Shown: piece by piece, positions 1-64,000 of the stretch
How positions within the stretch are numbered: position 1 is the stretch's first letter
How the letters are laid out: every line of letters starts with the position of its first letter
IMG/VR virus record: IMGVR_UViG_3300043418_000182
Source: an uncultured virus (IMG/VR IMGVR_UViG_3300043418_000182)
Taxonomy: Duplodnaviria; Heunggongvirae; Uroviricota; Caudoviricetes; Schitoviridae
Reading direction: 5' to 3' (one strand)
DNA: 64,000 bases
The notes under the pieces: model-generated
What the model was told of the DNA's origin: nothing
What the model saw: only the letters and a program-made list of their open reading frames with translations
Databases searched by the model: none
Position numbers and translations under genes: made by a program

Positions 1-191
1 TGAAGATGCCCGAGACTCAGAAGGTTGAGTTGGAGATCGGGGTTAAAGAGGATTCAAGTATTGCCCAGTTGCGGGCGGCGACAATGGAGTTGGCCCGTGC
101 ACAAAGGCTGGCCATGGAGAGCGGGGCTTCTAGTGCACAAGAGATGGCTCACGCAAAGATCATTGTTGATGTTGAAGCAAAGGAAGTGTGA
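1..191 (+). CDS. N4 gp69-like protein (putative terminase small subunit), 5'-truncated by window edge
   Basis: Frame is open to the left edge. C-terminus KMPETQKVELEIGVKEDSSIAQLR...LA..Q resembles N4-like gp69 proteins, and it lies upstream of terL. Confidence 0.6.
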   Translation, partial: KMPETQKVELEIGVKEDSSIAQLRAATMELARAQRLAMESGASSAQEMAHAKIIVDVEAKEV

Positions 192-751
192 TGGGAATAC
201 TTGGAATGACTGATGAGCAATTCAATGGAATGGATGCTGCTCCTACCTTGCATGATGTGACGGCTCAGGCCTATCCCTTCATCAAGCAACACAACATGGT
301 TGTGGTGCACAACCCTCAAGAGGGGCGGGGCTATGCCGAGACTTGGCCAGCTAATGAACCAGGTGATGCAAAGTACCCACGGCCGGCAAGCATTCCGATG
401 GATCGCCATGGTGTCGAGGTGTTTGCACCTGGGGCGTTTGGCCCACATGACTTGGCCGGTGAAGCCATGCACATTGATCCCTTTGTGAACAAAGAGCGCG
501 ATGGTCTGAGTACGAGTTTGACTCCTGCCCAGATCAAAGCACTGCGCGCCGAGTCCCGTGATTACGACATGTCGATTGGCCAGTACCACATGAGCCATGA
601 GGAGGCGCTACGTAATGCAACCGACTCGTTGATCCGTGGGCACGCTGTAGGCCAGTGGCCGGCTGAAGCAGTTCAGCGCATTGGCTTGGACAAAAAGCAG
701 ATGGAATCCCTTGAGGGTATTCGTCGCTACATTACCGGGGCTGAAAAGTAA
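188..751 (+). CDS. hypothetical protein
   Basis: 187-aa ORF coupled by overlap to both neighbours; no recognised family. Confidence 0.7.
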   Translation: MMGILGMTDEQFNGMDAAPTLHDVTAQAYPFIKQHNMVVVHNPQEGRGYAETWPANEPGDAKYPRPASIPMDRHGVEVFAPGAFGPHDLAGEAMHIDPFVNKERDGLSTSLTPAQIKALRAESRDYDMSIGQYHMSHEEALRNATDSLIRGHAVGQWPAEAVQRIGLDKKQMESLEGIRRYITGAEK

Positions 752-969
752 TGGAACGGATTGATCATCTGCTGTTTAGCCTTTCCTGTGGCTTGGCCAT
801 GGGCGTTTTCTGGGGTGGTGTGGTTGCACTGTTCCATGTGAAGGCTGGGCTTTATGTTGGCCTGGTGCTAGGGCTGTTGACCTTTGCGTTCTTTGCCAAG
901 ATGTACAAGGAGTGGTGGGCTGATGAGGCTGACCTCGGGGTGGCTTCGCAGGATGGGAAAGCTGTATGA
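751..969 (+). CDS. small membrane protein (2 TM)
   Basis: Two hydrophobic stretches; TAATG and ATGA overlaps with flanking genes. Confidence 0.65.
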   Translation: MERIDHLLFSLSCGLAMGVFWGGVVALFHVKAGLYVGLVLGLLTFAFFAKMYKEWWADEADLGVASQDGKAV

Positions 970-2579
970 GTGTTGATCCTGTAGCCGAAGCACTGGCACC
1001 CTGGAAGGTTGAGGATTACCTCAATGACACGAACTACGAGCACGATCCGTTCTATGTGCCCAGTGACTTTGCCCTGGAGTTTGTGACTTTCATCAAGCTG
1101 GTGAACGGCGTGCAGGGTGAAGAGCACAAGACACCGCTGGTTCACTACCGAATGCTGGACACCTTGACCCATGGAGGTGCCCGGGTGGTGAACCTGTGTC
1201 ATCGGGGTATTGCCAAGACCACTGTGATGGGTGAGTACCTGTTCCTGTACATCGCCACCTACGGCGAGATCCCTGGCTTTGGTCGGATTGATCTTTCGCT
1301 GTACGTGTCCGATTCGATTGAGAACGGTGTGAAGAACATGCGCAAGAACTTGGAGTTCCGCTGGGACAACTCCGACTTCCTGAAGCAGTACGTTCCTGAG
1401 ATCAGGTTTACTGATATCCGCTGGGAGTTCAAGAATGCAGATGGCAAGGTGTTCATCGTCAAGGGCTATGGTGCCAAGACCGGTGTTCGTGGAGCCAAGG
1501 AGATGGGCAAGCGGCCGCAGCTGGCGGTGCTCGATGACTTGATCTCTGATGAGGATGCGCGCTCAGCTACCGTGATCTCTGCTGTGGAAGACACCGTCTA
1601 CAAGGCGGTGAACTATGCGTTGCACCCAACCAAAAACATGATCATTTGGTCAGGCACTCCGTTTAATGCAAAGGATCCTTTGTACAAAGCAGTGGAGTCT
1701 GGTGCCTGGGCGGTTAACGTGTTCCCTGTGTGCGAGGCATTCCCATGCACACGAGAAGAGTTCCGTGGTTCATGGCCTGACCGATTCACCTATGACTATG
1801 TCAAAGATCAGTACGACAAAGCTGTGATGCTGGGTAAGGTTGAGACGTTTAACCAGGAACTGATGCTGCGAATTATGTCTGAAGAAGACAGAATGATTCA
1901 AGACAGTGACATCAACTGGTACAACCTGGATCTTGTTCTGCGCAACAAGAGCCGGTTCAACTTCTACATCACCACTGACTATGCCACGTCGTTGAAGGAC
2001 AAGGCCGACTTTAGTGTGACCAGTGTCTGGGCCTACAACAATGCAGGCGATTGGCTTTGGGTGGATGGTGTGTGCAAGCGACAACTCATGGACAAGAACA
2101 TTGATGACCTCTTCCGTCTATCGCAGATCTATCGGCCACAGAGCGTGGGCATTGAAGTTACTGGTCAACAGGGTGGATTCATCCAATGGATCCAAGGCCA
2201 GATGCTCGAGAGAAATATTTACTTCCCTCTTGCTTCTGAAGGCAACGACAACAAGCCAGGCATCCGCCCCAACACCAACAAGCTCGTTCGGTTTAATACC
2301 GTGGTTCCTTTGTTCAAAGCACGCAAGATCTTTTTCCCGCTAGAGAAGAAGACCGAGCCTACAATTGCCGAAGCCATCAATGAACTGAGCCTGGTTTCTG
2401 TTTCTGGATTCCGCAGTAAGCACGACGACTTCATCGACACGATCTCGATGCTGTCCTCACTGACTCCTTGGAAGCCTTCGGAAGAAGCAGCCATGGTTGA
2501 ATCAGGCAAGGGCAACGGCATGTGGGAAGTCGACGTAGACGACGAACCTGTAGACCGTATGTCTTCATACATCGTGTAA
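966..2579 (+). CDS. terL: terminase large subunit (N4 gp68-like)
   Basis: Walker A-like CHRGIAKTT, Walker B LAVLDD, GTPF coupling motif, and RNase H-like nuclease TTDYA...HDDFIDT. Confidence 0.95.
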   Translation: MSVDPVAEALAPWKVEDYLNDTNYEHDPFYVPSDFALEFVTFIKLVNGVQGEEHKTPLVHYRMLDTLTHGGARVVNLCHRGIAKTTVMGEYLFLYIATYGEIPGFGRIDLSLYVSDSIENGVKNMRKNLEFRWDNSDFLKQYVPEIRFTDIRWEFKNADGKVFIVKGYGAKTGVRGAKEMGKRPQLAVLDDLISDEDARSATVISAVEDTVYKAVNYALHPTKNMIIWSGTPFNAKDPLYKAVESGAWAVNVFPVCEAFPCTREEFRGSWPDRFTYDYVKDQYDKAVMLGKVETFNQELMLRIMSEEDRMIQDSDINWYNLDLVLRNKSRFNFYITTDYATSLKDKADFSVTSVWAYNNAGDWLWVDGVCKRQLMDKNIDDLFRLSQIYRPQSVGIEVTGQQGGFIQWIQGQMLERNIYFPLASEGNDNKPGIRPNTNKLVRFNTVVPLFKARKIFFPLEKKTEPTIAEAINELSLVSVSGFRSKHDDFIDTISMLSSLTPWKPSEEAAMVESGKGNGMWEVDVDDEPVDRMSSYIV

Positions 2580-2588
2580 GGAATACCA

Positions 2589-3335
2589 ATGAAACTCAAA
2601 GAAATCTTCGACCAGCTTACCTATGGTGAGCTCTCCCAGTTGTCCATCGGTGGCGGTGACTTGGGTGCCATCCAAGCCAAAGACTACGATCGCATCTTGG
2701 CCCACATCAACTTAGGGATGACTGCGCTGCACAAGCGCTTCAACCTGAAAGAAAGCAATGTGTTGCTCGAGTTGCAAAGCGGCCGTACTTTGTACCCGAT
2801 CAAGACAGCCTTTGCTGTGACGGGCAAATCCAAGGAACCGATCCGCTTTCTGAAGGACTCATTGGAGGTGCCGTTCAAAGACAACGTGCACAAGATCGAA
2901 CGGGTCTACACGGATAAAGGCGTGGAGCTGTCAATCAATGACCAGGAAGATCAGTATTCGTTGTCGACTCCCCAGGTCACCATGCTTCGTGTGCCGGCAT
3001 CTATTGTCAACAACCCAGTGGATTTTCCTGAGAACTTGATGACCAAGACGTTGGATATCTACTACCGAGCCAACAGTTTGCCGATCGTCACAGATGATGG
3101 GGATCTGGAACCTGAATCGGTTGAAGTGGATCTTCCTTACGCGTACCTGGAACCTTTGCTGTTGTTCATTGCTGCCCGCATGCACGCGCCCCTGGGTACT
3201 GGCCAGCTGGAAGGCTTTGGTGCCAGCAACTACTACGCGCGCTATGAAGCAGCCTGCCAAGACTTGGAGAACTTTGACCTTGATGTGGATCAAGTGTCTC
3301 AGCCTGATCGCTTGCACAACAAAGGTTTCGTTTAA
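2589..3335 (+). CDS. N4 gp67-like virion/tail adaptor protein
   Basis: Follows terL as in N4; LTYGELSQL start and C-terminal KGFV are typical of the family. Confidence 0.75.
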   Translation: MKLKEIFDQLTYGELSQLSIGGGDLGAIQAKDYDRILAHINLGMTALHKRFNLKESNVLLELQSGRTLYPIKTAFAVTGKSKEPIRFLKDSLEVPFKDNVHKIERVYTDKGVELSINDQEDQYSLSTPQVTMLRVPASIVNNPVDFPENLMTKTLDIYYRANSLPIVTDDGDLEPESVEVDLPYAYLEPLLLFIAARMHAPLGTGQLEGFGASNYYARYEAACQDLENFDLDVDQVSQPDRLHNKGFV

Positions 3336-3364
3336 GATTGAAGCCCAACTTCAAAGGAACTTCC

Positions 3365-3418
3365 ATGAAAAAAGGCAAAGACGGTAAAGGCAAGGGCGGC
3401 GGCGGCAAGAAGTGCTGA
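3365..3418 (+). CDS. 17-aa Lys/Gly-rich micropeptide MKKGKDGKGKGGGGKKC
   Basis: Read manually. AAGGAAC RBS directly upstream and terminator directly downstream; too short for the ORF track. Confidence 0.5.
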   Translation: MKKGKDGKGKGGGGKKC

Positions 3419-3433
3419 TCTACCCTTGAATTG

Positions 3434-3464
3434 AAAAAGCCCCAGCAATTGGGGCTTTTTCTTT
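3434..3464. terminator. bidirectional intrinsic terminator
   Basis: AAAAAGCCCC-agcaatt-GGGGCTTTTT between convergent genes. Confidence 0.85.
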
Positions 3465-3476
3465 GGTGGCTTGGCT

Positions 3477-3896
3477 TTATTGGCCAGTAGATCCAAAGCC
3501 GCCGGTACCACGCTTGGTTTCATCCAAGGAATCCACCTGGTTCAAGGTGACATTGGCAATGGGTACGATCATGAATTGAAGGACGCGATCACCTGCTTTC
3601 CACTCAAATGGCACACCTGACTTGGTTTTAATCGCGGCTTTCCATTCTCCGCGATAATCGGAGTCAATGACACCACAAGTGTTGTTGAGTTCCAAGCCGT
3701 GCTTAGCGCCGGTACTGGAGCGAGGCAACAGCAAACCAACATGGCCTTCGGGAACTGCAGCAGCAAATCCGAGTCCAACCATTTGGCTTAGTTTGGTGGC
3801 TACACCGTCTTCAGGCATAAAGATGTCAAAAGCGCCGGCTTTGTCCGATGCTTTCGTTGGCATAATAAAAGCCTGATGAAGCGATTGAATATCCAT
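3477..3896 (-). CDS. dut: dUTPase (trimeric)
   Basis: Motifs AGAFDI, PRSSTG, GVIDSDYRGE, GDRVLQ, RGTGGFGSTG; start reassigned to MDIQSLH at 3896. Confidence 0.95.
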   Translation of the reverse strand: MDIQSLHQAFIMPTKASDKAGAFDIFMPEDGVATKLSQMVGLGFAAAVPEGHVGLLLPRSSTGAKHGLELNNTCGVIDSDYRGEWKAAIKTKSGVPFEWKAGDRVLQFMIVPIANVTLNQVDSLDETKRGTGGFGSTGQ

Positions 3897-3950
3897 TCTG
3901 TTTTCTCCAAGTGAGTTGATGGGGTGATCTAAAGGTTGAACAAAGATTAT

Positions 3951-6122
3951 ATGAATGAAGATCTGCAATCCATTGGCCTGATGGCTCCTGACTTGACGAA
4001 CTGGAAGAACGCACCAAAGCTTGGTGACCTTAAGCAAGACTTGATCTTTGCAACTCCAACACACAACCTGCAGAAAGCCAAGATCGGCGAGTGGTTGGAT
4101 AACTTGAATGTGACTGGCTCGGCATTGGTCAAGTCACCCAAGGGTAATTCGAGCATTGTTCCCAAGCTGATTCGCAAGCAAGCAGAGTGGCGCTACGCTT
4201 CTTTGAGTGAACCGTTCTTGAGTACTGACGATGTCTTCAATGTGAAGCCTGTGACTTGGGAAGACCGGGATTCAGCCAAGCAAAATCAGCTGGTGCTGAA
4301 CCATCAGTTCAATGTGGACATTGACAAGACGCGTTTTGTTGACGAGTACGTGCGCACCGCAGTGGATGAAGGCACGGTCATTGTTCGAGTGGGTTGGGAA
4401 TTCCGTGAGGAGGAATACACCGCCAAGGTGCCTACCGTGGAATACCGGGTAAACCCTGAGTTTTTGCCAATGCACCAGCACCTGGATGACCTGGAAAAGA
4501 ATTCCCCCAGCGAGTACCAGACCGATGTGCCCGAAGAGCTCAAGCAAGCGCATGACCTTTACAAAGAACAAGGCCAGCCAATCGAACCTGTGGTGATTGG
4601 TGAGCATGAAGAAAAAAAGACCCGCACGTTGGTTAACCGCCCTACGTTGGAAGTCTGTGATTACCGCAACGTGACGATCGACCCCACTTGTTTGGGCAAC
4701 ATCGACAAAGCTGGCTTTGTCATCTACACGTTCGAGACTTCTATGTCCGACTTGGAGAAGGACGGCAAGTACAAGAACTTGAAGTTTGTCAACGTTGATG
4801 GCAACACCGTGCTGGGCACTCCTGATCACATCCCATCTGACGGCGTGCGTAGCTTTAACTTCCGTGACAAGCCGCGTAAGAAGCTGGTGGTTCATGAGTA
4901 CTGGGGTTTCTGGGACATCAATGGTGACGGTAAGACCGAGCCATTTGTTGCCGCCTGGGTGGGCGACACCATGATCCGCTTGGAGAAGAACCCTTACCCG
5001 GACAAGAAGGTTCCTTTCATTGTTGAGCACTACCTCCCAGTGCGCAAAGCGGTTTACGGTGAGCCTGATGGTTCGCTGTTGGAAGACAACCAGAAGGTGA
5101 TTGGTGCTGTCACGCGCGGCATGATCGACATCATGGGCAAATCTGCCAACGGTCAGACCGGTATCCGCAAGGACATGCTGGACACTACCAACCGTCGCAA
5201 GTTTGACAAGGGTTTGGACTACGAGTTCAACGTGAACGTGGATCCTCGTCAGGGTGTCTTCATGCACACGTACCCTGAGATTCCTCAATCAGCCGAGTTC
5301 ATGCTGCAGCTGCAGAACATGGAAGCCGAATCCTTGACTGGGGTGAAAGCCTACAGCCAGGGAGTGTCTGGTCAAAGCTTGGGTGATGTAGCTGCCGGCG
5401 TGCGCGGTGCTTTGGATGCTGCATCCAAGCGTGAACTGGGCATTCTGCGTCGCTTGTCCAACGGTATCGTCAGCATTGGCGAGAAGATCATCAGCATGAA
5501 CGCTGAGTTCTTGTCCGAGACTGAAGTCATCCGAGTCACCAATGAGCAATTCGTCACCATTCACCGTGATGAGTTGGCTGGAAAGTTTGACTTGCGCTTG
5601 TCCATCAGCACGGCAGAAGAAAACAACAACAAGGCTGAGCAATTGGCTTTCCTGTTGCAGACGGTTGGCCCTAATACGGATCCAGGAATTATGACTATGA
5701 TCCTGGGTGACATTGCTACGCTGCGCAAAATGCCTGACTTGGCCCACAAGATCACCAGTTATCAGCCTCAACCTGATCCTTTGGCTCAAGAGAAAGCGCA
5801 ACTGGAAATTGAATTGCTCAAAGCACAGATTGCCAAAGAGAATGCACAGGCAATGAGCTACCAATCCGGTGCAATGTTGGACCAAGCCAAGTCTGGAACC
5901 GAACAAGTCAAACAAGGCCACATCAAATCAGACACTGATTTGAAGAATCTTGAGTTTGTTGAGCAAGAGTCGGGTGTTCACCAGGAACGTGCCAAGGAAT
6001 TGGCCGGTGAGCAGGCTACTTCTCAAGGTCACTTGGCTCTTTTAAACCATGAATTGGACAAAGACGCTAAAGATACCGACCTTGTTTATGAATACCGCAA
6101 GAAAATGATGGCTAAAAAGTAA
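3951..6122 (+). CDS. portal protein (N4 gp59-like)
   Basis: LTNWKNAPKLGDLKQD, PKLIRKQAEWRY and ALDAASKRELGILRRL segments are characteristic of N4 portals; position precedes the head genes. Confidence 0.92.
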   Translation: MNEDLQSIGLMAPDLTNWKNAPKLGDLKQDLIFATPTHNLQKAKIGEWLDNLNVTGSALVKSPKGNSSIVPKLIRKQAEWRYASLSEPFLSTDDVFNVKPVTWEDRDSAKQNQLVLNHQFNVDIDKTRFVDEYVRTAVDEGTVIVRVGWEFREEEYTAKVPTVEYRVNPEFLPMHQHLDDLEKNSPSEYQTDVPEELKQAHDLYKEQGQPIEPVVIGEHEEKKTRTLVNRPTLEVCDYRNVTIDPTCLGNIDKAGFVIYTFETSMSDLEKDGKYKNLKFVNVDGNTVLGTPDHIPSDGVRSFNFRDKPRKKLVVHEYWGFWDINGDGKTEPFVAAWVGDTMIRLEKNPYPDKKVPFIVEHYLPVRKAVYGEPDGSLLEDNQKVIGAVTRGMIDIMGKSANGQTGIRKDMLDTTNRRKFDKGLDYEFNVNVDPRQGVFMHTYPEIPQSAEFMLQLQNMEAESLTGVKAYSQGVSGQSLGDVAAGVRGALDAASKRELGILRRLSNGIVSIGEKIISMNAEFLSETEVIRVTNEQFVTIHRDELAGKFDLRLSISTAEENNNKAEQLAFLLQTVGPNTDPGIMTMILGDIATLRKMPDLAHKITSYQPQPDPLAQEKAQLEIELLKAQIAKENAQAMSYQSGAMLDQAKSGTEQVKQGHIKSDTDLKNLEFVEQESGVHQERAKELAGEQATSQGHLALLNHELDKDAKDTDLVYEYRKKMMAKK

Positions 6123-6188
6123 TATAGTACGGGGGTGGGTAAGTAATTACCCGCTTCCTCTATTAACTTTCTGAAAGCACTGGTAGAC

Positions 6189-6530
6189 ATGAGCAATACC
6201 ACCATCCAAGCGATCGAAGCGAACATCGCTGAAGCGCGCAAGATCGTTGACTTCGGTCACGCACTCGAGCGTCTTCAAAACAACGCCGACTTTAAGAAGG
6301 TCGTTAAAGAAGGCTACTTCAAAGAAGAAGCAATTCGCTTGGTTCAGGCCAAAGCACATCCCAATCTGCAATCTGCAGACAGCCAAAAGGCCATCATCCA
6401 ACAGATTGACGCCATTGGTTCCTTGACCCAGTACTTTGACACGGTTTTCCACAAGGCCACTTTGGCTGCCAAGGCAATTGCCTCGGATGAAGAAGCCCGT
6501 GACGAAATCCTTGCTGAAGGAGACAACTAA
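6189..6530 (+). CDS. N4 gp58-like protein
   Basis: ALERLQNNADFKKVVKEGYF motif; synteny between portal and gp57. Confidence 0.75.
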   Translation: MSNTTIQAIEANIAEARKIVDFGHALERLQNNADFKKVVKEGYFKEEAIRLVQAKAHPNLQSADSQKAIIQQIDAIGSLTQYFDTVFHKATLAAKAIASDEEARDEILAEGDN

Positions 6531-7726
6531 TGTCTGACAAGCAAGATGAAATCCTGGAAGAGGAAGAAGACACCACAGACTTGCCAGATACTCTGAACAT
6601 GTCTGATGAAGACTTCCTGAAAATGGGTGCACCTGGTGCCCCAGTGGCTGCAAGCCTGGAAGAAGAGCTGGCTAGTGCCGCTCCCCAGGAAGGCGACGCT
6701 GACCCAGAAGACAAGGATGAAGAGTCGACGGACGCTGACGACGAAGACGGCGACAAGCCGGCTGAGGAAGTTGCGGACGGAGACGACAAACCAGCTGCAG
6801 CTGAAGACAAAGCTCCCCCAGCAGATGACAAGGTAGAAAAAGCCGAGCCAAAAGCTGAGGAAAAGTCTGAAGAGCAAGCTGCTGTTAACTACGAAGCTGA
6901 GTACAAGCGACTCATTGCTCCGTTCAAAGCAAACGGGCGAGACATTCAAGTCAAAAGCGTTGATGACGCTATCGTCCTGATGCAGATGGGTGCCAACTAC
7001 AACAAAAAGATGGCTGCCCTGAAACCCAATCTGAAGCTTATGAAGCTGTTGGACAACAACGGTCTCCTAAGTGAGGATAAAATCAGCTTCTTAATCGATC
7101 TGGAAAAGAAAAATCCAGCGGCGATTAACAAGCTGGTGAAAGACAGCGGCATCGATCCATTGGATTTAGATGCCGATAAAGCGAGCGCGTATAAGCAGAC
7201 TGCTTACACTGTTGACGATCGTGAGATTGAGCTGGATACGGTCCTTGATGACATTCAAGGAACTCCTTCGTACAACCGGACACTCGATATTGTTAGCAAT
7301 AAGTGGGACGCTGCAAGTAAAGGTGTGATTGCAGGATCTCCGCAGTTGTTGAAAGTCATCAATGACCATATTTCAAATGGCATCTATGACGTGATCACTA
7401 AAGAGATCGAAAACGAACGCACCTTTGGTCGCTTGGTTGGCGTGTCTGACATCGAAGCCTACCGGCAAGTCGGCGATGCACTACATGCACGCGGCGGGTT
7501 TAACCATTTGGTCCAGGGTAGCTCCCAGGCTCAAGGGAAACCAGCAGCAGCACCCGTAGTTGTAACCCCGAAACCGAAGCAGGTGGATGACGGCAAGCTG
7601 AAAGACAAAAAGCGGGCTGCAAGCTCCACTAAACCTGCTGTCTCTGGCTCTGGTGCACAAGATTTCAACCCCTTGAGCATGTCAGATGAAGAGTTCAGCA
7701 AAATTGCAAATAAACAGTTTTCGTAA
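6530..7726 (+). CDS. N4 gp57-like protein (scaffold / annotated tape measure)
   Basis: Acidic N-terminus, PFKANGRDI...LMQMGANY motif, MSDEEF C-terminal repeat; directly upstream of MCP. Confidence 0.85.
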   Translation: MSDKQDEILEEEEDTTDLPDTLNMSDEDFLKMGAPGAPVAASLEEELASAAPQEGDADPEDKDEESTDADDEDGDKPAEEVADGDDKPAAAEDKAPPADDKVEKAEPKAEEKSEEQAAVNYEAEYKRLIAPFKANGRDIQVKSVDDAIVLMQMGANYNKKMAALKPNLKLMKLLDNNGLLSEDKISFLIDLEKKNPAAINKLVKDSGIDPLDLDADKASAYKQTAYTVDDREIELDTVLDDIQGTPSYNRTLDIVSNKWDAASKGVIAGSPQLLKVINDHISNGIYDVITKEIENERTFGRLVGVSDIEAYRQVGDALHARGGFNHLVQGSSQAQGKPAAAPVVVTPKPKQVDDGKLKDKKRAASSTKPAVSGSGAQDFNPLSMSDEEFSKIANKQFS

Positions 7727-7741
7727 CTAAGGAAATCCATC

Positions 7742-9151
7742 ATGAAATTCAATGATCCCGTAAACGGCACCGCTTCGAGCGTCGGCCCACAAATCATCAA
7801 CCTGTACTACCAGAAAAAGGCTCTGGTAGAACTTCCCAAACTGCAGTACTTCTCGCAGTTGGCTGATGTCACTTCGATGCCTAAGAACTTCGGCAAGAAG
7901 ATCAAGCGTTACCACTACATGCCTATGCTTGATGACCGCAACATCAACGACCAAGGTATCGACGCTGCTGGTGTGGCCATCTCTGGCACCACTTACACAG
8001 TGACTTTCCCTCGTTTGACTGTGGCTGTTGCCAACGCTGGCAAAGGTGCTGCTGCAACTGCAATCGCTGACAACACTTCTGGTGTGACCGCTTCTGCTGG
8101 TGCTGACAACTCTGGCGGTACTGGCTTGGCCACGATCACTTTGAGCGGCGTGTCTGCTCAATACTCAAACGCTACCAAAGCTAACGCTGTGGTTGCTTTG
8201 AACGTTGGTGTGATCAAGCAAGTCAATGGTGGCAACCTCTACGGTTCCAGCAAAGACGTGGGCGTGATCTCCGGCAAGATGCCAGCATTGAGCGAAACCG
8301 GTGGCCGCGTGAACCGTGTTGGTTTCAAGCGTATCGAACTCGAAGGCACCATCGAGAAGTTTGGCTTCTTTGATGACTACACCCAAGAATCGATGGACTT
8401 CGACACTGACGAAGCCTTGATGGAACACATCAACCGCGAAATGATTCTCGGCGCGAACGAGATGACTGAAGATGCGTTGCAGATTGACTTGCTGAACTCA
8501 GCTGGTGTGGTCAAGTACGCAGGTCATGCTACTACTGCCGGCGAAATCGACAGCGCATGTGAAGTGACTTACGGCGACATGCTCCGCACTTCGATCACTC
8601 TGGACCAAAACCGTTGCCCTAAGCAAACTAAGGTGATCACTGGTTCACGCATGATCGACACCAAGACCATCCCGTCTGCTCGCGTGGCCTACATCGGCTC
8701 TGAGTTGCTGCCTACTTTCAAGGCCATGAAGGACTTGCATAACAACCCCGCCTTCATCGGTGTGGAACGTTACGGCGCAGCTGGCGCTACAACCTTGAAC
8801 GGCGAAGTCGGCACTGTCGACCAATTCCGTTTGGTTGTGGTTCCTGAAATGATGAAGTGGTCTGGTGCCGGTGCTGATGCTTCTGCTGATGCAACTTGCT
8901 ACGAAACCAACGGCCGTTATGACGTGTTCCCAATCCTCGTGGTTGGTGACGAGTCTTTCACAACCATCGGTTTCCAAACTGACGGCAAGACCGTGAAGTT
9001 CAAGATCACTCACAAGGCTCCTGGTGAAGCTACTGCTAACCAACTGGATCCTTATGGCGAGACCGGCTTCATGTCGATCAAGTGGTACTACGGCTTCATG
9101 TGCTTGCGTCCTGAGCGTATTGCTCTGATCAAGACAGTCGGCAAGCTGTAA
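7742..9151 (+). CDS. major capsid protein (N4 gp56 family) with internal insertion
   Basis: MPKNFGKKIK, DDRNINDQGIDA, GNLYGSSKD, GGRVNRVGF and DPYGETGFMSIKWYYG motifs. Confidence 0.95.
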   Translation: MKFNDPVNGTASSVGPQIINLYYQKKALVELPKLQYFSQLADVTSMPKNFGKKIKRYHYMPMLDDRNINDQGIDAAGVAISGTTYTVTFPRLTVAVANAGKGAAATAIADNTSGVTASAGADNSGGTGLATITLSGVSAQYSNATKANAVVALNVGVIKQVNGGNLYGSSKDVGVISGKMPALSETGGRVNRVGFKRIELEGTIEKFGFFDDYTQESMDFDTDEALMEHINREMILGANEMTEDALQIDLLNSAGVVKYAGHATTAGEIDSACEVTYGDMLRTSITLDQNRCPKQTKVITGSRMIDTKTIPSARVAYIGSELLPTFKAMKDLHNNPAFIGVERYGAAGATTLNGEVGTVDQFRLVVVPEMMKWSGAGADASADATCYETNGRYDVFPILVVGDESFTTIGFQTDGKTVKFKITHKAPGEATANQLDPYGETGFMSIKWYYGFMCLRPERIALIKTVGKL

Positions 9152-9160
9152 TTTGCACTG

Positions 9161-9193
9161 AAGGAGGGTGGGGCAACCCACTCTCCTTATTTG
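9161..9193 (+). terminator. intrinsic terminator after MCP
   Basis: AAGGAGGGTGG-ggcaac-CCACTCTCCTT hairpin followed by ATTT. Confidence 0.65.
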
Positions 9194-9218
9194 ATTTCCT
9201 CACTCTAGAAAGAACGCA

Positions 9219-9797
9219 ATGTCTGATATCGACAACGATCAAACCCAAGCTCCCGTACAAGACGAACTCACCGCACTTAAAGCGCGCGCTGACATGATGG
9301 GCATTTCCTATCATCCTTCCATTGGTTTAGAGAAGCTGCGTGAAAAGGTGAATGCTGCTGTAACTGGCACCCCCGAAACAAAAGAAGATGAGGCTCCAAC
9401 CGTTGTGACGGAAGCTCCTTCTGAAACTGATGCTCAAAAGCGTTCGCGCTTGAAGAACGATGCCAACCGTTTGGTTCGCGTTCGCGTGGCTTGTATGAAC
9501 CCAGCCAAGAAGGAATGGGAAGGCGAGTTCTTCTCTGCCGGTAATGCTGTGGTGGGTACCCTCACCAAGTACGTGCCGTTCAACGCTGAAGATGGCTGGC
9601 ATGTGCCCAACATGATCTTGAAAATGATTCAAGACCGCCAATGCCAAATCTTCTACACGGTCTCTGATGGCCGTGGCAACAAGTCTCGCAAAGGCAAACT
9701 GATCAAAGAATTCTCTGTTGAAGTTCTCCCTGACCTGACAGCCGAAGAGTTGCATGACCTGGCCCAACGCCAAGCCATGAGCAACAGCATCGACTAA
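9219..9797 (+). CDS. N4 gp55-like protein
   Basis: ELTALKARADMMGISYHPSIGLEKLR and RVRVACMNPAKKEWEGE motifs; synteny. Confidence 0.85.
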   Translation: MSDIDNDQTQAPVQDELTALKARADMMGISYHPSIGLEKLREKVNAAVTGTPETKEDEAPTVVTEAPSETDAQKRSRLKNDANRLVRVRVACMNPAKKEWEGEFFSAGNAVVGTLTKYVPFNAEDGWHVPNMILKMIQDRQCQIFYTVSDGRGNKSRKGKLIKEFSVEVLPDLTAEELHDLAQRQAMSNSID

Positions 9798-9822
9798 GTA
9801 GTCCCCGAACCTGGATAGACCT

Positions 9823-10467
9823 ATGACCGCAATCACCACCGCTAACCTTGCCTCTGCCTCACTTGATGGCACAGGCGTCTTTGATGTCTTGATGGCGGCC
9901 AACAAGGCTCACCTTGAAGCCGAATTTGCCAAAGGCCGCATCAAAGGTGCTGAGTACGCAACGGTCTATCTGGGTTCCCTTACACAGGTCATGCAGACCG
10001 CATTGGCTTTCCTGTTGGCTCAACAAAAGACCGACTTGGAAGCGCAGCTGCTGACCAAACAGATTGCCCTGGTTGAACAGCAACGTGCCAACGCCGTGCT
10101 GGAAGGTACCGTGCTGGTTGCCCAAGAGTGCAAGCTGCGCGCTGAGTTTGACTTGACCATGGCGTCGATCTTGAAGACTGATCAAGAGACTGCATTGCTG
10201 GCTCAAAAGTCTGCCACAGAACGTGCACAGATCACTTCTTTGGGCGTGGATGCAGACAGCGTGCTGGGCAAACAAAAAGCCCTGTACCAAGCGCAAACCA
10301 ATGGCTTTACTCGAGACGCTGAACAGAAAGCCGCCAAGCTTCTGGTCGATACCTGGAACGTGCGCCGTACCACGGACGAAGCCACAGTGGCTGATGGCAC
10401 CAACATGCTCAATGACGCTACGGTGGGCCGAGCAGTCACCAAGCTGTTGGCTGGGGTGAATGCCTAA
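9823..10467 (+). CDS. N4 gp54-like structural protein
   Basis: GTGVFDVLM...HL..EF.KGRI.GAEYA and GFTRDAEQKAAK motifs; synteny. Confidence 0.8.
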   Translation: MTAITTANLASASLDGTGVFDVLMAANKAHLEAEFAKGRIKGAEYATVYLGSLTQVMQTALAFLLAQQKTDLEAQLLTKQIALVEQQRANAVLEGTVLVAQECKLRAEFDLTMASILKTDQETALLAQKSATERAQITSLGVDADSVLGKQKALYQAQTNGFTRDAEQKAAKLLVDTWNVRRTTDEATVADGTNMLNDATVGRAVTKLLAGVNA

Positions 10468-10484
10468 CCTCCCGAAAAGCAAAC

Positions 10485-10510
10485 AAGGGAGCCAAGTGCT
10501 CCCTTTTTTT
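10485..10510 (+). terminator. intrinsic terminator
   Basis: AAGGGAGC-caagt-GCTCCC followed by T7. Confidence 0.85.
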
Positions 10511-10531
10511 ATCCAGTAGTCAGGAAGCAAT

Positions 10532-12823
10532 ATGGGATGGAATCCGTTTAAGAGCGAAGAGGTCACCCGGGTGGCCACATCGGTTTCCCGCGTGGTTCCT
10601 GATGCTTCACTTCCCGATTCGATCAAATCGGGCGTCATCAAAGCCATGTTCAATGATGACAGCACAATTCCCGATTACACGATGGATGCGTTGGTCTCCA
10701 GCCTGGGTATCAGGTCTGAACGCATGTACCGGTACGCTGAGCAGTACTACACCTATGGCTTACCGTCAGGGGAAGTATTCTCTTCAACCCAAGGCCGGGC
10801 ACAAGTTGAAGCAGTCATCGAAACCATGGAGCACAAGCAGGTGTCCATGGAGTATTCCCACTATGGCACGCTCAATGCGTTGCACATTGGCTGGACAAAA
10901 CTGCTTACCCAGCATGGCTACAGCGCAGCCACCAATCAGCTGGGCAACCTGACTACCAGCAAAGGCAAACCGGTCTACCTCAAAGACATGGTGGTGGTGG
11001 TTCCCTCTGCCCAAGTTACGCTTTTGGATCCAGGCATGTTGACCCAATGGGGCACGGCCGCCTGCGCAGGGTACACACCCGATCGGCCCAGCAGCATTGG
11101 TAGCCTGACCTCGTTGTCAGCACCATCCCCCATCAACATCAGCTCGACTGCCACGGACGTGTACTTGCTTGTCACGGCCACCTGGGATACCGGCGTCATC
11201 ACCACCAACCAAAGCACAGGGGTGTCTTCGTCTACGGCCACCGAAACTTTCACAATCGACTTGTCTGGCTATGACCGGACAGCCAATTACTTTCAAGCCA
11301 AGTACCAGGTCGACGGTGTCACCAAGTGCTGGCTGTACCTCAATGGTTCGGGTGGTTACACCGCGCTGGATCAAATTTATGTTAGCGCTCCGGCAGTGTC
11401 GGGCTCTTATTTTCCCTTTACCTATTTCCGGTTTGGCAAACACTCGCAGATCTCAGACAAAACCACCAATGCCTACAAGACATCCAAGCGGATGTTGAAG
11501 CACCTGGGCATGGACTATGACTTGCTGGCTGATTCCATTGATGCCAACCCCAACATCGGGGACATTGAGCAGGCCATGATGACTTTCAGTGTGCCAGCGG
11601 TTTCGACCAATGCCATTGAGAACCGGTACCTGTTTGATTACTTTGACAACATGTTCACCGCCATGGATGGCTCATCGTCTGCAGAGCAAGCAGCGGTTCT
11701 GGCCAAGCTGACCAAGGTGGCAGGCTTTGCCAACTGGGCTGGCAACTTCAACACGGCGGTAATTCAGGATGCCCGGTTCAGAATGACCCTGAACAACAGC
11801 GGCATTTACAAACGTTTGGTGGCCGGTAGCATTGGTGAAGTGGATTCCTATGCCAGTGCCTACGAGCCCATCCAGGTTGAGCAAATTGTGATGGAAGCTG
11901 AAGGCTCAGGCACCAGCACTCAATGGGTGTCGGTCAGCATGCACCGGTATCGCCATCAGATTGCGGTGGGCTTGTATGAAGAGGTTTCTGTGCAGAACCT
12001 GCGCATGGTCTACAACATCTACGGTGGCTACAGCACGTTGGGTGATGGAACCAGTGACATCTTGTTGATTCCAATCGACCGTTCGGTGTCAGAGAACTAC
12101 TCCATTGCCATGCGCGAGATCTTGTATGCGCGCTCGCTGCATTTCATCTTCAACAGCCGCACGGTCACCACGGTCAAGTGGTACCAGCAACAATGGTTTT
12201 CAGTGGTCTTGATCATTGTGGCGATTGTTTTGACCGTCATTGACATGGGTACAGATGGGGGTTCGTGGATTGCCACAGCCTTGGGTGTCACCGGCACCAC
12301 GGCGATCGTCGTCACGGTCATCTTCAATTTGATTGTTGGTTTGACTCTGATGCCCAAGATTTTTGATCTTTTTGTAAAGGTCTTTGGCAAAGAAGTGGCT
12401 GAGGCTTTGGCCATTCTTGCCATCATTTATGGTGCCTACACCGTCATTGATGCTGGTGGTGTCACCGGTGCACCGTGGGCAAAAGATCTTTTGATGCTTT
12501 CCACTGGTTTGGAAAGTGCCGTGATCCGTGCTGACTTCCAAGACTTGCTTGGTGACGCAAATGAATTGACTACATACATTGATGACCAGACCAAGACTTT
12601 GGATAAAGCCAAGGAACTTCTGGCCAACAGATCAGTATTAAACCCGTTCGTAATCTTCGGCGAGAAGCCAGATGCTTATTACAATAGAACGGTACACTTC
12701 GGTAACATCGGAACAGTGGGTATCAATGCAATCTCCTCCTACGTGGACTTAGCACTCACCCTACCAAAATTGAAAGACACGTTAGGAGAAGAACTCAATG
12801 ACCTATCCACTACAACCAGCTAA
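10532..12823 (+). CDS. N4 gp53-like structural protein with C-terminal membrane segments
   Basis: 763 aa; KWYQQQWF followed by TM helices; synteny before gp52/51/50. Confidence 0.75.
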   Translation: MGWNPFKSEEVTRVATSVSRVVPDASLPDSIKSGVIKAMFNDDSTIPDYTMDALVSSLGIRSERMYRYAEQYYTYGLPSGEVFSSTQGRAQVEAVIETMEHKQVSMEYSHYGTLNALHIGWTKLLTQHGYSAATNQLGNLTTSKGKPVYLKDMVVVVPSAQVTLLDPGMLTQWGTAACAGYTPDRPSSIGSLTSLSAPSPINISSTATDVYLLVTATWDTGVITTNQSTGVSSSTATETFTIDLSGYDRTANYFQAKYQVDGVTKCWLYLNGSGGYTALDQIYVSAPAVSGSYFPFTYFRFGKHSQISDKTTNAYKTSKRMLKHLGMDYDLLADSIDANPNIGDIEQAMMTFSVPAVSTNAIENRYLFDYFDNMFTAMDGSSSAEQAAVLAKLTKVAGFANWAGNFNTAVIQDARFRMTLNNSGIYKRLVAGSIGEVDSYASAYEPIQVEQIVMEAEGSGTSTQWVSVSMHRYRHQIAVGLYEEVSVQNLRMVYNIYGGYSTLGDGTSDILLIPIDRSVSENYSIAMREILYARSLHFIFNSRTVTTVKWYQQQWFSVVLIIVAIVLTVIDMGTDGGSWIATALGVTGTTAIVVTVIFNLIVGLTLMPKIFDLFVKVFGKEVAEALAILAIIYGAYTVIDAGGVTGAPWAKDLLMLSTGLESAVIRADFQDLLGDANELTTYIDDQTKTLDKAKELLANRSVLNPFVIFGEKPDAYYNRTVHFGNIGTVGINAISSYVDLALTLPKLKDTLGEELNDLSTTTS

Positions 12824-13325
12824 TTACACTCCCGGCTTGGGTAGCGCATACATGCCTTCCCAGTACTCCTCGCTAACTGATTACGGCTCACCCAATACTG
12901 GTTATTCATTGACTGGTATGGGTGGCTTGAACCAACCTGTAGCCACAGCAGATTCTTTGAAATTGAACTTTGGTGGGGGCGGCGCAAGCACTCCTCCTGG
13001 CAGCACACCTAACGCATTTACTCAGTGGATGCGTGACACGGGTGTCATTGGTAGCACTGATGCCAACGGCCTTAAAACCGATGGTTGGGGTGGCTTGGCT
13101 TTGGGTACTGCTACTGGCTTGGGTGGTTTGTATTTGGGCATGCAGCAATACAACTTGGCCAAGGATGCGTTGGCAAACAACAAGGCCCAGTTTGAGCGCA
13201 ACTTTGCTGCCCAGAAAACCACAACCAATGCCAACCTGGAAGATCGTCAGCGCGCGCGCGTGGCATCTAATGGTGGTGCTTACCAATCTGTGGGTGACTA
13301 CATGTCACAGAACGGGATCAAATAA
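12798..13325 (+). CDS. N4 gp52-like ejection protein
   Basis: Gly-rich hydrophobic helix followed by a coiled coil with N.NLEDRQRAR; synteny. Confidence 0.75.
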   Translation: MTYPLQPANYTPGLGSAYMPSQYSSLTDYGSPNTGYSLTGMGGLNQPVATADSLKLNFGGGGASTPPGSTPNAFTQWMRDTGVIGSTDANGLKTDGWGGLALGTATGLGGLYLGMQQYNLAKDALANNKAQFERNFAAQKTTTNANLEDRQRARVASNGGAYQSVGDYMSQNGIK

Positions 13326-14830
13326 TGGCTGAACCAATTACATGGCGCACGGTCAATGGCCCGTCGCTTGCGGAGAACTTCCGCCCAATGGAAGGTGCCC
13401 AGCGATCTATCCTGGGTAGCTTTGACCAACTAGGTAGCGTGCTCAAACAGCAAGAAGCTACCGACCAGGCCAACTGGAACCAAACCAAAGAGAACAACAC
13501 CCAGGACTTTTTGAGCAAGCTGTACGCTGTTCAAGGCCCTGATAAGTTCAAAGCACTCCAGGACTCTGGTGAGCTTGAACGCATGATCTCTGCCAACGGT
13601 GCCCAGATTGACCGTGCTGCTGCACGTTCAGCCATGGACGGCCGTTTGAATGTCTTGCAAAACCGGGAAGAGCAAAACTGGAAATTCCAGGATGCTTCGA
13701 CCGATCGTACGCAGTTGCCGATAGTTCAGCAGATCTTGACTCATGCAACAGCTGGCGAGAAAGACAAAGCCTTGGCACTGATGCAAGCCAACCCAGACTT
13801 GCGCATGCCTGCACCGTTGATGGACTCGATTGTCAAAGGCGATCGTGACTTCCAGAAATGGGGCTTCACGGTGGCTGATGAGAAGCAAAAAGAAATCATG
13901 CGTCCGTTGGATGTCCAAGGCAAAAAACTGGAAAACGCTGGCAAGGCCACCTCCAATGCCACAGGCACATTGACTCTTGAAAGCCTTCGCCAAGACGTGG
14001 CTGACAAGAACGAAGTGCGTGCACTGGACAATGCGTTGGCTTCTGCTCAGCAAAAATACTTGGCAGACAAAGATGCTACCGGCCGCAACATGGGCGTCAT
14101 TGCCAAAAACGCCAGCTTGCCGATGTTGTCCAGCGGTCATCCAGACTTTGCCAACATGACTTCTGCTCAGCTGGATGCGTTTGATGCTGCAGCCAAGTTG
14201 AACCAACAGGTCAAGGTACCTACTGCGCGTGAATTCATCAGCGGTGATACACGGGTAGCCAATGATTTTGTCAAGTCTTTGCAAGACTCTGGCAAGTTCC
14301 GTCCAGCAGTATTGAGCAAGTACCGCGACAACATCCGCGCAGGCTTTAACAGCAATGCGTTGGATGCCACAGTGGGTAACGATGCGGCCAACATTGCTTT
14401 GTCTCGTGCACAAAACAAAGTCAAGTTTGATGAGCAAGATGCTCAGAACTGGTATGCACCTGGTAGCCCCAATGCAACCAAAGCCTACGAGCAATTGGCT
14501 ACGGATGCTGAAAGCCTCATGGACAAGACCGATGGCTTCAGTCCAAAAGAAGACGTGGCACCGGTTCAAGAGTTCATCCATCGCATGGGCCAACAAGGTA
14601 TTGAAGTTGCTCCAGGCAAATTCATGACCCCGTCGGTACAAGACATGCGCAATGCCATTCGCACTGCGGGTGGTGGTTGGTTTACTGATAGTCAGCGCGC
14701 TAACAAGGCCGAAGAGATTCTCAAAAAGAGCGTTAAAAACTCTTTTACAACTGAGAAGCTAAAACAAGCTGAAGAAAGTGCAATCTATCGTCGACAACAG
14801 GCAGTCAGAGATATTCTGAACGCCAAGTAA
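13325..14830 (+). CDS. N4 gp51-like ejection protein
   Basis: MAEPITWRTV start typical of N4-like gp51; helical, no Cys seen; directly upstream of vRNAP. Confidence 0.75.
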   Translation: MAEPITWRTVNGPSLAENFRPMEGAQRSILGSFDQLGSVLKQQEATDQANWNQTKENNTQDFLSKLYAVQGPDKFKALQDSGELERMISANGAQIDRAAARSAMDGRLNVLQNREEQNWKFQDASTDRTQLPIVQQILTHATAGEKDKALALMQANPDLRMPAPLMDSIVKGDRDFQKWGFTVADEKQKEIMRPLDVQGKKLENAGKATSNATGTLTLESLRQDVADKNEVRALDNALASAQQKYLADKDATGRNMGVIAKNASLPMLSSGHPDFANMTSAQLDAFDAAAKLNQQVKVPTAREFISGDTRVANDFVKSLQDSGKFRPAVLSKYRDNIRAGFNSNALDATVGNDAANIALSRAQNKVKFDEQDAQNWYAPGSPNATKAYEQLATDAESLMDKTDGFSPKEDVAPVQEFIHRMGQQGIEVAPGKFMTPSVQDMRNAIRTAGGGWFTDSQRANKAEEILKKSVKNSFTTEKLKQAEESAIYRRQQAVRDILNAK

Positions 14831-14851
14831 GCTCAATTGGGCTGATAATGG

Positions 14852-14880
14852 AGGGGCGCTTTAAATGCGCCCCTTTTTTT
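14852..14880 (+). terminator. intrinsic terminator
   Basis: AGGGGCGC-tttaaat-GCGCCCCT followed by a T run. Confidence 0.85.
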
Positions 14881-14918
14881 CATGGGGAATCAATACCCCT
14901 TAGACCAGAAAGACTTGC

Positions 14919-17900
14919 ATGGCTACTTCCGATCCTCGGGACTATTTCAATAACCGCATTGCACAAGAACTAGATCGAAATGCCTTGGTAGGTATTTCAG
15001 ATGGCTATGACCAAATGCAAGCGGCCAGCCGTCAAAAGATCCTTGACCTTTCCCAATTGAAAAAACAGCAGGAAGTTGCTGAAGCCAAGATGCGTGAATC
15101 TTGGGTGGGCAAGCTTGGTTTGAATCCTGATGGTGTGGTGGGCACTGCAGTCAACCTGGGTGCTTCGGCTTATTCAGGCGTTGCCCGTGGCATGGGCGAA
15201 TTGACTTCATTGGTTCCTGCCGTGGCGTCATGGGCAGATGAAAACTCAGTCAGTGAAGACGAGATTTCTGCTTACAACCGCAAGCAACAAGGCATTGCCA
15301 CGCCGGAAGACATGGCCTTGTTGACTCGCAAGAAAGCGTTCTATGCCGAGCGGGATACTCCTGAAGCCAAAGCGCGCGCACAGGAAATTGCTGACCGAAA
15401 TCCTGAAGGCTTGTCGGCGCTGGACTTGATTGAACGCAGTAAAAAGATGCGCACGGTCAGCCGTGACATCAATGAAGTGTTTGACAACAGCAGCGTGGTG
15501 CACCAAGGCAACCGCGATGAGTTAACGGACGATTTGGGCAAAAGCTTTCAAGCTGCCTGGGATCAGACTGGCTTGGCCAACACGTTTTCTAAAGACAAAG
15601 AAGTTGGTGGCATCAAAGATGTGATCTCTGGTGTGGCCAAGCTGCTTTACAACGCTGGTGAGGCAGGCATTACTCATCCCACTGCCACGGCTGAGTACAT
15701 CTCCGAAAACTTGCCCCAATTGGTGATGGGTTCTGCCGGCAAAGGCGGCAAACTTTTGATGTCGGCTTCCAACGCAAGCTATGCGGCCGACAACTACCAG
15801 CGCGGCATGCAGAACTACGCAGCCGAGAACAATGGTGAATTGCCTTCTGCTGACAAGCGCATGGAAATGGCCTTGTGGGCTGCCTCGACAGCAGTGGCTG
15901 AACAGGTAGGGGAAGTTGGTCAGTTGGCTGCCATTGGCAAAGTTCGCAAGTCCATTCCTGTGGGCGAAGAAGCTGCGCGTCTTGGTTTTAAACAGTCGTT
16001 GAAAAACACAGCCAAAGCAACTGCCACTGGTTTTGGTGAAGAAGCAGCCACGGAAGGTTTTCAAACCTACGCTGAAGGGGAAGCTTCTCTTAAACCTGCC
16101 TCTGCACAGGACGTGTATGTGGGCGGTGTCATTGGTGGCTTGTCTGGTGGCGGTATTTCAGGCGGTGGCCGAGCTGCCGCCGAAGCTTTGGGCGCTACTC
16201 CTGAGAAAGTGGCCAAAAAAGTTGACGATGCCAAGAAGTCTGAAGACTTGAACACGGCAATCTCTACTGGTGATGTCACCAAGTTCCTGGATCCCAAGGA
16301 TCCTGCCTACTCACCTGAGCGCGCTGTTCAAGCGTTGTACGGTCACAGCAAATTGCCTGAGACCAGTGAAGAAACCAAGCAAGCCAGCTTGAAAAAGGCC
16401 ACCGAGATCGTGGCTGACCTGGAAGAACAAAAAGCCAAGGAACAAACTTACTACGACGCGGTGTCTCCAGCCATGGTGGAGAACCTGAAAGCTTTGCTGG
16501 GCAAAGCTCAGGCTGCTGGCAACCAGGAAGTGGTCGCCGGTATTCAAGAAGAGTTGGCTTCCATTGAAAACGACACAACTACGGCTCCTCGTTTGGAAGC
16601 CAAGCTGGCTCGTATCGATCGACAGCTGACTGCAGCCCAAGAAGCCTTGGCCAACTTTCACGAAGAGTCTCAAGCGCGTGATCTGGATGTGACCGCTGAA
16701 GTGGCTCACATCAACGGTGCTGATTCAGTGGCTTCACAGGAATCCGCTGACCGGGTCATCAACCTGTCTATGGCGATCCCAGAGCGTTTGGACACTGCGG
16801 TGGCTACATCGCTTGCCGAGAACACAAATAACGCCTTGACGGCCCCTCAGCGCGCTTACCTGCGTGCATTCAGTGCAGCCCGTGCTGCTGAGAACTTGCT
16901 CAAAGACATGGGCAAGGTTTCCCAGGAGATTTACCACGGTGGTAAGGGCATGGTCGGTATCCAACAGTACCGAGCCAGTGTGGCTGCAGCTTTGTCTGCC
17001 GGCAACAAGTCCGCTGCTGATACGCAGATTGCCCAGCTGAGCAAATTTGTGGGTGACCACCAGGCCAAGGCCACGGTCTCCGCGCGCGCACTGAAGCAGT
17101 TTGAGACTTCTGGATTACCCGTTCAGGTGATCAGTGATGGCAAGCGTGGTTGGGCCATCAACATGGGTGAGCAATTGCCTGCAGCCGAGTTGCGCAAGCA
17201 GGGCGGTGTGTTGGTGGATGAGAAAAGTTCAAAGTTGGTCGACAGCTTCAAGACTGAAGCGGATGCACTGAGCAAAGCTGAGGCAGAGCTGCGCGCCGCT
17301 TACGACATCAAGTTCAACACAACCAGTGAGGTGAAGAATGTCAAGGACGTATCGAAGACACCTGCACGAAGTGAAGAGTCCACCGATCGCGCTCAGACCC
17401 AAGCCAAGACAGAAAGTAGTACCGCCAAGGATGGTGGAACTGCCGGAGAACGATCGACCAACGCCGATGTACAGAGCAGTGAAAACGCTGGTGTAGCCAA
17501 GTCTGCTGAGAAGGCTCCTGCCTCTTCTGTGACAACTGCTGAAAATCAAGAGCAACTGCAGTCTACTGAGGCCGCACAAGATACTGCAACCGCACCTGTT
17601 GAGGAATCAGGGAAACTCTCTACCCTTCAACAGACATCCCCGGAGGGGACTGCATTCAACCTGCGCAACTTGGTGGCTGACTACTTCACACAGTCTGCTG
17701 GCAAAGAAAGTGATGCCACAACACGTCCGTTGGTAGAGGTAAAGAACTTCCTCACTCAGACAGCCAAGAGTGCAGTGGACTTCTTGCAAGACAAAACTCT
17801 GAGTGGTGCACAACAACAAGTGCTGCAGCTGTTCAAAACCAAAGCTTCTGCATGGCAAGCCACCATTCAAAAGAACTTGTCATTGCGCAAGCGTGAGTTC

Positions 17901-20900
17901 TGGTACACCGACATGATGGACTTTCTTGTTCAAGAGAGCGAAGGCAACCTTGATCTGGAAGAGAACGTGAAGACTGCAATGAGCTATGCCGCATTCAGCT
18001 GGATTGCTGAAAATGCAGGCCGCTCGATGTACAACACCGATGCTGAAATCAGGGCGATCCTAGATCGTGATGAAGATCACATCGTGTCACGACAAGAACG
18101 CAATGCGTTGGGTCTTGTAGGCCTTCGCCAAAATGTGATTGCCAACTCGTTGGGTCAGCGCGCAGTGCAAGCGCTTGGTTTGAAAGAAAACAAGGATGCT
18201 CCCAAGAATCTAATGCCGCGTTTGGAAGGTGCCTTGGGTGCCCACATCATGAAGATGATGCTGGATCAGGGCATGCTCAAACGCACAGAGATCTCTGGCA
18301 AAGAGATGGCAGCCATGACGGGCAAAAAGGACACCAATTCGTCGGCGTCATTTCAGTTCATCTCATTGGTTCGTGATGAGCAAGGTAACCCCAATGCTCA
18401 AGCCAAAGAGATCATGGAGGCCAGCAAAGGTACCCAGGGAATGATGGACAAGTTGTTCTCGGTGGAAGCCTCGTTGAAAGCGCCTACGTTTGAGCCAGTA
18501 AAGTTTACGCAGACCAACACCCGCAACACCGATCAGAAGGTTCCTGAGAACCAGGCCAAAATCATTGAGCATGAAAACCAGGTGCCTAACTTTGTTCGCC
18601 AAGACATGTGGCAACTGATTACGCAGTTGTCGGACAGCGTGCGCGAAGCAATTGCAGGTGTGGAAGAAGTGTCTGAGCACACTCATGTGGTCAACAAAGC
18701 CAGCGTGCAAGCCAAAAACGATGGCTTGAAGCGCGAGCTGGAACGCTTTGTGGAATTTGTCAGCGGCATGGATGACATCGAAGCCGCGATGTACTTTGAG
18801 CACAGCGTGTGGAAGCAACAGCGCGTAGGTATTTCGACCAACGTGATCAACCCCCAAAGCAGCAAGATCCATCGCTTCATGTTGTACCGCAATGCGTGGA
18901 CAACCAAAGTTGACATGGCCAATGATGCCCAGATGGACAACTTCCGTCTGCGCGTGCTTGAAGGCTTGGGTGTCAAAACCGACAAGCAGTCCAACCAGAC
19001 TTCCTTGGCTGGCTACCAAGCCATGGTGAACCAACCTGCCATTGCTGATGCGGTGGAAGTTTTGCGCAAGAGTGTGTTTGAGGGTGGCATCACCGCTGAA
19101 GAGCAGCAAGTACTGGTAGCCGGCGTCAAAGCAGGCAAGCAGAAGTTCCATTCACTGGATGCGTTGATGGCACTGGCTCATGAAGCCCAAGCCATGAAGG
19201 AAGGCAAAGATTCCTTTACCGTTCAGATGATGGGTGAAGTGGACGGTGTGACCAACGGCCCCATGCTCAGCCACTTGATGCTAGGCGCTTCGGAAACCGT
19301 GGAAGGTTTGTTTGGTTTGTTGAATCGTGGTGGCTTTTTTGAAAAAACCAATGACCAAACCCAGTACAACCAGTGGCGCGAACAACCAGGCCATTTGGAC
19401 TTGTACGAGAACACGGCTTTGCACATGACCCAGGCAGTCCAAGCAATGCTGGACAAAGACAGCAAGCTGGGTGTGACGCTGGGTGCCATCTATGCGTTCA
19501 CTGGCACGTTGGCTGACAAAGACGGTTCAGTGGCCAAGGCTGGCCGCAACATCATCAAGACACCGCTGACTGCCATGGTCTTTGGTTCGTCAGTGACTTC
19601 GGCCGTCGACAGCATGGCCAACGGTTTTGTGGAATCAATCTACGCAGCCATTGAAGATGTGTCGGCCGGTAAGGGTGATGTCAAGCATGTGATCGACAAC
19701 ATCAACGTCTTGCTGATGATGGGCAAAGGCCCAACCATCAATCAGATGTCCATTGAACAGTTGATGAAAACTGAGCTTAGCAACGAACAAGTCAACGCTT
19801 TGAAAAAGTCTTTCAAGGACACCTTGGGCAAGGCAGTTGCTGAGACCATGAAGACAGACTTCAACACGTTCATCGAGCAACGCAAGGAGTTCAACGAAGC
19901 TGCTCAGCTGTCTTTTGAGATTTACAACGCAGCCTACCAAGGTCTGCGTGATGCCTACGTAGCAGAGCTCATCAAGTCTGGTGACTTGGCCACCGATTCC
20001 AAGGGCCGACCTATCCATGATCTGACCACCGGTCAAGAAATGGAATTGAAGAATCGTGTGCGCAAACTGGATCCTTTGATGCACACCTTGATGTCCAAAG
20101 AAAGTGGCTCTTTGTCTGCTGGTTTGCACGTCTCCAAGAGTGACCGAAAGCTCAGTGCCCGTACTACCTACGAAGGTGAAATCAAATTTGGCAGCAAGTT
20201 TGCTGACAACGGTGCTTCGTCGACTACCACCCGGGGTTACGAAATAGTGGAGACTGCTCCTGGTGTAGCGATGATGGTGTTGTCTGCCCACTCGGCTGAC
20301 AGCGCTGTTTCACACACTGCGTTGGACGGCAATGAGGTACTTAACGTTCACGATGCGCATGGCACTGGCTTGAAAGACTTTGAGCAAACTGCGCGCAACC
20401 TGAACAAGGCGACATGGAACACCATGTTGAATTACTCACCGGCCAATGAAATTGCACAGACGTTGTCCCGTGTCGTGGTTGGTCTGGCTGGTTTGATGGA
20501 GCAGGGCGATGTGCCGGCACAGGTGATTGCAAACCTGAAGACTGTGCTGGGTGAAACGTCATTGGCTGCGGCCCTGACCCAAGCCAAGGACCTTGCTTTC
20601 AAAGCGGACAACATGCGCTTGGAAGCCCTTGGTTTGATGGGATCTGTTGACCAGTACGCACTGGAAGGTGGTAACTACCAAGTCACCGAAGGGAACCGTG
20701 CCGAAGCCCAAGCCAAACGGGCTGCATTGTCCAAGGAGCTGAGCTCTGATGAAGCGGCGGCTTTGGTGCAGATTGCGTCGTCGCTGGGCCAGGCCTCCAC
20801 CGCTGACGCGGCTCCAGCCAGTCCCGCTCCTCGCACGGCTACGGTAGAAACTGCTTTTGGCAAAGTAGGAACTCCCAACATCCAGAGCGAAGGCGATCTG

Positions 20901-23900
20901 GTTTCGTTCTTTGAAGCCAACCCACAGGCATCTGCTGGCCAGGTGATTGAGTTGCTGTCGGCACCAGGTCGACTGACGGCGATCAACCGCAAAATCTTGC
21001 AGCTGGTCAGCCGCACGGTAAGCCCTGATTTGTCGATCCGTTTTGTGACACCTGAGACCGCTGAGTCCATGGTGTTGGACAAACCAACTACCAACGCGCG
21101 CGGCTGGTATGTGATCAAGAACGGTGCCGAAGAAATCTACGTGCTCAGCCCTGCGTTTGTGCATTCTGGTTTGACTTCCGAAACCTTGCTCCATGAACTG
21201 GTGCATGCAGCGATCGCCAAAGCTATCGACAGTCCTACGGCTGCGGCCAAAGAACTGATTGCTGAGCTGGAGGCTTTGCGCGTTCAAGCCCAGGAATATG
21301 CTCAAGCTGCTGGCTTGAACCAGTTTGCTGATGCACTGGCCGATGTCCAGGAGTTTGCTGCCTGGGGCATGACCAACTTCGAACTGCAGCGAGATGTGTT
21401 GTCTAAGATCACTTTCAAGTCCACCACAGGTGGCAACAAGTTGATCACCGGCATGCAAAAGTTCATCAGCACTTTGACCCAGTTGTTGTTCAAAAAGCCT
21501 GACCAGAACATTGACAACGGTTTGTCTGTGTTGGTCAGCAACGTTTCTGGCTTGTTCTACCAAGCAGCCCAGACCGAGAAGGAATCCAAAGGCAACCTGA
21601 ACCTGGCCATGTCGGCAGATTCCGCAATCGACGCTTACACCACGTTGGACATTCACAACGCATTGGATAACGGGGCTTTGGAGCCATCGTTCAAGGAACA
21701 CCTGGCCAACTTACTCGGAGGCATCGTTGAGCGTCTCCACGGCCCGTTTGGTGCCTTGGCGGCCCAGATGCGCAAGACCGAAGCCGGCAACCCTCTGGCT
21801 GTGTGGCTCAAAGCCATGGAAACAGGCAAGGCACCGTTTGCTTCGGCGATCGTGGCCAGCGGTTTGGCCGGTAGTGCGCAAGAAGACTTTGCCATGCAAC
21901 AGATCGAAGCCACGGTCAAAGCAGCTTTGGAAGGCAACGAAGCCATGGCCAAGATGGCCTACAAACAGCTTGCTGAGTTGTACAAAGAAGCCCGAGCCAA
22001 GCTCAAGCCATCTGACTTTGCCTCGCAAGCAGACTATGACTTTGTGTTCAAGCTGGAAGCAGACAGCGGTGACCGTTCAGATTACCTGGCTCGCTTTGCT
22101 GCGCTAGGGTTGGGCAACCAGAAAGTCAACAGCTTGTTGAAGTTCAACACCCAGGTTAATACCAGCCGATTTGGTGAGGGTCAAACCCTAACCGAGCGTT
22201 TGGAAAACATCTTTGAAAAGATCGTGGCTTTCTTTGCTGAGAAGATCACCCATGCCTACGGTGGCCAACAGGCTGACCAGAAGTTGCTGGCTTTGGTGGA
22301 TCAATTGGTGGACATCGAGGCTCGCAAACGCCATAGCCTGAAGCTGCGCGCCGGTCAGACTAACTACCTGGCCCCAGTGGAAGAGGGTGTCAAAAAGGCG
22401 ACCGACGCTGCGCGAGCCAAGATTAGTGAACTGGCTGGCTCAGACTTGGTGCGCAAGAACAAGAATGCGTTTGTTCGTGCAGCAGGTGGCCTGGCCCGTA
22501 CCTATGCCAATGACCAGGTGGAATGGTTCCTGGAAGGTATCCAGCGCTTGCGTGACAAGGAGTTCAAAGGACGCCAAGGTATGGTGGCCAGTTTGGTGAC
22601 CGAGCTCAAAGGCCCATTGGACAAGTTCAATGCGTTGCTTCGTCAGACCAAGCATCTGGAACAACTGCGCAAAGGCATCATTACCCAGCAGGCTGCCTTG
22701 GCTTTGAAGATGTTCAAGGACGAAGGCAAGAACTTGAGCAAAGAAGCCAAGTCGGCTGTCTCTGCAGTGTTCTTGCGTACAGGCATGCACAACTTGTTGG
22801 AGCACTTCACCTCAGCCGAGATGGAGAACCTGTTGGGTAACTCCACTGCACTGGACATGTCCATTGATGCGTTTGAAAGCCAGTTGACTACTGGCATGAA
22901 GAACCTGTACATCGAGCAAGCCAACGCACTGGGCTTTTACAAGGCCACAGGCAAAGCTCGCTCACCGGTTTTGATGCTCAATGCTCACCTGATTGCTCGC
23001 ATGGCAGGCACTCAGTTGAAAGCTCAGGTTTCTGAGGAAGAAGCCACTCAAGCTGAACCAATCCTGTCGGTGCTGGTCACGCTTTATGCGTTGAAGTACT
23101 CCAGTCAAGAAGACCAGGCCGCAGCCAAAGAAGTGTTCCGTGATGAAAACAATCGCACGGATGGCAACGGTGTAGATTTTGTTTTGGCTTTGCACAAGAA
23201 GTTGGAAGCCGAATCATTAGAGCGCTTGTTCAAGGGCAACCCTGCTTTGATGATCCATGGTTACACCCCTGAAATTTTGAACCCGTACACCGCCATCAAG
23301 ATTGCTGATGCAGTAGATGGCCAAGATCTGGTGAACCAGGGCTACTCCAAAGGTGCCCAGGTGCCTAATGACTTGACTGACCCAGACAACACCACCAAGC
23401 ACATCTACGTGTTGCGTGACGGTGGCTTGGCACCGTGGTTGTCAGGGGTGTTCTCGCTGTCCAGCATGAAAGCCAAGGGCAGCAAAAAGCACAACGGCTA
23501 CCTGAACGTGAACAACCAACAAGGGTTGGAGAATGCTCAGTTGCAAGCCACCATTTCCAATGCAAAGCTGACCGCCTTGCAAGGTCGTCGAGATCCACGC
23601 CGTGATCTGTCAAAGCAAGATGGCAACCACATGGTTCCTGTCTTCAATGAAATGGGCGACATCGTGAACTGGCGCTACATGATGGCCGAGACCACCAAGA
23701 ACACTTTGCTGGAACGTGACAATCGTTTTGAAAATGTGTTGGGTGCTTTGTCTGGTTCGATCTTTGACAAAGCCACGTCACGCGAGCAGAACAAGGAAGC
23801 AATCCTTGCCTTGCGCGAACAGTATGAGCTGGAATATGCCACCCGGGCGGACTCTTACATCCTGGTGGGCGAACGCAGTACAGATCCCGAAATGCGTGCC

Positions 23901-25094
23901 ATTTGGAACCTGTTGCCAGAGAACACTCGACGTGATGCGCGCGCGATCTGGGGCCGCAATGGCATGATGGTGCGCAGCGATTCACTGGACTTGATGTTTG
24001 GTTACCGCAAAGTCAGCTTGGCCGCCATGTTCCAGAAAGACCCTGATGCACGAAACAAGCTGGAAAGCCTGTTTGTGGGGGTCATGGAAACGGTGCTGGC
24101 CAACTACGCTGGCTACAAGCATGGTCTGTCTCCGGCCGACGCTCAGGCCTATGCAAAACGTGCAGCCGTCATGATCACCCGAGGCGAACGCGCATGGCAG
24201 GAGCTGGTGCACGAAGCCAAAGACATCATTGTGGTCAAGACTGGTTTTGTGATGCTGGGCAACATCTGGTCAAACTTGTCTTTGCTGGCCATGTCAGGGG
24301 TGTCGCTCAAGGACATCCTTCACCACCACCTGGTGGCCATGAAAGGTGCCACGGCTTACCAGACAGACAGCAAGCGTTTGGCTGACCTGCAGACCATGCT
24401 GGAACTGGGCCACACCTTGGGCAACGAAGAGGAAATCAAACGCGAGATCGTCATGCTCAAAGATGCGATCGCCCGCAACCCAGTCAAGGAATTGATTGAT
24501 GCTGGTTTGATGCCTACCATTGTGGAAGACGTGGCAGCAGATGATGATCTGTACTCGTACAAAAGCCAGTTTGCGCGCAAGACAGAAAAGTACACCGACA
24601 AACTTAACCCAAAGGTTAAGGCAGCGGCTCGCTTTGTTTACATGGCGCATGACACTCAGATGTATCAGACCTTGAGCAAGATCACGCAGTTGTCTGACTT
24701 TGTGGCGCGCTACACGCTGTACCAGCACTTGATCAACAAGGCCAAAGACCCGTTGAGCAAAGCCGAAGCAATCCAACAAGCCAGCGATGCGTTTGTGAAC
24801 TACGACATCCCAATGCACCGTGGTTTGCAATTTAGCGATGACATGGGCATCACACCGTTCACCAAGTACTTCTTGCGCATTCAGCGTGTGCTGTTGAAGT
24901 TGACTCGTGAGAATCCTGCGCGTGTGTTCATGAGTGTTGCATTGAACAACTTTTTGGACTTAGGCCCCATCGTTCTAGACAGTTCGTTTGTGCACCACAT
25001 CGGCAACAACCCGATTCACAGTGGTGCCTTCCAATTGCCTGGGGCATTGGAGGAACTGGCTACGGTGCACGCAGCGATGGCCATGGTGAAATAA
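14919..25094 (+). CDS. virion-encapsidated RNA polymerase (N4 gp50-like)
   Basis: 3391 aa, no Cys seen. T7-family motifs: A EVDGVTNGP, B RNIIKTPLTAMVFGS, C NVHDA; NPQSSKIHR segment; HELVH in the C-terminal part. Confidence 0.95.
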   Translation: MATSDPRDYFNNRIAQELDRNALVGISDGYDQMQAASRQKILDLSQLKKQQEVAEAKMRESWVGKLGLNPDGVVGTAVNLGASAYSGVARGMGELTSLVPAVASWADENSVSEDEISAYNRKQQGIATPEDMALLTRKKAFYAERDTPEAKARAQEIADRNPEGLSALDLIERSKKMRTVSRDINEVFDNSSVVHQGNRDELTDDLGKSFQAAWDQTGLANTFSKDKEVGGIKDVISGVAKLLYNAGEAGITHPTATAEYISENLPQLVMGSAGKGGKLLMSASNASYAADNYQRGMQNYAAENNGELPSADKRMEMALWAASTAVAEQVGEVGQLAAIGKVRKSIPVGEEAARLGFKQSLKNTAKATATGFGEEAATEGFQTYAEGEASLKPASAQDVYVGGVIGGLSGGGISGGGRAAAEALGATPEKVAKKVDDAKKSEDLNTAISTGDVTKFLDPKDPAYSPERAVQALYGHSKLPETSEETKQASLKKATEIVADLEEQKAKEQTYYDAVSPAMVENLKALLGKAQAAGNQEVVAGIQEELASIENDTTTAPRLEAKLARIDRQLTAAQEALANFHEESQARDLDVTAEVAHINGADSVASQESADRVINLSMAIPERLDTAVATSLAENTNNALTAPQRAYLRAFSAARAAENLLKDMGKVSQEIYHGGKGMVGIQQYRASVAAALSAGNKSAADTQIAQLSKFVGDHQAKATVSARALKQFETSGLPVQVISDGKRGWAINMGEQLPAAELRKQGGVLVDEKSSKLVDSFKTEADALSKAEAELRAAYDIKFNTTSEVKNVKDVSKTPARSEESTDRAQTQAKTESSTAKDGGTAGERSTNADVQSSENAGVAKSAEKAPASSVTTAENQEQLQSTEAAQDTATAPVEESGKLSTLQQTSPEGTAFNLRNLVADYFTQSAGKESDATTRPLVEVKNFLTQTAKSAVDFLQDKTLSGAQQQVLQLFKTKASAWQATIQKNLSLRKREFWYTDMMDFLVQESEGNLDLEENVKTAMSYAAFSWIAENAGRSMYNTDAEIRAILDRDEDHIVSRQERNALGLVGLRQNVIANSLGQRAVQALGLKENKDAPKNLMPRLEGALGAHIMKMMLDQGMLKRTEISGKEMAAMTGKKDTNSSASFQFISLVRDEQGNPNAQAKEIMEASKGTQGMMDKLFSVEASLKAPTFEPVKFTQTNTRNTDQKVPENQAKIIEHENQVPNFVRQDMWQLITQLSDSVREAIAGVEEVSEHTHVVNKASVQAKNDGLKRELERFVEFVSGMDDIEAAMYFEHSVWKQQRVGISTNVINPQSSKIHRFMLYRNAWTTKVDMANDAQMDNFRLRVLEGLGVKTDKQSNQTSLAGYQAMVNQPAIADAVEVLRKSVFEGGITAEEQQVLVAGVKAGKQKFHSLDALMALAHEAQAMKEGKDSFTVQMMGEVDGVTNGPMLSHLMLGASETVEGLFGLLNRGGFFEKTNDQTQYNQWREQPGHLDLYENTALHMTQAVQAMLDKDSKLGVTLGAIYAFTGTLADKDGSVAKAGRNIIKTPLTAMVFGSSVTSAVDSMANGFVESIYAAIEDVSAGKGDVKHVIDNINVLLMMGKGPTINQMSIEQLMKTELSNEQVNALKKSFKDTLGKAVAETMKTDFNTFIEQRKEFNEAAQLSFEIYNAAYQGLRDAYVAELIKSGDLATDSKGRPIHDLTTGQEMELKNRVRKLDPLMHTLMSKESGSLSAGLHVSKSDRKLSARTTYEGEIKFGSKFADNGASSTTTRGYEIVETAPGVAMMVLSAHSADSAVSHTALDGNEVLNVHDAHGTGLKDFEQTARNLNKATWNTMLNYSPANEIAQTLSRVVVGLAGLMEQGDVPAQVIANLKTVLGETSLAAALTQAKDLAFKADNMRLEALGLMGSVDQYALEGGNYQVTEGNRAEAQAKRAALSKELSSDEAAALVQIASSLGQASTADAAPASPAPRTATVETAFGKVGTPNIQSEGDLVSFFEANPQASAGQVIELLSAPGRLTAINRKILQLVSRTVSPDLSIRFVTPETAESMVLDKPTTNARGWYVIKNGAEEIYVLSPAFVHSGLTSETLLHELVHAAIAKAIDSPTAAAKELIAELEALRVQAQEYAQAAGLNQFADALADVQEFAAWGMTNFELQRDVLSKITFKSTTGGNKLITGMQKFISTLTQLLFKKPDQNIDNGLSVLVSNVSGLFYQAAQTEKESKGNLNLAMSADSAIDAYTTLDIHNALDNGALEPSFKEHLANLLGGIVERLHGPFGALAAQMRKTEAGNPLAVWLKAMETGKAPFASAIVASGLAGSAQEDFAMQQIEATVKAALEGNEAMAKMAYKQLAELYKEARAKLKPSDFASQADYDFVFKLEADSGDRSDYLARFAALGLGNQKVNSLLKFNTQVNTSRFGEGQTLTERLENIFEKIVAFFAEKITHAYGGQQADQKLLALVDQLVDIEARKRHSLKLRAGQTNYLAPVEEGVKKATDAARAKISELAGSDLVRKNKNAFVRAAGGLARTYANDQVEWFLEGIQRLRDKEFKGRQGMVASLVTELKGPLDKFNALLRQTKHLEQLRKGIITQQAALALKMFKDEGKNLSKEAKSAVSAVFLRTGMHNLLEHFTSAEMENLLGNSTALDMSIDAFESQLTTGMKNLYIEQANALGFYKATGKARSPVLMLNAHLIARMAGTQLKAQVSEEEATQAEPILSVLVTLYALKYSSQEDQAAAKEVFRDENNRTDGNGVDFVLALHKKLEAESLERLFKGNPALMIHGYTPEILNPYTAIKIADAVDGQDLVNQGYSKGAQVPNDLTDPDNTTKHIYVLRDGGLAPWLSGVFSLSSMKAKGSKKHNGYLNVNNQQGLENAQLQATISNAKLTALQGRRDPRRDLSKQDGNHMVPVFNEMGDIVNWRYMMAETTKNTLLERDNRFENVLGALSGSIFDKATSREQNKEAILALREQYELEYATRADSYILVGERSTDPEMRAIWNLLPENTRRDARAIWGRNGMMVRSDSLDLMFGYRKVSLAAMFQKDPDARNKLESLFVGVMETVLANYAGYKHGLSPADAQAYAKRAAVMITRGERAWQELVHEAKDIIVVKTGFVMLGNIWSNLSLLAMSGVSLKDILHHHLVAMKGATAYQTDSKRLADLQTMLELGHTLGNEEEIKREIVMLKDAIARNPVKELIDAGLMPTIVEDVAADDDLYSYKSQFARKTEKYTDKLNPKVKAAARFVYMAHDTQMYQTLSKITQLSDFVARYTLYQHLINKAKDPLSKAEAIQQASDAFVNYDIPMHRGLQFSDDMGITPFTKYFLRIQRVLLKLTRENPARVFMSVALNNFLDLGPIVLDSSFVHHIGNNPIHSGAFQLPGALEELATVHAAMAMVK

Positions 25095-25164
25095 CTCTCA
25101 AGGGTGGGAACGGGTGGCAGGGTTGCCACTCTATCGCCGGATAATCCGTCCCCACTCTTGAAAG
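25095..25164 (-). ncRNA. putative structured RNA, three-way junction
   Basis: On the - strand a 19-bp outer stem (2 G-U, 1 mismatch) encloses hairpins TTATC-CGGC-GATAG and GTGGCA-ACCC-TGCCAC. Confidence 0.55.
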
Positions 25165-25165
25165 T

Positions 25166-25340
25166 CCTCGTCTCTCCGAGGTGTCACGCCGTTCTGCTGG
25201 ACTTCTGACTCCAGGCGTTCTCATGTCGCACATTACAAACAATCCAGCTTGTGCGGCACCCCGTATCTTGGGCCGACAAGTCACAGGCGAACCTGCGAGA
25301 GTAATTCTGTGATGGTGGTTCCGGTCTTTCCCGGATGTCA
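25166..25340 (-). repeat. two copies of a TGACA-N4-GGARAGAC-N4' hairpin motif (25166-25186 and 25320-25340)
   Basis: TGACA-CCTC-GGAGAGAC-GAGG versus TGACA-TCCG-GGAAAGAC-CGGA: conserved flank and loop, covarying stems. Confidence 0.7.
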
Positions 25341-25384
25341 TGTCATTGCTCCCAGAGTTAGCCACATTGCTGTGACCCCAATCA

Positions 25385-25447
25385 TTGGGAATCGAACCCA
25401 ACTCCCGTCCTACCAAGCCTCGACAAGCGATCAGGAATCGAACCTGA
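25385..25447 (-). ncRNA. two tRNA-like T-arm hairpins outside a canonical tRNA
   Basis: TCAGG-TTCGATT-CCTGA (25431-25447) and TTGGG-TTCGATT-CCCAA (25385-25401); no D/anticodon arms or CCA. Confidence 0.6.
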
Positions 25448-25455
25448 ACTTTAGG

Positions 25456-25518
25456 TGATGGCTACTAGCTCTACGGCCTGTTATGGGCTTTCAACCTACG
25501 CTACTGCGTTCACCATCA
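25456..25518 (-). ncRNA. putative structured RNA with GAA/AGUA (loop E-like) internal motif
   Basis: TGATGGT-GAA...AGTA-GCCATCA closing stem. Confidence 0.45.
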
Positions 25519-25521
25519 GAA

Positions 25522-25611
25522 CTGGGGACTGCTCACATAAAGCAGTGTAGGGAAGGAGTCTCATGGCTGTTCGCAATGAAACAACGGCGCTGACCCGTTG
25601 CCAGTCCCCAG
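25522..25611 (-). ncRNA. C4/c4-2-like antisense RNA candidate
   Basis: CTGGGGA/TCCCCAG outer stem with hairpins CAACGG-GTCAGCG-CCGTTG and CTGCT-TTATGTG-AGCAG; resemblance to phage C4 RNAs is from memory. Confidence 0.5.
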
Positions 25612-25686
25612 ATCTAATGGTGGTGCCTTACGGGCACCAGTCGGTCTTGATTTTATTACCCGCCACACAAGACTTGGCGGGTGACT

Positions 25687-25992
25687 TCACTTGACGAGAA
25701 GTTCGTCCAGTGTTTTACCCGACGCTACGTGATCTTCAACCCATTTGGGTTTTCGTCCCAGTCCAGACCAGGTCTGTTGACCTAGCTTGTACCGTGCAGC
25801 TTTCTTTGGTTTACCGCTGGGGATGTACTTACTGACCTCATCAAAAATGAGATCCCGAGAACGTATTCCGTAGGTTCGGATCATCAGATTGATGTTCTCG
25901 ATTGCCTCGAATTTCTCGGTAGCCAGCAGGTCGTCGCGTTCCTTTTGCAAGGCCTCGATTTTCTGTTGGAGTTCAGTAAGCTTGTCAGCCAT
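25687..25992 (-). CDS. hns: H-NS family nucleoid-associated protein (Bv3F/betaproteobacterial type)
   Basis: N-terminal coiled coil plus C-terminal RY...TWSGLGRKPKW DNA-binding motif; start reassigned to MADKL at 25992. Confidence 0.9.
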   Translation of the reverse strand: MADKLTELQQKIEALQKERDDLLATEKFEAIENINLMIRTYGIRSRDLIFDEVSKYIPSGKPKKAARYKLGQQTWSGLGRKPKWVEDHVASGKTLDELLVK

Positions 25993-26035
25993 CAGTGGTT
26001 TTCCTTTAGATTTAGGGGGGTCATGAAAGAGAGCG

Positions 26036-26260
26036 TCAACTCGTTTTTCGTTCTCTTTCTTGTTCGCCTGTTTCAAGGCGATCTGGTTCGGCTTCACAGT
26101 ATTCCTTTATGCAGTAAGCCACAAAACCTACCACAATCGCACCATAGAAGAGAAGCCCTGCTATGGCAACGATTGCTGCAATCAGAGTACTTAGAGCGCC
26201 CAGTACAGATACCACCAGAACTGCAGCCACTACGTAGCCAAGTCCCTTTAGAACGCCCAT
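26036..26260 (-). CDS. small membrane protein
   Basis: Two long hydrophobic segments; in the - strand operon. Confidence 0.6.
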   Translation of the reverse strand: MGVLKGLGYVVAAVLVVSVLGALSTLIAAIVAIAGLLFYGAIVVGFVAYCIKEYCEAEPDRLETGEQERERKTS

Positions 26261-26272
26261 ACCACCGACCTG

Positions 26273-26629
26273 TTAGTTAAACAGGCTGGTTGTCTTTGGA
26301 GCAGGTTCTTCAGGCTGCTCATCAGCAGTTTCAGCTTGCGCTTGGGCTACTGGTTCAGCCACCGCTTCAGTAGCAATGGCTGCTTTGGCCACAGTTGGAA
26401 CCACTTTCAACGCTGGAGCGTCGGAAGCTTTTACAGCTTCTTCCACTTCTTCGTCGGTGAAGCCAGGGATGCTGACATCTTCGATCGACACGTCGGCAAT
26501 GATGCCTGCTTCCTTGCGGCCAGCTGTGAACGTGATGTTCACGTCTTTGCCAGCCAGGTTGATACCTTGAGCGGTGATGAACTGCTTCAGTGCAGCGATG
26601 ATTTCAGTTTGTTTAAGCTGAACTTGCAT
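26273..26629 (-). CDS. conserved N4-like hypothetical protein
   Basis: MQVQLKQTEI...FTAGRK..G motif and C-terminal SLF, as seen downstream of the resolvase in N4-like phages. Confidence 0.7.
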   Translation of the reverse strand: MQVQLKQTEIIAALKQFITAQGINLAGKDVNITFTAGRKEAGIIADVSIEDVSIPGFTDEEVEEAVKASDAPALKVVPTVAKAAIATEAVAEPVAQAQAETADEQPEEPAPKTTSLFN

Positions 26630-27222
26630 TATTTTCCTTGAGGGGTTACTGCCAAGAACGGCAACATTTGTTTGAACTGGTTGCAGGACAAGCCTGCGTA
26701 AATAGCAGCGATGGCATCAGCCATGTGTTCGGCTTTCGCTTCACTGACCATGACGGTGCCGTTCTGCTTGTAAGTTGGCCAATTGGCTTCAGGATGTGTT
26801 GCCATGGCCCACTGGATCATGTCTTGCTTACTGGCTGTCTTGTTACCTACGCTTGCAAGTTTGACCTCGGTTGGGGTCACCTCGAAGAAGGGAATACCGT
26901 TCGCTCTTAATGCCCCAAGAACACCCACACAGATACCATAGGATGCCATGGCGCGGGCAGATTGACTGCCAACGGGGACTTCCACAAATACTGCATGAGC
27001 GTCAATGGTTGCATCAGACGCACCTTTGTACAACTGGAGGGCGGACTCTAGATCGCTACTGTTCTGACGAACTTGCTTGCCTTTTGGGAGTACCGGGTTT
27101 GTGAGATCCAAGTAGTCAATCGTGAGTTTTTTGGTTTCCAGGTTCAGGTGACCTACAGCAAGACCCCAGTTTCTAAGGCTGGGATCCTGGCCCACTACCT
27201 TAATGAGCCGTTGCTGGCTCAT
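26629..27222 (-). CDS. RuvC-like Holliday junction resolvase (N4 gp46-like)
   Basis: VVGQDPSLRNWG, VFVEVP, EVTPTEVK and EHMADA acidic RuvC-type motifs. Confidence 0.85.
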   Translation of the reverse strand: MSQQRLIKVVGQDPSLRNWGLAVGHLNLETKKLTIDYLDLTNPVLPKGKQVRQNSSDLESALQLYKGASDATIDAHAVFVEVPVGSQSARAMASYGICVGVLGALRANGIPFFEVTPTEVKLASVGNKTASKQDMIQWAMATHPEANWPTYKQNGTVMVSEAKAEHMADAIAAIYAGLSCNQFKQMLPFLAVTPQGK

Positions 27223-27502
27223 CGGTATTTTGTGGTTCAACAGGCTCTGCCATGAAAGGCAAAGTGCCCACTTCGATCAAAGCCAAAGCCAAGCCCATCT
27301 GGTAACCCTTGAGGACATCACCGGAAAGCATCGTAGGGGGTTCGTCACTAAACGAGACCTCAGTGCCTTCTGGGATAGACATCATGTGTTCCAGAGTCTT
27401 GATCTTGTTCTCATGCCATGCAAAGAGCAAGGCAATGAAATGATCGATATTTTCTACGTACAGAGTCTCTGCCGCAGCTTCAGGTTTTGGTTGGTCAATC
27501 AC
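27200..27502 (-). CDS. hypothetical protein
   Basis: 100-aa ORF coupled to its neighbours; ELGxLPF-like C-terminus. Confidence 0.65.
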   Translation of the reverse strand: MIDQPKPEAAAETLYVENIDHFIALLFAWHENKIKTLEHMMSIPEGTEVSFSDEPPTMLSGDVLKGYQMGLALALIEVGTLPFMAEPVEPQNTDEPATAH

Positions 27503-27984
27503 AGGATGCTCCAGTCTTCAGCCAGGACATCGGTCTGACTTGCTGTCCAGACTTGGATGTCGTTTTGCACAGTCTTCATGGCAATGTACGCACGGTAGGG
27601 AACCAACGAGTTTTCACCAAAGAAGCTCATGGCCGCTTTGGTTTTCACTGGGTAGTAATCTGCCGGTACGTGATACAGGAACATGCCCTTGCCGTTCCAA
27701 CCAGCTCGAGCAATCTTGGCACCACGCTTGCATGCTTCAACAGCCAGACCAAAGGTCAAGCCAGTTGTTGCACGGTAGGCGTTGTTGAAGACTTTGAGTG
27801 GGGACCAGCTGACGTAGCCTGGGTAGTCCGTGGTGTTGGCCTTGCCACCATCCAAGTACTCCACCAGCATGCCTGCATCGTCACCGTTTTCGTCAGCTGG
27901 GAGTTCCCAGCCTCGGAAAGCGTTGTACTCTGCACGGGTCATTGGTTTTGCGTTGATGACCTTGACGCCGATGAACTGTTTCAT
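27499..27984 (-). CDS. DUF2829 / Tad2-like protein with extra N-terminal domain
   Basis: C-terminal TFGLAVEACKRGAKIARAGWNGKGMFL...WTASQTDVLAEDW matches DUF2829; N-terminal domain FIGVK...YVSWSP..VF..AY. Start at 27984 (ATGA overlap). Confidence 0.85.
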   Translation of the reverse strand: MKQFIGVKVINAKPMTRAEYNAFRGWELPADENGDDAGMLVEYLDGGKANTTDYPGYVSWSPLKVFNNAYRATTGLTFGLAVEACKRGAKIARAGWNGKGMFLYHVPADYYPVKTKAAMSFFGENSLVPYRAYIAMKTVQNDIQVWTASQTDVLAEDWSIL

Positions 27985-28268
27985 AGGCCCGCCTCGAATC
28001 GACGCTGCAACAGCAGGTAGCCTTCCAGCTCCCAAATCTTGTTGAACGCACGCTCATAGGCGTACTTCTCACCCAAGGCTTGGTTGTATGCAGCAGGATC
28101 AACGCAAGCGCTGGTGCCGGTCACAGTACAACCGTTTTCTAAAGTAAGTTGGCAAACCGTAGTGGTCGTTCCTTCAAGACGATGAAAAATCGTCATCTTG
28201 ATTTTGCGTTCCATGTCGGTCACCGTCACCCGGCTAGGGATCTGATTTTCTTGTGGTTGTTCAGTCAT
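27981..28268 (-). CDS. Phage_gp49_66 family protein (Acb4-like nucleotide sponge candidate)
   Basis: TVCQLTLENGCTVTGTSACVDPAAYNQALGEKYA..AFNKIWELEGYLL signature. Confidence 0.8.
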   Translation of the reverse strand: MTEQPQENQIPSRVTVTDMERKIKMTIFHRLEGTTTTVCQLTLENGCTVTGTSACVDPAAYNQALGEKYAYERAFNKIWELEGYLLLQRRFEAGL

Positions 28269-28284
28269 GTGGTCTTTCTAAGAG

Positions 28285-28352
28285 TGCGGCCTACTTGCTG
28301 GGATGCAGAGAATAGTTGCCCACCCTCTGACAGCACTCGGCTTTTGACCGCA
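28285..28352 (-). ncRNA. structured leader upstream of the gp49/Acb4-like gene
   Basis: TGCGGTC/GGCCGCA outer stem, AGTA bulge, TGCTG/CAGCA stem, CAGAGGGTGG-GCAA-CTATTCTCTG GNRA hairpin. Confidence 0.5.
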
Positions 28353-28360
28353 TGAGGGAA

Positions 28361-28540
28361 TTACGCCGTCTGCCCATCTCCGGGAGGAGTCGGTGCGGAC
28401 GGTGGTGTCACTTGAGCAGACACCTGTGCTTGGATCGTGTTGATGATGCCAACGAGATCATTGGCCTTGGAGTTCAAGGCTGACATGATGTTGCCGGCGT
28501 CATTCAACGAAACCTGTAGGGTAATTTGAGGAGATGTCAT
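28361..28540 (-). CDS. 59-aa hypothetical protein (MTSPQITLQVSLNDAGNIMSALNSKAND...)
   Basis: Read manually; AGGAAC RBS; missing from the ORF track. Confidence 0.6.
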   Translation of the reverse strand: MTSPQITLQVSLNDAGNIMSALNSKANDLVGIINTIQAQVSAQVTPPSAPTPPGDGQTA

Positions 28541-28603
28541 GGAGTTCCTAGGAGGTTGGGGAGAAGGGTGATGTCAGTGTTGCCATCACCCTTTGCTGAG
28601 CTA

Positions 28604-29338
28604 TTAAGCAAACAAGCTAGTTGTAGGCTTCTTGGCTGCAGCAGGTGCACCAGCAGCCTTAGGTGCGCCGGCAGTACCGGTTGCACCCTTGACTTTGTTC
28701 TTCACTGTGCCTGTGAACTTAGCGTCCCAGGTATCAGCAAAGGTAGCTGTTTCAGCTTGAGCACGGATCTCAGCAGTGGTCATGCGATCGCGCGCACGGA
28801 ACAGCTTGTCGATCTCGTTCTCATCACGAGTTTCACCAGTGGCTTCATACACACCAGTGGATTCGTTTTTCTTGGTCTTGTCGACGGTCTGGCGGATCAA
28901 ACCAACAATGATGTCGGTACCAATCAGATCCATCAACATTTCGACTTTGGTGGGCACTTCAGCTTTGGCTTCGGCCGAGTACACGTTCACCACTTTGGTT
29001 TCGGTTTCCAACGAAGCAATCTCTTTGCCCACAGTCAACAGAGCCAAGCTGTTGGCATGGTTGAAGCCAGGAAGGTAATGCTTCTCGCCGTCTTTCTCGT
29101 AGTAGTTCTTGCAGCCTTTGGCGGTGCCAGAAGTCATCCACAAGGTTTGACGGATTTCTTTGCCTGCTTCAGTCTTGAGGTTCAAGACCAAGCCCATAGC
29201 ACCACCAGCTGATTTGCTGATGTAAGCCAAGGCTACTTTGGCTGCGTACAAGCCAGAGTCCAGAGGGCCACTGCCGCCTACGGAATCTTTTTCTTCGGCG
29301 ATGGACGAGTCGGTGGCGAGGGATGCGAGTAATGACAT
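28604..29338 (-). CDS. ssb: single-stranded DNA-binding protein (N4 gp45-like)
   Basis: EKDSVGG.GPLDSGLY, YLPGF, NEIDKLF and a C-terminal KKPTTSLFA like the N4SSB activation tail. Confidence 0.9.
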   Translation of the reverse strand: MSLLASLATDSSIAEEKDSVGGSGPLDSGLYAAKVALAYISKSAGGAMGLVLNLKTEAGKEIRQTLWMTSGTAKGCKNYYEKDGEKHYLPGFNHANSLALLTVGKEIASLETETKVVNVYSAEAKAEVPTKVEMLMDLIGTDIIVGLIRQTVDKTKKNESTGVYEATGETRDENEIDKLFRARDRMTTAEIRAQAETATFADTWDAKFTGTVKNKVKGATGTAGAPKAAGAPAAAKKPTTSLFA

Positions 29339-29382
29339 GATGTGTTTTCTTTCAAGTTTGGTTTAGTTTGGTTTCACCACGC

Positions 29383-30108
29383 TTATGCGTAGTACTCTTT
29401 CAGTCGGTTCAGAACCAACTGAATGTTGTTGTCGATAAAAGTTTCCTTTGTATCGAACAACCCTAGAGGACCACGCAGACGTTCGTTGACCGTCTCCTTC
29501 GTGATCTTGGTTTGGAAGACATACTTGAATCCAAGTGCTTCCTCTTCAGGAGTAATGGTCAGAAGATCTGACCCGTAATCCTTCAGATTTTTAAGGGCTA
29601 CTTTTTTCGAGGCAATGACCACGGTGAAGTAACTCTCAATGCCGTTGTTTTTCAACGAGCCTTTCACAGGCACCTTCGTCTCCATCAGCATTTCTGACTC
29701 ATTCAATGTGTCGGAAGTGTGAGCAGTAAAGATGATCTGCTTCGTAGAGCGAGCAACAAACTGCTGCATCAATGTCTTGTAGTACTGGGAGAATTGCCCC
29801 CAGGCCTGCATGCCATTGCTGCTGTTCAGCACGTAGACGCTCTCGTACATGTCCAGCAAGTAGGTCAAGCTGTCCACAACGATGGTGTGAATTTGTGGTT
29901 GGGTCTCCGCCCAATCAAATGCCTCGTTAATCTGAAGCGGGTCAGTGACCGTCTTCTGAATAAACTTGGCTCTGAAGGGAAGTTTCTTACCAGCTTCACA
30001 GTTGAGATAGAGAACGCCTTCCGGGTTCTCCAATCCCATCAACGATGCGGACTTGCCTGTTGCAGACTTGCCGCACAGTAGGACCAGATGGTCATTGGTT
30101 TCGGACAT
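29383..30108 (-). CDS. AAA ATPase (N4 gp44-like, Sak4-type)
   Basis: GKSATGKS Walker A, IVVDSLT Walker B; synteny. Confidence 0.88.
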   Translation of the reverse strand: MSETNDHLVLLCGKSATGKSASLMGLENPEGVLYLNCEAGKKLPFRAKFIQKTVTDPLQINEAFDWAETQPQIHTIVVDSLTYLLDMYESVYVLNSSNGMQAWGQFSQYYKTLMQQFVARSTKQIIFTAHTSDTLNESEMLMETKVPVKGSLKNNGIESYFTVVIASKKVALKNLKDYGSDLLTITPEEEALGFKYVFQTKITKETVNERLRGPLGLFDTKETFIDNNIQLVLNRLKEYYA

Positions 30109-30151
30109 GGGTTTCCTTGTTTAGTTTTTCACGAAAGCGCACGGAGGCGCA

Positions 30152-32293
30152 TTACCGTTTAGAGATGGCCTTGGCAACCGAGATCATGATGGTGCTCATG
30201 ATTTCAGCTTCGTCCAGCTTGTCGACGATCTTCTCGTTCAGTGATGTCACTCGTTGGCGGATTGCCTCAAAGTCGAAACCACCATCCATCAAGATCATGG
30301 CAAAGCGCAGCAACATGTTGTTGCGGTTGCCGTCACCGATGTTGTTGATCACCCAACGCTCCAGGTTGTCCATGGAGTGCTGTGAGTTCAACAGCTCTTT
30401 GCGCTCTTCGTTCTTGCTGGTCTTCGGAATGAAGGGCAAGGCGTCGAGCACCTCACCATCGTTGTACTCATAGTGGCCGTCGTTAGACATCCACTTGCGT
30501 GCACGTTGGTTGGTTGCTGTGTCCACTTCGAATGGCAGCCATTCGTAGATGTTGGACATGAACTCTTTGTAGTCCTTGGCATCGAGTGACAACTCATAGT
30601 TGATCGGCAAGACAATTCGGAAACGGTTTTCTTCTTCGGTGTGGCGCTTGGTCGTGTAGATCAAGTACTTGTAGTTCTTCAACAGCAACTTCACAGTGCT
30701 GATGTTGACGCCACCATCAACGTCGATCACCACCAGGTTGAAACCTGGAATGCAGTTCTCTTCGTTGCGGTAACCACCATTTAGATGATGGGCCACCCAA
30801 TGCAAGCCCGGTGCTTGAGTCAGCTTGTGCAACTGGTCAAACGGAGCATGCTCATTGCGGTAGTCAGTGGTGATGTCCGTGCTGTAGCTCAACACCATTT
30901 TGGAGATGTCAGTCTCCTTCAGTGTTTCGCCGCGCAAGAACTCGATACCATCAGAAAAAGCTTTCTTGATGATGATGTTGTTCTTGTAGCCCCATGCTGT
31001 GGCCAAAGTCAGCATCTCAGTTTTCTGAGATGTTGCACCGCGATAAAACGGCAAGTCTTCAGTCAGGTCAGCCTGGGTGACATCACGTTTGGTGGAACCA
31101 AGGTACTTGGCCAACTTCACGTAAGCACGATCACGAGTCAACAACTTGTTGAACGCTTCACCGGATTCTTCACACAGCTTGATGGCTTGGTACAGATGGT
31201 TTTCAGTCAACTCAGGTGAGTCGTCCACAAACGCATAAGCACCAGCCAACTTCAATGCTTTGAAGTAGCGATGGGAGATCTCGGCTTTTTTGATCTCTTC
31301 GTGCTCAGGGTACAGCTCGGCTTCACGTTCGCACTTGATGCGGTACTCGATCAGTACCAAGCTGGTTTCCTTGCTCATCACCAAACGTTTGTTTACGTTG
31401 ATGATGTCGGCCAAGCCTTCAAGCTTGTCAGAGATCTCGTCCAGATACGTGTTGCTGTCCTGGTTGGTGAGTTGCAGATAGATCTGCTCAGGCGTTTGAT
31501 CGTTGGTTTTGTTGCTTGCTCGGCTGTAGCCAAAGAAGCATCGACGCGCGTAGCCCGTCTCCAACATCGAGTACAACTCTTCCTCAGTCTTGCTGCCGTT
31601 AAGCAACTTGGCTGGGGTGCCGAAGAGCATCATGTTGGTCGGAGTGCGGCCAACGATTTCTTCATTGCGAGTGTTCTCGGCCGTGTTCTTGATCAACTTT
31701 TGTTTGATCAGGCCCACGTCATACAGCTCCAAGAATGTGTTGAGCACATCCACGTTGCCGATCAGGTTGGAACCAATCTCATCAATCTGCAAGTTCACGG
31801 AACCTGCATCAGCCATCAGCAACTTGTGACGCATCTGCTTCACCGCTGCCGGCGTACCTGAGTCAAAGCTGAACACCAAAGAACCGAGTCCATCAAATTC
31901 TTTCTGGATGCGCACCAGCTCTTCATCGGGATCTGTACTTTTGCGGTTGGCTCGCTTCAAAGCAAGCTTGGGCAAATTGTTCTCAGCCAGAATGGGGAAA
32001 GTCTCTTCAAGAAAACGTCCACGAAACTGGTTGATCACCTGGTTCTCCATGATGTTGGTGGAGAAGCCTTTGCCCGAACCAGAGGTGCTCAGGTTCAGTG
32101 CATACATGTTCACGGGGATGTCCCCACGATCATGTGTGACGATGGTGGTTCGCATCATCGACGCTACGAGGCTAAAGTAATAGCCAACCAGTACACGAAA
32201 GAACAGCGGGTTGCTGTTTTGAGTTTTGCTGCACAGGATTTGCACAAGCTTTTCGGAGGCTGGGTGGTACTCCATTTCTTCGAATGTTTTCAT
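30152..32293 (-). CDS. DNA primase / primase-helicase (N4 gp43-like)
   Basis: SGSGKG P-loop, VIDVDG and YTTKRH AEP-type motifs, GNRNNMLLR PriCT-like tail. Confidence 0.88.
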   Translation of the reverse strand: MKTFEEMEYHPASEKLVQILCSKTQNSNPLFFRVLVGYYFSLVASMMRTTIVTHDRGDIPVNMYALNLSTSGSGKGFSTNIMENQVINQFRGRFLEETFPILAENNLPKLALKRANRKSTDPDEELVRIQKEFDGLGSLVFSFDSGTPAAVKQMRHKLLMADAGSVNLQIDEIGSNLIGNVDVLNTFLELYDVGLIKQKLIKNTAENTRNEEIVGRTPTNMMLFGTPAKLLNGSKTEEELYSMLETGYARRCFFGYSRASNKTNDQTPEQIYLQLTNQDSNTYLDEISDKLEGLADIINVNKRLVMSKETSLVLIEYRIKCEREAELYPEHEEIKKAEISHRYFKALKLAGAYAFVDDSPELTENHLYQAIKLCEESGEAFNKLLTRDRAYVKLAKYLGSTKRDVTQADLTEDLPFYRGATSQKTEMLTLATAWGYKNNIIIKKAFSDGIEFLRGETLKETDISKMVLSYSTDITTDYRNEHAPFDQLHKLTQAPGLHWVAHHLNGGYRNEENCIPGFNLVVIDVDGGVNISTVKLLLKNYKYLIYTTKRHTEEENRFRIVLPINYELSLDAKDYKEFMSNIYEWLPFEVDTATNQRARKWMSNDGHYEYNDGEVLDALPFIPKTSKNEERKELLNSQHSMDNLERWVINNIGDGNRNNMLLRFAMILMDGGFDFEAIRQRVTSLNEKIVDKLDEAEIMSTIMISVAKAISKR

Positions 32294-32311
32294 TGAAGTC
32301 TTTCAGTTGGT

Positions 32312-33295
32312 TTAGATAATGAGATCACCTGCAGCGACCAGTTGGTCTTTTTGTGCACAAGCCATGAAGGCTGGGCAGTATTTGCAAGCGGTGACTTGGC
32401 CAGGAACTTCTTTGACAATGCCGACGTTGCCGTCTTCGATAAGTCGAAGCTGAGCGTCTTGCATGGTTTCAAAATTCTTGGTGGAACGGGCAGTTTTCAG
32501 CGGGTTCTTGTAGTACTTGAACTGTGGTTCTGAGCGCCACAACTCTGTGTCGTCGCATTGAGGAATGTCTTCCTCAGCGGCGTCCCAGTACTGCTCGATG
32601 AGGGCAATCTTTTGACGAATGAAGCCCTCGGTAGCTTCCATAGACATCAGCTCAAAAGACTGCGTATGAAAGCGTTTGGGTGGGTACGTTGGATCGGACT
32701 TGGCCATTGCACCTTTCCAGTCGGTAAAGATGTAGTGAATGTCCATCCGATCTTGCGTGATCTTCTTGGGATCCAGCCAGCGGTAGATGCTGCCTTGCTG
32801 GGTGTACTTGTCCGCACCGGTCTGCTTTTTGTAGGTGAAGGTGCCGGTGGACTTGAAGTCTTGAACCTTGCCTTCACCGATGAAGTCAAACTTGCCTGTG
32901 ACTTTCCATTTGCCCAGTTGACGGCTTAGACGTTGCTCAAGGTAAATGGGAATGATGTCGTCGGTAAGTTCGCTTGGCTCAGGATTGATGCGCACACGGT
33001 CAATAACGCGCTGAGGCAGGCCGAGGGCTTGCATGGCAACTTTGTGGTTGGTCTTCCATGCTGTGTCGATGCCGTCATGAATGGCGGTACCCATACGGCT
33101 GCTCATCATGTCAGCCAGGTTGACCAGACCTTCTCCGGCAGGAACGCGGTTAGGCAAGATGATCTGTCGGAGTGGTTTCAGCAGTGTGGTGGCACTGATG
33201 GTGAAAGGATCTGGATCGTGATCGTAGTTGTCACTGGCAAGAAATACGGCCAGTGCCAAAGGCACTTCGGAAACGTTGGCATAAAGAGCAGACAT
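32312..33295 (-). CDS. PD-(D/E)XK exonuclease (N4 gp42-like)
   Basis: ISATTLLKP, GTAIHD, GKFD...DFKST and C-terminal CKYC..C. Confidence 0.85.
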   Translation of the reverse strand: MSALYANVSEVPLALAVFLASDNYDHDPDPFTISATTLLKPLRQIILPNRVPAGEGLVNLADMMSSRMGTAIHDGIDTAWKTNHKVAMQALGLPQRVIDRVRINPEPSELTDDIIPIYLEQRLSRQLGKWKVTGKFDFIGEGKVQDFKSTGTFTYKKQTGADKYTQQGSIYRWLDPKKITQDRMDIHYIFTDWKGAMAKSDPTYPPKRFHTQSFELMSMEATEGFIRQKIALIEQYWDAAEEDIPQCDDTELWRSEPQFKYYKNPLKTARSTKNFETMQDAQLRLIEDGNVGIVKEVPGQVTACKYCPAFMACAQKDQLVAAGDLII

Positions 33296-33338
33296 GGGGG
33301 ACCTTTTTAAGTTTTTCAAGCAAGCGGGGGGAACCCGC

Positions 33339-33689
33339 TTACGGGGTTGTGGTTTGTAGTTGGATCCAGCGAGTAAGCGTGTCCCGCGCTTCGGTGATGT
33401 CCTTTAAAGCGGACTTGCCACCGGTACGGGCACCTGAGAGCAACAGCTTCTTGCTGGCGTGCTGGATGGCCCCTGAGGGGTCTTGAATGTCAAAGAGCTG
33501 GTGCACGGCATACACGTCGATCTCTTTGAGATCGCCCACGGGTTTGTAGTACTGAGGGTATTTTTCGGCCATGGTTGGCTCTTTGGTTTTTTGGTTCAAC
33601 GTGCTGTCACACATTGCACAAAAATCTTTGTAATGGCTGGCTGGCAATCGGGAACTGCATCCCAATGCTCTGCATGGTTTCGAGTCCAT
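33339..33689 (-). CDS. hypothetical protein: N-terminal Cys4 motif plus DUF3310-like domain
   Basis: CRALGC...CAMC, then IDVY...QHASKKLL..G.R.GGK...DI.EA; strong AGAAAGGA RBS. Confidence 0.65.
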   Translation of the reverse strand: MDSKPCRALGCSSRLPASHYKDFCAMCDSTLNQKTKEPTMAEKYPQYYKPVGDLKEIDVYAVHQLFDIQDPSGAIQHASKKLLLSGARTGGKSALKDITEARDTLTRWIQLQTTTP

Positions 33690-33709
33690 GTCTTTCCTTT
33701 CTGGTGAAT

Positions 33710-33734
33710 AAAAAGAGCCCCCGAAGGGGCTCTC
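33710..33734 (-). terminator. intrinsic terminator after nrdJ
   Basis: Minus strand AGAGCCCC-TTCG-GGGGCTCT followed by TTTT. Confidence 0.85.
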
Positions 33735-33750
33735 TCAATTGCGGATGTGT

Positions 33751-35691
33751 TTAAAGAATTTCACACACACCTGCGGTACAAGCCAACTCTTTGGTGTTAA
33801 CCGTGGAGTCGTCTTTCTCAAACTGAGCCAAAGCAGCCCAGTCGAATGCTGGCATCTTGGCCAACAAGGCTTCGTACTCAGCCTGCGTGCACTCGGTGTA
33901 CGGCGCTTGCTTGTAGCTGTGATCGCTATGAGGCAAGAAACTGACACCCGCAATGCGGTCAAAGTGGCGATACACCCAGTCACCCACACCCATCCATTCG
34001 TGATCCTTCACGTAGACGGTGATAGAGACGTTGTGCTCAGTCCACTCTTCTTGCAGCATCAAGTAATGCTCCAACTGCTCCAAAGCAGTACGGTCATTAC
34101 GGAACACTGCATGGCTAGGTGCCTGCACTGGAAAGCTGAAGATGTCAGTGGAGTGTGGCTTCATTGCACAGTCTTCGACAGGGAAACCTTGTTCACGCAT
34201 GAGTTGCGCAAGCGGATCTTTCTTGTCTGCACGGACTGTGCGAATGTAGTACTCAGAGTAGCGGGGATGGATACCCGATGCGCTGTCTACCAGCTGAGAC
34301 ACTGTTCCGCTTGGCTTCACAGTGGTAATGGCCGCTGCTTGGTTAATGCCCAGCTTGTCTGCCCATTCCTTGTTCACTGCAATGGCTTTGGCTTTCATTG
34401 CGCGCAGCCAGTCAATGGCAGTGCGGTCAGTGCAGCTAAGCACTGGGTGATCCATGATGCCGGTCAAGCTCACACCCAACAGACGTTCTTCTTCCTGGTT
34501 CTGTTTCCAGATAGGGCGGACATGGCGGAAATTGGTCAACATCGCCTGGTAGGTACCAATGATGGTGGCCACTTCAACCTTGGACAGCAAATCGCTCAAA
34601 GTGTCTTCCTTGCGGATGACCACTTCAGACAAGTTGCACACACCGGCTGAACGCAGGGTGATCTCGGCACATGGGTTGGTGCCCACGATTTTGGTGTGAT
34701 CACGGCGACCTGATTCGATGGCTTTGTTGATGGCAGCTTGGCGGTTGAAAATGCCACGCTCACCAGACTTGGATTCGATCAGGCTCAGCCATTCCTTCAT
34801 GAAGAGCTCCATACCAGGGCGCTCCGTGTAGGCTGCTGAGTTGTTGGCCAAAGCACGCTGAGGATCGATGACCCACCATTGGCCGTTCTTGGCACCACGC
34901 ATGCGATCGTCGCTGAGGTTGCTCAACGAGATCAATGCGCTGCGGCGAACACCACCCACAACCACGATGTCAGCGATCTTGCACACTAGGTCATGGCATT
35001 CGATGGAGGTGAGCTTGCGGCCCACAGCACCTTTGAATGTCTCGACACAAAAGTTGAACAAATCAACCAATGGCTGAGGGCCACTGGCTCGGCCGCCGAA
35101 AGTTTTCAGCTTGGCACCGGCTGGGCGGATCTGGCTCATGTCCCACTTGGGGATGTGGCCGGCGTACAAGTGGGTAAGCAACTGGCGAAGAGCCATCGAC
35201 CAGCCACCTTTGGAGTCACGCACTTCGATGACATCGTCAACGGGAGTGAGATGATCTTGGCAGCTGATCACTGGTTTACCGTCACCATCAAAGGCGACTT
35301 GAATACCAATGATTGGCAGCTTGGCGATGAACTGACGTTCCACCGAGAAGCCAGCTCCGGTACCGCACATCAAGATGTAGAGGATGTCATCAAAGGCTCG
35401 GATGTCATCGACTGCAGTAAACGAGCAGTTGTAGCCAGCCATGGGGTCACGCTCTAAAGCGGGGCCTGCTGTCATCAACGCGCGCATTGAAGGCATGGTC
35501 TTTGTGCTGACGATTGCTTCGTAAATCTGTTCTGTGGGGTAGTGCGGGAACTTGCCACTGAAGTAGGTCACATAGCGTCGACATGTTTCTTCCCAAGTTT
35601 CACGACGTTGTTCGCTGTCAATCCATCGGGCGTATCGACTCTTGTGAACGTACTCCTGAAGTGGGGTGGGCAGATGGTTTTCTAATGTCAT
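33751..35691 (-). CDS. nrdJ: class II (B12-dependent) ribonucleotide reductase, monomeric RTPR type
   Basis: PSMRAL, YNCSF, GGRASGPQPL, GTNPCAEI, TTVKPSGTVS and C-terminal CTAGVCEI; no NrdB partner gene. Confidence 0.92.
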   Translation of the reverse strand: MTLENHLPTPLQEYVHKSRYARWIDSEQRRETWEETCRRYVTYFSGKFPHYPTEQIYEAIVSTKTMPSMRALMTAGPALERDPMAGYNCSFTAVDDIRAFDDILYILMCGTGAGFSVERQFIAKLPIIGIQVAFDGDGKPVISCQDHLTPVDDVIEVRDSKGGWSMALRQLLTHLYAGHIPKWDMSQIRPAGAKLKTFGGRASGPQPLVDLFNFCVETFKGAVGRKLTSIECHDLVCKIADIVVVGGVRRSALISLSNLSDDRMRGAKNGQWWVIDPQRALANNSAAYTERPGMELFMKEWLSLIESKSGERGIFNRQAAINKAIESGRRDHTKIVGTNPCAEITLRSAGVCNLSEVVIRKEDTLSDLLSKVEVATIIGTYQAMLTNFRHVRPIWKQNQEEERLLGVSLTGIMDHPVLSCTDRTAIDWLRAMKAKAIAVNKEWADKLGINQAAAITTVKPSGTVSQLVDSASGIHPRYSEYYIRTVRADKKDPLAQLMREQGFPVEDCAMKPHSTDIFSFPVQAPSHAVFRNDRTALEQLEHYLMLQEEWTEHNVSITVYVKDHEWMGVGDWVYRHFDRIAGVSFLPHSDHSYKQAPYTECTQAEYEALLAKMPAFDWAALAQFEKDDSTVNTKELACTAGVCEIL

Positions 35692-35800
35692 CTAGGGGTG
35701 CTTTCAATTCCTGGGATAAAAAAAGAGCCAAAGCTTCCCCAGGAGAACTGGAAACCTTGGCCCTATGGATGGGGGATCAGAGTTTACTGGCTTTGGGTTT

Positions 35801-36538
35801 TCAGTATGCGCCTTGAGTCAATGCCGACCAAGAAACTGGGAATAGTGGCTTAATAATCTCATCGACTTGAGAAGCTAATTCCTGGATCTCTTTTTGAGCA
35901 TGGGAATCGGAGCGCTGGTTGTAAAAATTGGCAAAGGCATACAGAGAGCCAGTCCAGACCCAATTGACCTCACAACCTTGGGGCAGCATAAAGCGCGCTT
36001 GCTCTGGGCACACGCCGTCTAGGATGGCTTCTTCATAGGCTTCAACCATCTGGTTGCAGTCAGCCCAATAGCGTGCCAACCAGTAAGCATTGCGTGGATG
36101 AACCCCTGCTGAGCCTTGTTTGACACTGGCTGCAGCTGCACGGATGTGATCTGGGACATAGATTTCAGGGCGGCTGGAGATGTAACGACGAGACTCCTCA
36201 GACTCCACAAAGCCAACTTTATGCTTAAAGCACTGGACTCGGATGGGAATTGGGGCTGTCATGCGCAAAGTGACGTGCGGGTGACCGAAGGGCACCCAAT
36301 GCTCGGGAATCTTGCGCAGATAGACCGCCAAGTCTTTTCGACTTTTGGGAGTCAATGGCGTAGCCATCTGATCAATCAGCTTTTCCCAATCACCGCTGGC
36401 CATGCCACGAGCCAGGAATCGAATCAGGTTGTTGTTCTGGTCTTCGCTGAATTGGTCAGCCAAGGTGGCAAAGGATTGGCGAGCGTAGTTGGCTACATCA
36501 CGATCGGTGAGATAGTGGTTTTCGTAGGTGGCTTTCAT
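35801..36538 (-). CDS. thyX: FAD-dependent thymidylate synthase
   Basis: VANYARQSF, HWVPFGH, RVQCFKH...SEESRRY, PEQARFMLPQ, R...HAQKEI. Confidence 0.9.
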   Translation of the reverse strand: MKATYENHYLTDRDVANYARQSFATLADQFSEDQNNNLIRFLARGMASGDWEKLIDQMATPLTPKSRKDLAVYLRKIPEHWVPFGHPHVTLRMTAPIPIRVQCFKHKVGFVESEESRRYISSRPEIYVPDHIRAAAASVKQGSAGVHPRNAYWLARYWADCNQMVEAYEEAILDGVCPEQARFMLPQGCEVNWVWTGSLYAFANFYNQRSDSHAQKEIQELASQVDEIIKPLFPVSWSALTQGAY

Positions 36539-36602
36539 GGGTTCTTTCAGGTTGGTTTAGAAATAAGGGAAAATGCTGTCAATTACATTCGAAGGGTCTT
36601 AA

Positions 36603-37700
36603 ATGACTTGCTCAACAGATACGTGTGGTGTGGGCGGCTGGTCTGGCCCGCTACCAGGGGATCCAGACAACAACTTAATCCTGTCCGCAACACCTGCGTT
36701 CGGGGGTATTGATGTGTCTTGGAACTACCCAGCCACCAACCCTGAGGCAGTGGCTTATGTGAAGTTGTACCGTGGTTTGTTGCCAAGCTTTGGGGCGGCA
36801 ATCTTAATCGCCAATGTGGGTGGCAACACTTACTACGATAAAAGCCAGACAAACCAAGCCATTGATTACTACTACTGGATTGAAATGGTTTCGGTCAATG
36901 GCACTGTGGGTGCTTTGATTGGCCCAGCAAATGCCACAGCTCGTCCAACCATTGATGCCATGATTGAGCAGTTGACTGGACAGATTGATGCAGGTGTTTT
37001 GGCTCAGTCTTTGAAAGCCAAGATTGATCAGATCACTTTAAATGCTCAAGCGATCGTCACGGAATCCCAGACCAGGGCTACGGCCGACGATGCGTACAGC
37101 ACATTGATGACCCAAGTGCAGGCCGGAGTGGCCAGTTTGTACTCAACAGTGCAAACAGAAATCACCACTCGCCAGGCAGGCGACTCTACGTTGGCCTCAG
37201 CCATCAACACCGTTCAAAGCACGTTTGGAACTAATCTGGCTTCGGCACAGACAACATTGCAAACCAACATCAACATTGTTGATGGCAAAGTGCATGACAT
37301 TGGTGCGCGCTACACAGCAACAGTCACTGTCAATGGTTTGGTGGGTGGCTTTGGGGTTTACAACGATGGGTCTTCAGTGGAAGCTGGCTTTGACGTTGAC
37401 ACTTTCTGGGTAGGCAAAACCAGTCTCAACAAGAAAAAGCCCTTCATCATTTCTGGTGGTGAAACGTTCATCAACCAGGCTGTGATTGCTTCAGCCAGTA
37501 TTGACATTGCCAAAATCAACAAAGCCACAATCTTGAATTTGTCTGCTTTGAACGCCGACATGGGCAGCATCACTGCTGGCAATATTCGTTTTGAAAAGCC
37601 GGGTGATCCTACTAGTGCAATCATCATGGACAAAGCAACCCAGACTTTGACAGTCTGGAATGCTGGGGTTATGCGAGTCAAATTGGGTAACTTGGCATGA
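36603..37700 (+). CDS. tail tip / fiber protein (FN3-like N-terminus, coiled coil, DUF1983-like C-terminus)
   Basis: YYYWIEMVSVNG; GGFG...F.VDTF...KPFII.GG.TFIN.A.I; ends RVKLGNL like lambda J-type C-termini. Confidence 0.75.
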   Translation: MTCSTDTCGVGGWSGPLPGDPDNNLILSATPAFGGIDVSWNYPATNPEAVAYVKLYRGLLPSFGAAILIANVGGNTYYDKSQTNQAIDYYYWIEMVSVNGTVGALIGPANATARPTIDAMIEQLTGQIDAGVLAQSLKAKIDQITLNAQAIVTESQTRATADDAYSTLMTQVQAGVASLYSTVQTEITTRQAGDSTLASAINTVQSTFGTNLASAQTTLQTNINIVDGKVHDIGARYTATVTVNGLVGGFGVYNDGSSVEAGFDVDTFWVGKTSLNKKKPFIISGGETFINQAVIASASIDIAKINKATILNLSALNADMGSITAGNIRFEKPGDPTSAIIMDKATQTLTVWNAGVMRVKLGNLA

Positions 37701-37978
37701 CCTTTGGCTTAGAAATCTTTAAAGCCAATGGTGGCTTGGGTTACTCCACAGCTGATGTGACATGGAACCAGGTCGATTTCTTTTATGTGGCTGCTAACGG
37801 AAGCGAAACCCGCACTTTGCCAGCTTTGTCTGGCCGTCAGGTTTTGGCTGTGCAGTCTTTCATTAACCCTCCGCCTAACGATCGCAAAGCACTTGCGCAC
37901 AACGTGGTGGTCAGCGGTACTACGGTGACAGCCAGCGGTGGCACTGAGGCTGCTTACATTTTGGTTTTAATGAGATGA
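37697..37978 (+). CDS. small tail-tip-associated protein
   Basis: MTFGLEIF start typical of genes following J-like tips; beta-rich. Confidence 0.6.
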   Translation: MTFGLEIFKANGGLGYSTADVTWNQVDFFYVAANGSETRTLPALSGRQVLAVQSFINPPPNDRKALAHNVVVSGTTVTASGGTEAAYILVLMR

Positions 37979-38892
37979 CTTTTGGCCTTCTAGCACTGAA
38001 TGACAACAACGAGGTTTTGATCTCGAGTGATACCCGCAATCTGCATTTGGTAGCCAAGTGTGGGCCACCGACGTTGACAAACAGCTCGTCTGCCTATGGC
38101 GGTTTCATTGAACTGACCTACACGGTAGAAAGTTTGGTGACTCCAGTACCGTTTTTTACCATGCCATCGCCGTCAAATTATCACGGCATTGCGGGTGTAA
38201 AAAACACTACTGGCAGCACATGGGAAATCCGTCTCATCAAATCTGGTGGAAACGATTCGTACCCAGAGGTGTATGTCTTTGCTGACCCTCGTGCCGTTAT
38301 TCCTGCAGCAGCGTTTGGTATGCAAGTGTTCCGCGACGATGGCACACCGTCGTTTGATAGTCGACTGAGTCCTTTGGCGGTGACAGGGGGTACAGCCGTA
38401 GTACACACCAGCAATCCACGAAGCTCAATTCCTGGCTTGTCTGCGCGCTACTGTGGCAGTGGCAATACCAACGGAGGCTTTACACCTGACAGTGAAAACG
38501 GCCCGTATTCGCTGGCTTCTATGCCTGCAAAACCAATGTTTCACTACTCTTCGTTAGCTCAGGCTGAACGTGAAGCGGCCTACTATGACAAAGACGAAAG
38601 CTGCACAGGCTTTGACTATGGTTTTTGTGTTGGCTATTCAACAACAGACGAATTTTGGTCCCATTACTGGGCGTTTTACCGAGGCGGTATTCGTCGCTCA
38701 GGAAACAGCTTTTATGCTGGGTGGATTGTTGTAAATGGAGGCTGCTGGTGGAGCACCTACAGTGATTCAGATTTCATTGGTATTGGTACGGGCAGTGACA
38801 GTGGTAATGGCGGTGATTCGCCATACTCAAACGAAACCATCAACTTGTCTTCTGCTGCTGTAATTGTTGGAGATGCTTCCCGTTATGACTGA
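37975..38892 (+). CDS. putative receptor-binding tail protein
   Basis: MTFGLLALND and internal FGMQVFRDDGTPSFDS repeat; aromatic/Cys-rich variable C-terminus. Confidence 0.6.
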   Translation: MTFGLLALNDNNEVLISSDTRNLHLVAKCGPPTLTNSSSAYGGFIELTYTVESLVTPVPFFTMPSPSNYHGIAGVKNTTGSTWEIRLIKSGGNDSYPEVYVFADPRAVIPAAAFGMQVFRDDGTPSFDSRLSPLAVTGGTAVVHTSNPRSSIPGLSARYCGSGNTNGGFTPDSENGPYSLASMPAKPMFHYSSLAQAEREAAYYDKDESCTGFDYGFCVGYSTTDEFWSHYWAFYRGGIRRSGNSFYAGWIVVNGGCWWSTYSDSDFIGIGTGSDSGNGGDSPYSNETINLSSAAVIVGDASRYD

Positions 38893-39094
38893 CATCATCA
38901 AACCATTCAAAATACTAAACACCAAAGAAGAACTTGGTGGGGCTATAGGCGTGTATTTTGAAGCTGAAAAAGTTGAAATACCTTCTCCTTTAAAGCGCCG
39001 TCGATTGGGCGTTCAGTCCTATATTTCAGTACCTGCTGGCCAAGACGTGGAACAGGCTGTGTTTGAGCATCTTCAAAATTCGGGGTGGTTATGA
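38885..39094 (+). CDS. hypothetical protein
   Basis: Coupled ORF, start MTDIIKP. Confidence 0.6.
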   Translation: MTDIIKPFKILNTKEELGGAIGVYFEAEKVEIPSPLKRRRLGVQSYISVPAGQDVEQAVFEHLQNSGWL

Positions 39095-39702
39095 GCGAAG
39101 TTTATTACTCAGGCGACATTGCCAGAACTGCCTATGCGCACGATGCCCAACCACCTGAGCTCTATGCCCAGTTGCAGGAAAAATTTCCTTGGGTCAAGCC
39201 AGAGCAGTGCTTTTCTATTTCGGAGCCATCAATGCACGAGGTTCTCAATGAGCCGGTTATTACCTGCAATTTGCCATACCCTACGTCTGCAATCTTGGGG
39301 GGGCCTGATGCAGCCATGGCGGCGCGCAAGTTTTGTATGGACAGTGGAACTTCGTTTCTTCGTCTTTACAAACTACCCACAGAACCAAATCCAAGTTGGA
39401 TGCCTTCTCAAGCTAACTTGATGTTGGTAGGAGAAAACTTTGAAGAGTTTGGTCGACCATTTAACCCACTGTGCAAGACTTTTAAAGATTATTACTTTGG
39501 TGGTAACCCTGAAGTGATTGAAGCACATTTCAATCTGATCAATCGACGCGGATCCTATGACACCTGGTACGGTGCCACGGTAGTAGATGGACAAGTGGTT
39601 CGAGTCAAGCAGTATTGCTATGAGGAACAAAGCGCATTTTCAGATTGGGAAGTGGCTTTCATTGGTCTGTGCAAGCGCCACAATCGTCTAGACCTTCTTT
39701 GA
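39091..39702 (+). CDS. hypothetical protein
   Basis: 203-aa coupled ORF (ATGA overlap); no recognised family. Confidence 0.65.
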   Translation: MSEVYYSGDIARTAYAHDAQPPELYAQLQEKFPWVKPEQCFSISEPSMHEVLNEPVITCNLPYPTSAILGGPDAAMAARKFCMDSGTSFLRLYKLPTEPNPSWMPSQANLMLVGENFEEFGRPFNPLCKTFKDYYFGGNPEVIEAHFNLINRRGSYDTWYGATVVDGQVVRVKQYCYEEQSAFSDWEVAFIGLCKRHNRLDLL

Positions 39703-39806
39703 ATGTGGTCTAATATCCATCAATCGAACGGATGACTGAATAGCAGGAACTTCCGACAATCAATTTAGTCCCAAACACTTGGTTTGGGTAGTCGGAGAAC
39801 CTGCGA

Positions 39807-40142
39807 ATGACTTCTAGAATCAAACTCGTCCGAGGTGATACCGGTCCTCAGATTCGCCTTGCTTTGACCGATACGATCACTGGCAATCCGACGGATCTGA
39901 CCGGTGCCACGGTGACCTTGCACTTTCGAGCAGCTGACTCGGATGTGGTGCTGTTCTCCCGCCCTGCCTTTATCAACCCCGATACTGACACCACGGGTGT
40001 TTGCTTTATCGAATGGGCTGAAGGCGACCTAGACCAAGAAGACGGCGATTACGACGGTGAAGTCGAAATTGTCAGTGCCACTGGTGTGCGTGAAACCATC
40101 TACGGTTTGTTGAAGTTTCGAATCCGCAAGGACTTCGCATGA
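39807..40142 (+). CDS. BppU-N-like structural protein
   Basis: IKLVRGDT.P...DLTGATV...W..GDL...G.Y.GEVEI pattern. Confidence 0.7.
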   Translation: MTSRIKLVRGDTGPQIRLALTDTITGNPTDLTGATVTLHFRAADSDVVLFSRPAFINPDTDTTGVCFIEWAEGDLDQEDGDYDGEVEIVSATGVRETIYGLLKFRIRKDFA

Positions 40143-41047
40143 ATTTAAACGCCATTCCCAAAGCCATCAGTATTGCAGCCACTCGGCTGGGTACTAGCTT
40201 GTCTGCGCGTGCAGCAAGCATGGGCTTGGAAGTGGTGGTGTCTCCTATTAAGTTGGCTTATGAGCTGGGCTTGTGGATCTTGCGCAAAAAGTTTGAAGAG
40301 AGCTTCAGCGTGGATGACGGTGTAGGTGTACTCAACGAGCTGTATTTGAGCTTTTTCAAAAGCTTGACTGACAACGCGGCGTTTGCTGATTCAGTGGCTT
40401 TGGATTTCACCAAAGCTTTGCATGATGAAGCTGGCTTGACTGACAAGCAAGTCATGGACTTCTTCAAGACCTTGGTTGACGAAGCACATGTGGCCGATAA
40501 ACAGTCCATGGCCTACAGCAAGCTGCTTCAAGACAACATCACCATCACAGATGACTTGGATGGTGTGGCTTCCATTGCAGATGAGCAAACCACGGCATTC
40601 ATCAAAGGCCGCACAGATACAGCTGGTGTGTCGGATGTCTTTTACCGCGTGGTGCAATACGTTCGCAAGCCAGAAGACCAAGCCGCTGTTTTAGAAGACC
40701 AGACCATGGCTTTCAACAAGTTCATGTCTGAGCTTGGTTTGGTTTCTGACAGCCAAACACATGCCATGGGTAAAGGCTTGAATGACTCAAGCCAGTTTAC
40801 TGATAAGGCCACCTTAGAATCAAACAAAGCACTCACTGATGTGAGTGGTGCCAGCGATTTTGCTGCGAAATTCTTAGGCCGTTCGTTGACTGATGCGGCC
40901 GGTATTTCTGACCAAATCTCAGTAGGATCCGGTCCAACCAAAAATGACTCGGCTTTGCTTACCGACACCGGGTCGCTACGAAGCCAGGGGTACTGCGAGT
41001 TCTCCTACTTTGAAGAAGACTACGTCGGGGCTTCACGCACTTTTTAA
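40139..41047 (+). CDS. repetitive virion structural protein
   Basis: ~19-aa K.L.D.A...D repeats; C-terminal YFEEDYVG. Confidence 0.65.
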   Translation: MNLNAIPKAISIAATRLGTSLSARAASMGLEVVVSPIKLAYELGLWILRKKFEESFSVDDGVGVLNELYLSFFKSLTDNAAFADSVALDFTKALHDEAGLTDKQVMDFFKTLVDEAHVADKQSMAYSKLLQDNITITDDLDGVASIADEQTTAFIKGRTDTAGVSDVFYRVVQYVRKPEDQAAVLEDQTMAFNKFMSELGLVSDSQTHAMGKGLNDSSQFTDKATLESNKALTDVSGASDFAAKFLGRSLTDAAGISDQISVGSGPTKNDSALLTDTGSLRSQGYCEFSYFEEDYVGASRTF

Positions 41048-41057
41048 AGGAAAAACT

Positions 41058-41516
41058 ATGTTTAACGAAAACCTCAAACTCAGCGGCGAGCTCAGCATCG
41101 TCCTCAAAGACAAAGACGGCAACATCAAAGATCAACGCGAGTTGAAAAACTTGGTGGTTGATTCTGGTTTGGCTTACATCATCAGCCGCATGGTGGGTAC
41201 CGCCAAGAACGTCATGAGCCACATGGCTTTGGGTTCTAGTACTACTGCTACTGCTTCTGGCCAAACAGACTTGGTGTCTATGCTCGGTGCTCGTGAACCC
41301 ATCGACAGCACAACCATTAACGGCTCAGTGAACCAGAAGGTCACTTACGTGTCCAACTTTGAAGCTGGCGATGCTACTGGTGCTGTGACCGAAGCCGGTG
41401 TGTTCAACGCATCTACTGGTGGCGACATGCTGTGCCGTACCGTGTTCCCAGTGGTCAACAAGCAAGCTGATGACACGATGGCCATCACTTGGACCATCAC
41501 CCTGGCTGCCGCTTAA
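41058..41516 (+). CDS. virion structural / tail protein
   Basis: NLVVDSG, MALGS, GAVTEAGVFNA...MLCRTVF.VVNK...ITWTIT (tail-collar / DUF3751-like pattern). Confidence 0.7.
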   Translation: MFNENLKLSGELSIVLKDKDGNIKDQRELKNLVVDSGLAYIISRMVGTAKNVMSHMALGSSTTATASGQTDLVSMLGAREPIDSTTINGSVNQKVTYVSNFEAGDATGAVTEAGVFNASTGGDMLCRTVFPVVNKQADDTMAITWTITLAAA

Positions 41517-41528
41517 TAGAGGCTGCAA

Positions 41529-41741
41529 ATGAGCACCATCACATCACGGGCAACGAAGGGAGCACCCCTCACCAACAATGAGGTGGATGCGAACTTTGCA
41601 AACCTTAACGCAGACAAGATGGCCAAGGCTTCAAACCTTGGTGATCTTGTCGATGCGCCGACTGCACGCACCAACCTGGGCGTGTACAGCGTGCAGCAAG
41701 CACAAGATTACGCAACCGCCATGGCGATTGCACTGGGGTAA
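41529..41741 (+). CDS. small tail-associated protein
   Basis: KGAPLTNNEVDANF, NLGDL...ARTNLG and AMAIALG motifs common in fiber adaptors. Confidence 0.65.
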   Translation: MSTITSRATKGAPLTNNEVDANFANLNADKMAKASNLGDLVDAPTARTNLGVYSVQQAQDYATAMAIALG

Positions 41742-41744
41742 CAC

Positions 41745-42071
41745 ATGGCATTCAAATCAAAAGCCACTGCAAGCATTGGTCTTGTCGGTAGTCCATCTAC
41801 CATCAGCGACACGGTTGCTTCGACTACTACGCATACAGTCGTTGGTTTGTCTTTGGCAAACATCGGCACGGCAATCGTCACAGCCAGTGCAAAGCTGAAC
41901 AAGTCAGGCGGCACTAGCGTGTTCCTGATCAAGGATGCCATCGTCCCACTGAGCGGTGCATTGATCATTGTGGGTGGTGATCAGAAGCTGGTTCTCGAAG
42001 CCGGTGATTCGATCACAACTTATTGCAGCGCTGCATCCTCGTTGGATGCGGCATTGAGCTACCTGGTGTAA
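41745..42071 (+). CDS. small structural protein
   Basis: GGDQKLVLEAGD motif that commonly follows AMAIALG genes. Confidence 0.65.
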   Translation: MAFKSKATASIGLVGSPSTISDTVASTTTHTVVGLSLANIGTAIVTASAKLNKSGGTSVFLIKDAIVPLSGALIIVGGDQKLVLEAGDSITTYCSAASSLDAALSYLV

Positions 42072-42074
42072 ACC

Positions 42075-43340
42075 ATGAGTTACCTAGGTTCCTCAGCTGC
42101 TCCGCTACCAGTAGCGTTCTCTGGCCCTCAATCTGAGGGCTTTGATGGTGGTACTGCCACCTTCACACTTTCACGTTCTGTGGCTAAGGTCACGGACATT
42201 GAAGTGGTGATCAACAACGTAGCGCAGTCTCCGTATGACGGCAGCTACAGCGTGTCTGACAAGACGTTGACGACTTCGGAAACGGTCAGTGCTGGTACCA
42301 AGAACGTCATTGTGAAATACCGAGACATTGCGCTTGGTTCATTAATTCCTGGTGCCGGCACCGTGGGTAAATCCCAGCACGATGTGGCGAACTTGGATGG
42401 CACCGGAGCAATGCTCATTCCTGTTGGAACAACAGCTCAAAGACCCAGTGTTCCTGTATTGGGGCACACGCGCTTCAACACAACACTTGGTTGTTTGGAA
42501 ATGTATGACGGGTCTCAATGGACAACCGTTAAGGCAGCATTAAATGCTTCTGGCGGGACCGTAACGGACGTTGCTGGATATAGATACCACACGTTTACTT
42601 CTTCAGGAAACTTGGTCATTGTCTCAGGTAACGCTATAGCACAAGCACTTGTGGTAGCCGGAGGCGGTGGAGGCGGTTCAGGTTGGTATGCGGGTGGAGG
42701 CGGCGCTGGTGGAATGGTTCAGGCGTCCGCTTTTACATTGAGCGTAGGAACCTACTCAGTTGTAATTGGTGCGGGCGGTTCAGCAAGCGTAAACGCAGCG
42801 TTAACGGCATCGAATGGCGGAAATTCTTCACTCACTGGGTTAACAAATGCAATCGGTGGCGGTGGTGGAGGTAGTAGGGCGCAACAATCTGGACAAACCG
42901 GTGCAAATGGTGGATCCGGTGGAGGCGCAGCTTGGCCTACTACATCAGGTGGCTCCGGTACTGGAGGGCAAGGTAATGCAGGGGGTTCCAACTCAACAGG
43001 TGGGTATGGGGCTTCTGGTGGTGGTGCCGGTGCTGCAGGTAATCCTGGGCCTTCTTCCCCATATGGTTCAAACGGTGGTGCAGGCTTGGCATGGGTTAAT
43101 GGTGCTTACTACGCTGGCGGTGGTGCTGGAGGCACAGATACTAGTACTGTACGCACCGGTGGTATTGGTGGTGGTGGTAATGCGTCAGCAGGTGCTTCTT
43201 TAAGTTGTGTCGATGGAACAGCAAACACAGGCGGTGGTGGCGGTGGCGGTAGTGGAACGGAGTCAGGCTCTGGACTTGTCAAGCCTTACGCTGGTGCTAA
43301 TGGTGGCTCCGGTATTGTGATTATTCGCTACCAAATCTAA
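42075..43340 (+). CDS. glycine-rich tail fiber protein
   Basis: MSYLG N-terminus, GTTAQRP...RFNTT, YRYHTFTSSG, long Gly-rich domain ending GGSGIVIIRY. Confidence 0.8.
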   Translation: MSYLGSSAAPLPVAFSGPQSEGFDGGTATFTLSRSVAKVTDIEVVINNVAQSPYDGSYSVSDKTLTTSETVSAGTKNVIVKYRDIALGSLIPGAGTVGKSQHDVANLDGTGAMLIPVGTTAQRPSVPVLGHTRFNTTLGCLEMYDGSQWTTVKAALNASGGTVTDVAGYRYHTFTSSGNLVIVSGNAIAQALVVAGGGGGGSGWYAGGGGAGGMVQASAFTLSVGTYSVVIGAGGSASVNAALTASNGGNSSLTGLTNAIGGGGGGSRAQQSGQTGANGGSGGGAAWPTTSGGSGTGGQGNAGGSNSTGGYGASGGGAGAAGNPGPSSPYGSNGGAGLAWVNGAYYAGGGAGGTDTSTVRTGGIGGGGNASAGASLSCVDGTANTGGGGGGGSGTESGSGLVKPYAGANGGSGIVIIRYQI

Positions 43341-43349
43341 GGAAAAAAC

Positions 43350-43712
43350 ATGTCTCATTTCGCAAAAGTCCAAAACGGTATCGTCACACAAGTCATCGTT
43401 GCAGAACCAGAGTTCTTCGAGACCTTTGTGGACACTTCACCCGGTGAATGGATTCAAACCAGCTACAACACCCAAGGTGGTGTGCACATCAATGGTGGTG
43501 AGCCATTGCGCAAGAATTACGCTGGCATCGGCTTTACCTACGACGCACAACGTGATGCGTTCATCCCACCCAAACCATTTGCTTCTTGGCTTCTGAATGA
43601 AGACAGCTGCTTGTGGAATGCTCCTGTGGCAATGCCTGAAGATGACAATCGCTACAGCTGGGATGAAGCCACAACCTCTTGGGTTGTGATTCCTGCAGAA
43701 GGCGGTGAGTAA
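43350..43712 (+). CDS. fiber-associated protein / chaperone
   Basis: MSHFAK...WIQTSYN...RKNYAGIG...DAFIPPKP family that typically follows Gly-rich fibers. Confidence 0.7.
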   Translation: MSHFAKVQNGIVTQVIVAEPEFFETFVDTSPGEWIQTSYNTQGGVHINGGEPLRKNYAGIGFTYDAQRDAFIPPKPFASWLLNEDSCLWNAPVAMPEDDNRYSWDEATTSWVVIPAEGGE

Positions 43713-44257
43713 TGGGCCTCAGCAGGATCATTCTTGATGCGTTGCAAGACCTTGCAGTGACAACTGCAAAGCTTGCCAATGGTGCGGTAACCCAAGCCAA
43801 GCTGGGTCCTAACGTGGCTGGTAATGGCCCTGCGTTCTCAGCGTATTTAAGCGGTTCAAACCAAACAGTTGGCTCAAGTACATACACAAAAGTTACTTTA
43901 AACTCAAAAGAATTTGACACAGCGAACTGCTTTGATAGCACAACAAACTACCGTTTTACGCCAAACGTAGCAGGCTATTACTTTATTTCGGCTGAAAGCT
44001 GGGTAAATTCGCCGGGCACAAACCCATCTTCAATTACGAACTGCCTTTATAAAAATGGTTCAGTTTATAAACAGGCAGATGAGTATGGAGCAGCCAACGT
44101 AAACGGTGGTGTAACAGTTTCATCGCTGGTTTACTTGAACGGCTCAACAGATTATGTTGAGTTTTACATCTATGCAACGGGGGGTTTAGCAAGCAACTAC
44201 ACGTTTGCTGGAGTTACCTACACTTACATGAGTGGATTTTTAGCGAGGGCAGCATAA
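43712..44257 (+). CDS. tail fiber with C1q-like head
   Basis: GPAFSAY...EFDT...FD...YRFTPNVAGYY...YLNGSTDYVE. Confidence 0.75.
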   Translation: MGLSRIILDALQDLAVTTAKLANGAVTQAKLGPNVAGNGPAFSAYLSGSNQTVGSSTYTKVTLNSKEFDTANCFDSTTNYRFTPNVAGYYFISAESWVNSPGTNPSSITNCLYKNGSVYKQADEYGAANVNGGVTVSSLVYLNGSTDYVEFYIYATGGLASNYTFAGVTYTYMSGFLARAA

Positions 44258-44427
44258 TGATACTCGTAGAAAAAATCAAAGCAATCTACCCTGAACTGCA
44301 AAACGCAGACTTTATGGACACCATCCGCTTGCAGAACGACAGCGATGGCAAAGGCGACTACATTGCTAAGTGGGAACACCCAACACTTGCTCGTCCCACT
44401 GACGAACAACTTGAAAGCACAATCTAA
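44257..44427 (+). CDS. XkdW-like fiber chaperone (56 aa)
   Basis: Read manually: MILVEKIKAIYPEL...LQNDSDGKGDYIAKWEHPTLARPTDEQL; TAATG overlaps on both sides. Confidence 0.75.
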   Translation: MILVEKIKAIYPELQNADFMDTIRLQNDSDGKGDYIAKWEHPTLARPTDEQLESTI

Positions 44428-45332
44428 TGTACTTAGGCGTCCCACCATTTGGACAAACAGTCCGCACAATCAGCGAGAAGATCGCCATTCAAGACCAGGT
44501 AGATTTCTATCCTGATGGTGGTTACTTGCCTGGCTACATTGACATTGAAATCAACGGTCAAGGTCTTTTGTCTACTGACGTGATTGCCATTGACGGTGTC
44601 AAGGTCACGTTGAAAGTCAAAGCCAACGCACTGGATGAATTCCGTTCAGTAGCTTACTGGCCAGTGAGTTTGGTTGACACATATCGCAAGAACGAATCTG
44701 ATGCTAGGTACTTGCCACTGACTGGCGGTCAAATCACTGGCGGAGTCGGTATTGGCGGCGCAGCTGAGGCAGGTTCCCAACTACGGACGTACAACGCATC
44801 GGGTCACGGCAAAATCACAATTGAAACGGCTGACGCCTATCAATCGTTCTTAAATTTTTCAGCTGCATCTAATGAAGTTTCTGTAGGTTTTGTAAAAGCA
44901 GATAACTCGTTTCGTATTTGCCAATATGGGGATTTGAGCGCCAATGAGTTAATGAGGGTTGATACGGCCGGTTTATTTAAAATGAACAGCGGCTACGGCT
45001 CAGTTGCTAGTGTTTACGGTTGCCGCGCTTGGGTAAACTTTAACGGCACTGGCACTGTGGCGATTCAAGCCAGCGGAAACGTATCAAGCATCACTGACCA
45101 AGGTGTTGGTCTTTATAAAGTCAACTTTTCAACAGCGATGCCTGATGTGAATTACGCAATGTCAGGTTCTATGGAAGCGCTTTCTGGAAATAACGTTGTT
45201 GCGCAATACACCGATGGCGGAAGCGGAACTGCGGCAACTTCTGGGAACAAAGGGACTACTGGATGTCAGATAATTACAAGCGGCGGCAGTCTGACGGATG
45301 CGGCCGAAATTAGCGCCATCTTTGTACGATAA
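44427..45332 (+). CDS. tail fiber protein
   Basis: MNSGYGSVASVYGCRAWVNFNGTGTVAI.ASGNVSSITD.G.G.Y.VNF.TAMPD.NY fiber head. Confidence 0.8.
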   Translation: MYLGVPPFGQTVRTISEKIAIQDQVDFYPDGGYLPGYIDIEINGQGLLSTDVIAIDGVKVTLKVKANALDEFRSVAYWPVSLVDTYRKNESDARYLPLTGGQITGGVGIGGAAEAGSQLRTYNASGHGKITIETADAYQSFLNFSAASNEVSVGFVKADNSFRICQYGDLSANELMRVDTAGLFKMNSGYGSVASVYGCRAWVNFNGTGTVAIQASGNVSSITDQGVGLYKVNFSTAMPDVNYAMSGSMEALSGNNVVAQYTDGGSGTAATSGNKGTTGCQIITSGGSLTDAAEISAIFVR

Positions 45333-45347
45333 ACATAGGCATTTAGC

Positions 45348-45764
45348 ATGACACAACGAATCATATATCCAACACAAGACGGCGGCGTTGCCATCTTAAT
45401 CCCAAGCGGTGAGCTGTCGATTGAAGAGGTCGCACGCAAAGACGTTCCTGTTGGTGTGCCGTTCAAAATCATCGACACCGTTGAAGTTCCTGATGACCGC
45501 ACATTCCGCAGTGCATGGGAAGCTGACATGACTTCACCGCATGGCATCGGCATCGGCCCACAGGCGTGGTTCATTGAGCAGTACGAAGCCGAGATCGCTG
45601 CAATCAATGCAGAGCAAATGCCATTGCGTTTGCCTGACGACCAACAAACAGTCGAAGAGTATGACGCTGAAGCTGCTGCTCAGTTTGAAGCCAACAAGGC
45701 CGCACGCATAGCGCAACTCAACGCACAGATTGCCGTCCAACGCGCAGAAATGGCAGCAGCATGA
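45348..45764 (+). CDS. fiber assembly chaperone
   Basis: RIIY...GGVA...KDVP.G...VP.DRTFR.AW family. Confidence 0.7.
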   Translation: MTQRIIYPTQDGGVAILIPSGELSIEEVARKDVPVGVPFKIIDTVEVPDDRTFRSAWEADMTSPHGIGIGPQAWFIEQYEAEIAAINAEQMPLRLPDDQQTVEEYDAEAAAQFEANKAARIAQLNAQIAVQRAEMAAA

Positions 45765-45991
45765 TCACGATCAACATTGACAAAGCCAAGGGCATTGCCC
45801 ACGACATCCGACGCGCAGCACGAGCTGAAGAGTTTAAGCCGCTAGACGAGGTGATCATGAAGCAGATTCCAGGGACTGACGTAGCAGCTGTAGAAGCTGA
45901 GCGTCAAAGCATTCGTGACAAGTACACGGCTATGCAAGTAGCAATTGATTCTGCAGTTGTTGTGGATGAAATTAAAGCTGCGTTGCCATAA
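45761..45991 (+). CDS. fiber assembly chaperone (second part)
   Basis: MITINIDKAK.IAH..RR.AR..EF.PLD family. Confidence 0.7.
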   Translation: MITINIDKAKGIAHDIRRAARAEEFKPLDEVIMKQIPGTDVAAVEAERQSIRDKYTAMQVAIDSAVVVDEIKAALP

Positions 45992-46000
45992 GGAACACAC

Positions 46001-46996
46001 ATGGGAAACGCAAGAAAATTTGCTGATGCCTCTGCTGCTTTCAACAGTGGCGGTCTTATCGGTATCCGTAACCGACTTATCAATGGCAATGCCATCATTG
46101 GTCAACGAGGCACCATTAACCTTACCAACACCACTCCAGCCTACGGTACCGATCGTATGTTGACCGGTGTGGTGTCAGGTACAGGCATCAACGTCAACCT
46201 CTTCAAATCAGCTTTTGGTGGATCTTCAAGTGGTTTGGCTCATTACATCTCTGGTTCAATGACAGGTGGTACACCGTATTGGTGTCAACGCATTGAAGCT
46301 ATGAATGTCTTTGACCTGAATGGCAAGAACATCATTGTCAGTGGTTTGATGTATCAGGACACTGGCAGCACTCAAAGTTTTGTTGCTCGTATTGCCAAAG
46401 CCAATGCAGTAGACAACTTTGCAGGGGGTGTTACTGCCTTGCAAACAGGTACAGCATTCTCTGTTCCTACCGGTGTGGTCACACCTTTCACAGCCATCTT
46501 TACCTTGGGTGCATCAGATGCTTCCAATGGCTTGATGCTTGAGGTGTATGCCGCTTCTCCAATTACCTGCACAAGCAAGAACATTTGCTTGACTGATTTG
46601 CAGTTGGAGAAGGGCGCTATTCAGACTGGATTTGATTTCAGACATGTTGGTACTGAGTTGACTTTGGCTCAGCGGTATTTTCAAAAGTACAACACCTCGT
46701 CTGGAGCCGAAGGTTGGCAAATAATGCTTAACTATACCGGAACAGATTGTTACGGCGCGTTTTTGTATCCAGTGACAATGCGCTCTACCCCCTCATTTTC
46801 GTATTCTGCAACCTCAGATTTTATTATGTTAGTTGCAGGAGGAACAAAAGTAATTTCTGCTATGAGTTGTAACCAATTAACTTCCCAAGCTGCTGGTTTG
46901 TACGCTTCTGTGACGGCTTCATTTACAGCAGGTCAAGCGTGTCAATTGCGCGGTGCAACATCGACAGGGTGGTTCTCTCTTAATTCGGAGTTGTAA
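46001..46996 (+). CDS. tail fiber / carbohydrate-binding receptor-binding protein
   Basis: RNRLINGN..I.QRG, QLEKG...T.F..R....EL.L.QRYF and ending L.SEL. Confidence 0.8.
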   Translation: MGNARKFADASAAFNSGGLIGIRNRLINGNAIIGQRGTINLTNTTPAYGTDRMLTGVVSGTGINVNLFKSAFGGSSSGLAHYISGSMTGGTPYWCQRIEAMNVFDLNGKNIIVSGLMYQDTGSTQSFVARIAKANAVDNFAGGVTALQTGTAFSVPTGVVTPFTAIFTLGASDASNGLMLEVYAASPITCTSKNICLTDLQLEKGAIQTGFDFRHVGTELTLAQRYFQKYNTSSGAEGWQIMLNYTGTDCYGAFLYPVTMRSTPSFSYSATSDFIMLVAGGTKVISAMSCNQLTSQAAGLYASVTASFTAGQACQLRGATSTGWFSLNSEL

Positions 46997-47173
46997 ATGT
47001 ACAAATTTATCTTTGATATTGCTCGTGGCACAAATGCTGATGTCGTGTTTAAAACAGATGCAAATATGACAATCCCATTCGACCCCTCCAACACAGACTA
47101 CCAAGCCTATTTGAAATGGCTTGACGAAGGCAACACGCCTGAGCCAGCTGACCCTGTACTTGAAAGCAATTAA
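46997..47173 (+). CDS. 58-aa fiber chaperone-like protein
   Basis: Read manually: IPFDPSNTDYQAYLKWLDEGNTPEPAD motif. Confidence 0.75.
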   Translation: MYKFIFDIARGTNADVVFKTDANMTIPFDPSNTDYQAYLKWLDEGNTPEPADPVLESN

Positions 47174-47484
47174 TGTTTACGGATGACCAAGGCACCAAGC
47201 GTGAAACACCTGACGAGATGAACATCGAGCACAAGCTTGATCTCATCCTTGAAGAAATCAAACACATGCGTGGAGCGTTCCCAAAGGACGAGGAAGGCAA
47301 TGTGGACTATGACGGTCACCGCAAGTACCACGAACATTTGATTCGAGCTGCAGAGGCTCAGGAAGCCTTCTGGAATGACCTCAAGAAAGAGATCATCAAG
47401 AAGGGCATCTTGGGTGCTGTGGTCATTGCCATTGGTTTGGTGTGGTTAGGTTTTCAAGCAAAGCTAGGTATCGGCCCGCATTGA
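47173..47484 (+). CDS. membrane protein (C-terminal TM), lysis region
   Basis: D.DGHRKYHE motif plus one TM helix. Confidence 0.7.
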   Translation: MFTDDQGTKRETPDEMNIEHKLDLILEEIKHMRGAFPKDEEGNVDYDGHRKYHEHLIRAAEAQEAFWNDLKKEIIKKGILGAVVIAIGLVWLGFQAKLGIGPH

Positions 47485-47485
47485 T

Positions 47486-48250
47486 GTGGATCCCATCAGC
47501 CTTCTCATGGCAGCACAAGCAGCAGTGGCTGCTGTGCGCAAAGGCTGTCAGATGCTCTCTGAAGGCAAGGCTGAGATTGGCAAGCTCAAGAAAAACATTG
47601 AGCAAGGCATTGGAGACGCTAAAGCAATCTACAAAGAAGTCACTGGCCTGTGGTCGTGGCTTCTTGGTTTATTTGGGGCTGGTCAAGGAAAGCCAAAAGG
47701 AACGGTACCAGCGGTTGCACCAACACCAGCAGTGGTTGTTGCACCTAGCCCAGCTAAGAAAGCTAAGCGAGAAGTCGAGCCAGAGTTATCGTATGAGGAG
47801 TACCAGACACAAGCAATCCACCAAGTCTGCGAACAGTTAAAGAGCTTCTTCGAAATCCGAAGAAAGCTGAAAGAACACTGTCTTGAATTGGAAGAGGTCA
47901 GCAAGACCACTACAACAATTGAAGACAGCGCTCTTGATAGAGTTGAGATCGAACTGCAGTTAGAAAACATGACAGTTCAGATCCGTGAAGCAATGGTGTA
48001 TGCACCCGCAGAACTGCGAAACATCTACAGCCGCTTCCTTGAGATGTACAACTTGATCATTGAAGAGCAAGAGTTTGCTCGTCAGGTCAAACGCAAGAAA
48101 GACAGGGATGCAAAGTGGCAACGGGAACTCCTCCGAAATCATCGTATAGACCGGGCAACGGTGGGGATAGCCGTGGCGGTAATGGTTCTGTGGATGTGGG
48201 CCTTTCTACTGTCACTCGGATGGCTCGTGAAGACACACACTGGTTCGTAG
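47486..48250 (+). CDS. coiled-coil membrane protein, lysis region
   Basis: GTG start, MDPISLL N-terminus, long helical region, C-terminal TM. Confidence 0.7.
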   Translation: MDPISLLMAAQAAVAAVRKGCQMLSEGKAEIGKLKKNIEQGIGDAKAIYKEVTGLWSWLLGLFGAGQGKPKGTVPAVAPTPAVVVAPSPAKKAKREVEPELSYEEYQTQAIHQVCEQLKSFFEIRRKLKEHCLELEEVSKTTTTIEDSALDRVEIELQLENMTVQIREAMVYAPAELRNIYSRFLEMYNLIIEEQEFARQVKRKKDRDAKWQRELLRNHRIDRATVGIAVAVMVLWMWAFLLSLGWLVKTHTGS

Positions 48251-48456
48251 TGGGTGTTGTCATCCTTTCCTTTGTCCTGTTCTTTGTCCTCCCAATTGGT
48301 GTGCTCATTGCCGTCGATAATGAGAAGCGGCTTGGAAGAGCCGAAGATCGTATTGATCGCAAGATCAAAAAATTGGAGAAACTTGAACTACTCTTAAAGG
48401 AGAGAGATGAAAAAGCTATTGTTCCTAAGCCTGCTACTGATGCTGGTGGCCTGTGA
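48220..48456 (+). CDS. type II membrane protein with periplasmic coiled coil
   Basis: MAREDTHW, TM helix, then KRLGRAEDRIDRKIKKLEKLE. Confidence 0.6.
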   Translation: MAREDTHWFVVGVVILSFVLFFVLPIGVLIAVDNEKRLGRAEDRIDRKIKKLEKLELLLKERDEKAIVPKPATDAGGL

Positions 48457-48625
48457 AGACAGGTACCGGTACTTTTGCCAGGATCCCAAAAACTTTCAGG
48501 CCAAGCGATGCCAAAAGCCAGATTGTCAATTCACTCAGGACTGCCCTGAATATCTTGTAGCCCCAGTATTGGAGAAGAAAATTGAATCCACTCAATCCCC
48601 CACGAGCTCTGTTCCAAACAACTGA
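48407..48625 (+). CDS. Cys-rich lipoprotein
   Basis: Signal peptide II MKKLLFLSLLLMLVA-C; four further Cys; AAGGAG RBS. Confidence 0.75.
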   Translation: MKKLLFLSLLLMLVACEDRYRYFCQDPKNFQAKRCQKPDCQFTQDCPEYLVAPVLEKKIESTQSPTSSVPNN

Positions 48626-49130
48626 AGAGCTGATCGCATTCTGTGAAGTCATGGTGTGGGCCTTCGTGGTCGGCATCGTGATGCTTGTGTTTGGTGGCTT
48701 GGTTTTCACCATGCTTTATTCCGTGACGTTTGTTCAGCAGCCTCTTAAAACGATGGCTCCGATTGACATGGCCTACACCAAGATGCTCAACGACATCGTT
48801 CTGCTGATGACGGGTTCTATCACTACCCTCATCGGTATGCGCGTGGCTAGAAAAGCCAGTGAGATGATTGCCAACAAGGTTTCGCCTATGTTGGTTCCCG
48901 GGGTAGCAGCTGCGGCCGCTACGGTACCTGGAGTTGTCTCCCCAAACGTACCGGTAGCTGAGGCACCTAAGCCAAGCGTAATGCCGGATTGGAATTGGAT
49001 GGGTTGGACGAATCCTCAGCTTGATGAAAGCTGGACACCGCCACCACCTCCAACGACGCCTGCGGATCACCGTGAGCCTGAAGAAGACCTCCATGACCTC
49101 GCAGTTGCTCGAGCAGAACAGAAAGGATGA
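48582..49130 (+). CDS. 2-TM holin-like membrane protein
   Basis: Two TM segments and a Pro-rich tail, upstream of spanin and endolysin; start uncertain. Confidence 0.6.
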   Translation: MNPLNPPRALFQTTEELIAFCEVMVWAFVVGIVMLVFGGLVFTMLYSVTFVQQPLKTMAPIDMAYTKMLNDIVLLMTGSITTLIGMRVARKASEMIANKVSPMLVPGVAAAAATVPGVVSPNVPVAEAPKPSVMPDWNWMGWTNPQLDESWTPPPPPTTPADHREPEEDLHDLAVARAEQKG

Positions 49131-49603
49131 AGATGCTGATGCTTCTCAGGAACCCCTGGATCATTCTCGGCGCGCTATCTGCCGTCTTAACTGCATACTT
49201 CTACGGCCACCATGCCGGTTTTGTGCAGAGGGACTTGGAGATGCAAGCCGAGATCTCAACAAAGAACGAGGAGGCTCGTGAGCGCGAAAGCGCGGTACGG
49301 GCCGAACTCGATCAAACAACCACTCAATTGAAAGACGCTACAGATGCCATCACTCAAAAGCAAACTGCTCTTGATCGCGCTATTAGCTCTGGGCGGGTGC
49401 GCCTCCCAGCCGCAAGTTGCGTACAAGCCAATGCAGGTACCTCCGCTGCCCCCGTCGATCGGGTTGAAGCAAACGCCGAATCTGACCGAGAGACTCTCCG
49501 ACTTATTGCTGCCATCGCAGCAGACGGAGACAAAGCCATCGTTCAACTCAACGCCTGCATCGACGCTTACAACCAAGTAAGGAGTCAAGTAAATGGTCAA
49601 TGA
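49127..49603 (+). CDS. i-spanin (Rz-like)
   Basis: N-terminal TM, coiled coil, SGRVRL hinge, AADGD.AIVQLNACIDAY. Confidence 0.85.
   Translation: MKMLMLLRNPWIILGALSAVLTAYFYGHHAGFVQRDLEMQAEISTKNEEARERESAVRAELDQTTTQLKDATDAITQKQTALDRAISSGRVRLPAASCVQANAGTSAAPVDRVEANAESDRETLRLIAAIAADGDKAIVQLNACIDAYNQVRSQVNGQ
49344..49580 (+). CDS. o-spanin (Rz1-like), embedded in the i-spanin gene
   Basis: +1 frame; lipobox LLALGG-C and Pro-rich PPLPP. Confidence 0.8.
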   Translation: MPSLKSKLLLIALLALGGCASQPQVAYKPMQVPPLPPSIGLKQTPNLTERLSDLLLPSQQTETKPSFNSTPASTLTTK

Positions 49604-50207
49604 ATCACAACTGCAACGATTGCACATCAACCCAGCGTTGTGTGCAGCACTAAACGAAACGTTTGAAACGTTCCACATCAGCACACCACGTCAGCAAGCA
49701 GCCTTCTTGGCTCAGTGTGGTCACGAAAGTGGCAACTTCACCAAGCTGGAAGAAGACTTGCGCTACAGAGCAGCAACTTTGTTCAAGATGTTCCCAAAGA
49801 CGCCAAAGCGTGCATGGGGGTTTGCATCTTTGGAAGAGGCCATGGCTTACCAAGGTCACCCAGAGCGCATTGCTTCACGCATCTACGGCGCTCGAATGGG
49901 CAACCGTGATGAAAAGTCAGGTGATGGCTGGCTGTACCGTGGCTCTGGAAACATGCAGCTCACCGGGGCGGCAAACTTCTTCCATGCCGGCAAAGCCTTG
50001 GGTGTCGACTTTGTCAAGAACCCTGATCTGGTGCGCACACCAGAATGGGCATTGAAGACTGCAGGCTGGTACTGGTCGACCCACAAGTGCAATGAGTTGG
50101 CTGAGAAAGCTGATTGGGTTGGCTTGACCAAAGCAGTCAATGGTGGCTTGATTGGCTATGACGATCGAGTGGCCCACACTGCTTTGGCACTCAATGTGCT
50201 GAACTAA
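49593..50207 (+). CDS. endolysin, glycoside hydrolase family 19
   Basis: AAFLAQCGHESG, GDGWLYRGSG.MQLTG, A.WYW and T..VNGG..G..DR. Confidence 0.92.
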   Translation: MVNESQLQRLHINPALCAALNETFETFHISTPRQQAAFLAQCGHESGNFTKLEEDLRYRAATLFKMFPKTPKRAWGFASLEEAMAYQGHPERIASRIYGARMGNRDEKSGDGWLYRGSGNMQLTGAANFFHAGKALGVDFVKNPDLVRTPEWALKTAGWYWSTHKCNELAEKADWVGLTKAVNGGLIGYDDRVAHTALALNVLN

Positions 50208-50232
50208 AAAAGGCTCCTTTGGGAGCCTTTTT
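50206..50232. terminator. bidirectional intrinsic terminator
   Basis: AAAAAGGCTCC-tttg-GGAGCCTTTTT between convergent operons. Confidence 0.9.
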
Positions 50233-50428
50233 CATTGAGGGGTCTGGCCACCAAAATAAACCATGGGCATAGGGATTAAATCCTTGGCATAGGCTACGAA
50301 GATGGAATCTCGCCATGGCCTGTGAGGGTTGAATGCCAACACCTCAACTCGTTCACCCGTAGACAAGGCTATAACGTCTTGGCCGTTGAACTGGTACCTG
50401 TGCCCCTGCCGAGCAATTTGAGGCTCAT
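50232..50428 (-). CDS. hypothetical protein, possibly frameshifted at the 5' end
   Basis: Protein-like frame IARQGHRYQFNG...PMVYFGGQTPQ; the natural ATGA-coupled start at 50428 is one base out of frame. Confidence 0.45.
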
Positions 50429-50628
50429 GCCATCCACCTTTGCTCGATGGAGCACCAGGCAACGTGCTCAGACTCGGTAATAACATGGCCTGCCATTACT
50501 TCATCAACCTGGCCACCCAGGCGGAAGTACCGGTCATCCCGAAAGCACATGAGCTTGTCACCGGGCTCAAGCACCACGGTGATTTCTTGTTTACCTTGTC
50601 GGTTGGTTTTTTCTTTGATGATTTTCAT
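50425..50628 (-). CDS. hypothetical protein
   Basis: ATGA-coupled chain of small ORFs. Confidence 0.6.
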   Translation of the reverse strand: MKIIKEKTNRQGKQEITVVLEPGDKLMCFRDDRYFRLGGQVDEVMAGHVITESEHVAWCSIEQRWMA

Positions 50629-50846
50629 TGCAGTGTTCCATTCAAGGCCTCAAAGAGAGGGTCAGGGTAGCCAAGCACATAGTTCAGCATGATTCGATCG
50701 GATTGATGCAGATGCACACCCATGCTGTACTCACGCACAAATGGGGTGCCATCTTTGTAGACACCGTGCACGCTGAGCTTTTCAACGTAGAGTTGCTCAC
50801 CGCGTTCAATGCACTGAGCCTCTTCTGGTGTCAGTGGTGCAGTCAT
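50625..50846 (-). CDS. hypothetical protein
   Basis: ATGA-coupled chain. Confidence 0.6.
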   Translation of the reverse strand: MTAPLTPEEAQCIERGEQLYVEKLSVHGVYKDGTPFVREYSMGVHLHQSDRIMLNYVLGYPDPLFEALNGTLQ

Positions 50847-51031
50847 CGTTGGCCTGGTTTGTTTTCCTGGTAGACACCAGAATGAGAAGTGCGATCTTTC
50901 AGAATGCCTACGCAGCCATTGCTTGGTGGCTTGTAGGGCACTTCAACACCGTTGACCATGGATGGTTTGGTAAAAGCGTCTTGAGATCCAGGGCGCATGA
51001 CAGGAGATGGGTTGAGTTGGAAGGGTTTCAT
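50843..51031 (-). CDS. hypothetical protein
   Basis: RPGSQDAF..PS motif; TAAACCAACTGAAAG leader. Confidence 0.6.
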   Translation of the reverse strand: MKPFQLNPSPVMRPGSQDAFTKPSMVNGVEVPYKPPSNGCVGILKDRTSHSGVYQENKPGQR

Positions 51032-51048
51032 TTGGTCTTTCAGTTGGT

Positions 51049-51177
51049 TTATTTGTGGCAGCCTTCAACAGTCAGGCCAGCTTGGGCGCGCAGGCAGTCC
51101 CAGACATCCGGCTCACCTTGAAAAAGGAAGAGCAGAGCGAAGACGAAGAGCCAGAATTTGAGGTCGTAGTTGCTCAT
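51049..51177 (-). CDS. 42-aa membrane protein (MSNYDLKFWLFVFALLFLFQGEPDVWD...)
   Basis: Read manually; ATGA-coupled to the upstream ORF. Confidence 0.55.
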   Translation of the reverse strand: MSNYDLKFWLFVFALLFLFQGEPDVWDCLRAQAGLTVEGCHK

Positions 51178-51443
51178 CGCGCACCTCCTTCAAAGGCTTC
51201 AATGGCTTCGAGAACCATGAATGAGTCAACCAGCAAGCCGTGTGGTTTTTTGTCCAGTTCATACCGGATGTACTCAGCAATGTAAGCAGCTAGTTGGGCA
51301 CGGCTCCCGCCGGTCAGCTGCTCAGCAAACTTTTGCAGTTGTTCGTAGGTAAACGAAACACCCGTGACGGCACGCATGGGGCCTTGGGTGTAAGGGATCG
51401 CACCACAGTTGTAAGCGGTGGTTCGGAGGTGTTCTTGGATCAT
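51174..51443 (-). CDS. hypothetical protein
   Basis: 89 aa, ends AIEAFEGGAR; AGAAAG RBS. Confidence 0.6.
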   Translation of the reverse strand: MIQEHLRTTAYNCGAIPYTQGPMRAVTGVSFTYEQLQKFAEQLTGGSRAQLAAYIAEYIRYELDKKPHGLLVDSFMVLEAIEAFEGGAR

Positions 51444-51488
51444 GGTGTGCTTTCTGAATGACGCACTTGATGCTCTATGACGCAGCGC

Positions 51489-51525
51489 AAAGAAAAAGGG
51501 CCTGAGTCGTTAGACCCAAGCCCTT
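51489..51525 (-). terminator. intrinsic terminator directly 3' of the attP tRNA fragment
   Basis: Minus strand AAGGGCTTGGGTC-TAAC-GACTCAGGCCCTT followed by TTT: 13-bp stem with 2 G-U. Confidence 0.85.
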
Positions 51526-51542
51526 GAATTTACTGCAAATTT

Positions 51543-51592
51543 TGGTGCGCCCGGAGAGACTCGAACTCCCGGCCCCCTGGTTCGTAGCCAGA
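51543..51592 (-). mobile_element. attP core: 3' half of tRNA-Arg(ACG)
   Basis: TCTGG-CTACGAA-CCAGG-GGGCC-GGGAG-TTCGAGT-CTCTC-CGGGCGC-ACCA; anticodon arm to CCA present, D arm and 5' acceptor strand absent; next to an integrase. Confidence 0.85.
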
Positions 51593-51729
51593 AGGTAGAT
51601 GAGCCAGTTTCCCTTGAAAGATCAAGTGCTTAGGTGGTTGGTAAATTGTCATTGTCAGGAAATTTGACAGAGCCTAAGTGTTTGATTTTTAAGGAAGTCA
51701 AAAATGGCTATGACGCAGTTTTTTGGGGT

Positions 51730-51975
51730 CTACCGGCGTGCAATCCAGCCAACTGGCTCGGTGTCTTCGCTGGTGATCTTGGCATACTCTGTGTCGGCCA
51801 AGGTACGGTCTTCAAAGCAGAACCGTCTGCCCCATCCGGTAGGGTTCATGTCCATGTAGATGGCGCGCGTGAACATCAGGTCTCCGATGCCCACAATGCT
51901 GCCGTCTTCCAACAACTTGATGTCTCGGTAGCCTCCTAAGGCGCGGATCTCGTCAAGCAATTCTTCATTGGTCAT
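51730..51975 (-). CDS. hypothetical protein
   Basis: MTNEELL...LMFTRAI...GWGRRFCF...EPVGWIARR. Confidence 0.65.
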   Translation of the reverse strand: MTNEELLDEIRALGGYRDIKLLEDGSIVGIGDLMFTRAIYMDMNPTGWGRRFCFEDRTLADTEYAKITSEDTEPVGWIARR

Positions 51976-52121
51976 TTCATGGCCCTCAGTTTCAGCAAAA
52001 GTCCCTCGGTGTAGAGGCGAGACCAAACGGCGATCGCTCCCGTCGCGTGAGCGAAAGGGAGCAGAGCCATCAGTTTATCGAGCTCTCTATCGGCTCGTTC
52101 AACAAGTTCTTCCCTGGTCAT
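51972..52121 (-). CDS. 49-aa hypothetical protein
   Basis: Read manually (MTREELVERADRELDKLM...); AGGAAC RBS and ATGA coupling. Confidence 0.5.
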   Translation of the reverse strand: MTREELVERADRELDKLMALLPFAHATGAIAVWSRLYTEGLLLKLRAMK

Positions 52122-52127
52122 GTGTTC

Positions 52128-53219
52128 CTATCTGAGGGGCGTTACCCGCTCTGCTTTTCTTCGGTAGATGCGCTCGGTGGTCTTGGCATCTGCGTGGGCC
52201 AGTAGGGCTCTGGCATGTTCAAGGGTGTCTGCATCACTGCCGACCTTGGCCCGAAGGTCATGCTCGGTGAAGTTTTGCTTGACGGCCGTCTCTTTGAGCA
52301 CTCGTTCAAAAAAGCGCTGCCACATCGACTTCCACCCAGATGCTTTGCTTGTGGTTTCGTTGACGTAGCCTTGGCCATACCGGTTGCAGAACAAGAACGG
52401 TGAGTTGGGGTTAGACCGTGAAGTCTTGGCCAGCTCTACTGCCTGACGAAGCTCTGGTGACCACTCGTAAATGGTCCGCTTGCCGGTTTTCTTCTTGGTT
52501 TTGTGCCTTTGGGTATGGATGCCGTCTTCTTTAAGTTGATCCTCCTGCAGCCGCAGCAAGTCACCTTGAGCCAGCCCAGTGAGTAGCTTGAGTCGAATGT
52601 AGGCTTGGATCATCAAGACACTGCCCTTTTTCCTTTTGGAATCCAATGACAGCGCTTCGATGATCTCCCAGTCTTCAACGTAGCGATCTCGGGGCAGAGC
52701 GTTTTGAAAGCGCATCTGGTAGGCAAATGGATGCCGGTTAATGAAGCCCCATTCCACAGCTTTGGTGTAAGCATGGGACAGCAGCTCCACTTCTCTGAGT
52801 GCAGCAATTCGCCCACCTGTCATTCGGCCAGTCTCAGGATCCTTCTTCTTGACCGATCGCTTGTCCACGTACTGGTAAACCAGTTGAGGCGTAAATGGTT
52901 CAAGAGGAAGGTGCCCAAAGATTTGTCGAATCTTTTTGAGCTGGCCTTTGTTGCTTGTTTGACTGGCGGCTGACTTGGTAGGGATGACCTCGATCACATA
53001 ACGATCAAGCAATTGGCCAATGGTCTTGGCAGTGTCAGCCCGTTCCACTCGATCAGCCCATACCTTGTAGGCTTCATTGAGCTTGTCACCCAGGCGGAAT
53101 ACTTTCTTGCCATCCCACAAGTGCTCCAAACCAGGGGGAACCCGGTAGTAGTAGGCACCGTGGTCGACCTTCCACCGAAGTGGTAGGCCTTTGTTTTCTT
53201 TGAGTCTGGCCTTGGCCAT
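52128..53219 (-). CDS. int: tyrosine recombinase / phage integrase
   Basis: N-terminal arm-binding region (GAYYYRVP), HDLRAK, LLAH, IYRR; box I reads TGLAQGDLL with the Arg missing. Confidence 0.9.
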   Translation of the reverse strand: MAKARLKENKGLPLRWKVDHGAYYYRVPPGLEHLWDGKKVFRLGDKLNEAYKVWADRVERADTAKTIGQLLDRYVIEVIPTKSAASQTSNKGQLKKIRQIFGHLPLEPFTPQLVYQYVDKRSVKKKDPETGRMTGGRIAALREVELLSHAYTKAVEWGFINRHPFAYQMRFQNALPRDRYVEDWEIIEALSLDSKRKKGSVLMIQAYIRLKLLTGLAQGDLLRLQEDQLKEDGIHTQRHKTKKKTGKRTIYEWSPELRQAVELAKTSRSNPNSPFLFCNRYGQGYVNETTSKASGWKSMWQRFFERVLKETAVKQNFTEHDLRAKVGSDADTLEHARALLAHADAKTTERIYRRKAERVTPLR

Positions 53220-53443
53220 TACATTGCATCCCAGTTGGGTACTGCTTGTTTGGTTTTACGGTTGGCTTCAGGATTGCCATCAAACACTTTGGTGATGTGG
53301 GCTCTGAGGATAGCGACGCTTCCATCAGGCCTCACACGGTGTTCAATTCCCATGGCTCTGAGAACCTTGACCTGCGCAGAGCAAACTTTGCGCTGGGTCA
53401 GTTCCTTTACTTCTTCAAAGTCTAGGAAGGTATCAGTGGCCAT
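53219..53443 (-). CDS. DUF4224-type excisionase
   Basis: FLD.EEVKELT.RK..SAQ...L..MGI.H.VRPDG...PNWDAM; directly upstream of int. Confidence 0.8.
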   Translation of the reverse strand: MATDTFLDFEEVKELTQRKVCSAQVKVLRAMGIEHRVRPDGSVAILRAHITKVFDGNPEANRKTKQAVPNWDAM

Positions 53444-53660
53444 GCCTTTCCGCCTGAGCCAGGATGTGTTCATCTTCAGCAGCTTGATAAGCAGCTTTCA
53501 GCTCTTCGTAGTGATTCTGGACATACCGGTAGTCAGCGTAGCCCAAGCCAGAAGCTTGAACAGCCTGAATATCGGCCATGTTGAACAGCCCAGTCAAACG
53601 AAGCTCTTCGTAGTCATGCCATTGTTGTAGGCGTTCTTGATTGAATTGAGGTTTTTGCAT
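53433..53660 (-). CDS. hypothetical protein
   Basis: YEELRLTGLFNM motif; coupled to the xis-like gene. Confidence 0.6.
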   Translation of the reverse strand: MQKPQFNQERLQQWHDYEELRLTGLFNMADIQAVQASGLGYADYRYVQNHYEELKAAYQAAEDEHILAQAERHGH

Positions 53661-53703
53661 GTAAATTGCTTTAAAATTTGGGAAATTCTTTAAAGGGAAA
53701 CCT

Positions 53704-54123
53704 ATGGCCGCCAATGAAATGATCGCTAAGTTGTTCCATGCTCGCACTGCTGCGCACATGGCTCATCTTCAAACTCGCTCTTTTGCAGAGCACAAAGCTC
53801 TGAACGAGTTCTACGATGAGATCGTCGACTTGGCGGACACGTTCGCTGAAACATACCAAGGCTTCTTTGGTTTGATCATGGATTACCCACCCATGGGCCT
53901 GCCTACTGGCAAAGCTTGTGATTGGATTGATGGTCTTCGCATGTACCTTGAGAAGAACCGTGAGTCCAACTGCAAAGGCAAAACCACACTTGAAAACATC
54001 AACGATGAGTTGATGGGTCTGTGTGCACAGACTTGCTACAAACTGCGCTTCTTGGACAATCCAGCAATGGAAGAGTCTGCTGAAGAAGAGCAAGCCGAGT
54101 ACATGGGAATGTCCAAGTGGTGA
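53704..54123 (+). CDS. ferritin/Dps-like protein (DUF5856-like)
   Basis: H..H.QT.SFAEHKAL.EFYD.I..L.D.F.E.YQG and LENINDE...YKLRFL; stand-alone gene on the opposite strand. Confidence 0.75.
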   Translation: MAANEMIAKLFHARTAAHMAHLQTRSFAEHKALNEFYDEIVDLADTFAETYQGFFGLIMDYPPMGLPTGKACDWIDGLRMYLEKNRESNCKGKTTLENINDELMGLCAQTCYKLRFLDNPAMEESAEEEQAEYMGMSKW

Positions 54124-54137
54124 TAAACCACTGAAAG

Positions 54138-54172
54138 AAAAAAGCCCTCCAAGTGAGGGCTTTTTTTTTTTT
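54138..54172. terminator. bidirectional intrinsic terminator
   Basis: AAAAAAGCCCTC-caagt-GAGGGC followed by T12. Confidence 0.9.
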
Positions 54173-54302
54173 ATTGTTTCAGGTGGTTCAAGAGGTAAAA
54201 CATGGCAAGGTGTGCCGAGTCTTTGGTCTGGGTTTTGTTGAACACCCTCACGTAGTGAAGGTACCAACCCCAGTTGTCACTGCCAACGGGGTAGCGTTTC
54301 AT
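54171..54302 (-). CDS. 43-aa hypothetical protein
   Basis: Read manually (MKRYPVGSDNWGWYLHYVRVFNKTQ...); ATGA-coupled to the polymerase stop. Confidence 0.45.
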   Translation of the reverse strand: MKRYPVGSDNWGWYLHYVRVFNKTQTKDSAHLAMFYLLNHLKQ

Positions 54303-56938
54303 GCTGTCTCCATTTCTTGCATGGCTTTCTTGCACGCCTCAGCGATCGTTGATTGATCTGCGTTGTTGGGCAAGGTGATGGGATGTGCCCAGTCTGGCCA
54401 AAAGATGTCCAGAGCAGCACCCAGCTTCACAGTTGGATGTTGGATCTCAGGCAACTCTTGCCATTGCATGGACTTGATGAGCTCACGGTTGGCCCATTCC
54501 ACAACGTTGATGTCGTCCTTCATCAGGATGTAAATCGCGTCATGGATGAGAGCCACTGGCTTGATGTCGAGTCGGTACTTGGATGCCCAGACCTTCTTCA
54601 TGAAGTCCACCGCAGCACGGTTGTTCAATAGGCCATAGGATTGGCCCAATGCGTTACCGGCAGTGCGTCCTTCTGCTGCAGCTTCATAGGGCATGCCCCG
54701 GGTACCAAACACCACTTGCGAAAGCAGGGGAGTACGGACCCTCAAACCAAATGCCACCTCAACGTAGCCGTCCTTGGCAGCCTGGTGGAGCCGCTTTTGA
54801 ACGTAGGCATCACTGACCTGGTAAAGATCGTGATAGCCCTTCTCGATTGATTTGGCTTTGTCTTCGGGCCAGCCCAAGTTGCTCATCATGCCGTGGTAGG
54901 TACCGCCGTAGGTCAACAAAAAAGTAGGAGCTTTTGAGTCCTGACGGAGCTCTGGAAATTCCTTTTTGATTGTGTTGACTGACTTGGGGTCATCCAGGTC
55001 AATATGAGGCACCTGGTCACGGAAGTAGTAGGCTGCGCGCAAGCAGTGACCGTCAAAACCTTTTTCGTAGACAGCAAGCTTGTTGGGATCCTTGGTGGTC
55101 AGTGCAGAGATGTAGTCTTCAAGCGAGTTGAAGTCAGCACCGCCAAACAGCCAGCCAATAGGAGCTTTGAAACACGTCTTGATGATCTTGCCAAACTCAG
55201 AGCCTGCAGGCAGGTTCTGCATGTTGGGATCAGAAGAGCTAAGTCGGCCAGAGACCGTACCACCCAAATTGAACGAGCCATGCAAGTACCGCATGCCATC
55301 GGCTTTCATCACACCACGCTCAAACGCAGGGATGAAAGTGCTCAGGATTTTGGTGACCTTGCCGTAACCAATCAGCGCTTCAAGGATTTCCTTGTAGGCT
55401 GGTTCGTTGGTGTGGTTGATCAGTTTTTCGATCGTCTCTCCGCCTGTCGCCGGCTGCTTCGTGTCTGTGAGGTCAAGGACTGGGAGCCCCATTTGCTCAT
55501 AGAGCAGTCTTTGAAGTTGGGGACCACTGTTAGGGTTAAAAGCAACACCAGCGAACTTTTCAATCGGATGCTGTTTGATCTTAAGTTTTGCATTGGCTTT
55601 TTCCATTTCGCTTTGCTGCAAAAGCAGGTTCAGCATTTGAATCACTGGGCTGTTGTGGATTGCATCGTAGTGACGTTGCTGCTCCCAAACCAGTTCTGTT
55701 TTGACTTGCTGGATTCGGTTGTCTGACATGGGCATGCCTGTCAATTCCAACTGAATGATCAACTTCAAGCTTGGCATCATCAACGTCTGGTAGATGTTGA
55801 GCTGCTGGTCTTGCACCATGGTGGGCCAGAATTTCTCAGCCACATAGTTGGTCGACAAAGCATCCACCAGGTTGTATTGAAGAAGCTCAGGCAACGGAAT
55901 CTTGCGAATGTCCTTGATGTCTTCCTTGGCCCAGTTGCCTGCAAACTCATGAGCAAGGCTTTTCAAGCCCAACACGTTGCCAGCAGTGGAATTGGTGGCC
56001 AAGTACGCAATGATCTTTGTGTCATGAAACCTGCGAGTCATCAATTCCAAACCATCCAGCAATCCTGCTGTGTCCAGCAAGTCGTGCATGAACAGTGTGT
56101 AGATGATCACGCACACGTCGTAATCTGCTTTGTGGAAAATCAACTCACCTTGGTAGGTCGAAAAGAATTCACGCAGCAGAGAACGCACACCACGGTTGAT
56201 CAATTGCAGGCCATGAAAGCCGTCTTTAAGATCAATAGCAGCACATGGGTTTGGATGCTTGTCTCTCTCGATGTAATCACAAGCAAACGCAATGCCGTTG
56301 TGCTTGTCCCAGGCAAAAGCAATGGTGCCAATACCAGCTTCGTCAAATGCCAGCGAGAAGGCTTCGATGTCACAACTGAGGCTTGGGTATTGGTGCAGTG
56401 ATTTGAGAGCTTCAGCGATGTCGTCAATGGATTCTGGGTACTGCGCGCTGTGAATAATGTTCTGACCCAGCGCTTGGTAGTTGCCAGCCAGCGATGAAGC
56501 CAAAGTATGCAAGCTCAAATCGAGTTTGGCTTGCAACGATGGGTTGTAAATCAACTGCTGGTAATTCAAAGCAAGCACCACATTCATGTGCTCGTAGCCT
56601 TTGACTTTGCAAGGCAGCACGTAACCAAAATGAGGATCTGCTTTGGATTGCCCAGTGAGCGTTTTGAAGTAGTTTGAGTCCGCTACGTAGAGATGCTTGA
56701 CACCCACCTGATCCAATGCAGGCAGCAGGTTGTCCAGATACTCTTTGATGAACTTGGCTGGCGCTTTGCCATCGGGGTTGTACTTGACGGTGAAAGCAAT
56801 GATGTCGCTTTCAGAAACACCACGCTTCACCAGCGGGTCAATGTAGTTGATGCGCAGTTCGCTCTTGTTGAAAGAAGTACCTTTCACAAGGACAGCAATG
56901 CTGTACGAAGTGTTTTCGGTGAAGATGTGGTGTCTCAT
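54299..56938 (-). CDS. family A DNA polymerase (N4 gp39-like)
   Basis: Exo I DIEAF, GRLSSSDPNMQN, motif A DFNSLE, motif B RQDSKAPTFLLTYG, motif C IHDA. Confidence 0.95.
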   Translation of the reverse strand: MRHHIFTENTSYSIAVLVKGTSFNKSELRINYIDPLVKRGVSESDIIAFTVKYNPDGKAPAKFIKEYLDNLLPALDQVGVKHLYVADSNYFKTLTGQSKADPHFGYVLPCKVKGYEHMNVVLALNYQQLIYNPSLQAKLDLSLHTLASSLAGNYQALGQNIIHSAQYPESIDDIAEALKSLHQYPSLSCDIEAFSLAFDEAGIGTIAFAWDKHNGIAFACDYIERDKHPNPCAAIDLKDGFHGLQLINRGVRSLLREFFSTYQGELIFHKADYDVCVIIYTLFMHDLLDTAGLLDGLELMTRRFHDTKIIAYLATNSTAGNVLGLKSLAHEFAGNWAKEDIKDIRKIPLPELLQYNLVDALSTNYVAEKFWPTMVQDQQLNIYQTLMMPSLKLIIQLELTGMPMSDNRIQQVKTELVWEQQRHYDAIHNSPVIQMLNLLLQQSEMEKANAKLKIKQHPIEKFAGVAFNPNSGPQLQRLLYEQMGLPVLDLTDTKQPATGGETIEKLINHTNEPAYKEILEALIGYGKVTKILSTFIPAFERGVMKADGMRYLHGSFNLGGTVSGRLSSSDPNMQNLPAGSEFGKIIKTCFKAPIGWLFGGADFNSLEDYISALTTKDPNKLAVYEKGFDGHCLRAAYYFRDQVPHIDLDDPKSVNTIKKEFPELRQDSKAPTFLLTYGGTYHGMMSNLGWPEDKAKSIEKGYHDLYQVSDAYVQKRLHQAAKDGYVEVAFGLRVRTPLLSQVVFGTRGMPYEAAAEGRTAGNALGQSYGLLNNRAAVDFMKKVWASKYRLDIKPVALIHDAIYILMKDDINVVEWANRELIKSMQWQELPEIQHPTVKLGAALDIFWPDWAHPITLPNNADQSTIAEACKKAMQEMETA

Positions 56939-56946
56939 GGGTCTCC

Positions 56947-57462
56947 TTAGATAAGCAGGTTGGTAACCATCCTGGCTTTCATCATGTCGATGGGTGTTTT
57001 GTTTTGCACTTGCATCTGCAACACGCTTTCATCTGAAAGCTTGTGACGTTGGCAAGGACATGTTGAGATGATTTCCTGCAGCGGATGATGCACCGAGTCA
57101 GGCAGCAGTCTTAGATAGTCACCAAATTCATTGGAGACATTGAGCACCTGGTTGATGAAGCCAATGACATAAGGAAGTTCCTTTTCATTGAGCTCTTTCA
57201 GATCTTTCAGGTACTCATCCATCTGAGGACGCAGCTGAGGCAGCAGACGATTCCAGACGCGGGGAGGAGCCCCGACATCACAGGTGTACACCTCACCCTT
57301 GTAGTTGAACGACTTGTGGCCGTGTCCTGCAAGGAGGGTGTTCCTGATGATGATGGTGTCCAGCCGAGTCTTGAATTGCTTCTGTACTGGTGTGTACAGA
57401 AAATCATAGAGCGTGTCTTTGATTTGCTGCTTGGTGCGAGGATCGTACTGCAGGTTTTCCAT
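56947..57462 (-). CDS. N4 gp38-like hypothetical protein
   Basis: Lies between helicase and DNA polymerase, as in N4-like phages. Confidence 0.65.
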   Translation of the reverse strand: MENLQYDPRTKQQIKDTLYDFLYTPVQKQFKTRLDTIIIRNTLLAGHGHKSFNYKGEVYTCDVGAPPRVWNRLLPQLRPQMDEYLKDLKELNEKELPYVIGFINQVLNVSNEFGDYLRLLPDSVHHPLQEIISTCPCQRHKLSDESVLQMQVQNKTPIDMMKARMVTNLLI

Positions 57463-57483
57463 GGTCTTCTCTAAGGGTTTGGG

Positions 57484-58734
57484 TTAAACCAAATCTCCGG
57501 TCAAGAAGACTTGGTGACGAGCACGGCTAATGCCGACGTACAACATGCGAGCAATTTGATCTCCTGAGTTGCAACGACTGATGTCGTCGAGATCAACAAA
57601 CACACGATCAAATGTAGACCCTTGGGCCTTGTTGATTGTGCAAGCATAAGCAGCACGCAGATCAATCCATTGCATCTCAATTTCTGAGACGATGTAGATC
57701 TCGTTTTCTGCTCTGGCTTTCTTGATGCGTGCGTTCTTGGACTCTAAAGTCTTGGGCATGAACACACGGGAAACGTGATCAATGGTGAACCAGTTACCCA
57801 ACACGTCATGCACTGTTTCGTCTTCGCTGATACCAGTGATCTGAACCAGTTGGTCAGTCTTGATACCTATTCGGCCGACAGTGATAAACGAGTTGCACAC
57901 AGCGTAGTCATCCACTTGAAAGTGCGGATCGCCTTTCACATGGTTGCGCACAAAGTGGTTGTAGCCGATTACACATTTGTTGGTCCAAGCCAAGATTTTA
58001 GAATCCTGGTATCGCCAGTCAGGTCGAGTAAATTCTTGCTCGATGGCGGTATTGAACTCATCTCGTGAAAGGTACTTGACGGCTTCACCATCGGGAACGA
58101 AGCTGAAGAATTCTCCTGTGTTAACGGTGTGACGAAACTTGGTAGACAGCTCCACGATGGGATTGCCTTCAGCTTGTCGAACCACGGTGGTCAATGCGGC
58201 ACCACCGAAGTTGGCATCGAACACAGGGGTGCCTGTGCTCTTGACCGGTGTCAGCTGAGCAGGGTCACCGATGAACACCACCTTACAGTCACGAGTCATC
58301 TTGAAAATGAAGCCCAGCAACTGCTTGTCTACGTAGCTTGCTTCATCAATGAAGAGCAGGTAGCCAGATTTTTGTTCTTGGTTTCGAGGGATGAGTGTAG
58401 TGACGTTGGTTTTGAAATCCGTCTGTACACGCAAGCCTAGGAACGAATGAATCGTGTTGGCTGGGTAACCAGTGATCGAGCCAAGGTTCTCCGCTGCTTT
58501 GTTGGTAGTAGCGGTGAGCTCGATTTGGTAGTCGGGCTGGCTTGGGTTGATGAGTCGTGCGGCTTGCATGAACTCAGGGACGTGGTCGATGATGGTTCGC
58601 ACCAAAGTTGACTTGCCACAGCCTGAGTAACCGGAGAGCACAAATACTGTTTCGATTGGGTCAAGAAGGAATTGGTGAAACGCATCAAGTGCTTTCTGTT
58701 GGTCGTCTGTGAGAGTGATGGTTGCGGTGGTCAT
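57484..58734 (-). CDS. SF1B (Dda/RecD-like) DNA helicase
   Basis: GYSGCGKS, TATTNKAA, IDEAS, GDPAQL, VVRQ, YACTINKAQGST, LYVGISRA. Confidence 0.93.
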   Translation of the reverse strand: MTTATITLTDDQQKALDAFHQFLLDPIETVFVLSGYSGCGKSTLVRTIIDHVPEFMQAARLINPSQPDYQIELTATTNKAAENLGSITGYPANTIHSFLGLRVQTDFKTNVTTLIPRNQEQKSGYLLFIDEASYVDKQLLGFIFKMTRDCKVVFIGDPAQLTPVKSTGTPVFDANFGGAALTTVVRQAEGNPIVELSTKFRHTVNTGEFFSFVPDGEAVKYLSRDEFNTAIEQEFTRPDWRYQDSKILAWTNKCVIGYNHFVRNHVKGDPHFQVDDYAVCNSFITVGRIGIKTDQLVQITGISEDETVHDVLGNWFTIDHVSRVFMPKTLESKNARIKKARAENEIYIVSEIEMQWIDLRAAYACTINKAQGSTFDRVFVDLDDISRCNSGDQIARMLYVGISRARHQVFLTGDLV

Positions 58735-59066
58735 GCAAATTCTTTGGTAGTTTGTTGCAGCGTTCGGCTGTCCTGCAGTTCTTGCAACGTGATGTTTAAA
58801 AGGCGCGCTACTTTGATGTCTTCGTAGTGCGAGTGTGCAAGTGATGAAACACGAATGCTGTCTTTGTCCAAAGGACCGATAAACGGTTCTTTGCCGTAGT
58901 CGTCGTTCATCATTTCAGCGTCTTTTAACGCATTGATGAAAGCAATGCCGGCGTCGTGAGGCAAGACCAATTTGCGGTTGTACGAAAGCTCAACAACAAA
59001 AAAATTGGCTTGCTTTTTGCTGTTTACTTTTTTGATGGCATCAAGAATTTCAAGCTCAGACTTCAT
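58731..59066 (-). CDS. hypothetical protein
   Basis: Coupled ORF. Confidence 0.6.
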   Translation of the reverse strand: MKSELEILDAIKKVNSKKQANFFVVELSYNRKLVLPHDAGIAFINALKDAEMMNDDYGKEPFIGPLDKDSIRVSSLAHSHYEDIKVARLLNITLQELQDSRTLQQTTKEFA

Positions 59067-60177
59067 ATTTGATTACCTTTCCAAATGGAGCTTCGAACTT
59101 GTCGTTGTCATGGATGAGCCATAGCACTTCACTTTTGGTGGTGAGTTCGCTAAAGTTGAAGTAGCCATCGGTAAACACAATCAACAGCTGAGGCTTATTG
59201 ACATTGGCCCATTCGAGAACGGGATCAATGTATGTACCACCACGGCCGCTGAAATTCATGTTCATCAAGTCTTTGACGTTTTTCACATCAGCCACTAGCT
59301 TCAGCTCGGTGTCGAACTGAATCATCGTGATCTTTTCTGGCTTCATCATTCGAAGAATCGAATGAGTCTCCGTCACGAATCGGTTGAACTCGTGATCGGA
59401 TACGGAGCCAGAGGTGTCCACTGCAATGGCCAGGTTCATCAGGTTTTCACCAAACAAGCTGGGCAAATAGTGACGAGGAAAGAACCTGCGATTGGGTTTG
59501 CGGAACGAGTAATCGTTCTTGGCAAACGTGCGCAAATACTTCAGCAAAATTTTGTTCCATGGCAGCTTGGGTGTAAGCAAGCGATCCAGGAAGATTTGAA
59601 TTTCACCAGGGATGGTGCCCGGTGCATCGTTGCTCATCTTGGATTGCATGGCTGCTTGACACAGGATGTCTTGCATGTCTGAAGCCAGTTGCTCAGATGC
59701 TGCAGGGCTGCCATCTCCAGGAGCTTCCAGGTCTTCTCCGAAGCCAGCCATGGGTTCGTTATCAGGTTGTTCTGGCAACAGGGCATAGACCTCTTCAGTG
59801 CTCATGCCTTTGTACTGGTCGTCAGCCAAGCCCATGCTGGGCATCTTGAAACCACGTTCTTTTAACTGCAGGTTGATGACGTGGTCTGCTGCGACGTTGA
59901 ACTTGCGCTGGTTGAATGATTTGCCGCGCTCCATGTGCAGGTAGGCACAGTGCATGGCCTCATGCAGCATCAGGAAGATTCGTTCGTCATGGCTCAGGCT
60001 CATGAAGAATTCGGTGTTGTAACGCACCTGCGTGCCATTGGTGGCAGCAGTCTTGATGCTGTCATCAAAGATGTGCTTGAGGCTAAAGGCAAGGGTGGTG
60101 AAGAAGGCCGAGTCAGCTCTGGACATCAGAGCAATCTTGGCTTTGTTTAATGCAATATCGTGGGGCAGTTGGGACAT
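59056..60177 (-). CDS. metallopeptidase-like + vWA domain protein (N4 gp25-like, DUF2201)
   Basis: TAATNG, HEAMH, N.A.D..IN; MIDAS DTSGS, GRGGT, TDGY. Confidence 0.9.
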   Translation of the reverse strand: MSQLPHDIALNKAKIALMSRADSAFFTTLAFSLKHIFDDSIKTAATNGTQVRYNTEFFMSLSHDERIFLMLHEAMHCAYLHMERGKSFNQRKFNVAADHVINLQLKERGFKMPSMGLADDQYKGMSTEEVYALLPEQPDNEPMAGFGEDLEAPGDGSPAASEQLASDMQDILCQAAMQSKMSNDAPGTIPGEIQIFLDRLLTPKLPWNKILLKYLRTFAKNDYSFRKPNRRFFPRHYLPSLFGENLMNLAIAVDTSGSVSDHEFNRFVTETHSILRMMKPEKITMIQFDTELKLVADVKNVKDLMNMNFSGRGGTYIDPVLEWANVNKPQLLIVFTDGYFNFSELTTKSEVLWLIHDNDKFEAPFGKVIKYEV

Positions 60178-60207
60178 AGGGCTCTCTTGGTTAAGAGGCC
60201 CATGGCC

Positions 60208-60693
60208 TCATTCTTCTGTGTGTGCAATCAGCTGTTTGAGCCGATAGCGTTTGCCGTATTCGACTTGGTCATCCCAAGGCAGAGATGTGACTTTCTCTTT
60301 GTGATCGAGGATGTACTTCTTAAGTGCCTCAGGCTCATCGAGCAATGCTATGAGTCGGCTCAGATCAGGGTTGAGGTACTCATTGGCTACTTCCTTGCGC
60401 ACGGCGTCACCGTCAGGAGTGAACCGACAGGTTTCGGTTCCTGGTCCGTACTCACTACCTGAGTCCCAATCGCTTTCGAAAGGGATGCCTGCTTTCTCGA
60501 GTGCATCGAGATGGGGCAGCGTTCCGTAGTTCACTTCGTACCAAGTGAAGTGGCATAGGAAGTGAGGATTGTTGGTTGCCTCGCTGTTATGAAATGAATC
60601 ATTGGGCTGGTCCTCTTCTCGTTCGAAGATGGCTAAGGCAGCTTCTTTGTAAACAGACGGTATCGTCAGCGTGACAGAGGTGCGATCACCCAT
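60208..60693 (-). CDS. hypothetical protein
   Basis: MGDRTSVTL...EVNYG; 161 aa. Confidence 0.65.
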   Translation of the reverse strand: MGDRTSVTLTIPSVYKEAALAIFEREEDQPNDSFHNSEATNNPHFLCHFTWYEVNYGTLPHLDALEKAGIPFESDWDSGSEYGPGTETCRFTPDGDAVRKEVANEYLNPDLSRLIALLDEPEALKKYILDHKEKVTSLPWDDQVEYGKRYRLKQLIAHTEE

Positions 60694-60697
60694 GATT

Positions 60698-60883
60698 TCA
60701 CCGTTTGGTTTCGAGGTACTTGGTCAAGCGGTCAATGACCACCAGGTAGTACTCAGACATCTTGGCGTGGTATTCGGCCGATGCTTTGGAGTTGAGGAAG
60801 CTGCGGCGCGCTTCTTCCAAGCTCTCCAATGCAATGACATCAGCAGATGGCTTTTTGGTTAGGCGTTTGATTGTTTCGAACAT
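60698..60883 (-). CDS. hypothetical protein
   Basis: MFETIK...LEEARR...AEY...M..Y....I.RL. Confidence 0.65.
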   Translation of the reverse strand: MFETIKRLTKKPSADVIALESLEEARRSFLNSKASAEYHAKMSEYYLVVIDRLTKYLETKR

Positions 60884-60893
60884 GTTTACTTTC

Positions 60894-60924
60894 AAAAAGA
60901 AAGCCACCTGTAACAGTGGCTTTC
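60894..60924 (-). terminator. intrinsic terminator
   Basis: Minus strand GAAAGCCAC-tgttacag-GTGGCTTTC followed by TTTTT. Confidence 0.75.
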
Positions 60925-60930
60925 CTGGTT

Positions 60931-61944
60931 TTAGAACAGACTTGCTGCTGACTCGGAGACCCATTTTTGCACCGATGGATGAGACATCATGGTCTTGTTT
61001 CGTCGGATGGTTTCACGCATGGTGACCACCTGAAATTCCACAGGCAAACGCTTGATGAACTTCATCATGGAATCGAAGTTTTCCTTGGTAGCGTTGTGAG
61101 CCAATGAGCCTGTCAGGGCAAACAAGATTGAAGGCTCTTGCGGTACCTTGATGGCTTCAGGTGTGGCCACAATCTGCGCTGGCTTGGGCAAGTCAGCATA
61201 GATTTTGCAGAAGGTTGTGAACTCACGAGCCACCCCCTCAGACAAGGTGCCGGCCAGCATAGGCAAACGTTCAGGTGCACCATCCGCCGTCACTTTGAGG
61301 ACGCGGTTGGCAAACTCCCAGGTACGTGGGCAAGCATAAGTCTTGTCCGTGTGGTCTGGGGTGAACGTGTACAGCTGGCCGGGCTTGAACTTCACGTAAT
61401 CGGTGATGCGGTGATCGATGTCATTGGCCGAAGCCCATTCCACCCACTCATTGGCATCCACCATAAGCTCCATGTGCACCAGGCGAGACTGCAGGGCAGT
61501 GCTCATAGGTTGCACAATGGCGTTGTCTGTCTCCAAGTTGCCGGCTGCCACGATCGCTACACGATCATGAAGCTGATGGCTGCCCACCTGACGGTCCAGG
61601 ATCAGCTTGTAGGCCGCTGCTTGAATGGCTGGAGGCGCTGAGGTGGCCTCATCCAGAAAGAGCATCCAGCCGCTGAAACCAGCAGGCACAGCATCACCTT
61701 GGATGGGGAAGTGCTTCATGGGCACGTAGTCAGCCTTGCCACCTTCAATGGTGGGAAAGCCTGCCAAGTCAGTTGGATCGCATTGGCTCAAACGAAGGTC
61801 GATGACCTTGAGGTTATGTTCCTTGGCGATCTGATAAATGACTTGAGATTTACCGCAGCCAGGTGAGCCCACAAGCATGGGCACCAGCTTGGCACGGATG
61901 TAGGAGGTGAGCATGGCGCTCGCCTGAGAGATTTTTACTTGCAT
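60931..61944 (-). CDS. MoxR-like AAA+ ATPase (N4 gp24-like)
   Basis: GSPGCGKS, LFLDE, AAGN, CPRTW; partner of the vWA protein. Confidence 0.9.
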   Translation of the reverse strand: MQVKISQASAMLTSYIRAKLVPMLVGSPGCGKSQVIYQIAKEHNLKVIDLRLSQCDPTDLAGFPTIEGGKADYVPMKHFPIQGDAVPAGFSGWMLFLDEATSAPPAIQAAAYKLILDRQVGSHQLHDRVAIVAAGNLETDNAIVQPMSTALQSRLVHMELMVDANEWVEWASANDIDHRITDYVKFKPGQLYTFTPDHTDKTYACPRTWEFANRVLKVTADGAPERLPMLAGTLSEGVAREFTTFCKIYADLPKPAQIVATPEAIKVPQEPSILFALTGSLAHNATKENFDSMMKFIKRLPVEFQVVTMRETIRRNKTMMSHPSVQKWVSESAASLF

Positions 61945-61956
61945 GGGGTTCCTTGG

Positions 61957-62370
61957 TTACCACCAACTGTCATAAACAATGGCACCGCCCTCGGCGAATA
62001 CCTTGCGTGCTTTTTGAACGAACTCAAGGACTTCTTCCTTGTCTTCGTCACTGAACTCATCCTTGTCACCAAAAAAGAAACCACCCTTGGCAGGTAGTGC
62101 TTTCATTTTGGCCATGGACTCCAGACGATCAATGTCATCTGGCATCACACGAACAGTGCTGCAGTTGAAGTCTTCATCCTTGCCACCTTTGGCACGGTAA
62201 AGACTCTCCATCCAGCCGTGGAGGTGGTTGAACTTTCGCCAGTAGGCAAAGTCACCATCCACACCTTCGATGGGTTGGCCGTCGGCATAGAGCTTTTCAG
62301 CCACGTCCACCTGGTCGGTGTCTTGCAGGATGTCTTTGCGCACTGAGTACGCGTACATGTCGAGTCCCAT
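61957..62370 (-). CDS. conserved phage hypothetical protein
   Basis: MGLDMYAY...YWRK.N.LHGWM...FNC...GFFFG...YDSWW. Confidence 0.75.
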   Translation of the reverse strand: MGLDMYAYSVRKDILQDTDQVDVAEKLYADGQPIEGVDGDFAYWRKFNHLHGWMESLYRAKGGKDEDFNCSTVRVMPDDIDRLESMAKMKALPAKGGFFFGDKDEFSDEDKEEVLEFVQKARKVFAEGGAIVYDSWW

Positions 62371-62378
62371 GGGATTCC

Positions 62379-62564
62379 TTAAGCGCTGAGTTTCAGCAGG
62401 GTGTTGTGATAGGTCATCAGCAGACTGAACATTTCGTTCTTGTCTGTGATGGGGAGTTTTGATTCAGCGAAGTCGACGACTTCTTGAAGGCTTCCCAATG
62501 TAGGGAAGAGCGCCATAGGCACCGCACGGAGTAGCGGGTGAGAATTACTTACGGGTTTGGGCAT
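62379..62564 (-). CDS. conserved N4-like hypothetical protein
   Basis: LFPTL.SL.EV...AES.LPI...N....LLMTYHNTLL. Confidence 0.7.
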   Translation of the reverse strand: MPKPVSNSHPLLRAVPMALFPTLGSLQEVVDFAESKLPITDKNEMFSLLMTYHNTLLKLSA

Positions 62565-62871
62565 TGGTTTGTTTGGGGGTTCGCCAAAAGATTGCTTTGA
62601 GCATGCACTGCACTTTTTCAACAAAAGTCAGTTCAATCATGTCAATGTGGAGTACTGGTTCAGATTTAACTGGTGCTGGAGCGGTCGTTACACCTTCGCT
62701 CTTCGTCCTACGGACTCGAGCTCGGTTCACTCCCTCCTCAACTAACACTCGTTGAATAGTTCGAATAGACACATCAAAACGATTGGCCAGTTCTTCACAG
62801 CTAGTGAGATGAACGTTGTAAGCAAAAGCTACGTGGATCTTTTGTTCTTCTGTTAAACATTTAACTGTCAT
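62545..62871 (-). CDS. helix-turn-helix DNA-binding protein
   Basis: ELANRFDVSIRTIQRVL HTH. Confidence 0.75.
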   Translation of the reverse strand: MTVKCLTEEQKIHVAFAYNVHLTSCEELANRFDVSIRTIQRVLVEEGVNRARVRRTKSEGVTTAPAPVKSEPVLHIDMIELTFVEKVQCMLKAIFWRTPKQTNAQTRK

Positions 62872-62880
62872 GGCTGGTCC

Positions 62881-63213
62881 TTAGTTTTTAACACCGTGCT
62901 CTTCGGCAACGGTTAAAAGAGCTTGGCTCAGTGTGTTGAAGTGGTTCAACGCTTTCTGAGTTGGAAACAAGTACTTGGTACGGCGGTTCTCGCCTTCGTA
63001 CTGGTGGTAGATCAAACCTGCTTTGCGCAGATCGTCCAACTTACGGTGCAGAGTTGCAGGTGAAGCAATCTCTTGTAGATCCATGCACTCTGTAACAGTC
63101 AATGCTTCATGTGCTGCACAGGTGGCGATGATCTCTAGTAAGCGAAGAGCGGTTAAATCAACACTCAGTTGGTGTTGTTCCGTGTGGGAGAGGAATTTGA
63201 GATAGGCTGACAT
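62881..63213 (-). CDS. winged-helix (MarR-like) DNA-binding protein
   Basis: LTVTE...ASPATLHRKLDDLRKAGLI...NRRTKYL.PT.KA. Confidence 0.75.
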   Translation of the reverse strand: MSAYLKFLSHTEQHQLSVDLTALRLLEIIATCAAHEALTVTECMDLQEIASPATLHRKLDDLRKAGLIYHQYEGENRRTKYLFPTQKALNHFNTLSQALLTVAEEHGVKN

Positions 63214-63416
63214 TGGTCATGGTCTTTCTTTTTTCGAAAATCGTGTGTTAGTCGGTACTGCAGGATCATTCCCCAAACAGTTCCCCAGATGACCCAGATC
63301 ACTCGAGCGGCAAAGCTCCAGGTTTCAGGGTCTCTGTTCCAGTTGATGATGCCCAGAAGCATGTAAACAGCTGCGTACATGACTGGGTAGGCAATGAGAT
63401 CAAGGTAAGGTTTCAT
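63165..63416 (-). CDS. small membrane protein
   Basis: Two TM segments flanking NWNRDPETWS. Confidence 0.55.
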   Translation of the reverse strand: MKPYLDLIAYPVMYAAVYMLLGIINWNRDPETWSFAARVIWVIWGTVWGMILQYRLTHDFRKKKDHDQCQPISNSSPTRNNTN

Positions 63417-63598
63417 GCCAGGGTTCCTAAAGTTTTTCCAGCCCATTCAAGATACTTGGCAGTGGTCTTGGCAATCTTGCTGGGTTTCTTTTTTGGCTTG
63501 GTTTTTGCTTTTGGCTTTGGTTTAAGTACAGGCTTGGCTGCCTCTACTGGTTGGTCATACTTTGGCCACGGGGCATTGGGTGCAAGTACTGTCTTCAT
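63413..63598 (-). CDS. small basic protein
   Basis: LAPNAPWP motif followed by a Lys/Pro-rich tract. Confidence 0.6.
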   Translation of the reverse strand: MKTVLAPNAPWPKYDQPVEAAKPVLKPKPKAKTKPKKKPSKIAKTTAKYLEWAGKTLGTLA

Positions 63599-63777
63599 GG
63601 TTCATCGTCTTTCTCCACTGGCTCAATTCCTGAGCCGTGGCATTTGTAGCAACTTGAGCCGTCATACATGCCTTCACCTGAGCCACTACATCCTGAACAG
63701 ATTTGGTCTTCGTCCTCATCAAATTCCTCTTCAATGAGGTCTTCGTCAGGATCTACAAGGTCTCGATCTTGTGGCAT
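63595..63777 (-). CDS. small acidic zinc-finger protein (DnaJ-type CxxCxGxG x2)
   Basis: CSGCSGSG...CYKCHGSG. Confidence 0.7.
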   Translation of the reverse strand: MPQDRDLVDPDEDLIEEEFDEDEDQICSGCSGSGEGMYDGSSCYKCHGSGIEPVEKDDEP

Positions 63778-64000
63778 GCGTAAACCTTTGGTTTTTGGGA
63801 CACGTAGTAAAACGTGATGGATGCAAGCAGCAGGCAAGTGGCCAAGACTGTGCAAGCGATGGTGATTAGAACTGTCTTCATCGCATGCTCCCTATGTGCG
63901 CAATGGTGTAAAAATTCCAAAGAATGAAGCCGATGAAAATCAGAACAATCACCCCGGTGAATCGGTTGGAAATGCGTTGTTGCTCTTGGTTTTCTTCTTG

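What the first reader, a model, noticed from the sequence alone, without database searches (positions are those of the whole stretch)
25095..25685. ~600-nt array of back-to-back structured RNA elements between vRNAP and H-NS
Seen: the whole gap lacks a credible gene in an otherwise tightly packed genome and folds into consecutive elements on the - strand. In order after the hns stop: two hairpins, a C4-like multi-stem, a GAA/AGUA loop-E-like element, two T-loop arms, a GCAA tetraloop hairpin (GGTCACA-GCAA-TGTGGCT), a UUCG hairpin (TCGCAGG-TTCG-CCTGTGA), two copies of a TGACA/GGARAGAC motif, and a 19-bp-stem three-way junction abutting the vRNAP stop. G-U pairs and tetraloops favour the - strand. 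Inference: this is either a polycistronic small-RNA cassette or one large ncRNA at the end of the middle operon. Possible roles are tRNA-mimic decoys against host nucleases, RNA antitoxin mimics, or lysogeny control. This is the best candidate here for an undescribed system.
Basis: partly seen in the sequence, partly recalled or inferred. Interest (0 to 1): 0.85.

Follow-up and report, generated by a model that had tools for sequence, protein, structure and literature searches.

The report
Modular structured-RNA array in N4-like phage
The 592-base gap between the phage's giant virion RNA polymerase gene and its H-NS gene is a chain of separately folding RNA modules, most of them built from portable RNA motifs that also occur in many unrelated phages and match no family in Rfam release 15.

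Summary
Window 25095-25686 has no credible gene and folds better than shuffles, more so on the minus strand (z -5.2 against -3.0). ARAGORN and Rfam 15 match nothing.

Relatives share the locus, but its length runs from 0 to 1250 nt and its modules are shuffled. I resolve five parts:
- a pseudoknot plus a GUAA hairpin;
- a 115-nt three-way-junction domain, the "P motif";
- a tRNA-mimic unit with two T-arms closed by a covarying long-range helix;
- a clade-specific "unit A";
- a terminal three-way hairpin.

Both the tRNA-mimic unit and unit A end in one 23-nt hairpin, UGACA-5 bp-GAR(N)AGA-5 bp-AC ("H"). H, the P motif and the double-T-arm unit all occur in many unrelated phage and prophage sequences across bacterial phyla. 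They often sit beside tRNA genes. H has strong stem covariation and a G-U over A-C bias that fixes the strand.

Function is not shown, and no expression data could be obtained. My best reading is a minus-strand array of autonomous small RNAs, at least one a Y-RNA-like tRNA mimic, that share H as a 3' handle or boundary signal.

The parts
25644..25682 (-). Candidate H-type pseudoknot directly after the hns stop. Stem 1 is ACCCGCC/GGCGGGU. Loop bases GUCUUG pair with CAAGAC downstream. The strand between them holds a conserved UAAUAAAAU.
   Evidence: Stem 1 is in the MFE fold. Read by eye in the 9-sequence alignment A3, both stems change together across relatives: GUCUUG/CAAGAC, GUCUGC/GCAGAC, GACUGC/GCAGUC, GGCUUGC/GCAAGCC. 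RNAalifold reported only part of stem 1, and the pseudoknot pairing was not scored with a tool.
25621..25639 (-). GUAA-loop hairpin (UGGUGCC-CGUAA-GGCACCA). It occupies the place that the H hairpin has in relatives L027 and L034.
   Evidence: Five of its 7 pairs have compensatory changes among 9 relatives. It is followed by AC and the P-domain stem, as H is in L027/L034.
25509..25623 (-). P domain, a three-way junction. It has a closing stem, the invariant hairpin CAACGG-GUCAGCG-CCGUUG, a variable hairpin, and the hairpin CAC-UGCUUUAU-GUG.
   Evidence: z -6.2. 10 of 36 pairs are compensatory in 7 N4-like sequences. The core occurs in 88 viral loci, 59 of them distinct. In a 30-sequence alignment all 6 closing-stem pairs covary. 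No Rfam match.
25450..25508 (-). Linker domain that starts with the small hairpin ACGC-AGUA-GCGU.
   Evidence: Conserved at 91-95% in L024, L034/L045 and L027. Its structure was not tested further.
25318..25449 (-). Double-T-arm tRNA-mimic unit (TT-H). It contains T-arm 1 (25431-25447), UCGCUUGUCGAG, a D-loop-like GGUA, T-arm 2 (25385-25401) and the GCAA hairpin (25360-25377). A long-range helix pairs UGUC (25422-25425) with GACA (25341-25344). The unit ends in boundary hairpin H1 (25318-25340).
   Evidence: Conserved in distant N4-like relatives L086, L088 and L091 and in more than 100 viral loci. 20 of 80 such loci have an H hit 70-125 nt downstream on the same strand. In the 18-sequence alignment, 13 of 18 pairs are compensatory, including the long-range helix. 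ARAGORN and Rfam call no tRNA or tmRNA here.
25281..25298 (-). UUCG-tetraloop hairpin (UCGCAGG-UUCG-CCUGUGA) leading into unit A.
   Evidence: Present. Relatives keep a hairpin at this position with other stable loops: UUCG with an extra pair in L027 and GCAA in L028.
25164..25280 (-). Unit A (25187-25280) plus boundary hairpin H2 (25164-25186). It has a 5' hairpin, the closing helix ACGCC/GGCGU and the inner hairpin UGGA/UCCA, followed by GACA, H and AC.
   Evidence: In 11 sequences, 97.3% of cells are paired against 86.4% in shuffles (0 of 500 as high). 7 of 20 pairs are compensatory, including C-G to A-U in the closing helix. A 20-nt core is found in only 16 viral contigs, 14 of them already in the N4-like set.
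25095..25163 (-). Terminal long hairpin with two inner hairpins, abutting the vRNAP stop codon. It is the likely end of both convergent transcripts.
   Evidence: z -7.0 on the minus strand and -5.1 on the plus strand. Relatives have a long stem here (L041, L020) or a GC hairpin followed by UUUUCUU on the middle-gene strand (L028, L036, L038). The simple terminator scan finds none in the window itself.

Best explanation
The gap is a non-coding array of separately folding RNA modules read from the minus strand, the strand of the middle genes. Most likely it is made as the 3' continuation of the hns transcript and ends at the terminal hairpin beside the vRNAP stop codon.

The modules are portable. 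The P domain, the double-T-arm unit and the 23-nt hairpin H (UGACA, a 5-bp stem closed by G-C, loop GAR(N)AGA, then AC) each occur in many unrelated phages and prophages.

Each H-bearing unit is a multi-helix domain closed by a helix whose 3' strand runs straight into GACA-H-AC. H is therefore a shared 3' end-piece on otherwise different RNAs.

My inference is that H is a common handle, either a binding or processing site for a widely conserved host factor or a protective 3' cap. It would mark where the long transcript is divided into stable small RNAs. I also infer that the double-T-arm unit acts as a tRNA look-alike that engages host proteins which recognise the tRNA elbow.

Shown: the non-coding nature, the strand, the modular make-up, the helices and the wide distribution. 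Inferred: transcription, cutting into units, the partner of H, and any decoy role.
For: Non-coding and structured:
- Fold z-scores and ORF checks.

Strand:
- 41 of 41 pattern hits in 63 homologous gaps lie on the middle-gene strand.
- All 53 covariance-model hits over 603 kb, both strands searched, do too.
- Among 239 distinct H contexts, 147 have all Watson-Crick stems, 25 have only G-U exceptions and 1 has an A-C exception.
- G-U pairs occur in the GCAA and UUCG hairpins and in unit A.

Covariation:
- P domain; unit A; GUAA hairpin; T-arms; TT-H long-range helix.
- H: 46 different stems.
- A pattern that does not demand pairing gave 108 of 121 fully paired matches in viral contigs and 69 of 123 in bacterial genomes. 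My estimate of the chance rate is about 2%.

Modularity:
- Gap length runs from 0 to 1250 nt.
- Units occur in different numbers and orders.

Link to tRNA:
- A true tRNA-Arg(UCU) lies in the same gap in L093.
- H lies 3-14 nt upstream of same-strand tRNAs in 9 of 93 distinct contexts.
- The P motif lies inside a tRNA array in L351.
- In the cultured N4-like phage Pokken, H lies about 345 nt before a tRNA cluster.

tRNA-mimic reading:
- The order T-arm, acceptor-like segment, D-loop-like GG segment matches that described for YrlA (PMC4201824, passages read).

Precedent:
- The N4-like phage LUZ7 makes several small non-coding transcripts from an intergenic region near the distal end of its middle genes (PMC9163698, passages read).
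Against:
- No sigma-70-like promoter and no simple terminator is found inside the window's gap.
- The T-arm and unit A segments fold no better than shuffles (z -0.6 and -0.85).
- Many relatives have almost no gap (<130 nt), so the array is dispensable for the phage type.
- The partner of H is unknown.
- H is not enriched before canonical terminators: 27 of 180 downstream on the same strand, against 18-23 of 180 in three control positions.
- The neighbours of H are heterogeneous.
- The strand bias would equally fit a single-stranded DNA hairpin.
- The YrlA covariance model does not match.
- 0 of 39 phage records carrying the double-T-arm motif encode a Ro60/TROVE protein.
- The rows of the H alignment A8 and of the TT-H alignment A10 were chosen with a filter that needed a paired H. 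Their H statistics are therefore partly by construction.
Confidence: 0.6

Rival explanations
1. A cis-acting 3' untranslated region, not a set of free small RNAs. The structures would control the stability of the middle-operon mRNA or how far transcription reads past the convergent junction into antisense of the vRNAP and late genes. H would act like a nut/boxB-type or other polymerase-modifying hairpin.
For: - In E. coli phage mEp390, two H copies lie in the roughly 450-nt leader between the repressor/PL region and the next gene, ahead of a terminator-like hairpin.
- E. coli prophages have a 1-kb stretch with no annotated feature at that place.
- H has a 5-bp stem and a purine-rich loop, as boxB does (boxB form recalled, not tested).
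- 10 of 180 H copies are followed by a terminator within 17 nt.
- LIT1/LUZ7 make antisense RNA over late genes at early and middle times (PMC9163698, passage).
Against: - H is usually single-copy and sits in very different places: before tRNAs, after capsid genes, between structural genes.
- There is no general link with terminators.
- HK022, the model for RNA-only antitermination, has no H.
- Middle transcription in N4-like phages uses a phage polymerase, so one polymerase-binding RNA is unlikely to serve both these phages and the 34 of 39 H-bearing records that lack PF00940, the T7-type polymerase domain.
Confidence: 0.2
2. A DNA-level element. The hairpins would form in single-stranded DNA and serve as hairpin promoters for the phage polymerases, as priming sites, or as an origin or terminus of replication at the convergent junction.
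For: - N4-like phages use DNA hairpin promoters (PMC9163698 passages).
- G-T tolerance and strand bias fit single-stranded DNA as well as RNA.
- The sense strand would be the lagging-strand template if replication runs with transcription (inference).
Against: - The LUZ7 promoter hairpins described in that paper have 3-4-nt loops. H has 6-8-nt loops.
- H occurs nowhere else in the 64-kb window, for example not upstream of middle or early genes.
- 34 of 39 H-bearing records have no PF00940 (T7-type) polymerase.
- The array carries RNA-typical features: GNRA and UUCG tetraloops, T-loops, long-range helices and multi-helix junctions.
Confidence: 0.08
3. Mostly decaying sequence with no function of its own: remnants of tRNA genes, recombination scars and a bidirectional terminator in a tolerant intergenic hot spot.
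For: - Gap length varies from 0 to 1250 nt, and many relatives lack the array.
- A true tRNA sits in the same place in L093.
- T-arms are present without a full tRNA.
- Some relatives have opposite-strand genes in the gap.
Against: - The invariant loop and flanks of H, with 46 covarying stems across phyla.
- The P core and the TT-H unit are conserved in phages whose vRNAP C-termini are only about 45-55% identical, and well beyond N4-like phages.
- Compensatory changes in long-range helices.
Confidence: 0.08
4. The gap encodes a small protein, the 118-aa minus-strand ORF at 25060-25416.
For: The ORF exists.
Against: - No Pfam family.
- It has a TTG start and runs antisense into the vRNAP gene.
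- It is not conserved in the closest relative.
- Relatives differ by 1-nt indels and by whole-module insertions within it.
Confidence: 0.02

Closest known systems
YrlA, the bacterial Y-RNA-like tRNA mimics (Rfam RF02553; Chen et al. 2014, PMC4201824)
   Same: The double-T-arm unit has a canonical T-arm, then an acceptor-like segment, then a D-loop-like GG segment. This is the permuted order described for YrlA. YrlA RNAs are also reported in phages (passages read).
   Different: - RF02553 does not match the window or 14 related loci.
- 0 of 39 phage records with the motif encode Ro60/TROVE, and no TROVE hit was found among 59 window ORFs.
- A second T-arm is present.
- Covariation favours a long-range helix over a local acceptor-like hairpin.
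- The unit ends in H.
Putative sRNA1-3 cluster of the N4-like Pseudomonas phage LUZ7 (Putzeys et al. 2022, PMC9163698)
   Same: LUZ7 is an N4-like phage. The cluster is a non-coding intergenic region of about 400 nt near the distal end of the middle-gene block, about 1 kb from the vRNAP junction. It gives several small transcripts, one seemingly made by processing.
   Different: - There is no sequence likeness, and the H model finds nothing significant there (best E 0.67).
- It lies between orf69 and orf70, not against the vRNAP gene.
- It is expressed late.
- The strand was not stated in the passages I read.
GOLLD and ROOL, large ornate phage RNAs (properties recalled; Rfam families)
   Same: Both are phage-borne, multi-domain RNAs several hundred nt long, associated with tRNA genes, and have variable parts.
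   Different: No Rfam match at E<=10. Here the domains recur independently in other genomes rather than as one fixed large RNA.
Lambda boxB/nut hairpins and HK022 put RNA (PMC9378689 passages; boxB form recalled)
   Same: H is a 5-bp hairpin with a purine-rich, GNRA-like loop. In mEp390 it lies in the early-left leader, where nut or put sites lie.
   Different: - The loop is 6-8 nt, with fixed UGACA and AC flanks.
- Most copies lie in unrelated contexts and in non-lambdoid phages.
- HK022 has none.
tRNA genes and phage tRNA clusters
   Same: - T-arm sequence GGUUCGAUUCC with a 5-bp stem.
- A D-loop-like GGUA.
- Neighbourhood of true tRNAs in relatives.
   Different: There is no anticodon arm and no free acceptor end. 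ARAGORN and RF00005 both give nothing.

Membership tests
tRNA | Cloverleaf with acceptor stem, anticodon arm and T-arm, detectable by ARAGORN or RF00005 | tested here: not met
   0 genes in the window. No RF00005 match at E<=10 in the gap. Only the T-arms are tRNA-like.
tmRNA | tRNA-like domain plus tag reading frame, detectable by ARAGORN or RF00023 | tested here: not met
YrlA / bacterial Y RNA | Match to covariance model RF02553 | tested here: not met
   No hit in the gap. In 14 double-T-arm loci the only hit is 24 bits (cut-off 69), and it lies over a true tRNA.
YrlA / bacterial Y RNA | tRNA-like domain with the order T stem-loop, acceptor-like stem-loop, D stem-loop | tested here: inconclusive
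   The order of sequence elements fits (PMC4201824). However, covariation supports pairing of the middle segment with the 4 nt 5' of UGACA rather than a local stem-loop.
YrlA / bacterial Y RNA | Encoded next to a Ro60 (TROVE) gene | tested here: not met
   0 of 39 phage records had a TROVE match, and the control was positive in 2 of 14 genomes. No TROVE hit among 59 window ORFs.
C4 antisense RNA (RF01695) | Match to the Rfam model | tested here: not met
GOLLD / ROOL | Match to the Rfam models | tested here: not met
HK022 put antiterminator RNA | Homology with putL/putR of HK022 | tested here: not met
   The H model finds 0 matches at E<=1 in the whole HK022 genome, against 2 in mEp390.
N4-type hairpin promoter | Short GC-rich hairpin with a 3-4-nt loop upstream of early or middle genes, used by a phage single-subunit polymerase | tested here: not met
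   - H loops are 6-8 nt.
- No copy lies outside the gap in the window.
- 34 of 39 H-bearing records lack PF00940.
- Promoter features are taken from PMC9163698.
Intrinsic terminator (terminal hairpin) | GC-rich hairpin followed at once by a U-run | tested here: inconclusive
   The scan finds none in the window gap. The window hairpin is followed by UUAUUUC. Relatives L028, L036 and L038 have a GC hairpin plus UUUUCUU at the same place.

The most novel reading that the evidence does not exclude
H-terminated RNAs form a large class of phage non-coding RNAs that I could not find catalogued. In this reading, unrelated structured 'cargo' domains each carry the same 23-nt 3' handle, and they can be strung into arrays such as this one. 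The cargo domains include a Y-RNA-like tRNA mimic without Ro60, unit A, the 'unit B' of relatives and others. The handle would be read by one universal host factor, or would itself be catalytic, for example a self-processing signal. The P motif would be a second, independent widespread phage RNA of unknown ligand. Together they would mean that phages across bacterial phyla trade a common kit of small structured RNAs, often parked among their tRNA genes.
Probability: 0.3. Interest if true: 0.85.

Novelty: new variant of a known kind. Interest (0 to 1): 0.75.

Why it matters
Phage non-coding RNAs are poorly charted. This one intergenic gap turns out to be assembled from at least three conserved RNA building blocks that recur in many unrelated phages and prophages. 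The hosts include Proteobacteria, Cyanobacteria, Planctomycetes, Bacteroidota, Chloroflexi and Clostridia. None of the three matches Rfam 15.

Their habit of sitting among phage tRNA genes, and the tRNA-like build of one of them, points to the contest over host tRNA and RNA-processing machinery. That link is now testable, because two cultured phages carry the boundary hairpin: E. coli phage mEp390 and Stenotrophomonas phage Pokken.

Caveat: absence from Rfam and from my text searches does not prove the motifs are unpublished. Many candidate motifs from comparative screens are not in Rfam.

Tried and rejected
- DNA similarity to 50,697 phage records with the gap: no match.
- The window's own assembly is not held. 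Its nearest record, G001, is an identical fragment.
- Earlier findings of this scan: nothing, by genome, sequence, words or relatives.
- Idea that H is a promoter for an SP6/T7-like polymerase, based on likeness to GTGACA-N5-GAAGAG (recalled). Dropped because only 5 of 39 H-bearing records have PF00940 and because of the G-U bias.
- Idea that H always follows a helix ending in GU. A crude search for a stem of at least 5 bp was no better than a shuffled control. Specific alignments do support such a helix.
- Idea that H precedes terminators: no enrichment.
- Idea that H is put: HK022 has none.
- CsrA, Hfq or Ro60 as the partner. I set these aside on host range, because H occurs in phyla that, from recalled knowledge, lack CsrA or Hfq. 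Ro60 is also set aside. None of these was tested directly.
- Text searches for H sequence strings found nothing relevant.
- Keyword searches gave the LUZ7, put, YrlA and tRNA-mimic papers but no description of these motifs.
- The LUZ7 intergenic sRNA region has no H and only a partial RsmZ-terminator hit elsewhere in the locus.
- The metagenome scan and the protein-level tools were not used: homologue searches, structure prediction, complex prediction.
Full report
**1. The locus.** The window is part of an N4-like phage genome.
- A 3391-aa ORF (14919-25094, +) is the virion RNA polymerase. Its C-terminal 499 aa hit annotated vRNAPs of LUZ7, LIT1 and others at 46-47% identity.
- It converges on an H-NS-like gene (25687-26097, -; Pfam Histone_HNS).
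- That gene closes a minus-strand block with a RuvC-like protein, a Tad2-like protein, an N4 gp49-like protein, a primase and others.
- The 592 nt between the two stop codons are the finding.

**2.
- ARAGORN finds no tRNA or tmRNA in the 64 kb.
- Rfam 15 gives nothing credible at E<=10 over the gap or its surroundings.
- The gap folds better than dinucleotide shuffles on both strands, more so on the minus strand (z -5.22 against -3.03).
- Split into modules, the excess lies in the P domain (-6.2), the terminal hairpin (-7.0) and the first two hairpins (-3.0). The T-arm and unit A segments are unremarkable by energy alone.
- The 118-aa minus-strand ORF in the gap has no Pfam family and is not conserved.

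**3. Relatives.**
- Protein-anchored scans of IMG/VR gave 6, 12 and 80 loci.
- Of the 80 loci plus the window, 68 hold the convergent vRNAP end.
- The distance from the last middle gene to the vRNAP stop runs from about 0 to 1250 nt. Many distant relatives have under 130 nt (eight gap starts corrected by hand).
- The window's gap is a mosaic. Positions 5-178 and 424-590 match several relatives at 81-95%. Positions 22-374 match only L024, at 90.7%.
- Units occur in different numbers and orders.
- One relative has a true tRNA-Arg(UCU) in the gap (L093).

**4. The boundary hairpin H.** Two copies in the window (25318-25340 and 25164-25186, minus strand) have the form UGACA, 5 bp, GARAGA, 5 bp, AC.
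- They are the only two copies in the 64 kb, and 0 of 200 shuffles gave any.
- In 63 homologous gaps the pattern with a fully paired stem occurs 41 times, always on the middle-gene strand. There are 38 distinct copies.
- A covariance model built from 30 copies finds 53 hits at E<=1 in 603 kb, both strands searched. All lie on that strand, and all but three lie in the gap region.
- Loop variants have one or two extra bases: GAAUAGA, GAACAGA, GAGUAGA, GAAGAGA, GAGAGAGA.

**5. H is not private to N4-like phages.**
- A pattern fixing only the flanks, the loop and the closing G-C pair was scanned over IMG/VR. It reached the 120-locus limit, and 108 of 121 matches had all four free stem positions paired.
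- The same scan over one genome per bacterial species also reached its limit, with 69 of 123 fully paired. My estimate of the chance rate is about 2%.
- The genome titles name Cyanobacteria, Planctomycetes, Alpha-, Beta- and Gammaproteobacteria, Bacteroidota, Verrucomicrobia, Chloroflexi, Clostridia, Spirochaetota and others.
- Over 239 distinct contexts, 147 stems are all Watson-Crick, 25 have only G-U exceptions, 1 has an A-C exception, 8 have another single mismatch and 58 have two or more. The paired ones use 46 different stems. The hairpin therefore works on the strand as written, as RNA or as single-stranded DNA.
- 36 of 39 records searched whole carry it. 30 have one copy and 6 have two, and a reversed-pattern control gave 0.
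- Only the 5 N4-like records have PF00940, the T7-type polymerase domain.
- About 15 of 80 loci have a second copy within 1.2 kb. By my reading of the table, it is always on the same strand.
- Contexts vary:
  - 3-14 nt before a same-strand tRNA, in 9 of 93 contexts;
  - 19-32 nt before start codons;
  - after capsid genes;
  - after a gp2.5-like or Gam-like gene;
  - before an HNH gene.
- Canonical terminators are not enriched after it.
- Named carriers:
  - E. coli phage mEp390, with two copies in the leader between the repressor/PL region and the next gene; the first copy lies inside an annotated 81-aa ORF;
  - related E. coli prophages (32 of 5426 genomes, with no annotated feature under the match); the one inspected has a 1-kb unannotated stretch after the repressor;
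  - the N4-like Stenotrophomonas phage Pokken.
- HK022 has none.
- No Rfam family covers H in 20 loci.

**6. The P domain (25509-25623).**
- Seven N4-like sequences give 10 of 36 pairs with compensatory changes.
- Its invariant hairpin, searched as an 18-letter pattern, occurs in 88 viral loci, 59 of them distinct. Many lie on contigs that are not in the N4-like set.
- Contexts there include:
  - behind sigma-70-like promoters and ahead of a ribosome-binding site;
  - inside a tRNA array (L351);
  - with the closing stem followed by a U-run.
- In a 30-sequence alignment, all six predicted closing-stem pairs have compensatory changes. The small hairpin CNC-UGCUUNAU-GNG covaries at its middle pair in 4 sequences.
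- No Rfam match.
- In several relatives H sits 42-43 nt upstream of the core. In the window the GUAA hairpin has that place.

**7. The double-T-arm unit (25318-25449).**
- The two T-arms are not stray remnants. The segment T-arm, UCGCUnnnCGAG, GG(U)A, second T-arm is conserved in L024 and in the distant N4-like relatives L086, L088 and L091.
- A pattern for its first half reached the 120-locus limit in IMG/VR and gave 111 distinct sequences. 55 of them have a second T-arm-like hairpin within 90 nt.
- A few are true tRNAs: 5 of the 40 loci checked overlap an ARAGORN call.
- 20 of 80 loci have an H hit 70-125 nt downstream on the same strand.
- In an alignment of 18 such units, 13 of 18 predicted pairs have compensatory changes. 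Four bases within the UCGCU-NNNC-CGAG segment pair with the four bases just 5' of UGACA: UGUC/GACA in the window, and GGCC/GGCC, UGCC/GGCA, GGUC/GACC, AAUC/GAUU, AACC/GGUU and GACC/GGUC elsewhere.
- The unit is thus one RNA of about 130 nt, closed by a helix that runs into GACA-H.
- The order of T-arm, acceptor-like and D-like parts is that reported for YrlA (PMC4201824, passages). However, the YrlA model does not match, and 0 of 39 carrier records encode TROVE.

**8. Unit A (25187-25280, plus H2).**
- Eleven sequences support four helices. 97.3% of cells are paired against 86.4% in shuffles, and 7 of 20 pairs are compensatory.
- This includes a C-G to A-U change in the helix that abuts GACA-H.
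- Its core is found in only 16 viral contigs, 14 of them already in the N4-like set.

**9. Reading.**
- What is shown: a non-coding, minus-strand, modular array. Its units are multi-helix domains closed by a helix and followed by the common hairpin H. Three of its building blocks are widespread among phages.
- What is inferred: that it is transcribed with the middle genes, that H marks processing or protection points, and that the double-T-arm unit acts as a tRNA look-alike.
- The rivals cannot be excluded without RNA data. They are a cis-acting 3' UTR or antitermination role, a DNA-level hairpin function, and decay.
- The nearest experimental precedent is the cluster of small non-coding transcripts in LUZ7 (PMC9163698, passages), which is unrelated in sequence.

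**10. Limits.**
- No expression evidence could be obtained.
- The rows of alignments A8 and A10 were chosen by filters that demand a paired H.
- The pseudoknot was read by eye.
- Absence from Rfam 15 and from my literature searches does not prove that the motifs are unpublished.
- Supplementary files of the cited papers were not opened.

Noticed in passing
window 36603-51936 (+) and 52131-53219 (-): A plus-strand block interrupts the minus-strand replication genes. It contains a tail-tip-fibre-like protein, a glycine-rich protein and a Glyco_hydro_19 endolysin-like protein. A Phage_integrase family gene lies next to it. An integrase is unexpected in an N4-like genome.
   Followed up: no
window 27499-28035 (-): A 178-aa protein with a Thoeris anti-defence Tad2-like domain (E 1.1e-22) lies three genes upstream of hns.
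   Followed up: no
L342 2229-2471 (phage mEp390 gp36): The annotated 81-aa 'hypothetical protein' covers the first H hairpin and a unit-B-like RNA in the PL-side leader. PGAP annotates no feature under the matching stretches of the related E. coli prophages, so the ORF may be a mis-call.
   Followed up: partly
L093 5019-5092 (= L017 gap): A true tRNA-Arg(UCU) sits in the homologous gap of a distant relative, on the middle-gene strand.
   Followed up: partly
L070 gap, last about 45 nt: The gap ends with a T-arm followed by GCGUCCACCA, like the 3' end of a tRNA or tmRNA. ARAGORN calls no gene there.
   Followed up: no
L086, L088, L091 gaps: These distant relatives share further conserved non-coding blocks that the window lacks, for example GGACGGAAAUGUAGAGCC...GUAGUCAAGGC and UGUGAAGCC.GGGA.CAGCC.
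   Followed up: no
L020, L023, L026, L032, L034, L036, L038; also L101, L118, L219, L238, L268, L277: A further H-terminated RNA, 'unit B' (CAGCGG...CCAGYRUGAG-hairpin-GGCAAGCAACAG...GUGUGACA-H), is absent from the window. It is found in relatives and in bacterial genomes such as Rhodobacter capsulatus.
   Followed up: partly
L052, L053, L059 gaps: In some relatives the same intergenic site holds what looks like an opposite-strand gene, with a ribosome-binding site and ATG on the vRNAP strand, instead of RNA modules.
   Followed up: no
records G024, G027, G032: Each record has two H copies exactly 41.0-41.1 kb apart in a 73-80 kb record. These records may be head-to-tail duplicates of a genome of about 41 kb.
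   Followed up: no

Follow-up and report, generated by a model that had tools for sequence, protein, structure and literature searches.

We found that an N4-like phage genome carries what is probably a functional lambda-type site-specific integration module, in a lineage that would infect Betaproteobacteria; stable lysogeny is a possible consequence. The module spans positions 51458-53473 of the window (the whole 64,000-nucleotide stretch of DNA that was analyzed) and consists of a xis gene (DUF4224), a lambda-type tyrosine integrase gene (int), two small ORFs, and an attP of about 260 bp (Table 1). The N4 family has long been regarded as strictly lytic, and an obligately lytic lifestyle is assumed for N4-like phages in taxonomy, in lifestyle prediction, and in therapy. 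An integration module that is conserved and under selection in a clade of these phages speaks against holding this as a blanket rule. Moreover, Int, Xis, the 260-bp attP, and a defined attB make up a concrete system in which to ask whether a phage that injects its RNA polymerase can be lysogenic.

The window belongs to an N4-like phage genome, as seen from its giant virion RNA polymerase (vRNAP) ORF and its N4-type capsid and portal genes. The Pfam N4_RNAP_helical match of the vRNAP ORF was weak (18.7 bits, under the cut-off); N4-type TerL, portal, and major head protein are encoded close to this ORF. PHROG matches in the window included N4-type portal, major head protein, primase, and SSB, a match to the N4 Gp49 family reached 85 bits, and relatives of the MCP bear the source name N4-gp56 family. 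The family A DNA polymerase (PolA), which is the upstream neighbor of the module, showed approximately 63 to 68% nucleotide identity with the PolA of cultured N4-like phages. A giant vRNAP combined with N4-type capsid, portal, and replication genes places the genome in the Schitoviridae.

Phage genes were found on both sides of the module, as the first-pass annotation of this DNA had described. Beyond the attP lies an 89-aa ORF, whose N-terminal matches are 65% identical and occupy the same place in two relatives (L230 and L238). On the other side, a DUF5856 gene, whose relatives are spread over diverse non-N4 phages, is kept beside the module in L001, L006, L227, L230, and L238. Since this opposite-strand gene and the hairpin at 54133-54171 separate PolA from xis, the co-transcription with the middle genes that had been proposed is doubtful. 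On the minus strand, this bidirectional terminator-like element folds into a GC hairpin with UUUUUUCUUUC after it (-20 kcal/mol, z -3.86). The nearest virus record (G001) does not extend over the 44-64 kb region and is therefore uninformative on the module.

Table 1. Features of the module and its surroundings, in coordinates of the window
Feature	Coordinates	Strand	Remarks
Giant virion RNA polymerase ORF, 3391 aa	14919..25094	+	From ORF list; marks genome as N4-like
89-aa phage ORF beyond attP	51174..51443	-	Phage DNA continues on that side
Two putative P'-arm arm-type sites, TGCGTCAT	51458..51485	-	51477-51484 and 51458-51465
Intrinsic terminator directly after tRNA piece	51496..51525	-	13-bp stem, -21.9 kcal/mol, z -3.98
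attP core	51543..51591	-	CTGG 51588-51591, anticodon loop CTACGAA 51581-51587, rest of tRNA-Arg(ACG), CCA 51543-51545
TGTCA-N7-TGACA inverted repeat	51653..51669	.	Overlaps position of inverted arm-type site in relatives
IHF consensus match AATCAAACACTTA	51675..51687	-	Predicted bending-protein site
Putative P-arm arm-type site, minus strand CTGCGTCATAG	51708..51718	-	130 nt upstream of core
81-aa ORF between int and attP	51730..51975	-	Start set from relatives' ORFs; phrog_24748, unknown function
49-aa ORF between int and attP	51972..52121	-	Conserved in relatives; no family match
Lambda-type tyrosine integrase (Int), 363 aa	52128..53219	-	Pfam Phage_integrase; phrog_1 integrase, E 3.9e-31
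xis-like gene (DUF4224), 84 aa	53219..53473	-	Pfam DUF4224, 43.7 bits (cut-off 22); PHROG excisionase families
108-aa ORF upstream of xis	53433..53759	-	No Pfam or PHROG match
DUF5856 gene, opposite strand to module, outside N4 core	53704..54123	+	Pfam DUF5856, 77.5 bits; phrog_858
Hairpin flanked by T-runs, candidate terminator in both directions, between PolA and module	54133..54171	.	Terminator scan (+ strand)
Family A DNA polymerase (PolA), upstream neighbor of module	54299..56938	-	Pfam DNA_pol_A, 150.9 bits

Both recombination genes named at first pass, for a tyrosine integrase and a DUF4224 excisionase, were recovered by Pfam and PHROG matches. The match of Int to Pfam Phage_integrase (PF00589) was a narrow pass, at 29.7 bits with a cut-off of 27.1, and this score was counted against the preferred reading. 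A sequence search of the PDB with the Int profile returned a sole match, to an irrelevant repeat protein. In the AF2 model of Int (pLDDT 86.4), an N-terminal domain of three strands and a helix (strands 16-19, 22-26, and 40-44; helix 47-58) is followed by two helical domains, and the top Foldseek matches were full-length lambda Int structures (1z1b, 1z1g, and 5j0n) over approximately 390 columns. The model suggests the heterobivalent lambda-type layout, with predicted N-terminal arm-binding, core-binding, and catalytic domains. Sequence similarity to solved integrases, including that of lambda, was undetectable, and the structural alignments gave 15 to 18% identity.

The catalytic residues K240, H320, R323, H342, and Y352 are present in Int. 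The canonical R-K-H-R-H-Y set is incomplete, since the box I position, which reads TGxR in 52 members of the family, is occupied by A217 (TGLAQGDL). Two residues ahead of the catalytic K240, Int has R238, within an xRHKT motif. Among the 94 usable family sequences (of 95 rows, with L084 left out), 52 combine Arg-I with a residue other than Arg at K-2, 42 show the opposite arrangement, Arg at K-2 without Arg-I, and no sequence has both, suggesting that R238 is a candidate substitute for the canonical Arg-I. Family members with the relocated arginine adjoin tRNA genes in bacterial genomes, and the xRHKT signature is common to many tRNA-Arg(ACG)-associated bacterial integrases. Values of dN/dS (0.053 for L227 vs L230 and 0.14 to 0.18 for L006 vs L227 or L230) indicate that int is under strong purifying selection. 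Given this selection and the perfect covariation of the relocated arginine with loss of Arg-I, the worry that the integrase is inactive is probably unfounded. A natural tyrosine recombinase without the canonical first Arg is also provided by the CTnDOT integrase (IntCTnDOT subgroup), which, in the portion of its description available, uses another Arg downstream; its subgroup is unrelated to Int and comes from a conjugative transposon of Bacteroides, and the substitution proposed here is drawn from covariation. As a by-product, the mutually exclusive sets of 52 and 42 members offer a natural experiment on relocation of the catalytic Arg in tyrosine recombinases.

The absence of the canonical Arg-I counts against the preferred reading and would suit a rival explanation, in which the lineage, or at least the present phage, is now lytic and int, xis, and attP are an inherited relic, kept by inertia or decaying. 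The purifying selection on int speaks against it, and, taking this together with the evidence given below, we consider such a relic unlikely.

The stop codon of xis and the ATG of int overlap by one base, and xis-like copies ahead of int in relatives are 61 to 76% identical. As a small protein encoded beside the integrase, the product of this gene has the characteristics of a DUF4224 excisionase, with a putative role in directionality. Upstream of xis, the 108-aa ORF is weakly conserved, with only short N-terminal matches in relatives. The 81-aa ORF between int and attP is 54 to 69% identical in L001, L006, L227, L230, and L236; protein atlas matches for it were rejected, the best score (0.85) being in the range that chance matches reach.

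The core of the attP consists of the 3' piece of a tRNA-Arg(ACG) gene that had been noticed at first pass, which runs on the minus strand from the anticodon loop, with ACG in CTACGAA, to the CCA end (51543-51587). ARAGORN made no tRNA call within the window, and the Rfam tRNA score of the piece was just 16.3 bits, both of which are expected because the piece is half a gene. The strong terminator described after the core is likewise present (51525-51496, minus strand) and is kept after the core in seven relatives (at most 5 mismatches in 31 nt). The reported arm-type repeats, CTATGACGCAG, flank the core at 51475-51485 and 51708-51718, and the 8-mer TGCGTCAT has three copies in the whole 64 kb, all three of them within the attP. 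The IHF site beside the core was found as a match to the consensus WATCAANNNNTTR at 51675-51687 on the minus strand, one of three matches in the window vs 1.95 expected, and it is retained at the aligned position in L001 and L006. The TGTCA-N7-TGACA inverted repeat is present where it had been placed, at 51653-51669, but relatives lack it and have an inverted arm-type site there instead (perfect in L006, at -67, and partial in L001 and L236). With arms on both sides, a core inverted repeat with a short spacer, and a bending-protein site, the arrangement is that of a lambda-type attP, with protein binding predicted. The presence of arm-type sites on either side of the core, within a genuine N4-like genome, marks the site as an attP in its unrecombined form, as first suggested, and not as an attL or attR. 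A small integrative element inserted into the phage was considered and rejected on the same ground.

The cassette is common to eight other N4-like IMG/VR contigs (L001, L006, L008, L009, L010, L227, L230, and L236), four of which are genomes of 70 to 74 kb rated 96 to 100% complete. At 90% identity, the integrases of the clade form more than 100 clusters, and at least 10 of its contigs measure 69 to 74 kb. The recurrence of junctions and synteny in eight contigs from other assemblies, with conserved phage genes on both sides of the module, effectively refutes an assembly chimera or host contamination by which a temperate element became joined to an N4-like contig, an explanation favored by the surprise of the combination and by nothing else.

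Among these phages, the arm repeats stand at identical offsets and come in four sequence versions (TGCGTCAT, TGTGCCAT, CTGCAATT, and TTGTACTAT), each uniform within one phage. The P-arm site has the same offset in L001, L006, L227, L230, L236, and L238, with a lineage-specific sequence, and the P'-arm sites are likewise found at +102/103 and +121/122. The arm versions track Int residues 17-19 (KVD/KFE, RLF, RFA, and RHT), and such joint change of the arm sites and the Int N terminus argues against a relic. This comparison among relatives makes the reading of the predicted site as attP strong.

In seven phages, the tRNA sequence retained runs exactly from the anticodon loop to CCA and is preceded by a non-tRNA 5' flank, and a full-length tRNA-Arg(ACG) occupies the corresponding place in L010. 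Phage tRNA genes are common, and the gene of L010 would agree with the piece being a decayed phage-encoded tRNA-Arg gene unrelated to int. We regard this as very improbable, given the exact extent kept in the seven phages, the arm repeats that frame the pieces at fixed distances, and the T-arm and acceptor variants, which are host-specific and identical to those of bacterial genes; in L010 itself, a 15-nt half-site remnant persists 126 bp upstream, and arm-like motifs lie at the right offsets.

Most relatives have the cassette beside PolA; L008 has it beside the portal gene, and L009 at another location. These differing contexts would fit an Int/attP that is active and serves something other than stable lysogeny, such as integration that is transient or abortive, a carrier state, or phage-phage cassette transfer. 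Such a use appears improbable, because a host-tRNA core, a tRNA-completing terminator, and xis are the exact needs of chromosomal integration and excision, and a second att-like site was not seen within the window. Two relatives are without int (L226 by deletion, and L238, which retains attP only at the locus), which counts against lysogeny and is what a relic would allow; against a relic, more than 100 int clusters at 64 to 92% identity retain full length.

Core sequences vary from phage to phage, and for six of the nine, all 45 nt agree with tRNA-Arg(ACG) genes in a comparison that used 29 bacterial genes; those matched include genes of Nitrosospira, Polynucleobacter, and Ca. Methylophosphatis. 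The re-matching of cores to several different host tRNA variants needs ongoing interaction with the host attB, which is a further point against a relic. For the core of the window, a tRNA-Arg(ACG) counterpart was borne out to within one base: a metagenome tRNA-Arg(ACG) (L212) is identical over 46 nt, with only the discriminator base differing, but the 42-nt core including the discriminator had no exact match in genome_contigs or in metagenome_contigs. This lack of a perfect natural match was counted against the preferred reading and in favor of a relic. With up to 3 mismatches allowed, 4 of the 401 Burkholderiales genomes sampled contained the window core, each with exactly 3, and none of 5 named hosts did. 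A 28-nt T-arm and acceptor pattern matched at least 123 metagenome stretches; the 88 tRNAs called among the listed pattern matches were mostly tRNA-Arg(TCG), with four tRNA-Arg(ACG), one of which, L212, fits the window. The identity from the anticodon loop to the 3' end, by which the gene would be restored on insertion, is that of a tRNA-gene attachment site. The anticodon-loop type is reportedly among such sites, as Williams is said to have set out in 2002.

Since 50 of 80 bacterial family loci (the best 80 of 111) have a tRNA gene no more than 600 bp from int, in 26 cases tRNA-Arg(ACG), the integrase family evidently does integrate at tRNA genes, relocated-arginine members included. Int shares its target tRNA, and 59 to 63% identity, with integrases that betaproteobacterial prophages and islands (L015-L031 and others) carry in association with tRNA-Arg(ACG); none of these elements has N4 genes. 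The tRNA is convergent with int, at a distance of 67 to 560 bp, in every one of the 50 bacterial loci that have one nearby, whereas the tRNA piece of the N4-like phages points the same way as int and is 0.5 to 1 kb from it, with two extra ORFs between. This difference was also counted against the preferred reading.

Under the preferred reading of a lambda-type module, the N-terminal domain of a heterobivalent Int would bind the arm-type sites TGCGTCAT at -130, near -67 (degenerate and inverted), +102, and +121, and IHF, at its conserved consensus, would bend the P arm. The anticodon-stem inverted repeat (CTGG / CCAG) would be bound by the core-binding and catalytic domains, and strands would be exchanged in the host tRNA-Arg(ACG) gene, inside the 7 nt of its anticodon loop, with R238, on a beta-hairpin two residues before K240, possibly standing in for the canonical first Arg. 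Because the phage would bring the 3' tRNA part and the terminator, the tRNA gene would stay intact at one junction; the other junction would receive int, xis, and the two small ORFs. Excision would be directed by Xis (DUF4224). The arrangement resembles the Int/Xis/IHF/attP system of lambda in its three-domain heterobivalent Int (here from model and genes, with 1z1b, 1z1g, and 5j0n as best structural matches), its attP of about 260 bp with arm-type sites on both arms and an IHF consensus, its small xis directly upstream of int, and its core inverted repeat around a 7-nt spacer. Unlike in lambda, the target is a tRNA gene rather than an intergenic site, the first catalytic Arg is relocated, Xis is a DUF4224 protein, and activity is predicted from the genes.

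The proposal of a temperate schitovirus stands in part: the integration module with its attP is present, but no attL/attR, prophage, or repressor was found, and lysogeny following integration is something we infer. Prophages of the clade were sought in genomes, MAGs, and IMG/VR, in searches that covered species representatives, samples, and exact patterns, and none was found. Of the best 80 among 111 bacterial int loci, none had N4 genes next to int, and the best bacterial Int identity was 67%, vs 69 to 92% within the N4 clade. Contigs of the 120 closest int clusters were no longer than 74.1 kb, and those of the 120 closest capsid clusters no longer than 78.6 kb. The N4 capsid gene was found in 0 of 121 Polynucleobacter genomes, and exact patterns detected no attL-type sites in IMG/VR, vs six attP-type sites. 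One locus (L088) was rejected as a prophage remnant: it has a frameshifted int with the N4-clade signature, its neighbors are not N4-like, and a search for N4-type PolA in the MAG holding it gave only a 29% identical cellular PolA. In agreement with the earlier remark that no CI-like repressor is visible in the window, a profile search of it gave no HTH_3, Peptidase_S24, or other repressor family, and HTH_3 and Peptidase_S24 were also absent from four near-complete relatives. The missing prophages and repressor count in favor of both a relic and the use of an active Int/attP outside stable lysogeny. Candidates for a repressor or switch are unassigned small ORFs and an H-NS-like gene (25687-26097), which is the clade's own.

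A broader reading, possible and offered tentatively, is that a large and diverse betaproteobacterial N4-like clade is temperate, using tRNA-Arg(ACG) and a relocated Arg, with no CI/Cro-type repressor and with a new restart switch. If true, lysogeny would be controlled without a CI/Cro-type repressor, perhaps via the H-NS-like protein, and lytic restart from a prophage without an injected virion RNA polymerase would be an undescribed kind of switch.

The surprise is limited by the fact that integrase-bearing N4-like phages are already in print, and the novelty claimed at first pass was overstated. A 2023 survey, as far as its available text goes, reports 54 N4-like genomes with lysogeny hallmark genes as well as integrated N4-like proviruses, and lysogeny genes that cluster in particular N4-like subfamilies (Zheng et al. 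2023, PMC10654107). The present genome is like those in being N4-like with an integrase, which is taken there as evidence of lysogeny, and the 54 genomes may include the present clade. In that same text, the survey deals with gene presence and proviral regions (Moraxella, Enterococcus), without attP, target tRNA, or integrase anatomy. A comparable case, going by the available part of its report, is LUZ100, a T7-like phage with temperate features and an integrase in a family deemed strictly lytic (PMC10134795). Unlike the present phage, LUZ100 belongs to a different phage family and its RNA polymerase is not virion-injected, so that induction does not pose the same kind of problem there.

As a further by-product, the module supplies a defined tRNA-Arg integrase/attP pair, as predicted, for Betaproteobacteria. 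The integrase of Xanthomonas phage PBR31 belongs to the same family, with 55% identity.

The window is a genuine N4-like phage genome (50.9% GC), encoding an N4-type large terminase, portal, major head protein, primase, SSB, and exonuclease, together with an N4 Gp49-family protein and a virion RNA polymerase-type ORF. Nucleotide similarity to cultured N4-like phages is confined to the family A DNA polymerase (~63 to 68%), and one source names the capsid relatives (70 to 94% identity) "N4-gp56 family." The tail-fibre and lysis block divides the minus-strand replication genes in two. In the N4-like relative L001 (IMG/VR), attP almost directly abuts the homologue of window position 37.5 kb, indicating that this block is variable among relatives.

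The first-pass annotation had claimed an integration module at a tRNA-Arg gene, and every feature that it listed is present in the sequence. A CTGG stands immediately 5' of the tRNA piece and pairs with CCAG 3' of the anticodon loop. ARAGORN called no tRNA in the window and the Rfam score of the piece was 16.3 bits, both as expected for a half gene. The three copies of the 8-mer TGCGTCAT in the 64 kb all lie within the attP region. The TGTCA-N7-TGACA repeat is indeed found in the window; it lacks conservation in relatives and overlaps the inverted arm position. Overall, we hold with moderate confidence that the N4-like phage carries a well-supported integration module that is probably functional; lysogeny itself is unproven. 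A previous paper (PMC10654107) reported 54 N4-like genomes that carry lysogeny hallmark genes, as well as N4-like proviruses in integrated form. Such a module is of a kind already proposed, to which the window adds another example; among the papers listed in literature searches, none defined an attP for an N4-like phage.

Features of the window and of compared loci (positions are those of the named sequence)
Feature	Sequence	Position	Strand	Remarks
Virion RNA polymerase-type ORF, 3391 aa	Window	14919-25094		Weak match, N4 RNA polymerase helical domain
H-NS C-terminal-domain protein, 136 aa	Window	25687-26097	-	PF00816, 38.2 bits (cut-off 25.6)
Tail-fibre and lysis gene block, 13.6 kb	Window	36603-50207	+	
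CTATGACGCAG repeat	Window	51475 and 51708		
Terminator, 13-bp stem	Window	51525-51496		Directly 3' of tRNA piece
Partial tRNA-Arg	Window	51543-51587	-	Anticodon loop CTACGAA (anticodon ACG) through CCA
WATCAANNNNTTR (IHF consensus)	Window	51675-51687		1 of just 3 matches across the window
Integrase (Int)	Window	52128-53219	-	Pfam 29.7 bits (cut-off 27.1); phrog_1 E 3.9e-31
DUF4224/excisionase-like gene (xis)	Window	53219-53473	-	Stop overlaps int ATG
int with N4-clade signature	L088, Caldimonas MAG contig	9643-11130		TGMAQGDL, NQRHKT
int codons 1-9 joined to tRNA core	L226, N4-like relative	10588-10650		Joined at common GAACCAAGG
Full attP	L238, N4-like relative	10290-11990		Core, terminator, three CTGCAAT arm sites, flanking ORFs
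Region with complete tRNA-Arg(ACG) gene and 15-nt remnant	L010, N4-like relative	11881-12054		Others have half gene

Comparison with N4-like relatives allowed us to define the anatomy of attP. With offsets counted from the first base of CTACGAACC, a direct repeat was located at about -130, +102, and +121 in the window, L001, L006, L227, L230, L236, and L238, and several of this set have an inverted copy near -67. The repeat varies between phages and is uniform inside each phage, reading TGCGTCAT in the window and L006, TGTGCCAT in L001, CTGCAATT in L227, L230, and L238, and TTGTACTAT in L236, with a similar motif in L010. Residues 17 to 19 of Int, which fall within the opening strands of its N-terminal domain, go with these versions (KVD/KFE, RLF, RFA, RHT), consistently in a small sample. 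L001 and L006 retain the IHF consensus where they align with that of the window, and the terminator 3' of the tRNA piece is kept in seven relatives. Since arm sites flank the core on both sides, the site is an unrecombined attP, neither attL nor attR, in agreement with the unintegrated form assigned to it at first.

The module recurs among relatives. An Int scan of IMG/VR yielded 14 loci, five of which (L001, L006, L008, L009, and L010) have further genes in common with the window, the remaining nine having int alone in common. In four of the 43 loci from a PolA scan (L227, L230, L236, and L229, the last on the same contig as L010), PolA is followed by int, xis, and small ORFs. Both scans combined, the cassette is present on eight contigs besides the window; four of these are 70- to 74-kb genomes rated 96 to 100% complete. 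The int-bearing clade is sizeable, with at least 120 clusters of window-type integrase in the protein database (64 to 92% identity), at least 10 of them on 69- to 74-kb contigs. A chimeric assembly is ruled out by this recurrence in eight contigs and at least 120 clusters. No int was found within 6 kb in at least 12 distant relatives (PolA ≤70% identical).

Several relatives depart from this arrangement, and these variants show turnover. The xis-int cassette adjoins the portal gene in L008 and lies in yet another genome context in L009, indicating rearrangement within the clade of either the cassette or its genomic surroundings. L226 is a natural int-minus derivative: its deletion takes out int, the P arm, and both small ORFs, and what remains of the module is xis with the terminator and P' arm. 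Neither int nor xis was found in the 14.6-kb L238 locus (PolA 70% identical). In L010, a 15-nt half-site remnant (CTGGCTACGAACCA) lies 126 bp upstream of the complete tRNA gene. Motifs resembling arm sites are spaced from this remnant as arm sites are from the core elsewhere; the arrangement could be a scar of aberrant excision, or the core may have been replaced.

In the AlphaFold2 model of Int (pLDDT, 86.4), three strands and a helix form the N-terminal domain, which is accompanied by a helical core-binding domain and a catalytic domain. The PDB structures closest to the model are full-length lambda Int chains; a PDB sequence search with Int gave nothing relevant. The catalytic residues K240, H320, R323, H342, and Y352 are present, and Ala217 occupies the box I arginine position. 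Int was compared across 95 rows (the window, 80 bacterial loci, and 14 loci from IMG/VR), of which L084 was left out. Of the 94 usable sequences, 52 have TGxR without an arginine two residues ahead of the catalytic lysine, 42 show the opposite arrangement, and none has both. Judged from these alignments, the split would show that a catalytic residue has been relocated naturally in a family other than the CTnDOT group; the same substitute-arginine solution is described for the IntCTnDOT subgroup (PMC8138268). Relocated-arginine members adjoin tRNA-Arg(ACG) genes in bacterial chromosomes, which argues that this type integrates. The dN/dS of int was 0.053 between L227 and L230 and 0.14 to 0.18 between L006 and L227/L230.

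The best 80 of 111 Int relatives in the genome_contigs scan are mostly from Betaproteobacteria (≤67% identity). In 50 of these 80 loci, a tRNA gene, 26 times tRNA-Arg(ACG), 13 times Ser(GGA), and others in the rest, lies 67 to 560 bp beyond int and is always convergent. In N4-like phages, in contrast, int and the tRNA piece point the same way and are 0.5 to 1 kb apart, with two conserved small ORFs between, so that int, once inserted, would lie at the junction distant from the restored tRNA. No window-type integrase was seen in N4-like records among the matches listed (25 of 58; 50,697 deposited phages), where the closest deposited phage integrase is that of Xanthomonas phage PBR31 (55%).

The suggestion that the lineage integrates found no counterpart in the form of a prophage or attL. 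None of the 80 bacterial loci (best 80 of 111) has N4 genes beside int, the capsid gene was absent from all 121 Polynucleobacter genomes, and IMG/VR yielded no attL-type site versus six attP-type sites. These searches covered species representatives, samples, or exact patterns, and their empty outcome lowers the case for frequent stable lysogeny. The longest contig was 74.1 kb among the closest 120 int clusters and 78.6 kb among the closest 120 capsid clusters. The single bacterial match with the N4-clade signature among the best 80 of 111, L088 (66 to 69% identical), was rejected as an integrated form, as its int is split by a frameshift, its neighbours are non-N4, and no tRNA piece is nearby.

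As first noted for the window, no CI-like repressor was recovered: searches for CI/Cro-type and S24 repressors were negative there and in four near-complete relatives. Co-transcription of the module with the middle genes, also proposed, is unproven, since the module is set apart from PolA by a DUF5856 gene on the opposite strand and by a hairpin resembling a terminator in both directions. The H-NS-like protein is 50 to 54% conserved in three of four near-complete int-bearing relatives, and just two of the 50,697 phage records deposited match it, both weakly. The protein could act as a silencer or counter-silencer; any relevance to lysogeny is speculative.

Finally, six sequence types are represented among the nine phage cores, and the differences lie in the acceptor stem, the T-arm, and the anticodon stem. 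For six of the nine, exact 45-nt matches exist among just 29 tRNA-Arg(ACG) genes in the bacterial loci fetched: those of L006, L227, L230, and L236 in a Nitrosospira and a Burkholderiaceae MAG, that of L009 in Polynucleobacter finlandensis, and that of L001 in "Ca. Methylophosphatis." Phage cores thus appear to track host tRNAs. Over 42 nt, no sequence in genome_contigs or metagenome_contigs is identical to the window core, and 4 of 401 sampled Burkholderiales genomes match at ≤3 mismatches. A metagenome tRNA-Arg(ACG) on a GC-rich 628-nt piece (L212) is identical to it over 46 nt, the sole difference being the discriminator base. Phage sequence 5' of the anticodon loop is not tRNA-like, so identity begins at or just before the loop, which we infer to be the crossover region. 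Among the metagenome tRNA loci (L102 to L223), dozens of contigs have 3' halves of tRNA-Arg(TCG) or tRNA-Arg(ACG) with non-tRNA 5' flanks; these presumably serve as att sites for unrelated integrative elements that use the same T-arm and acceptor sequence.
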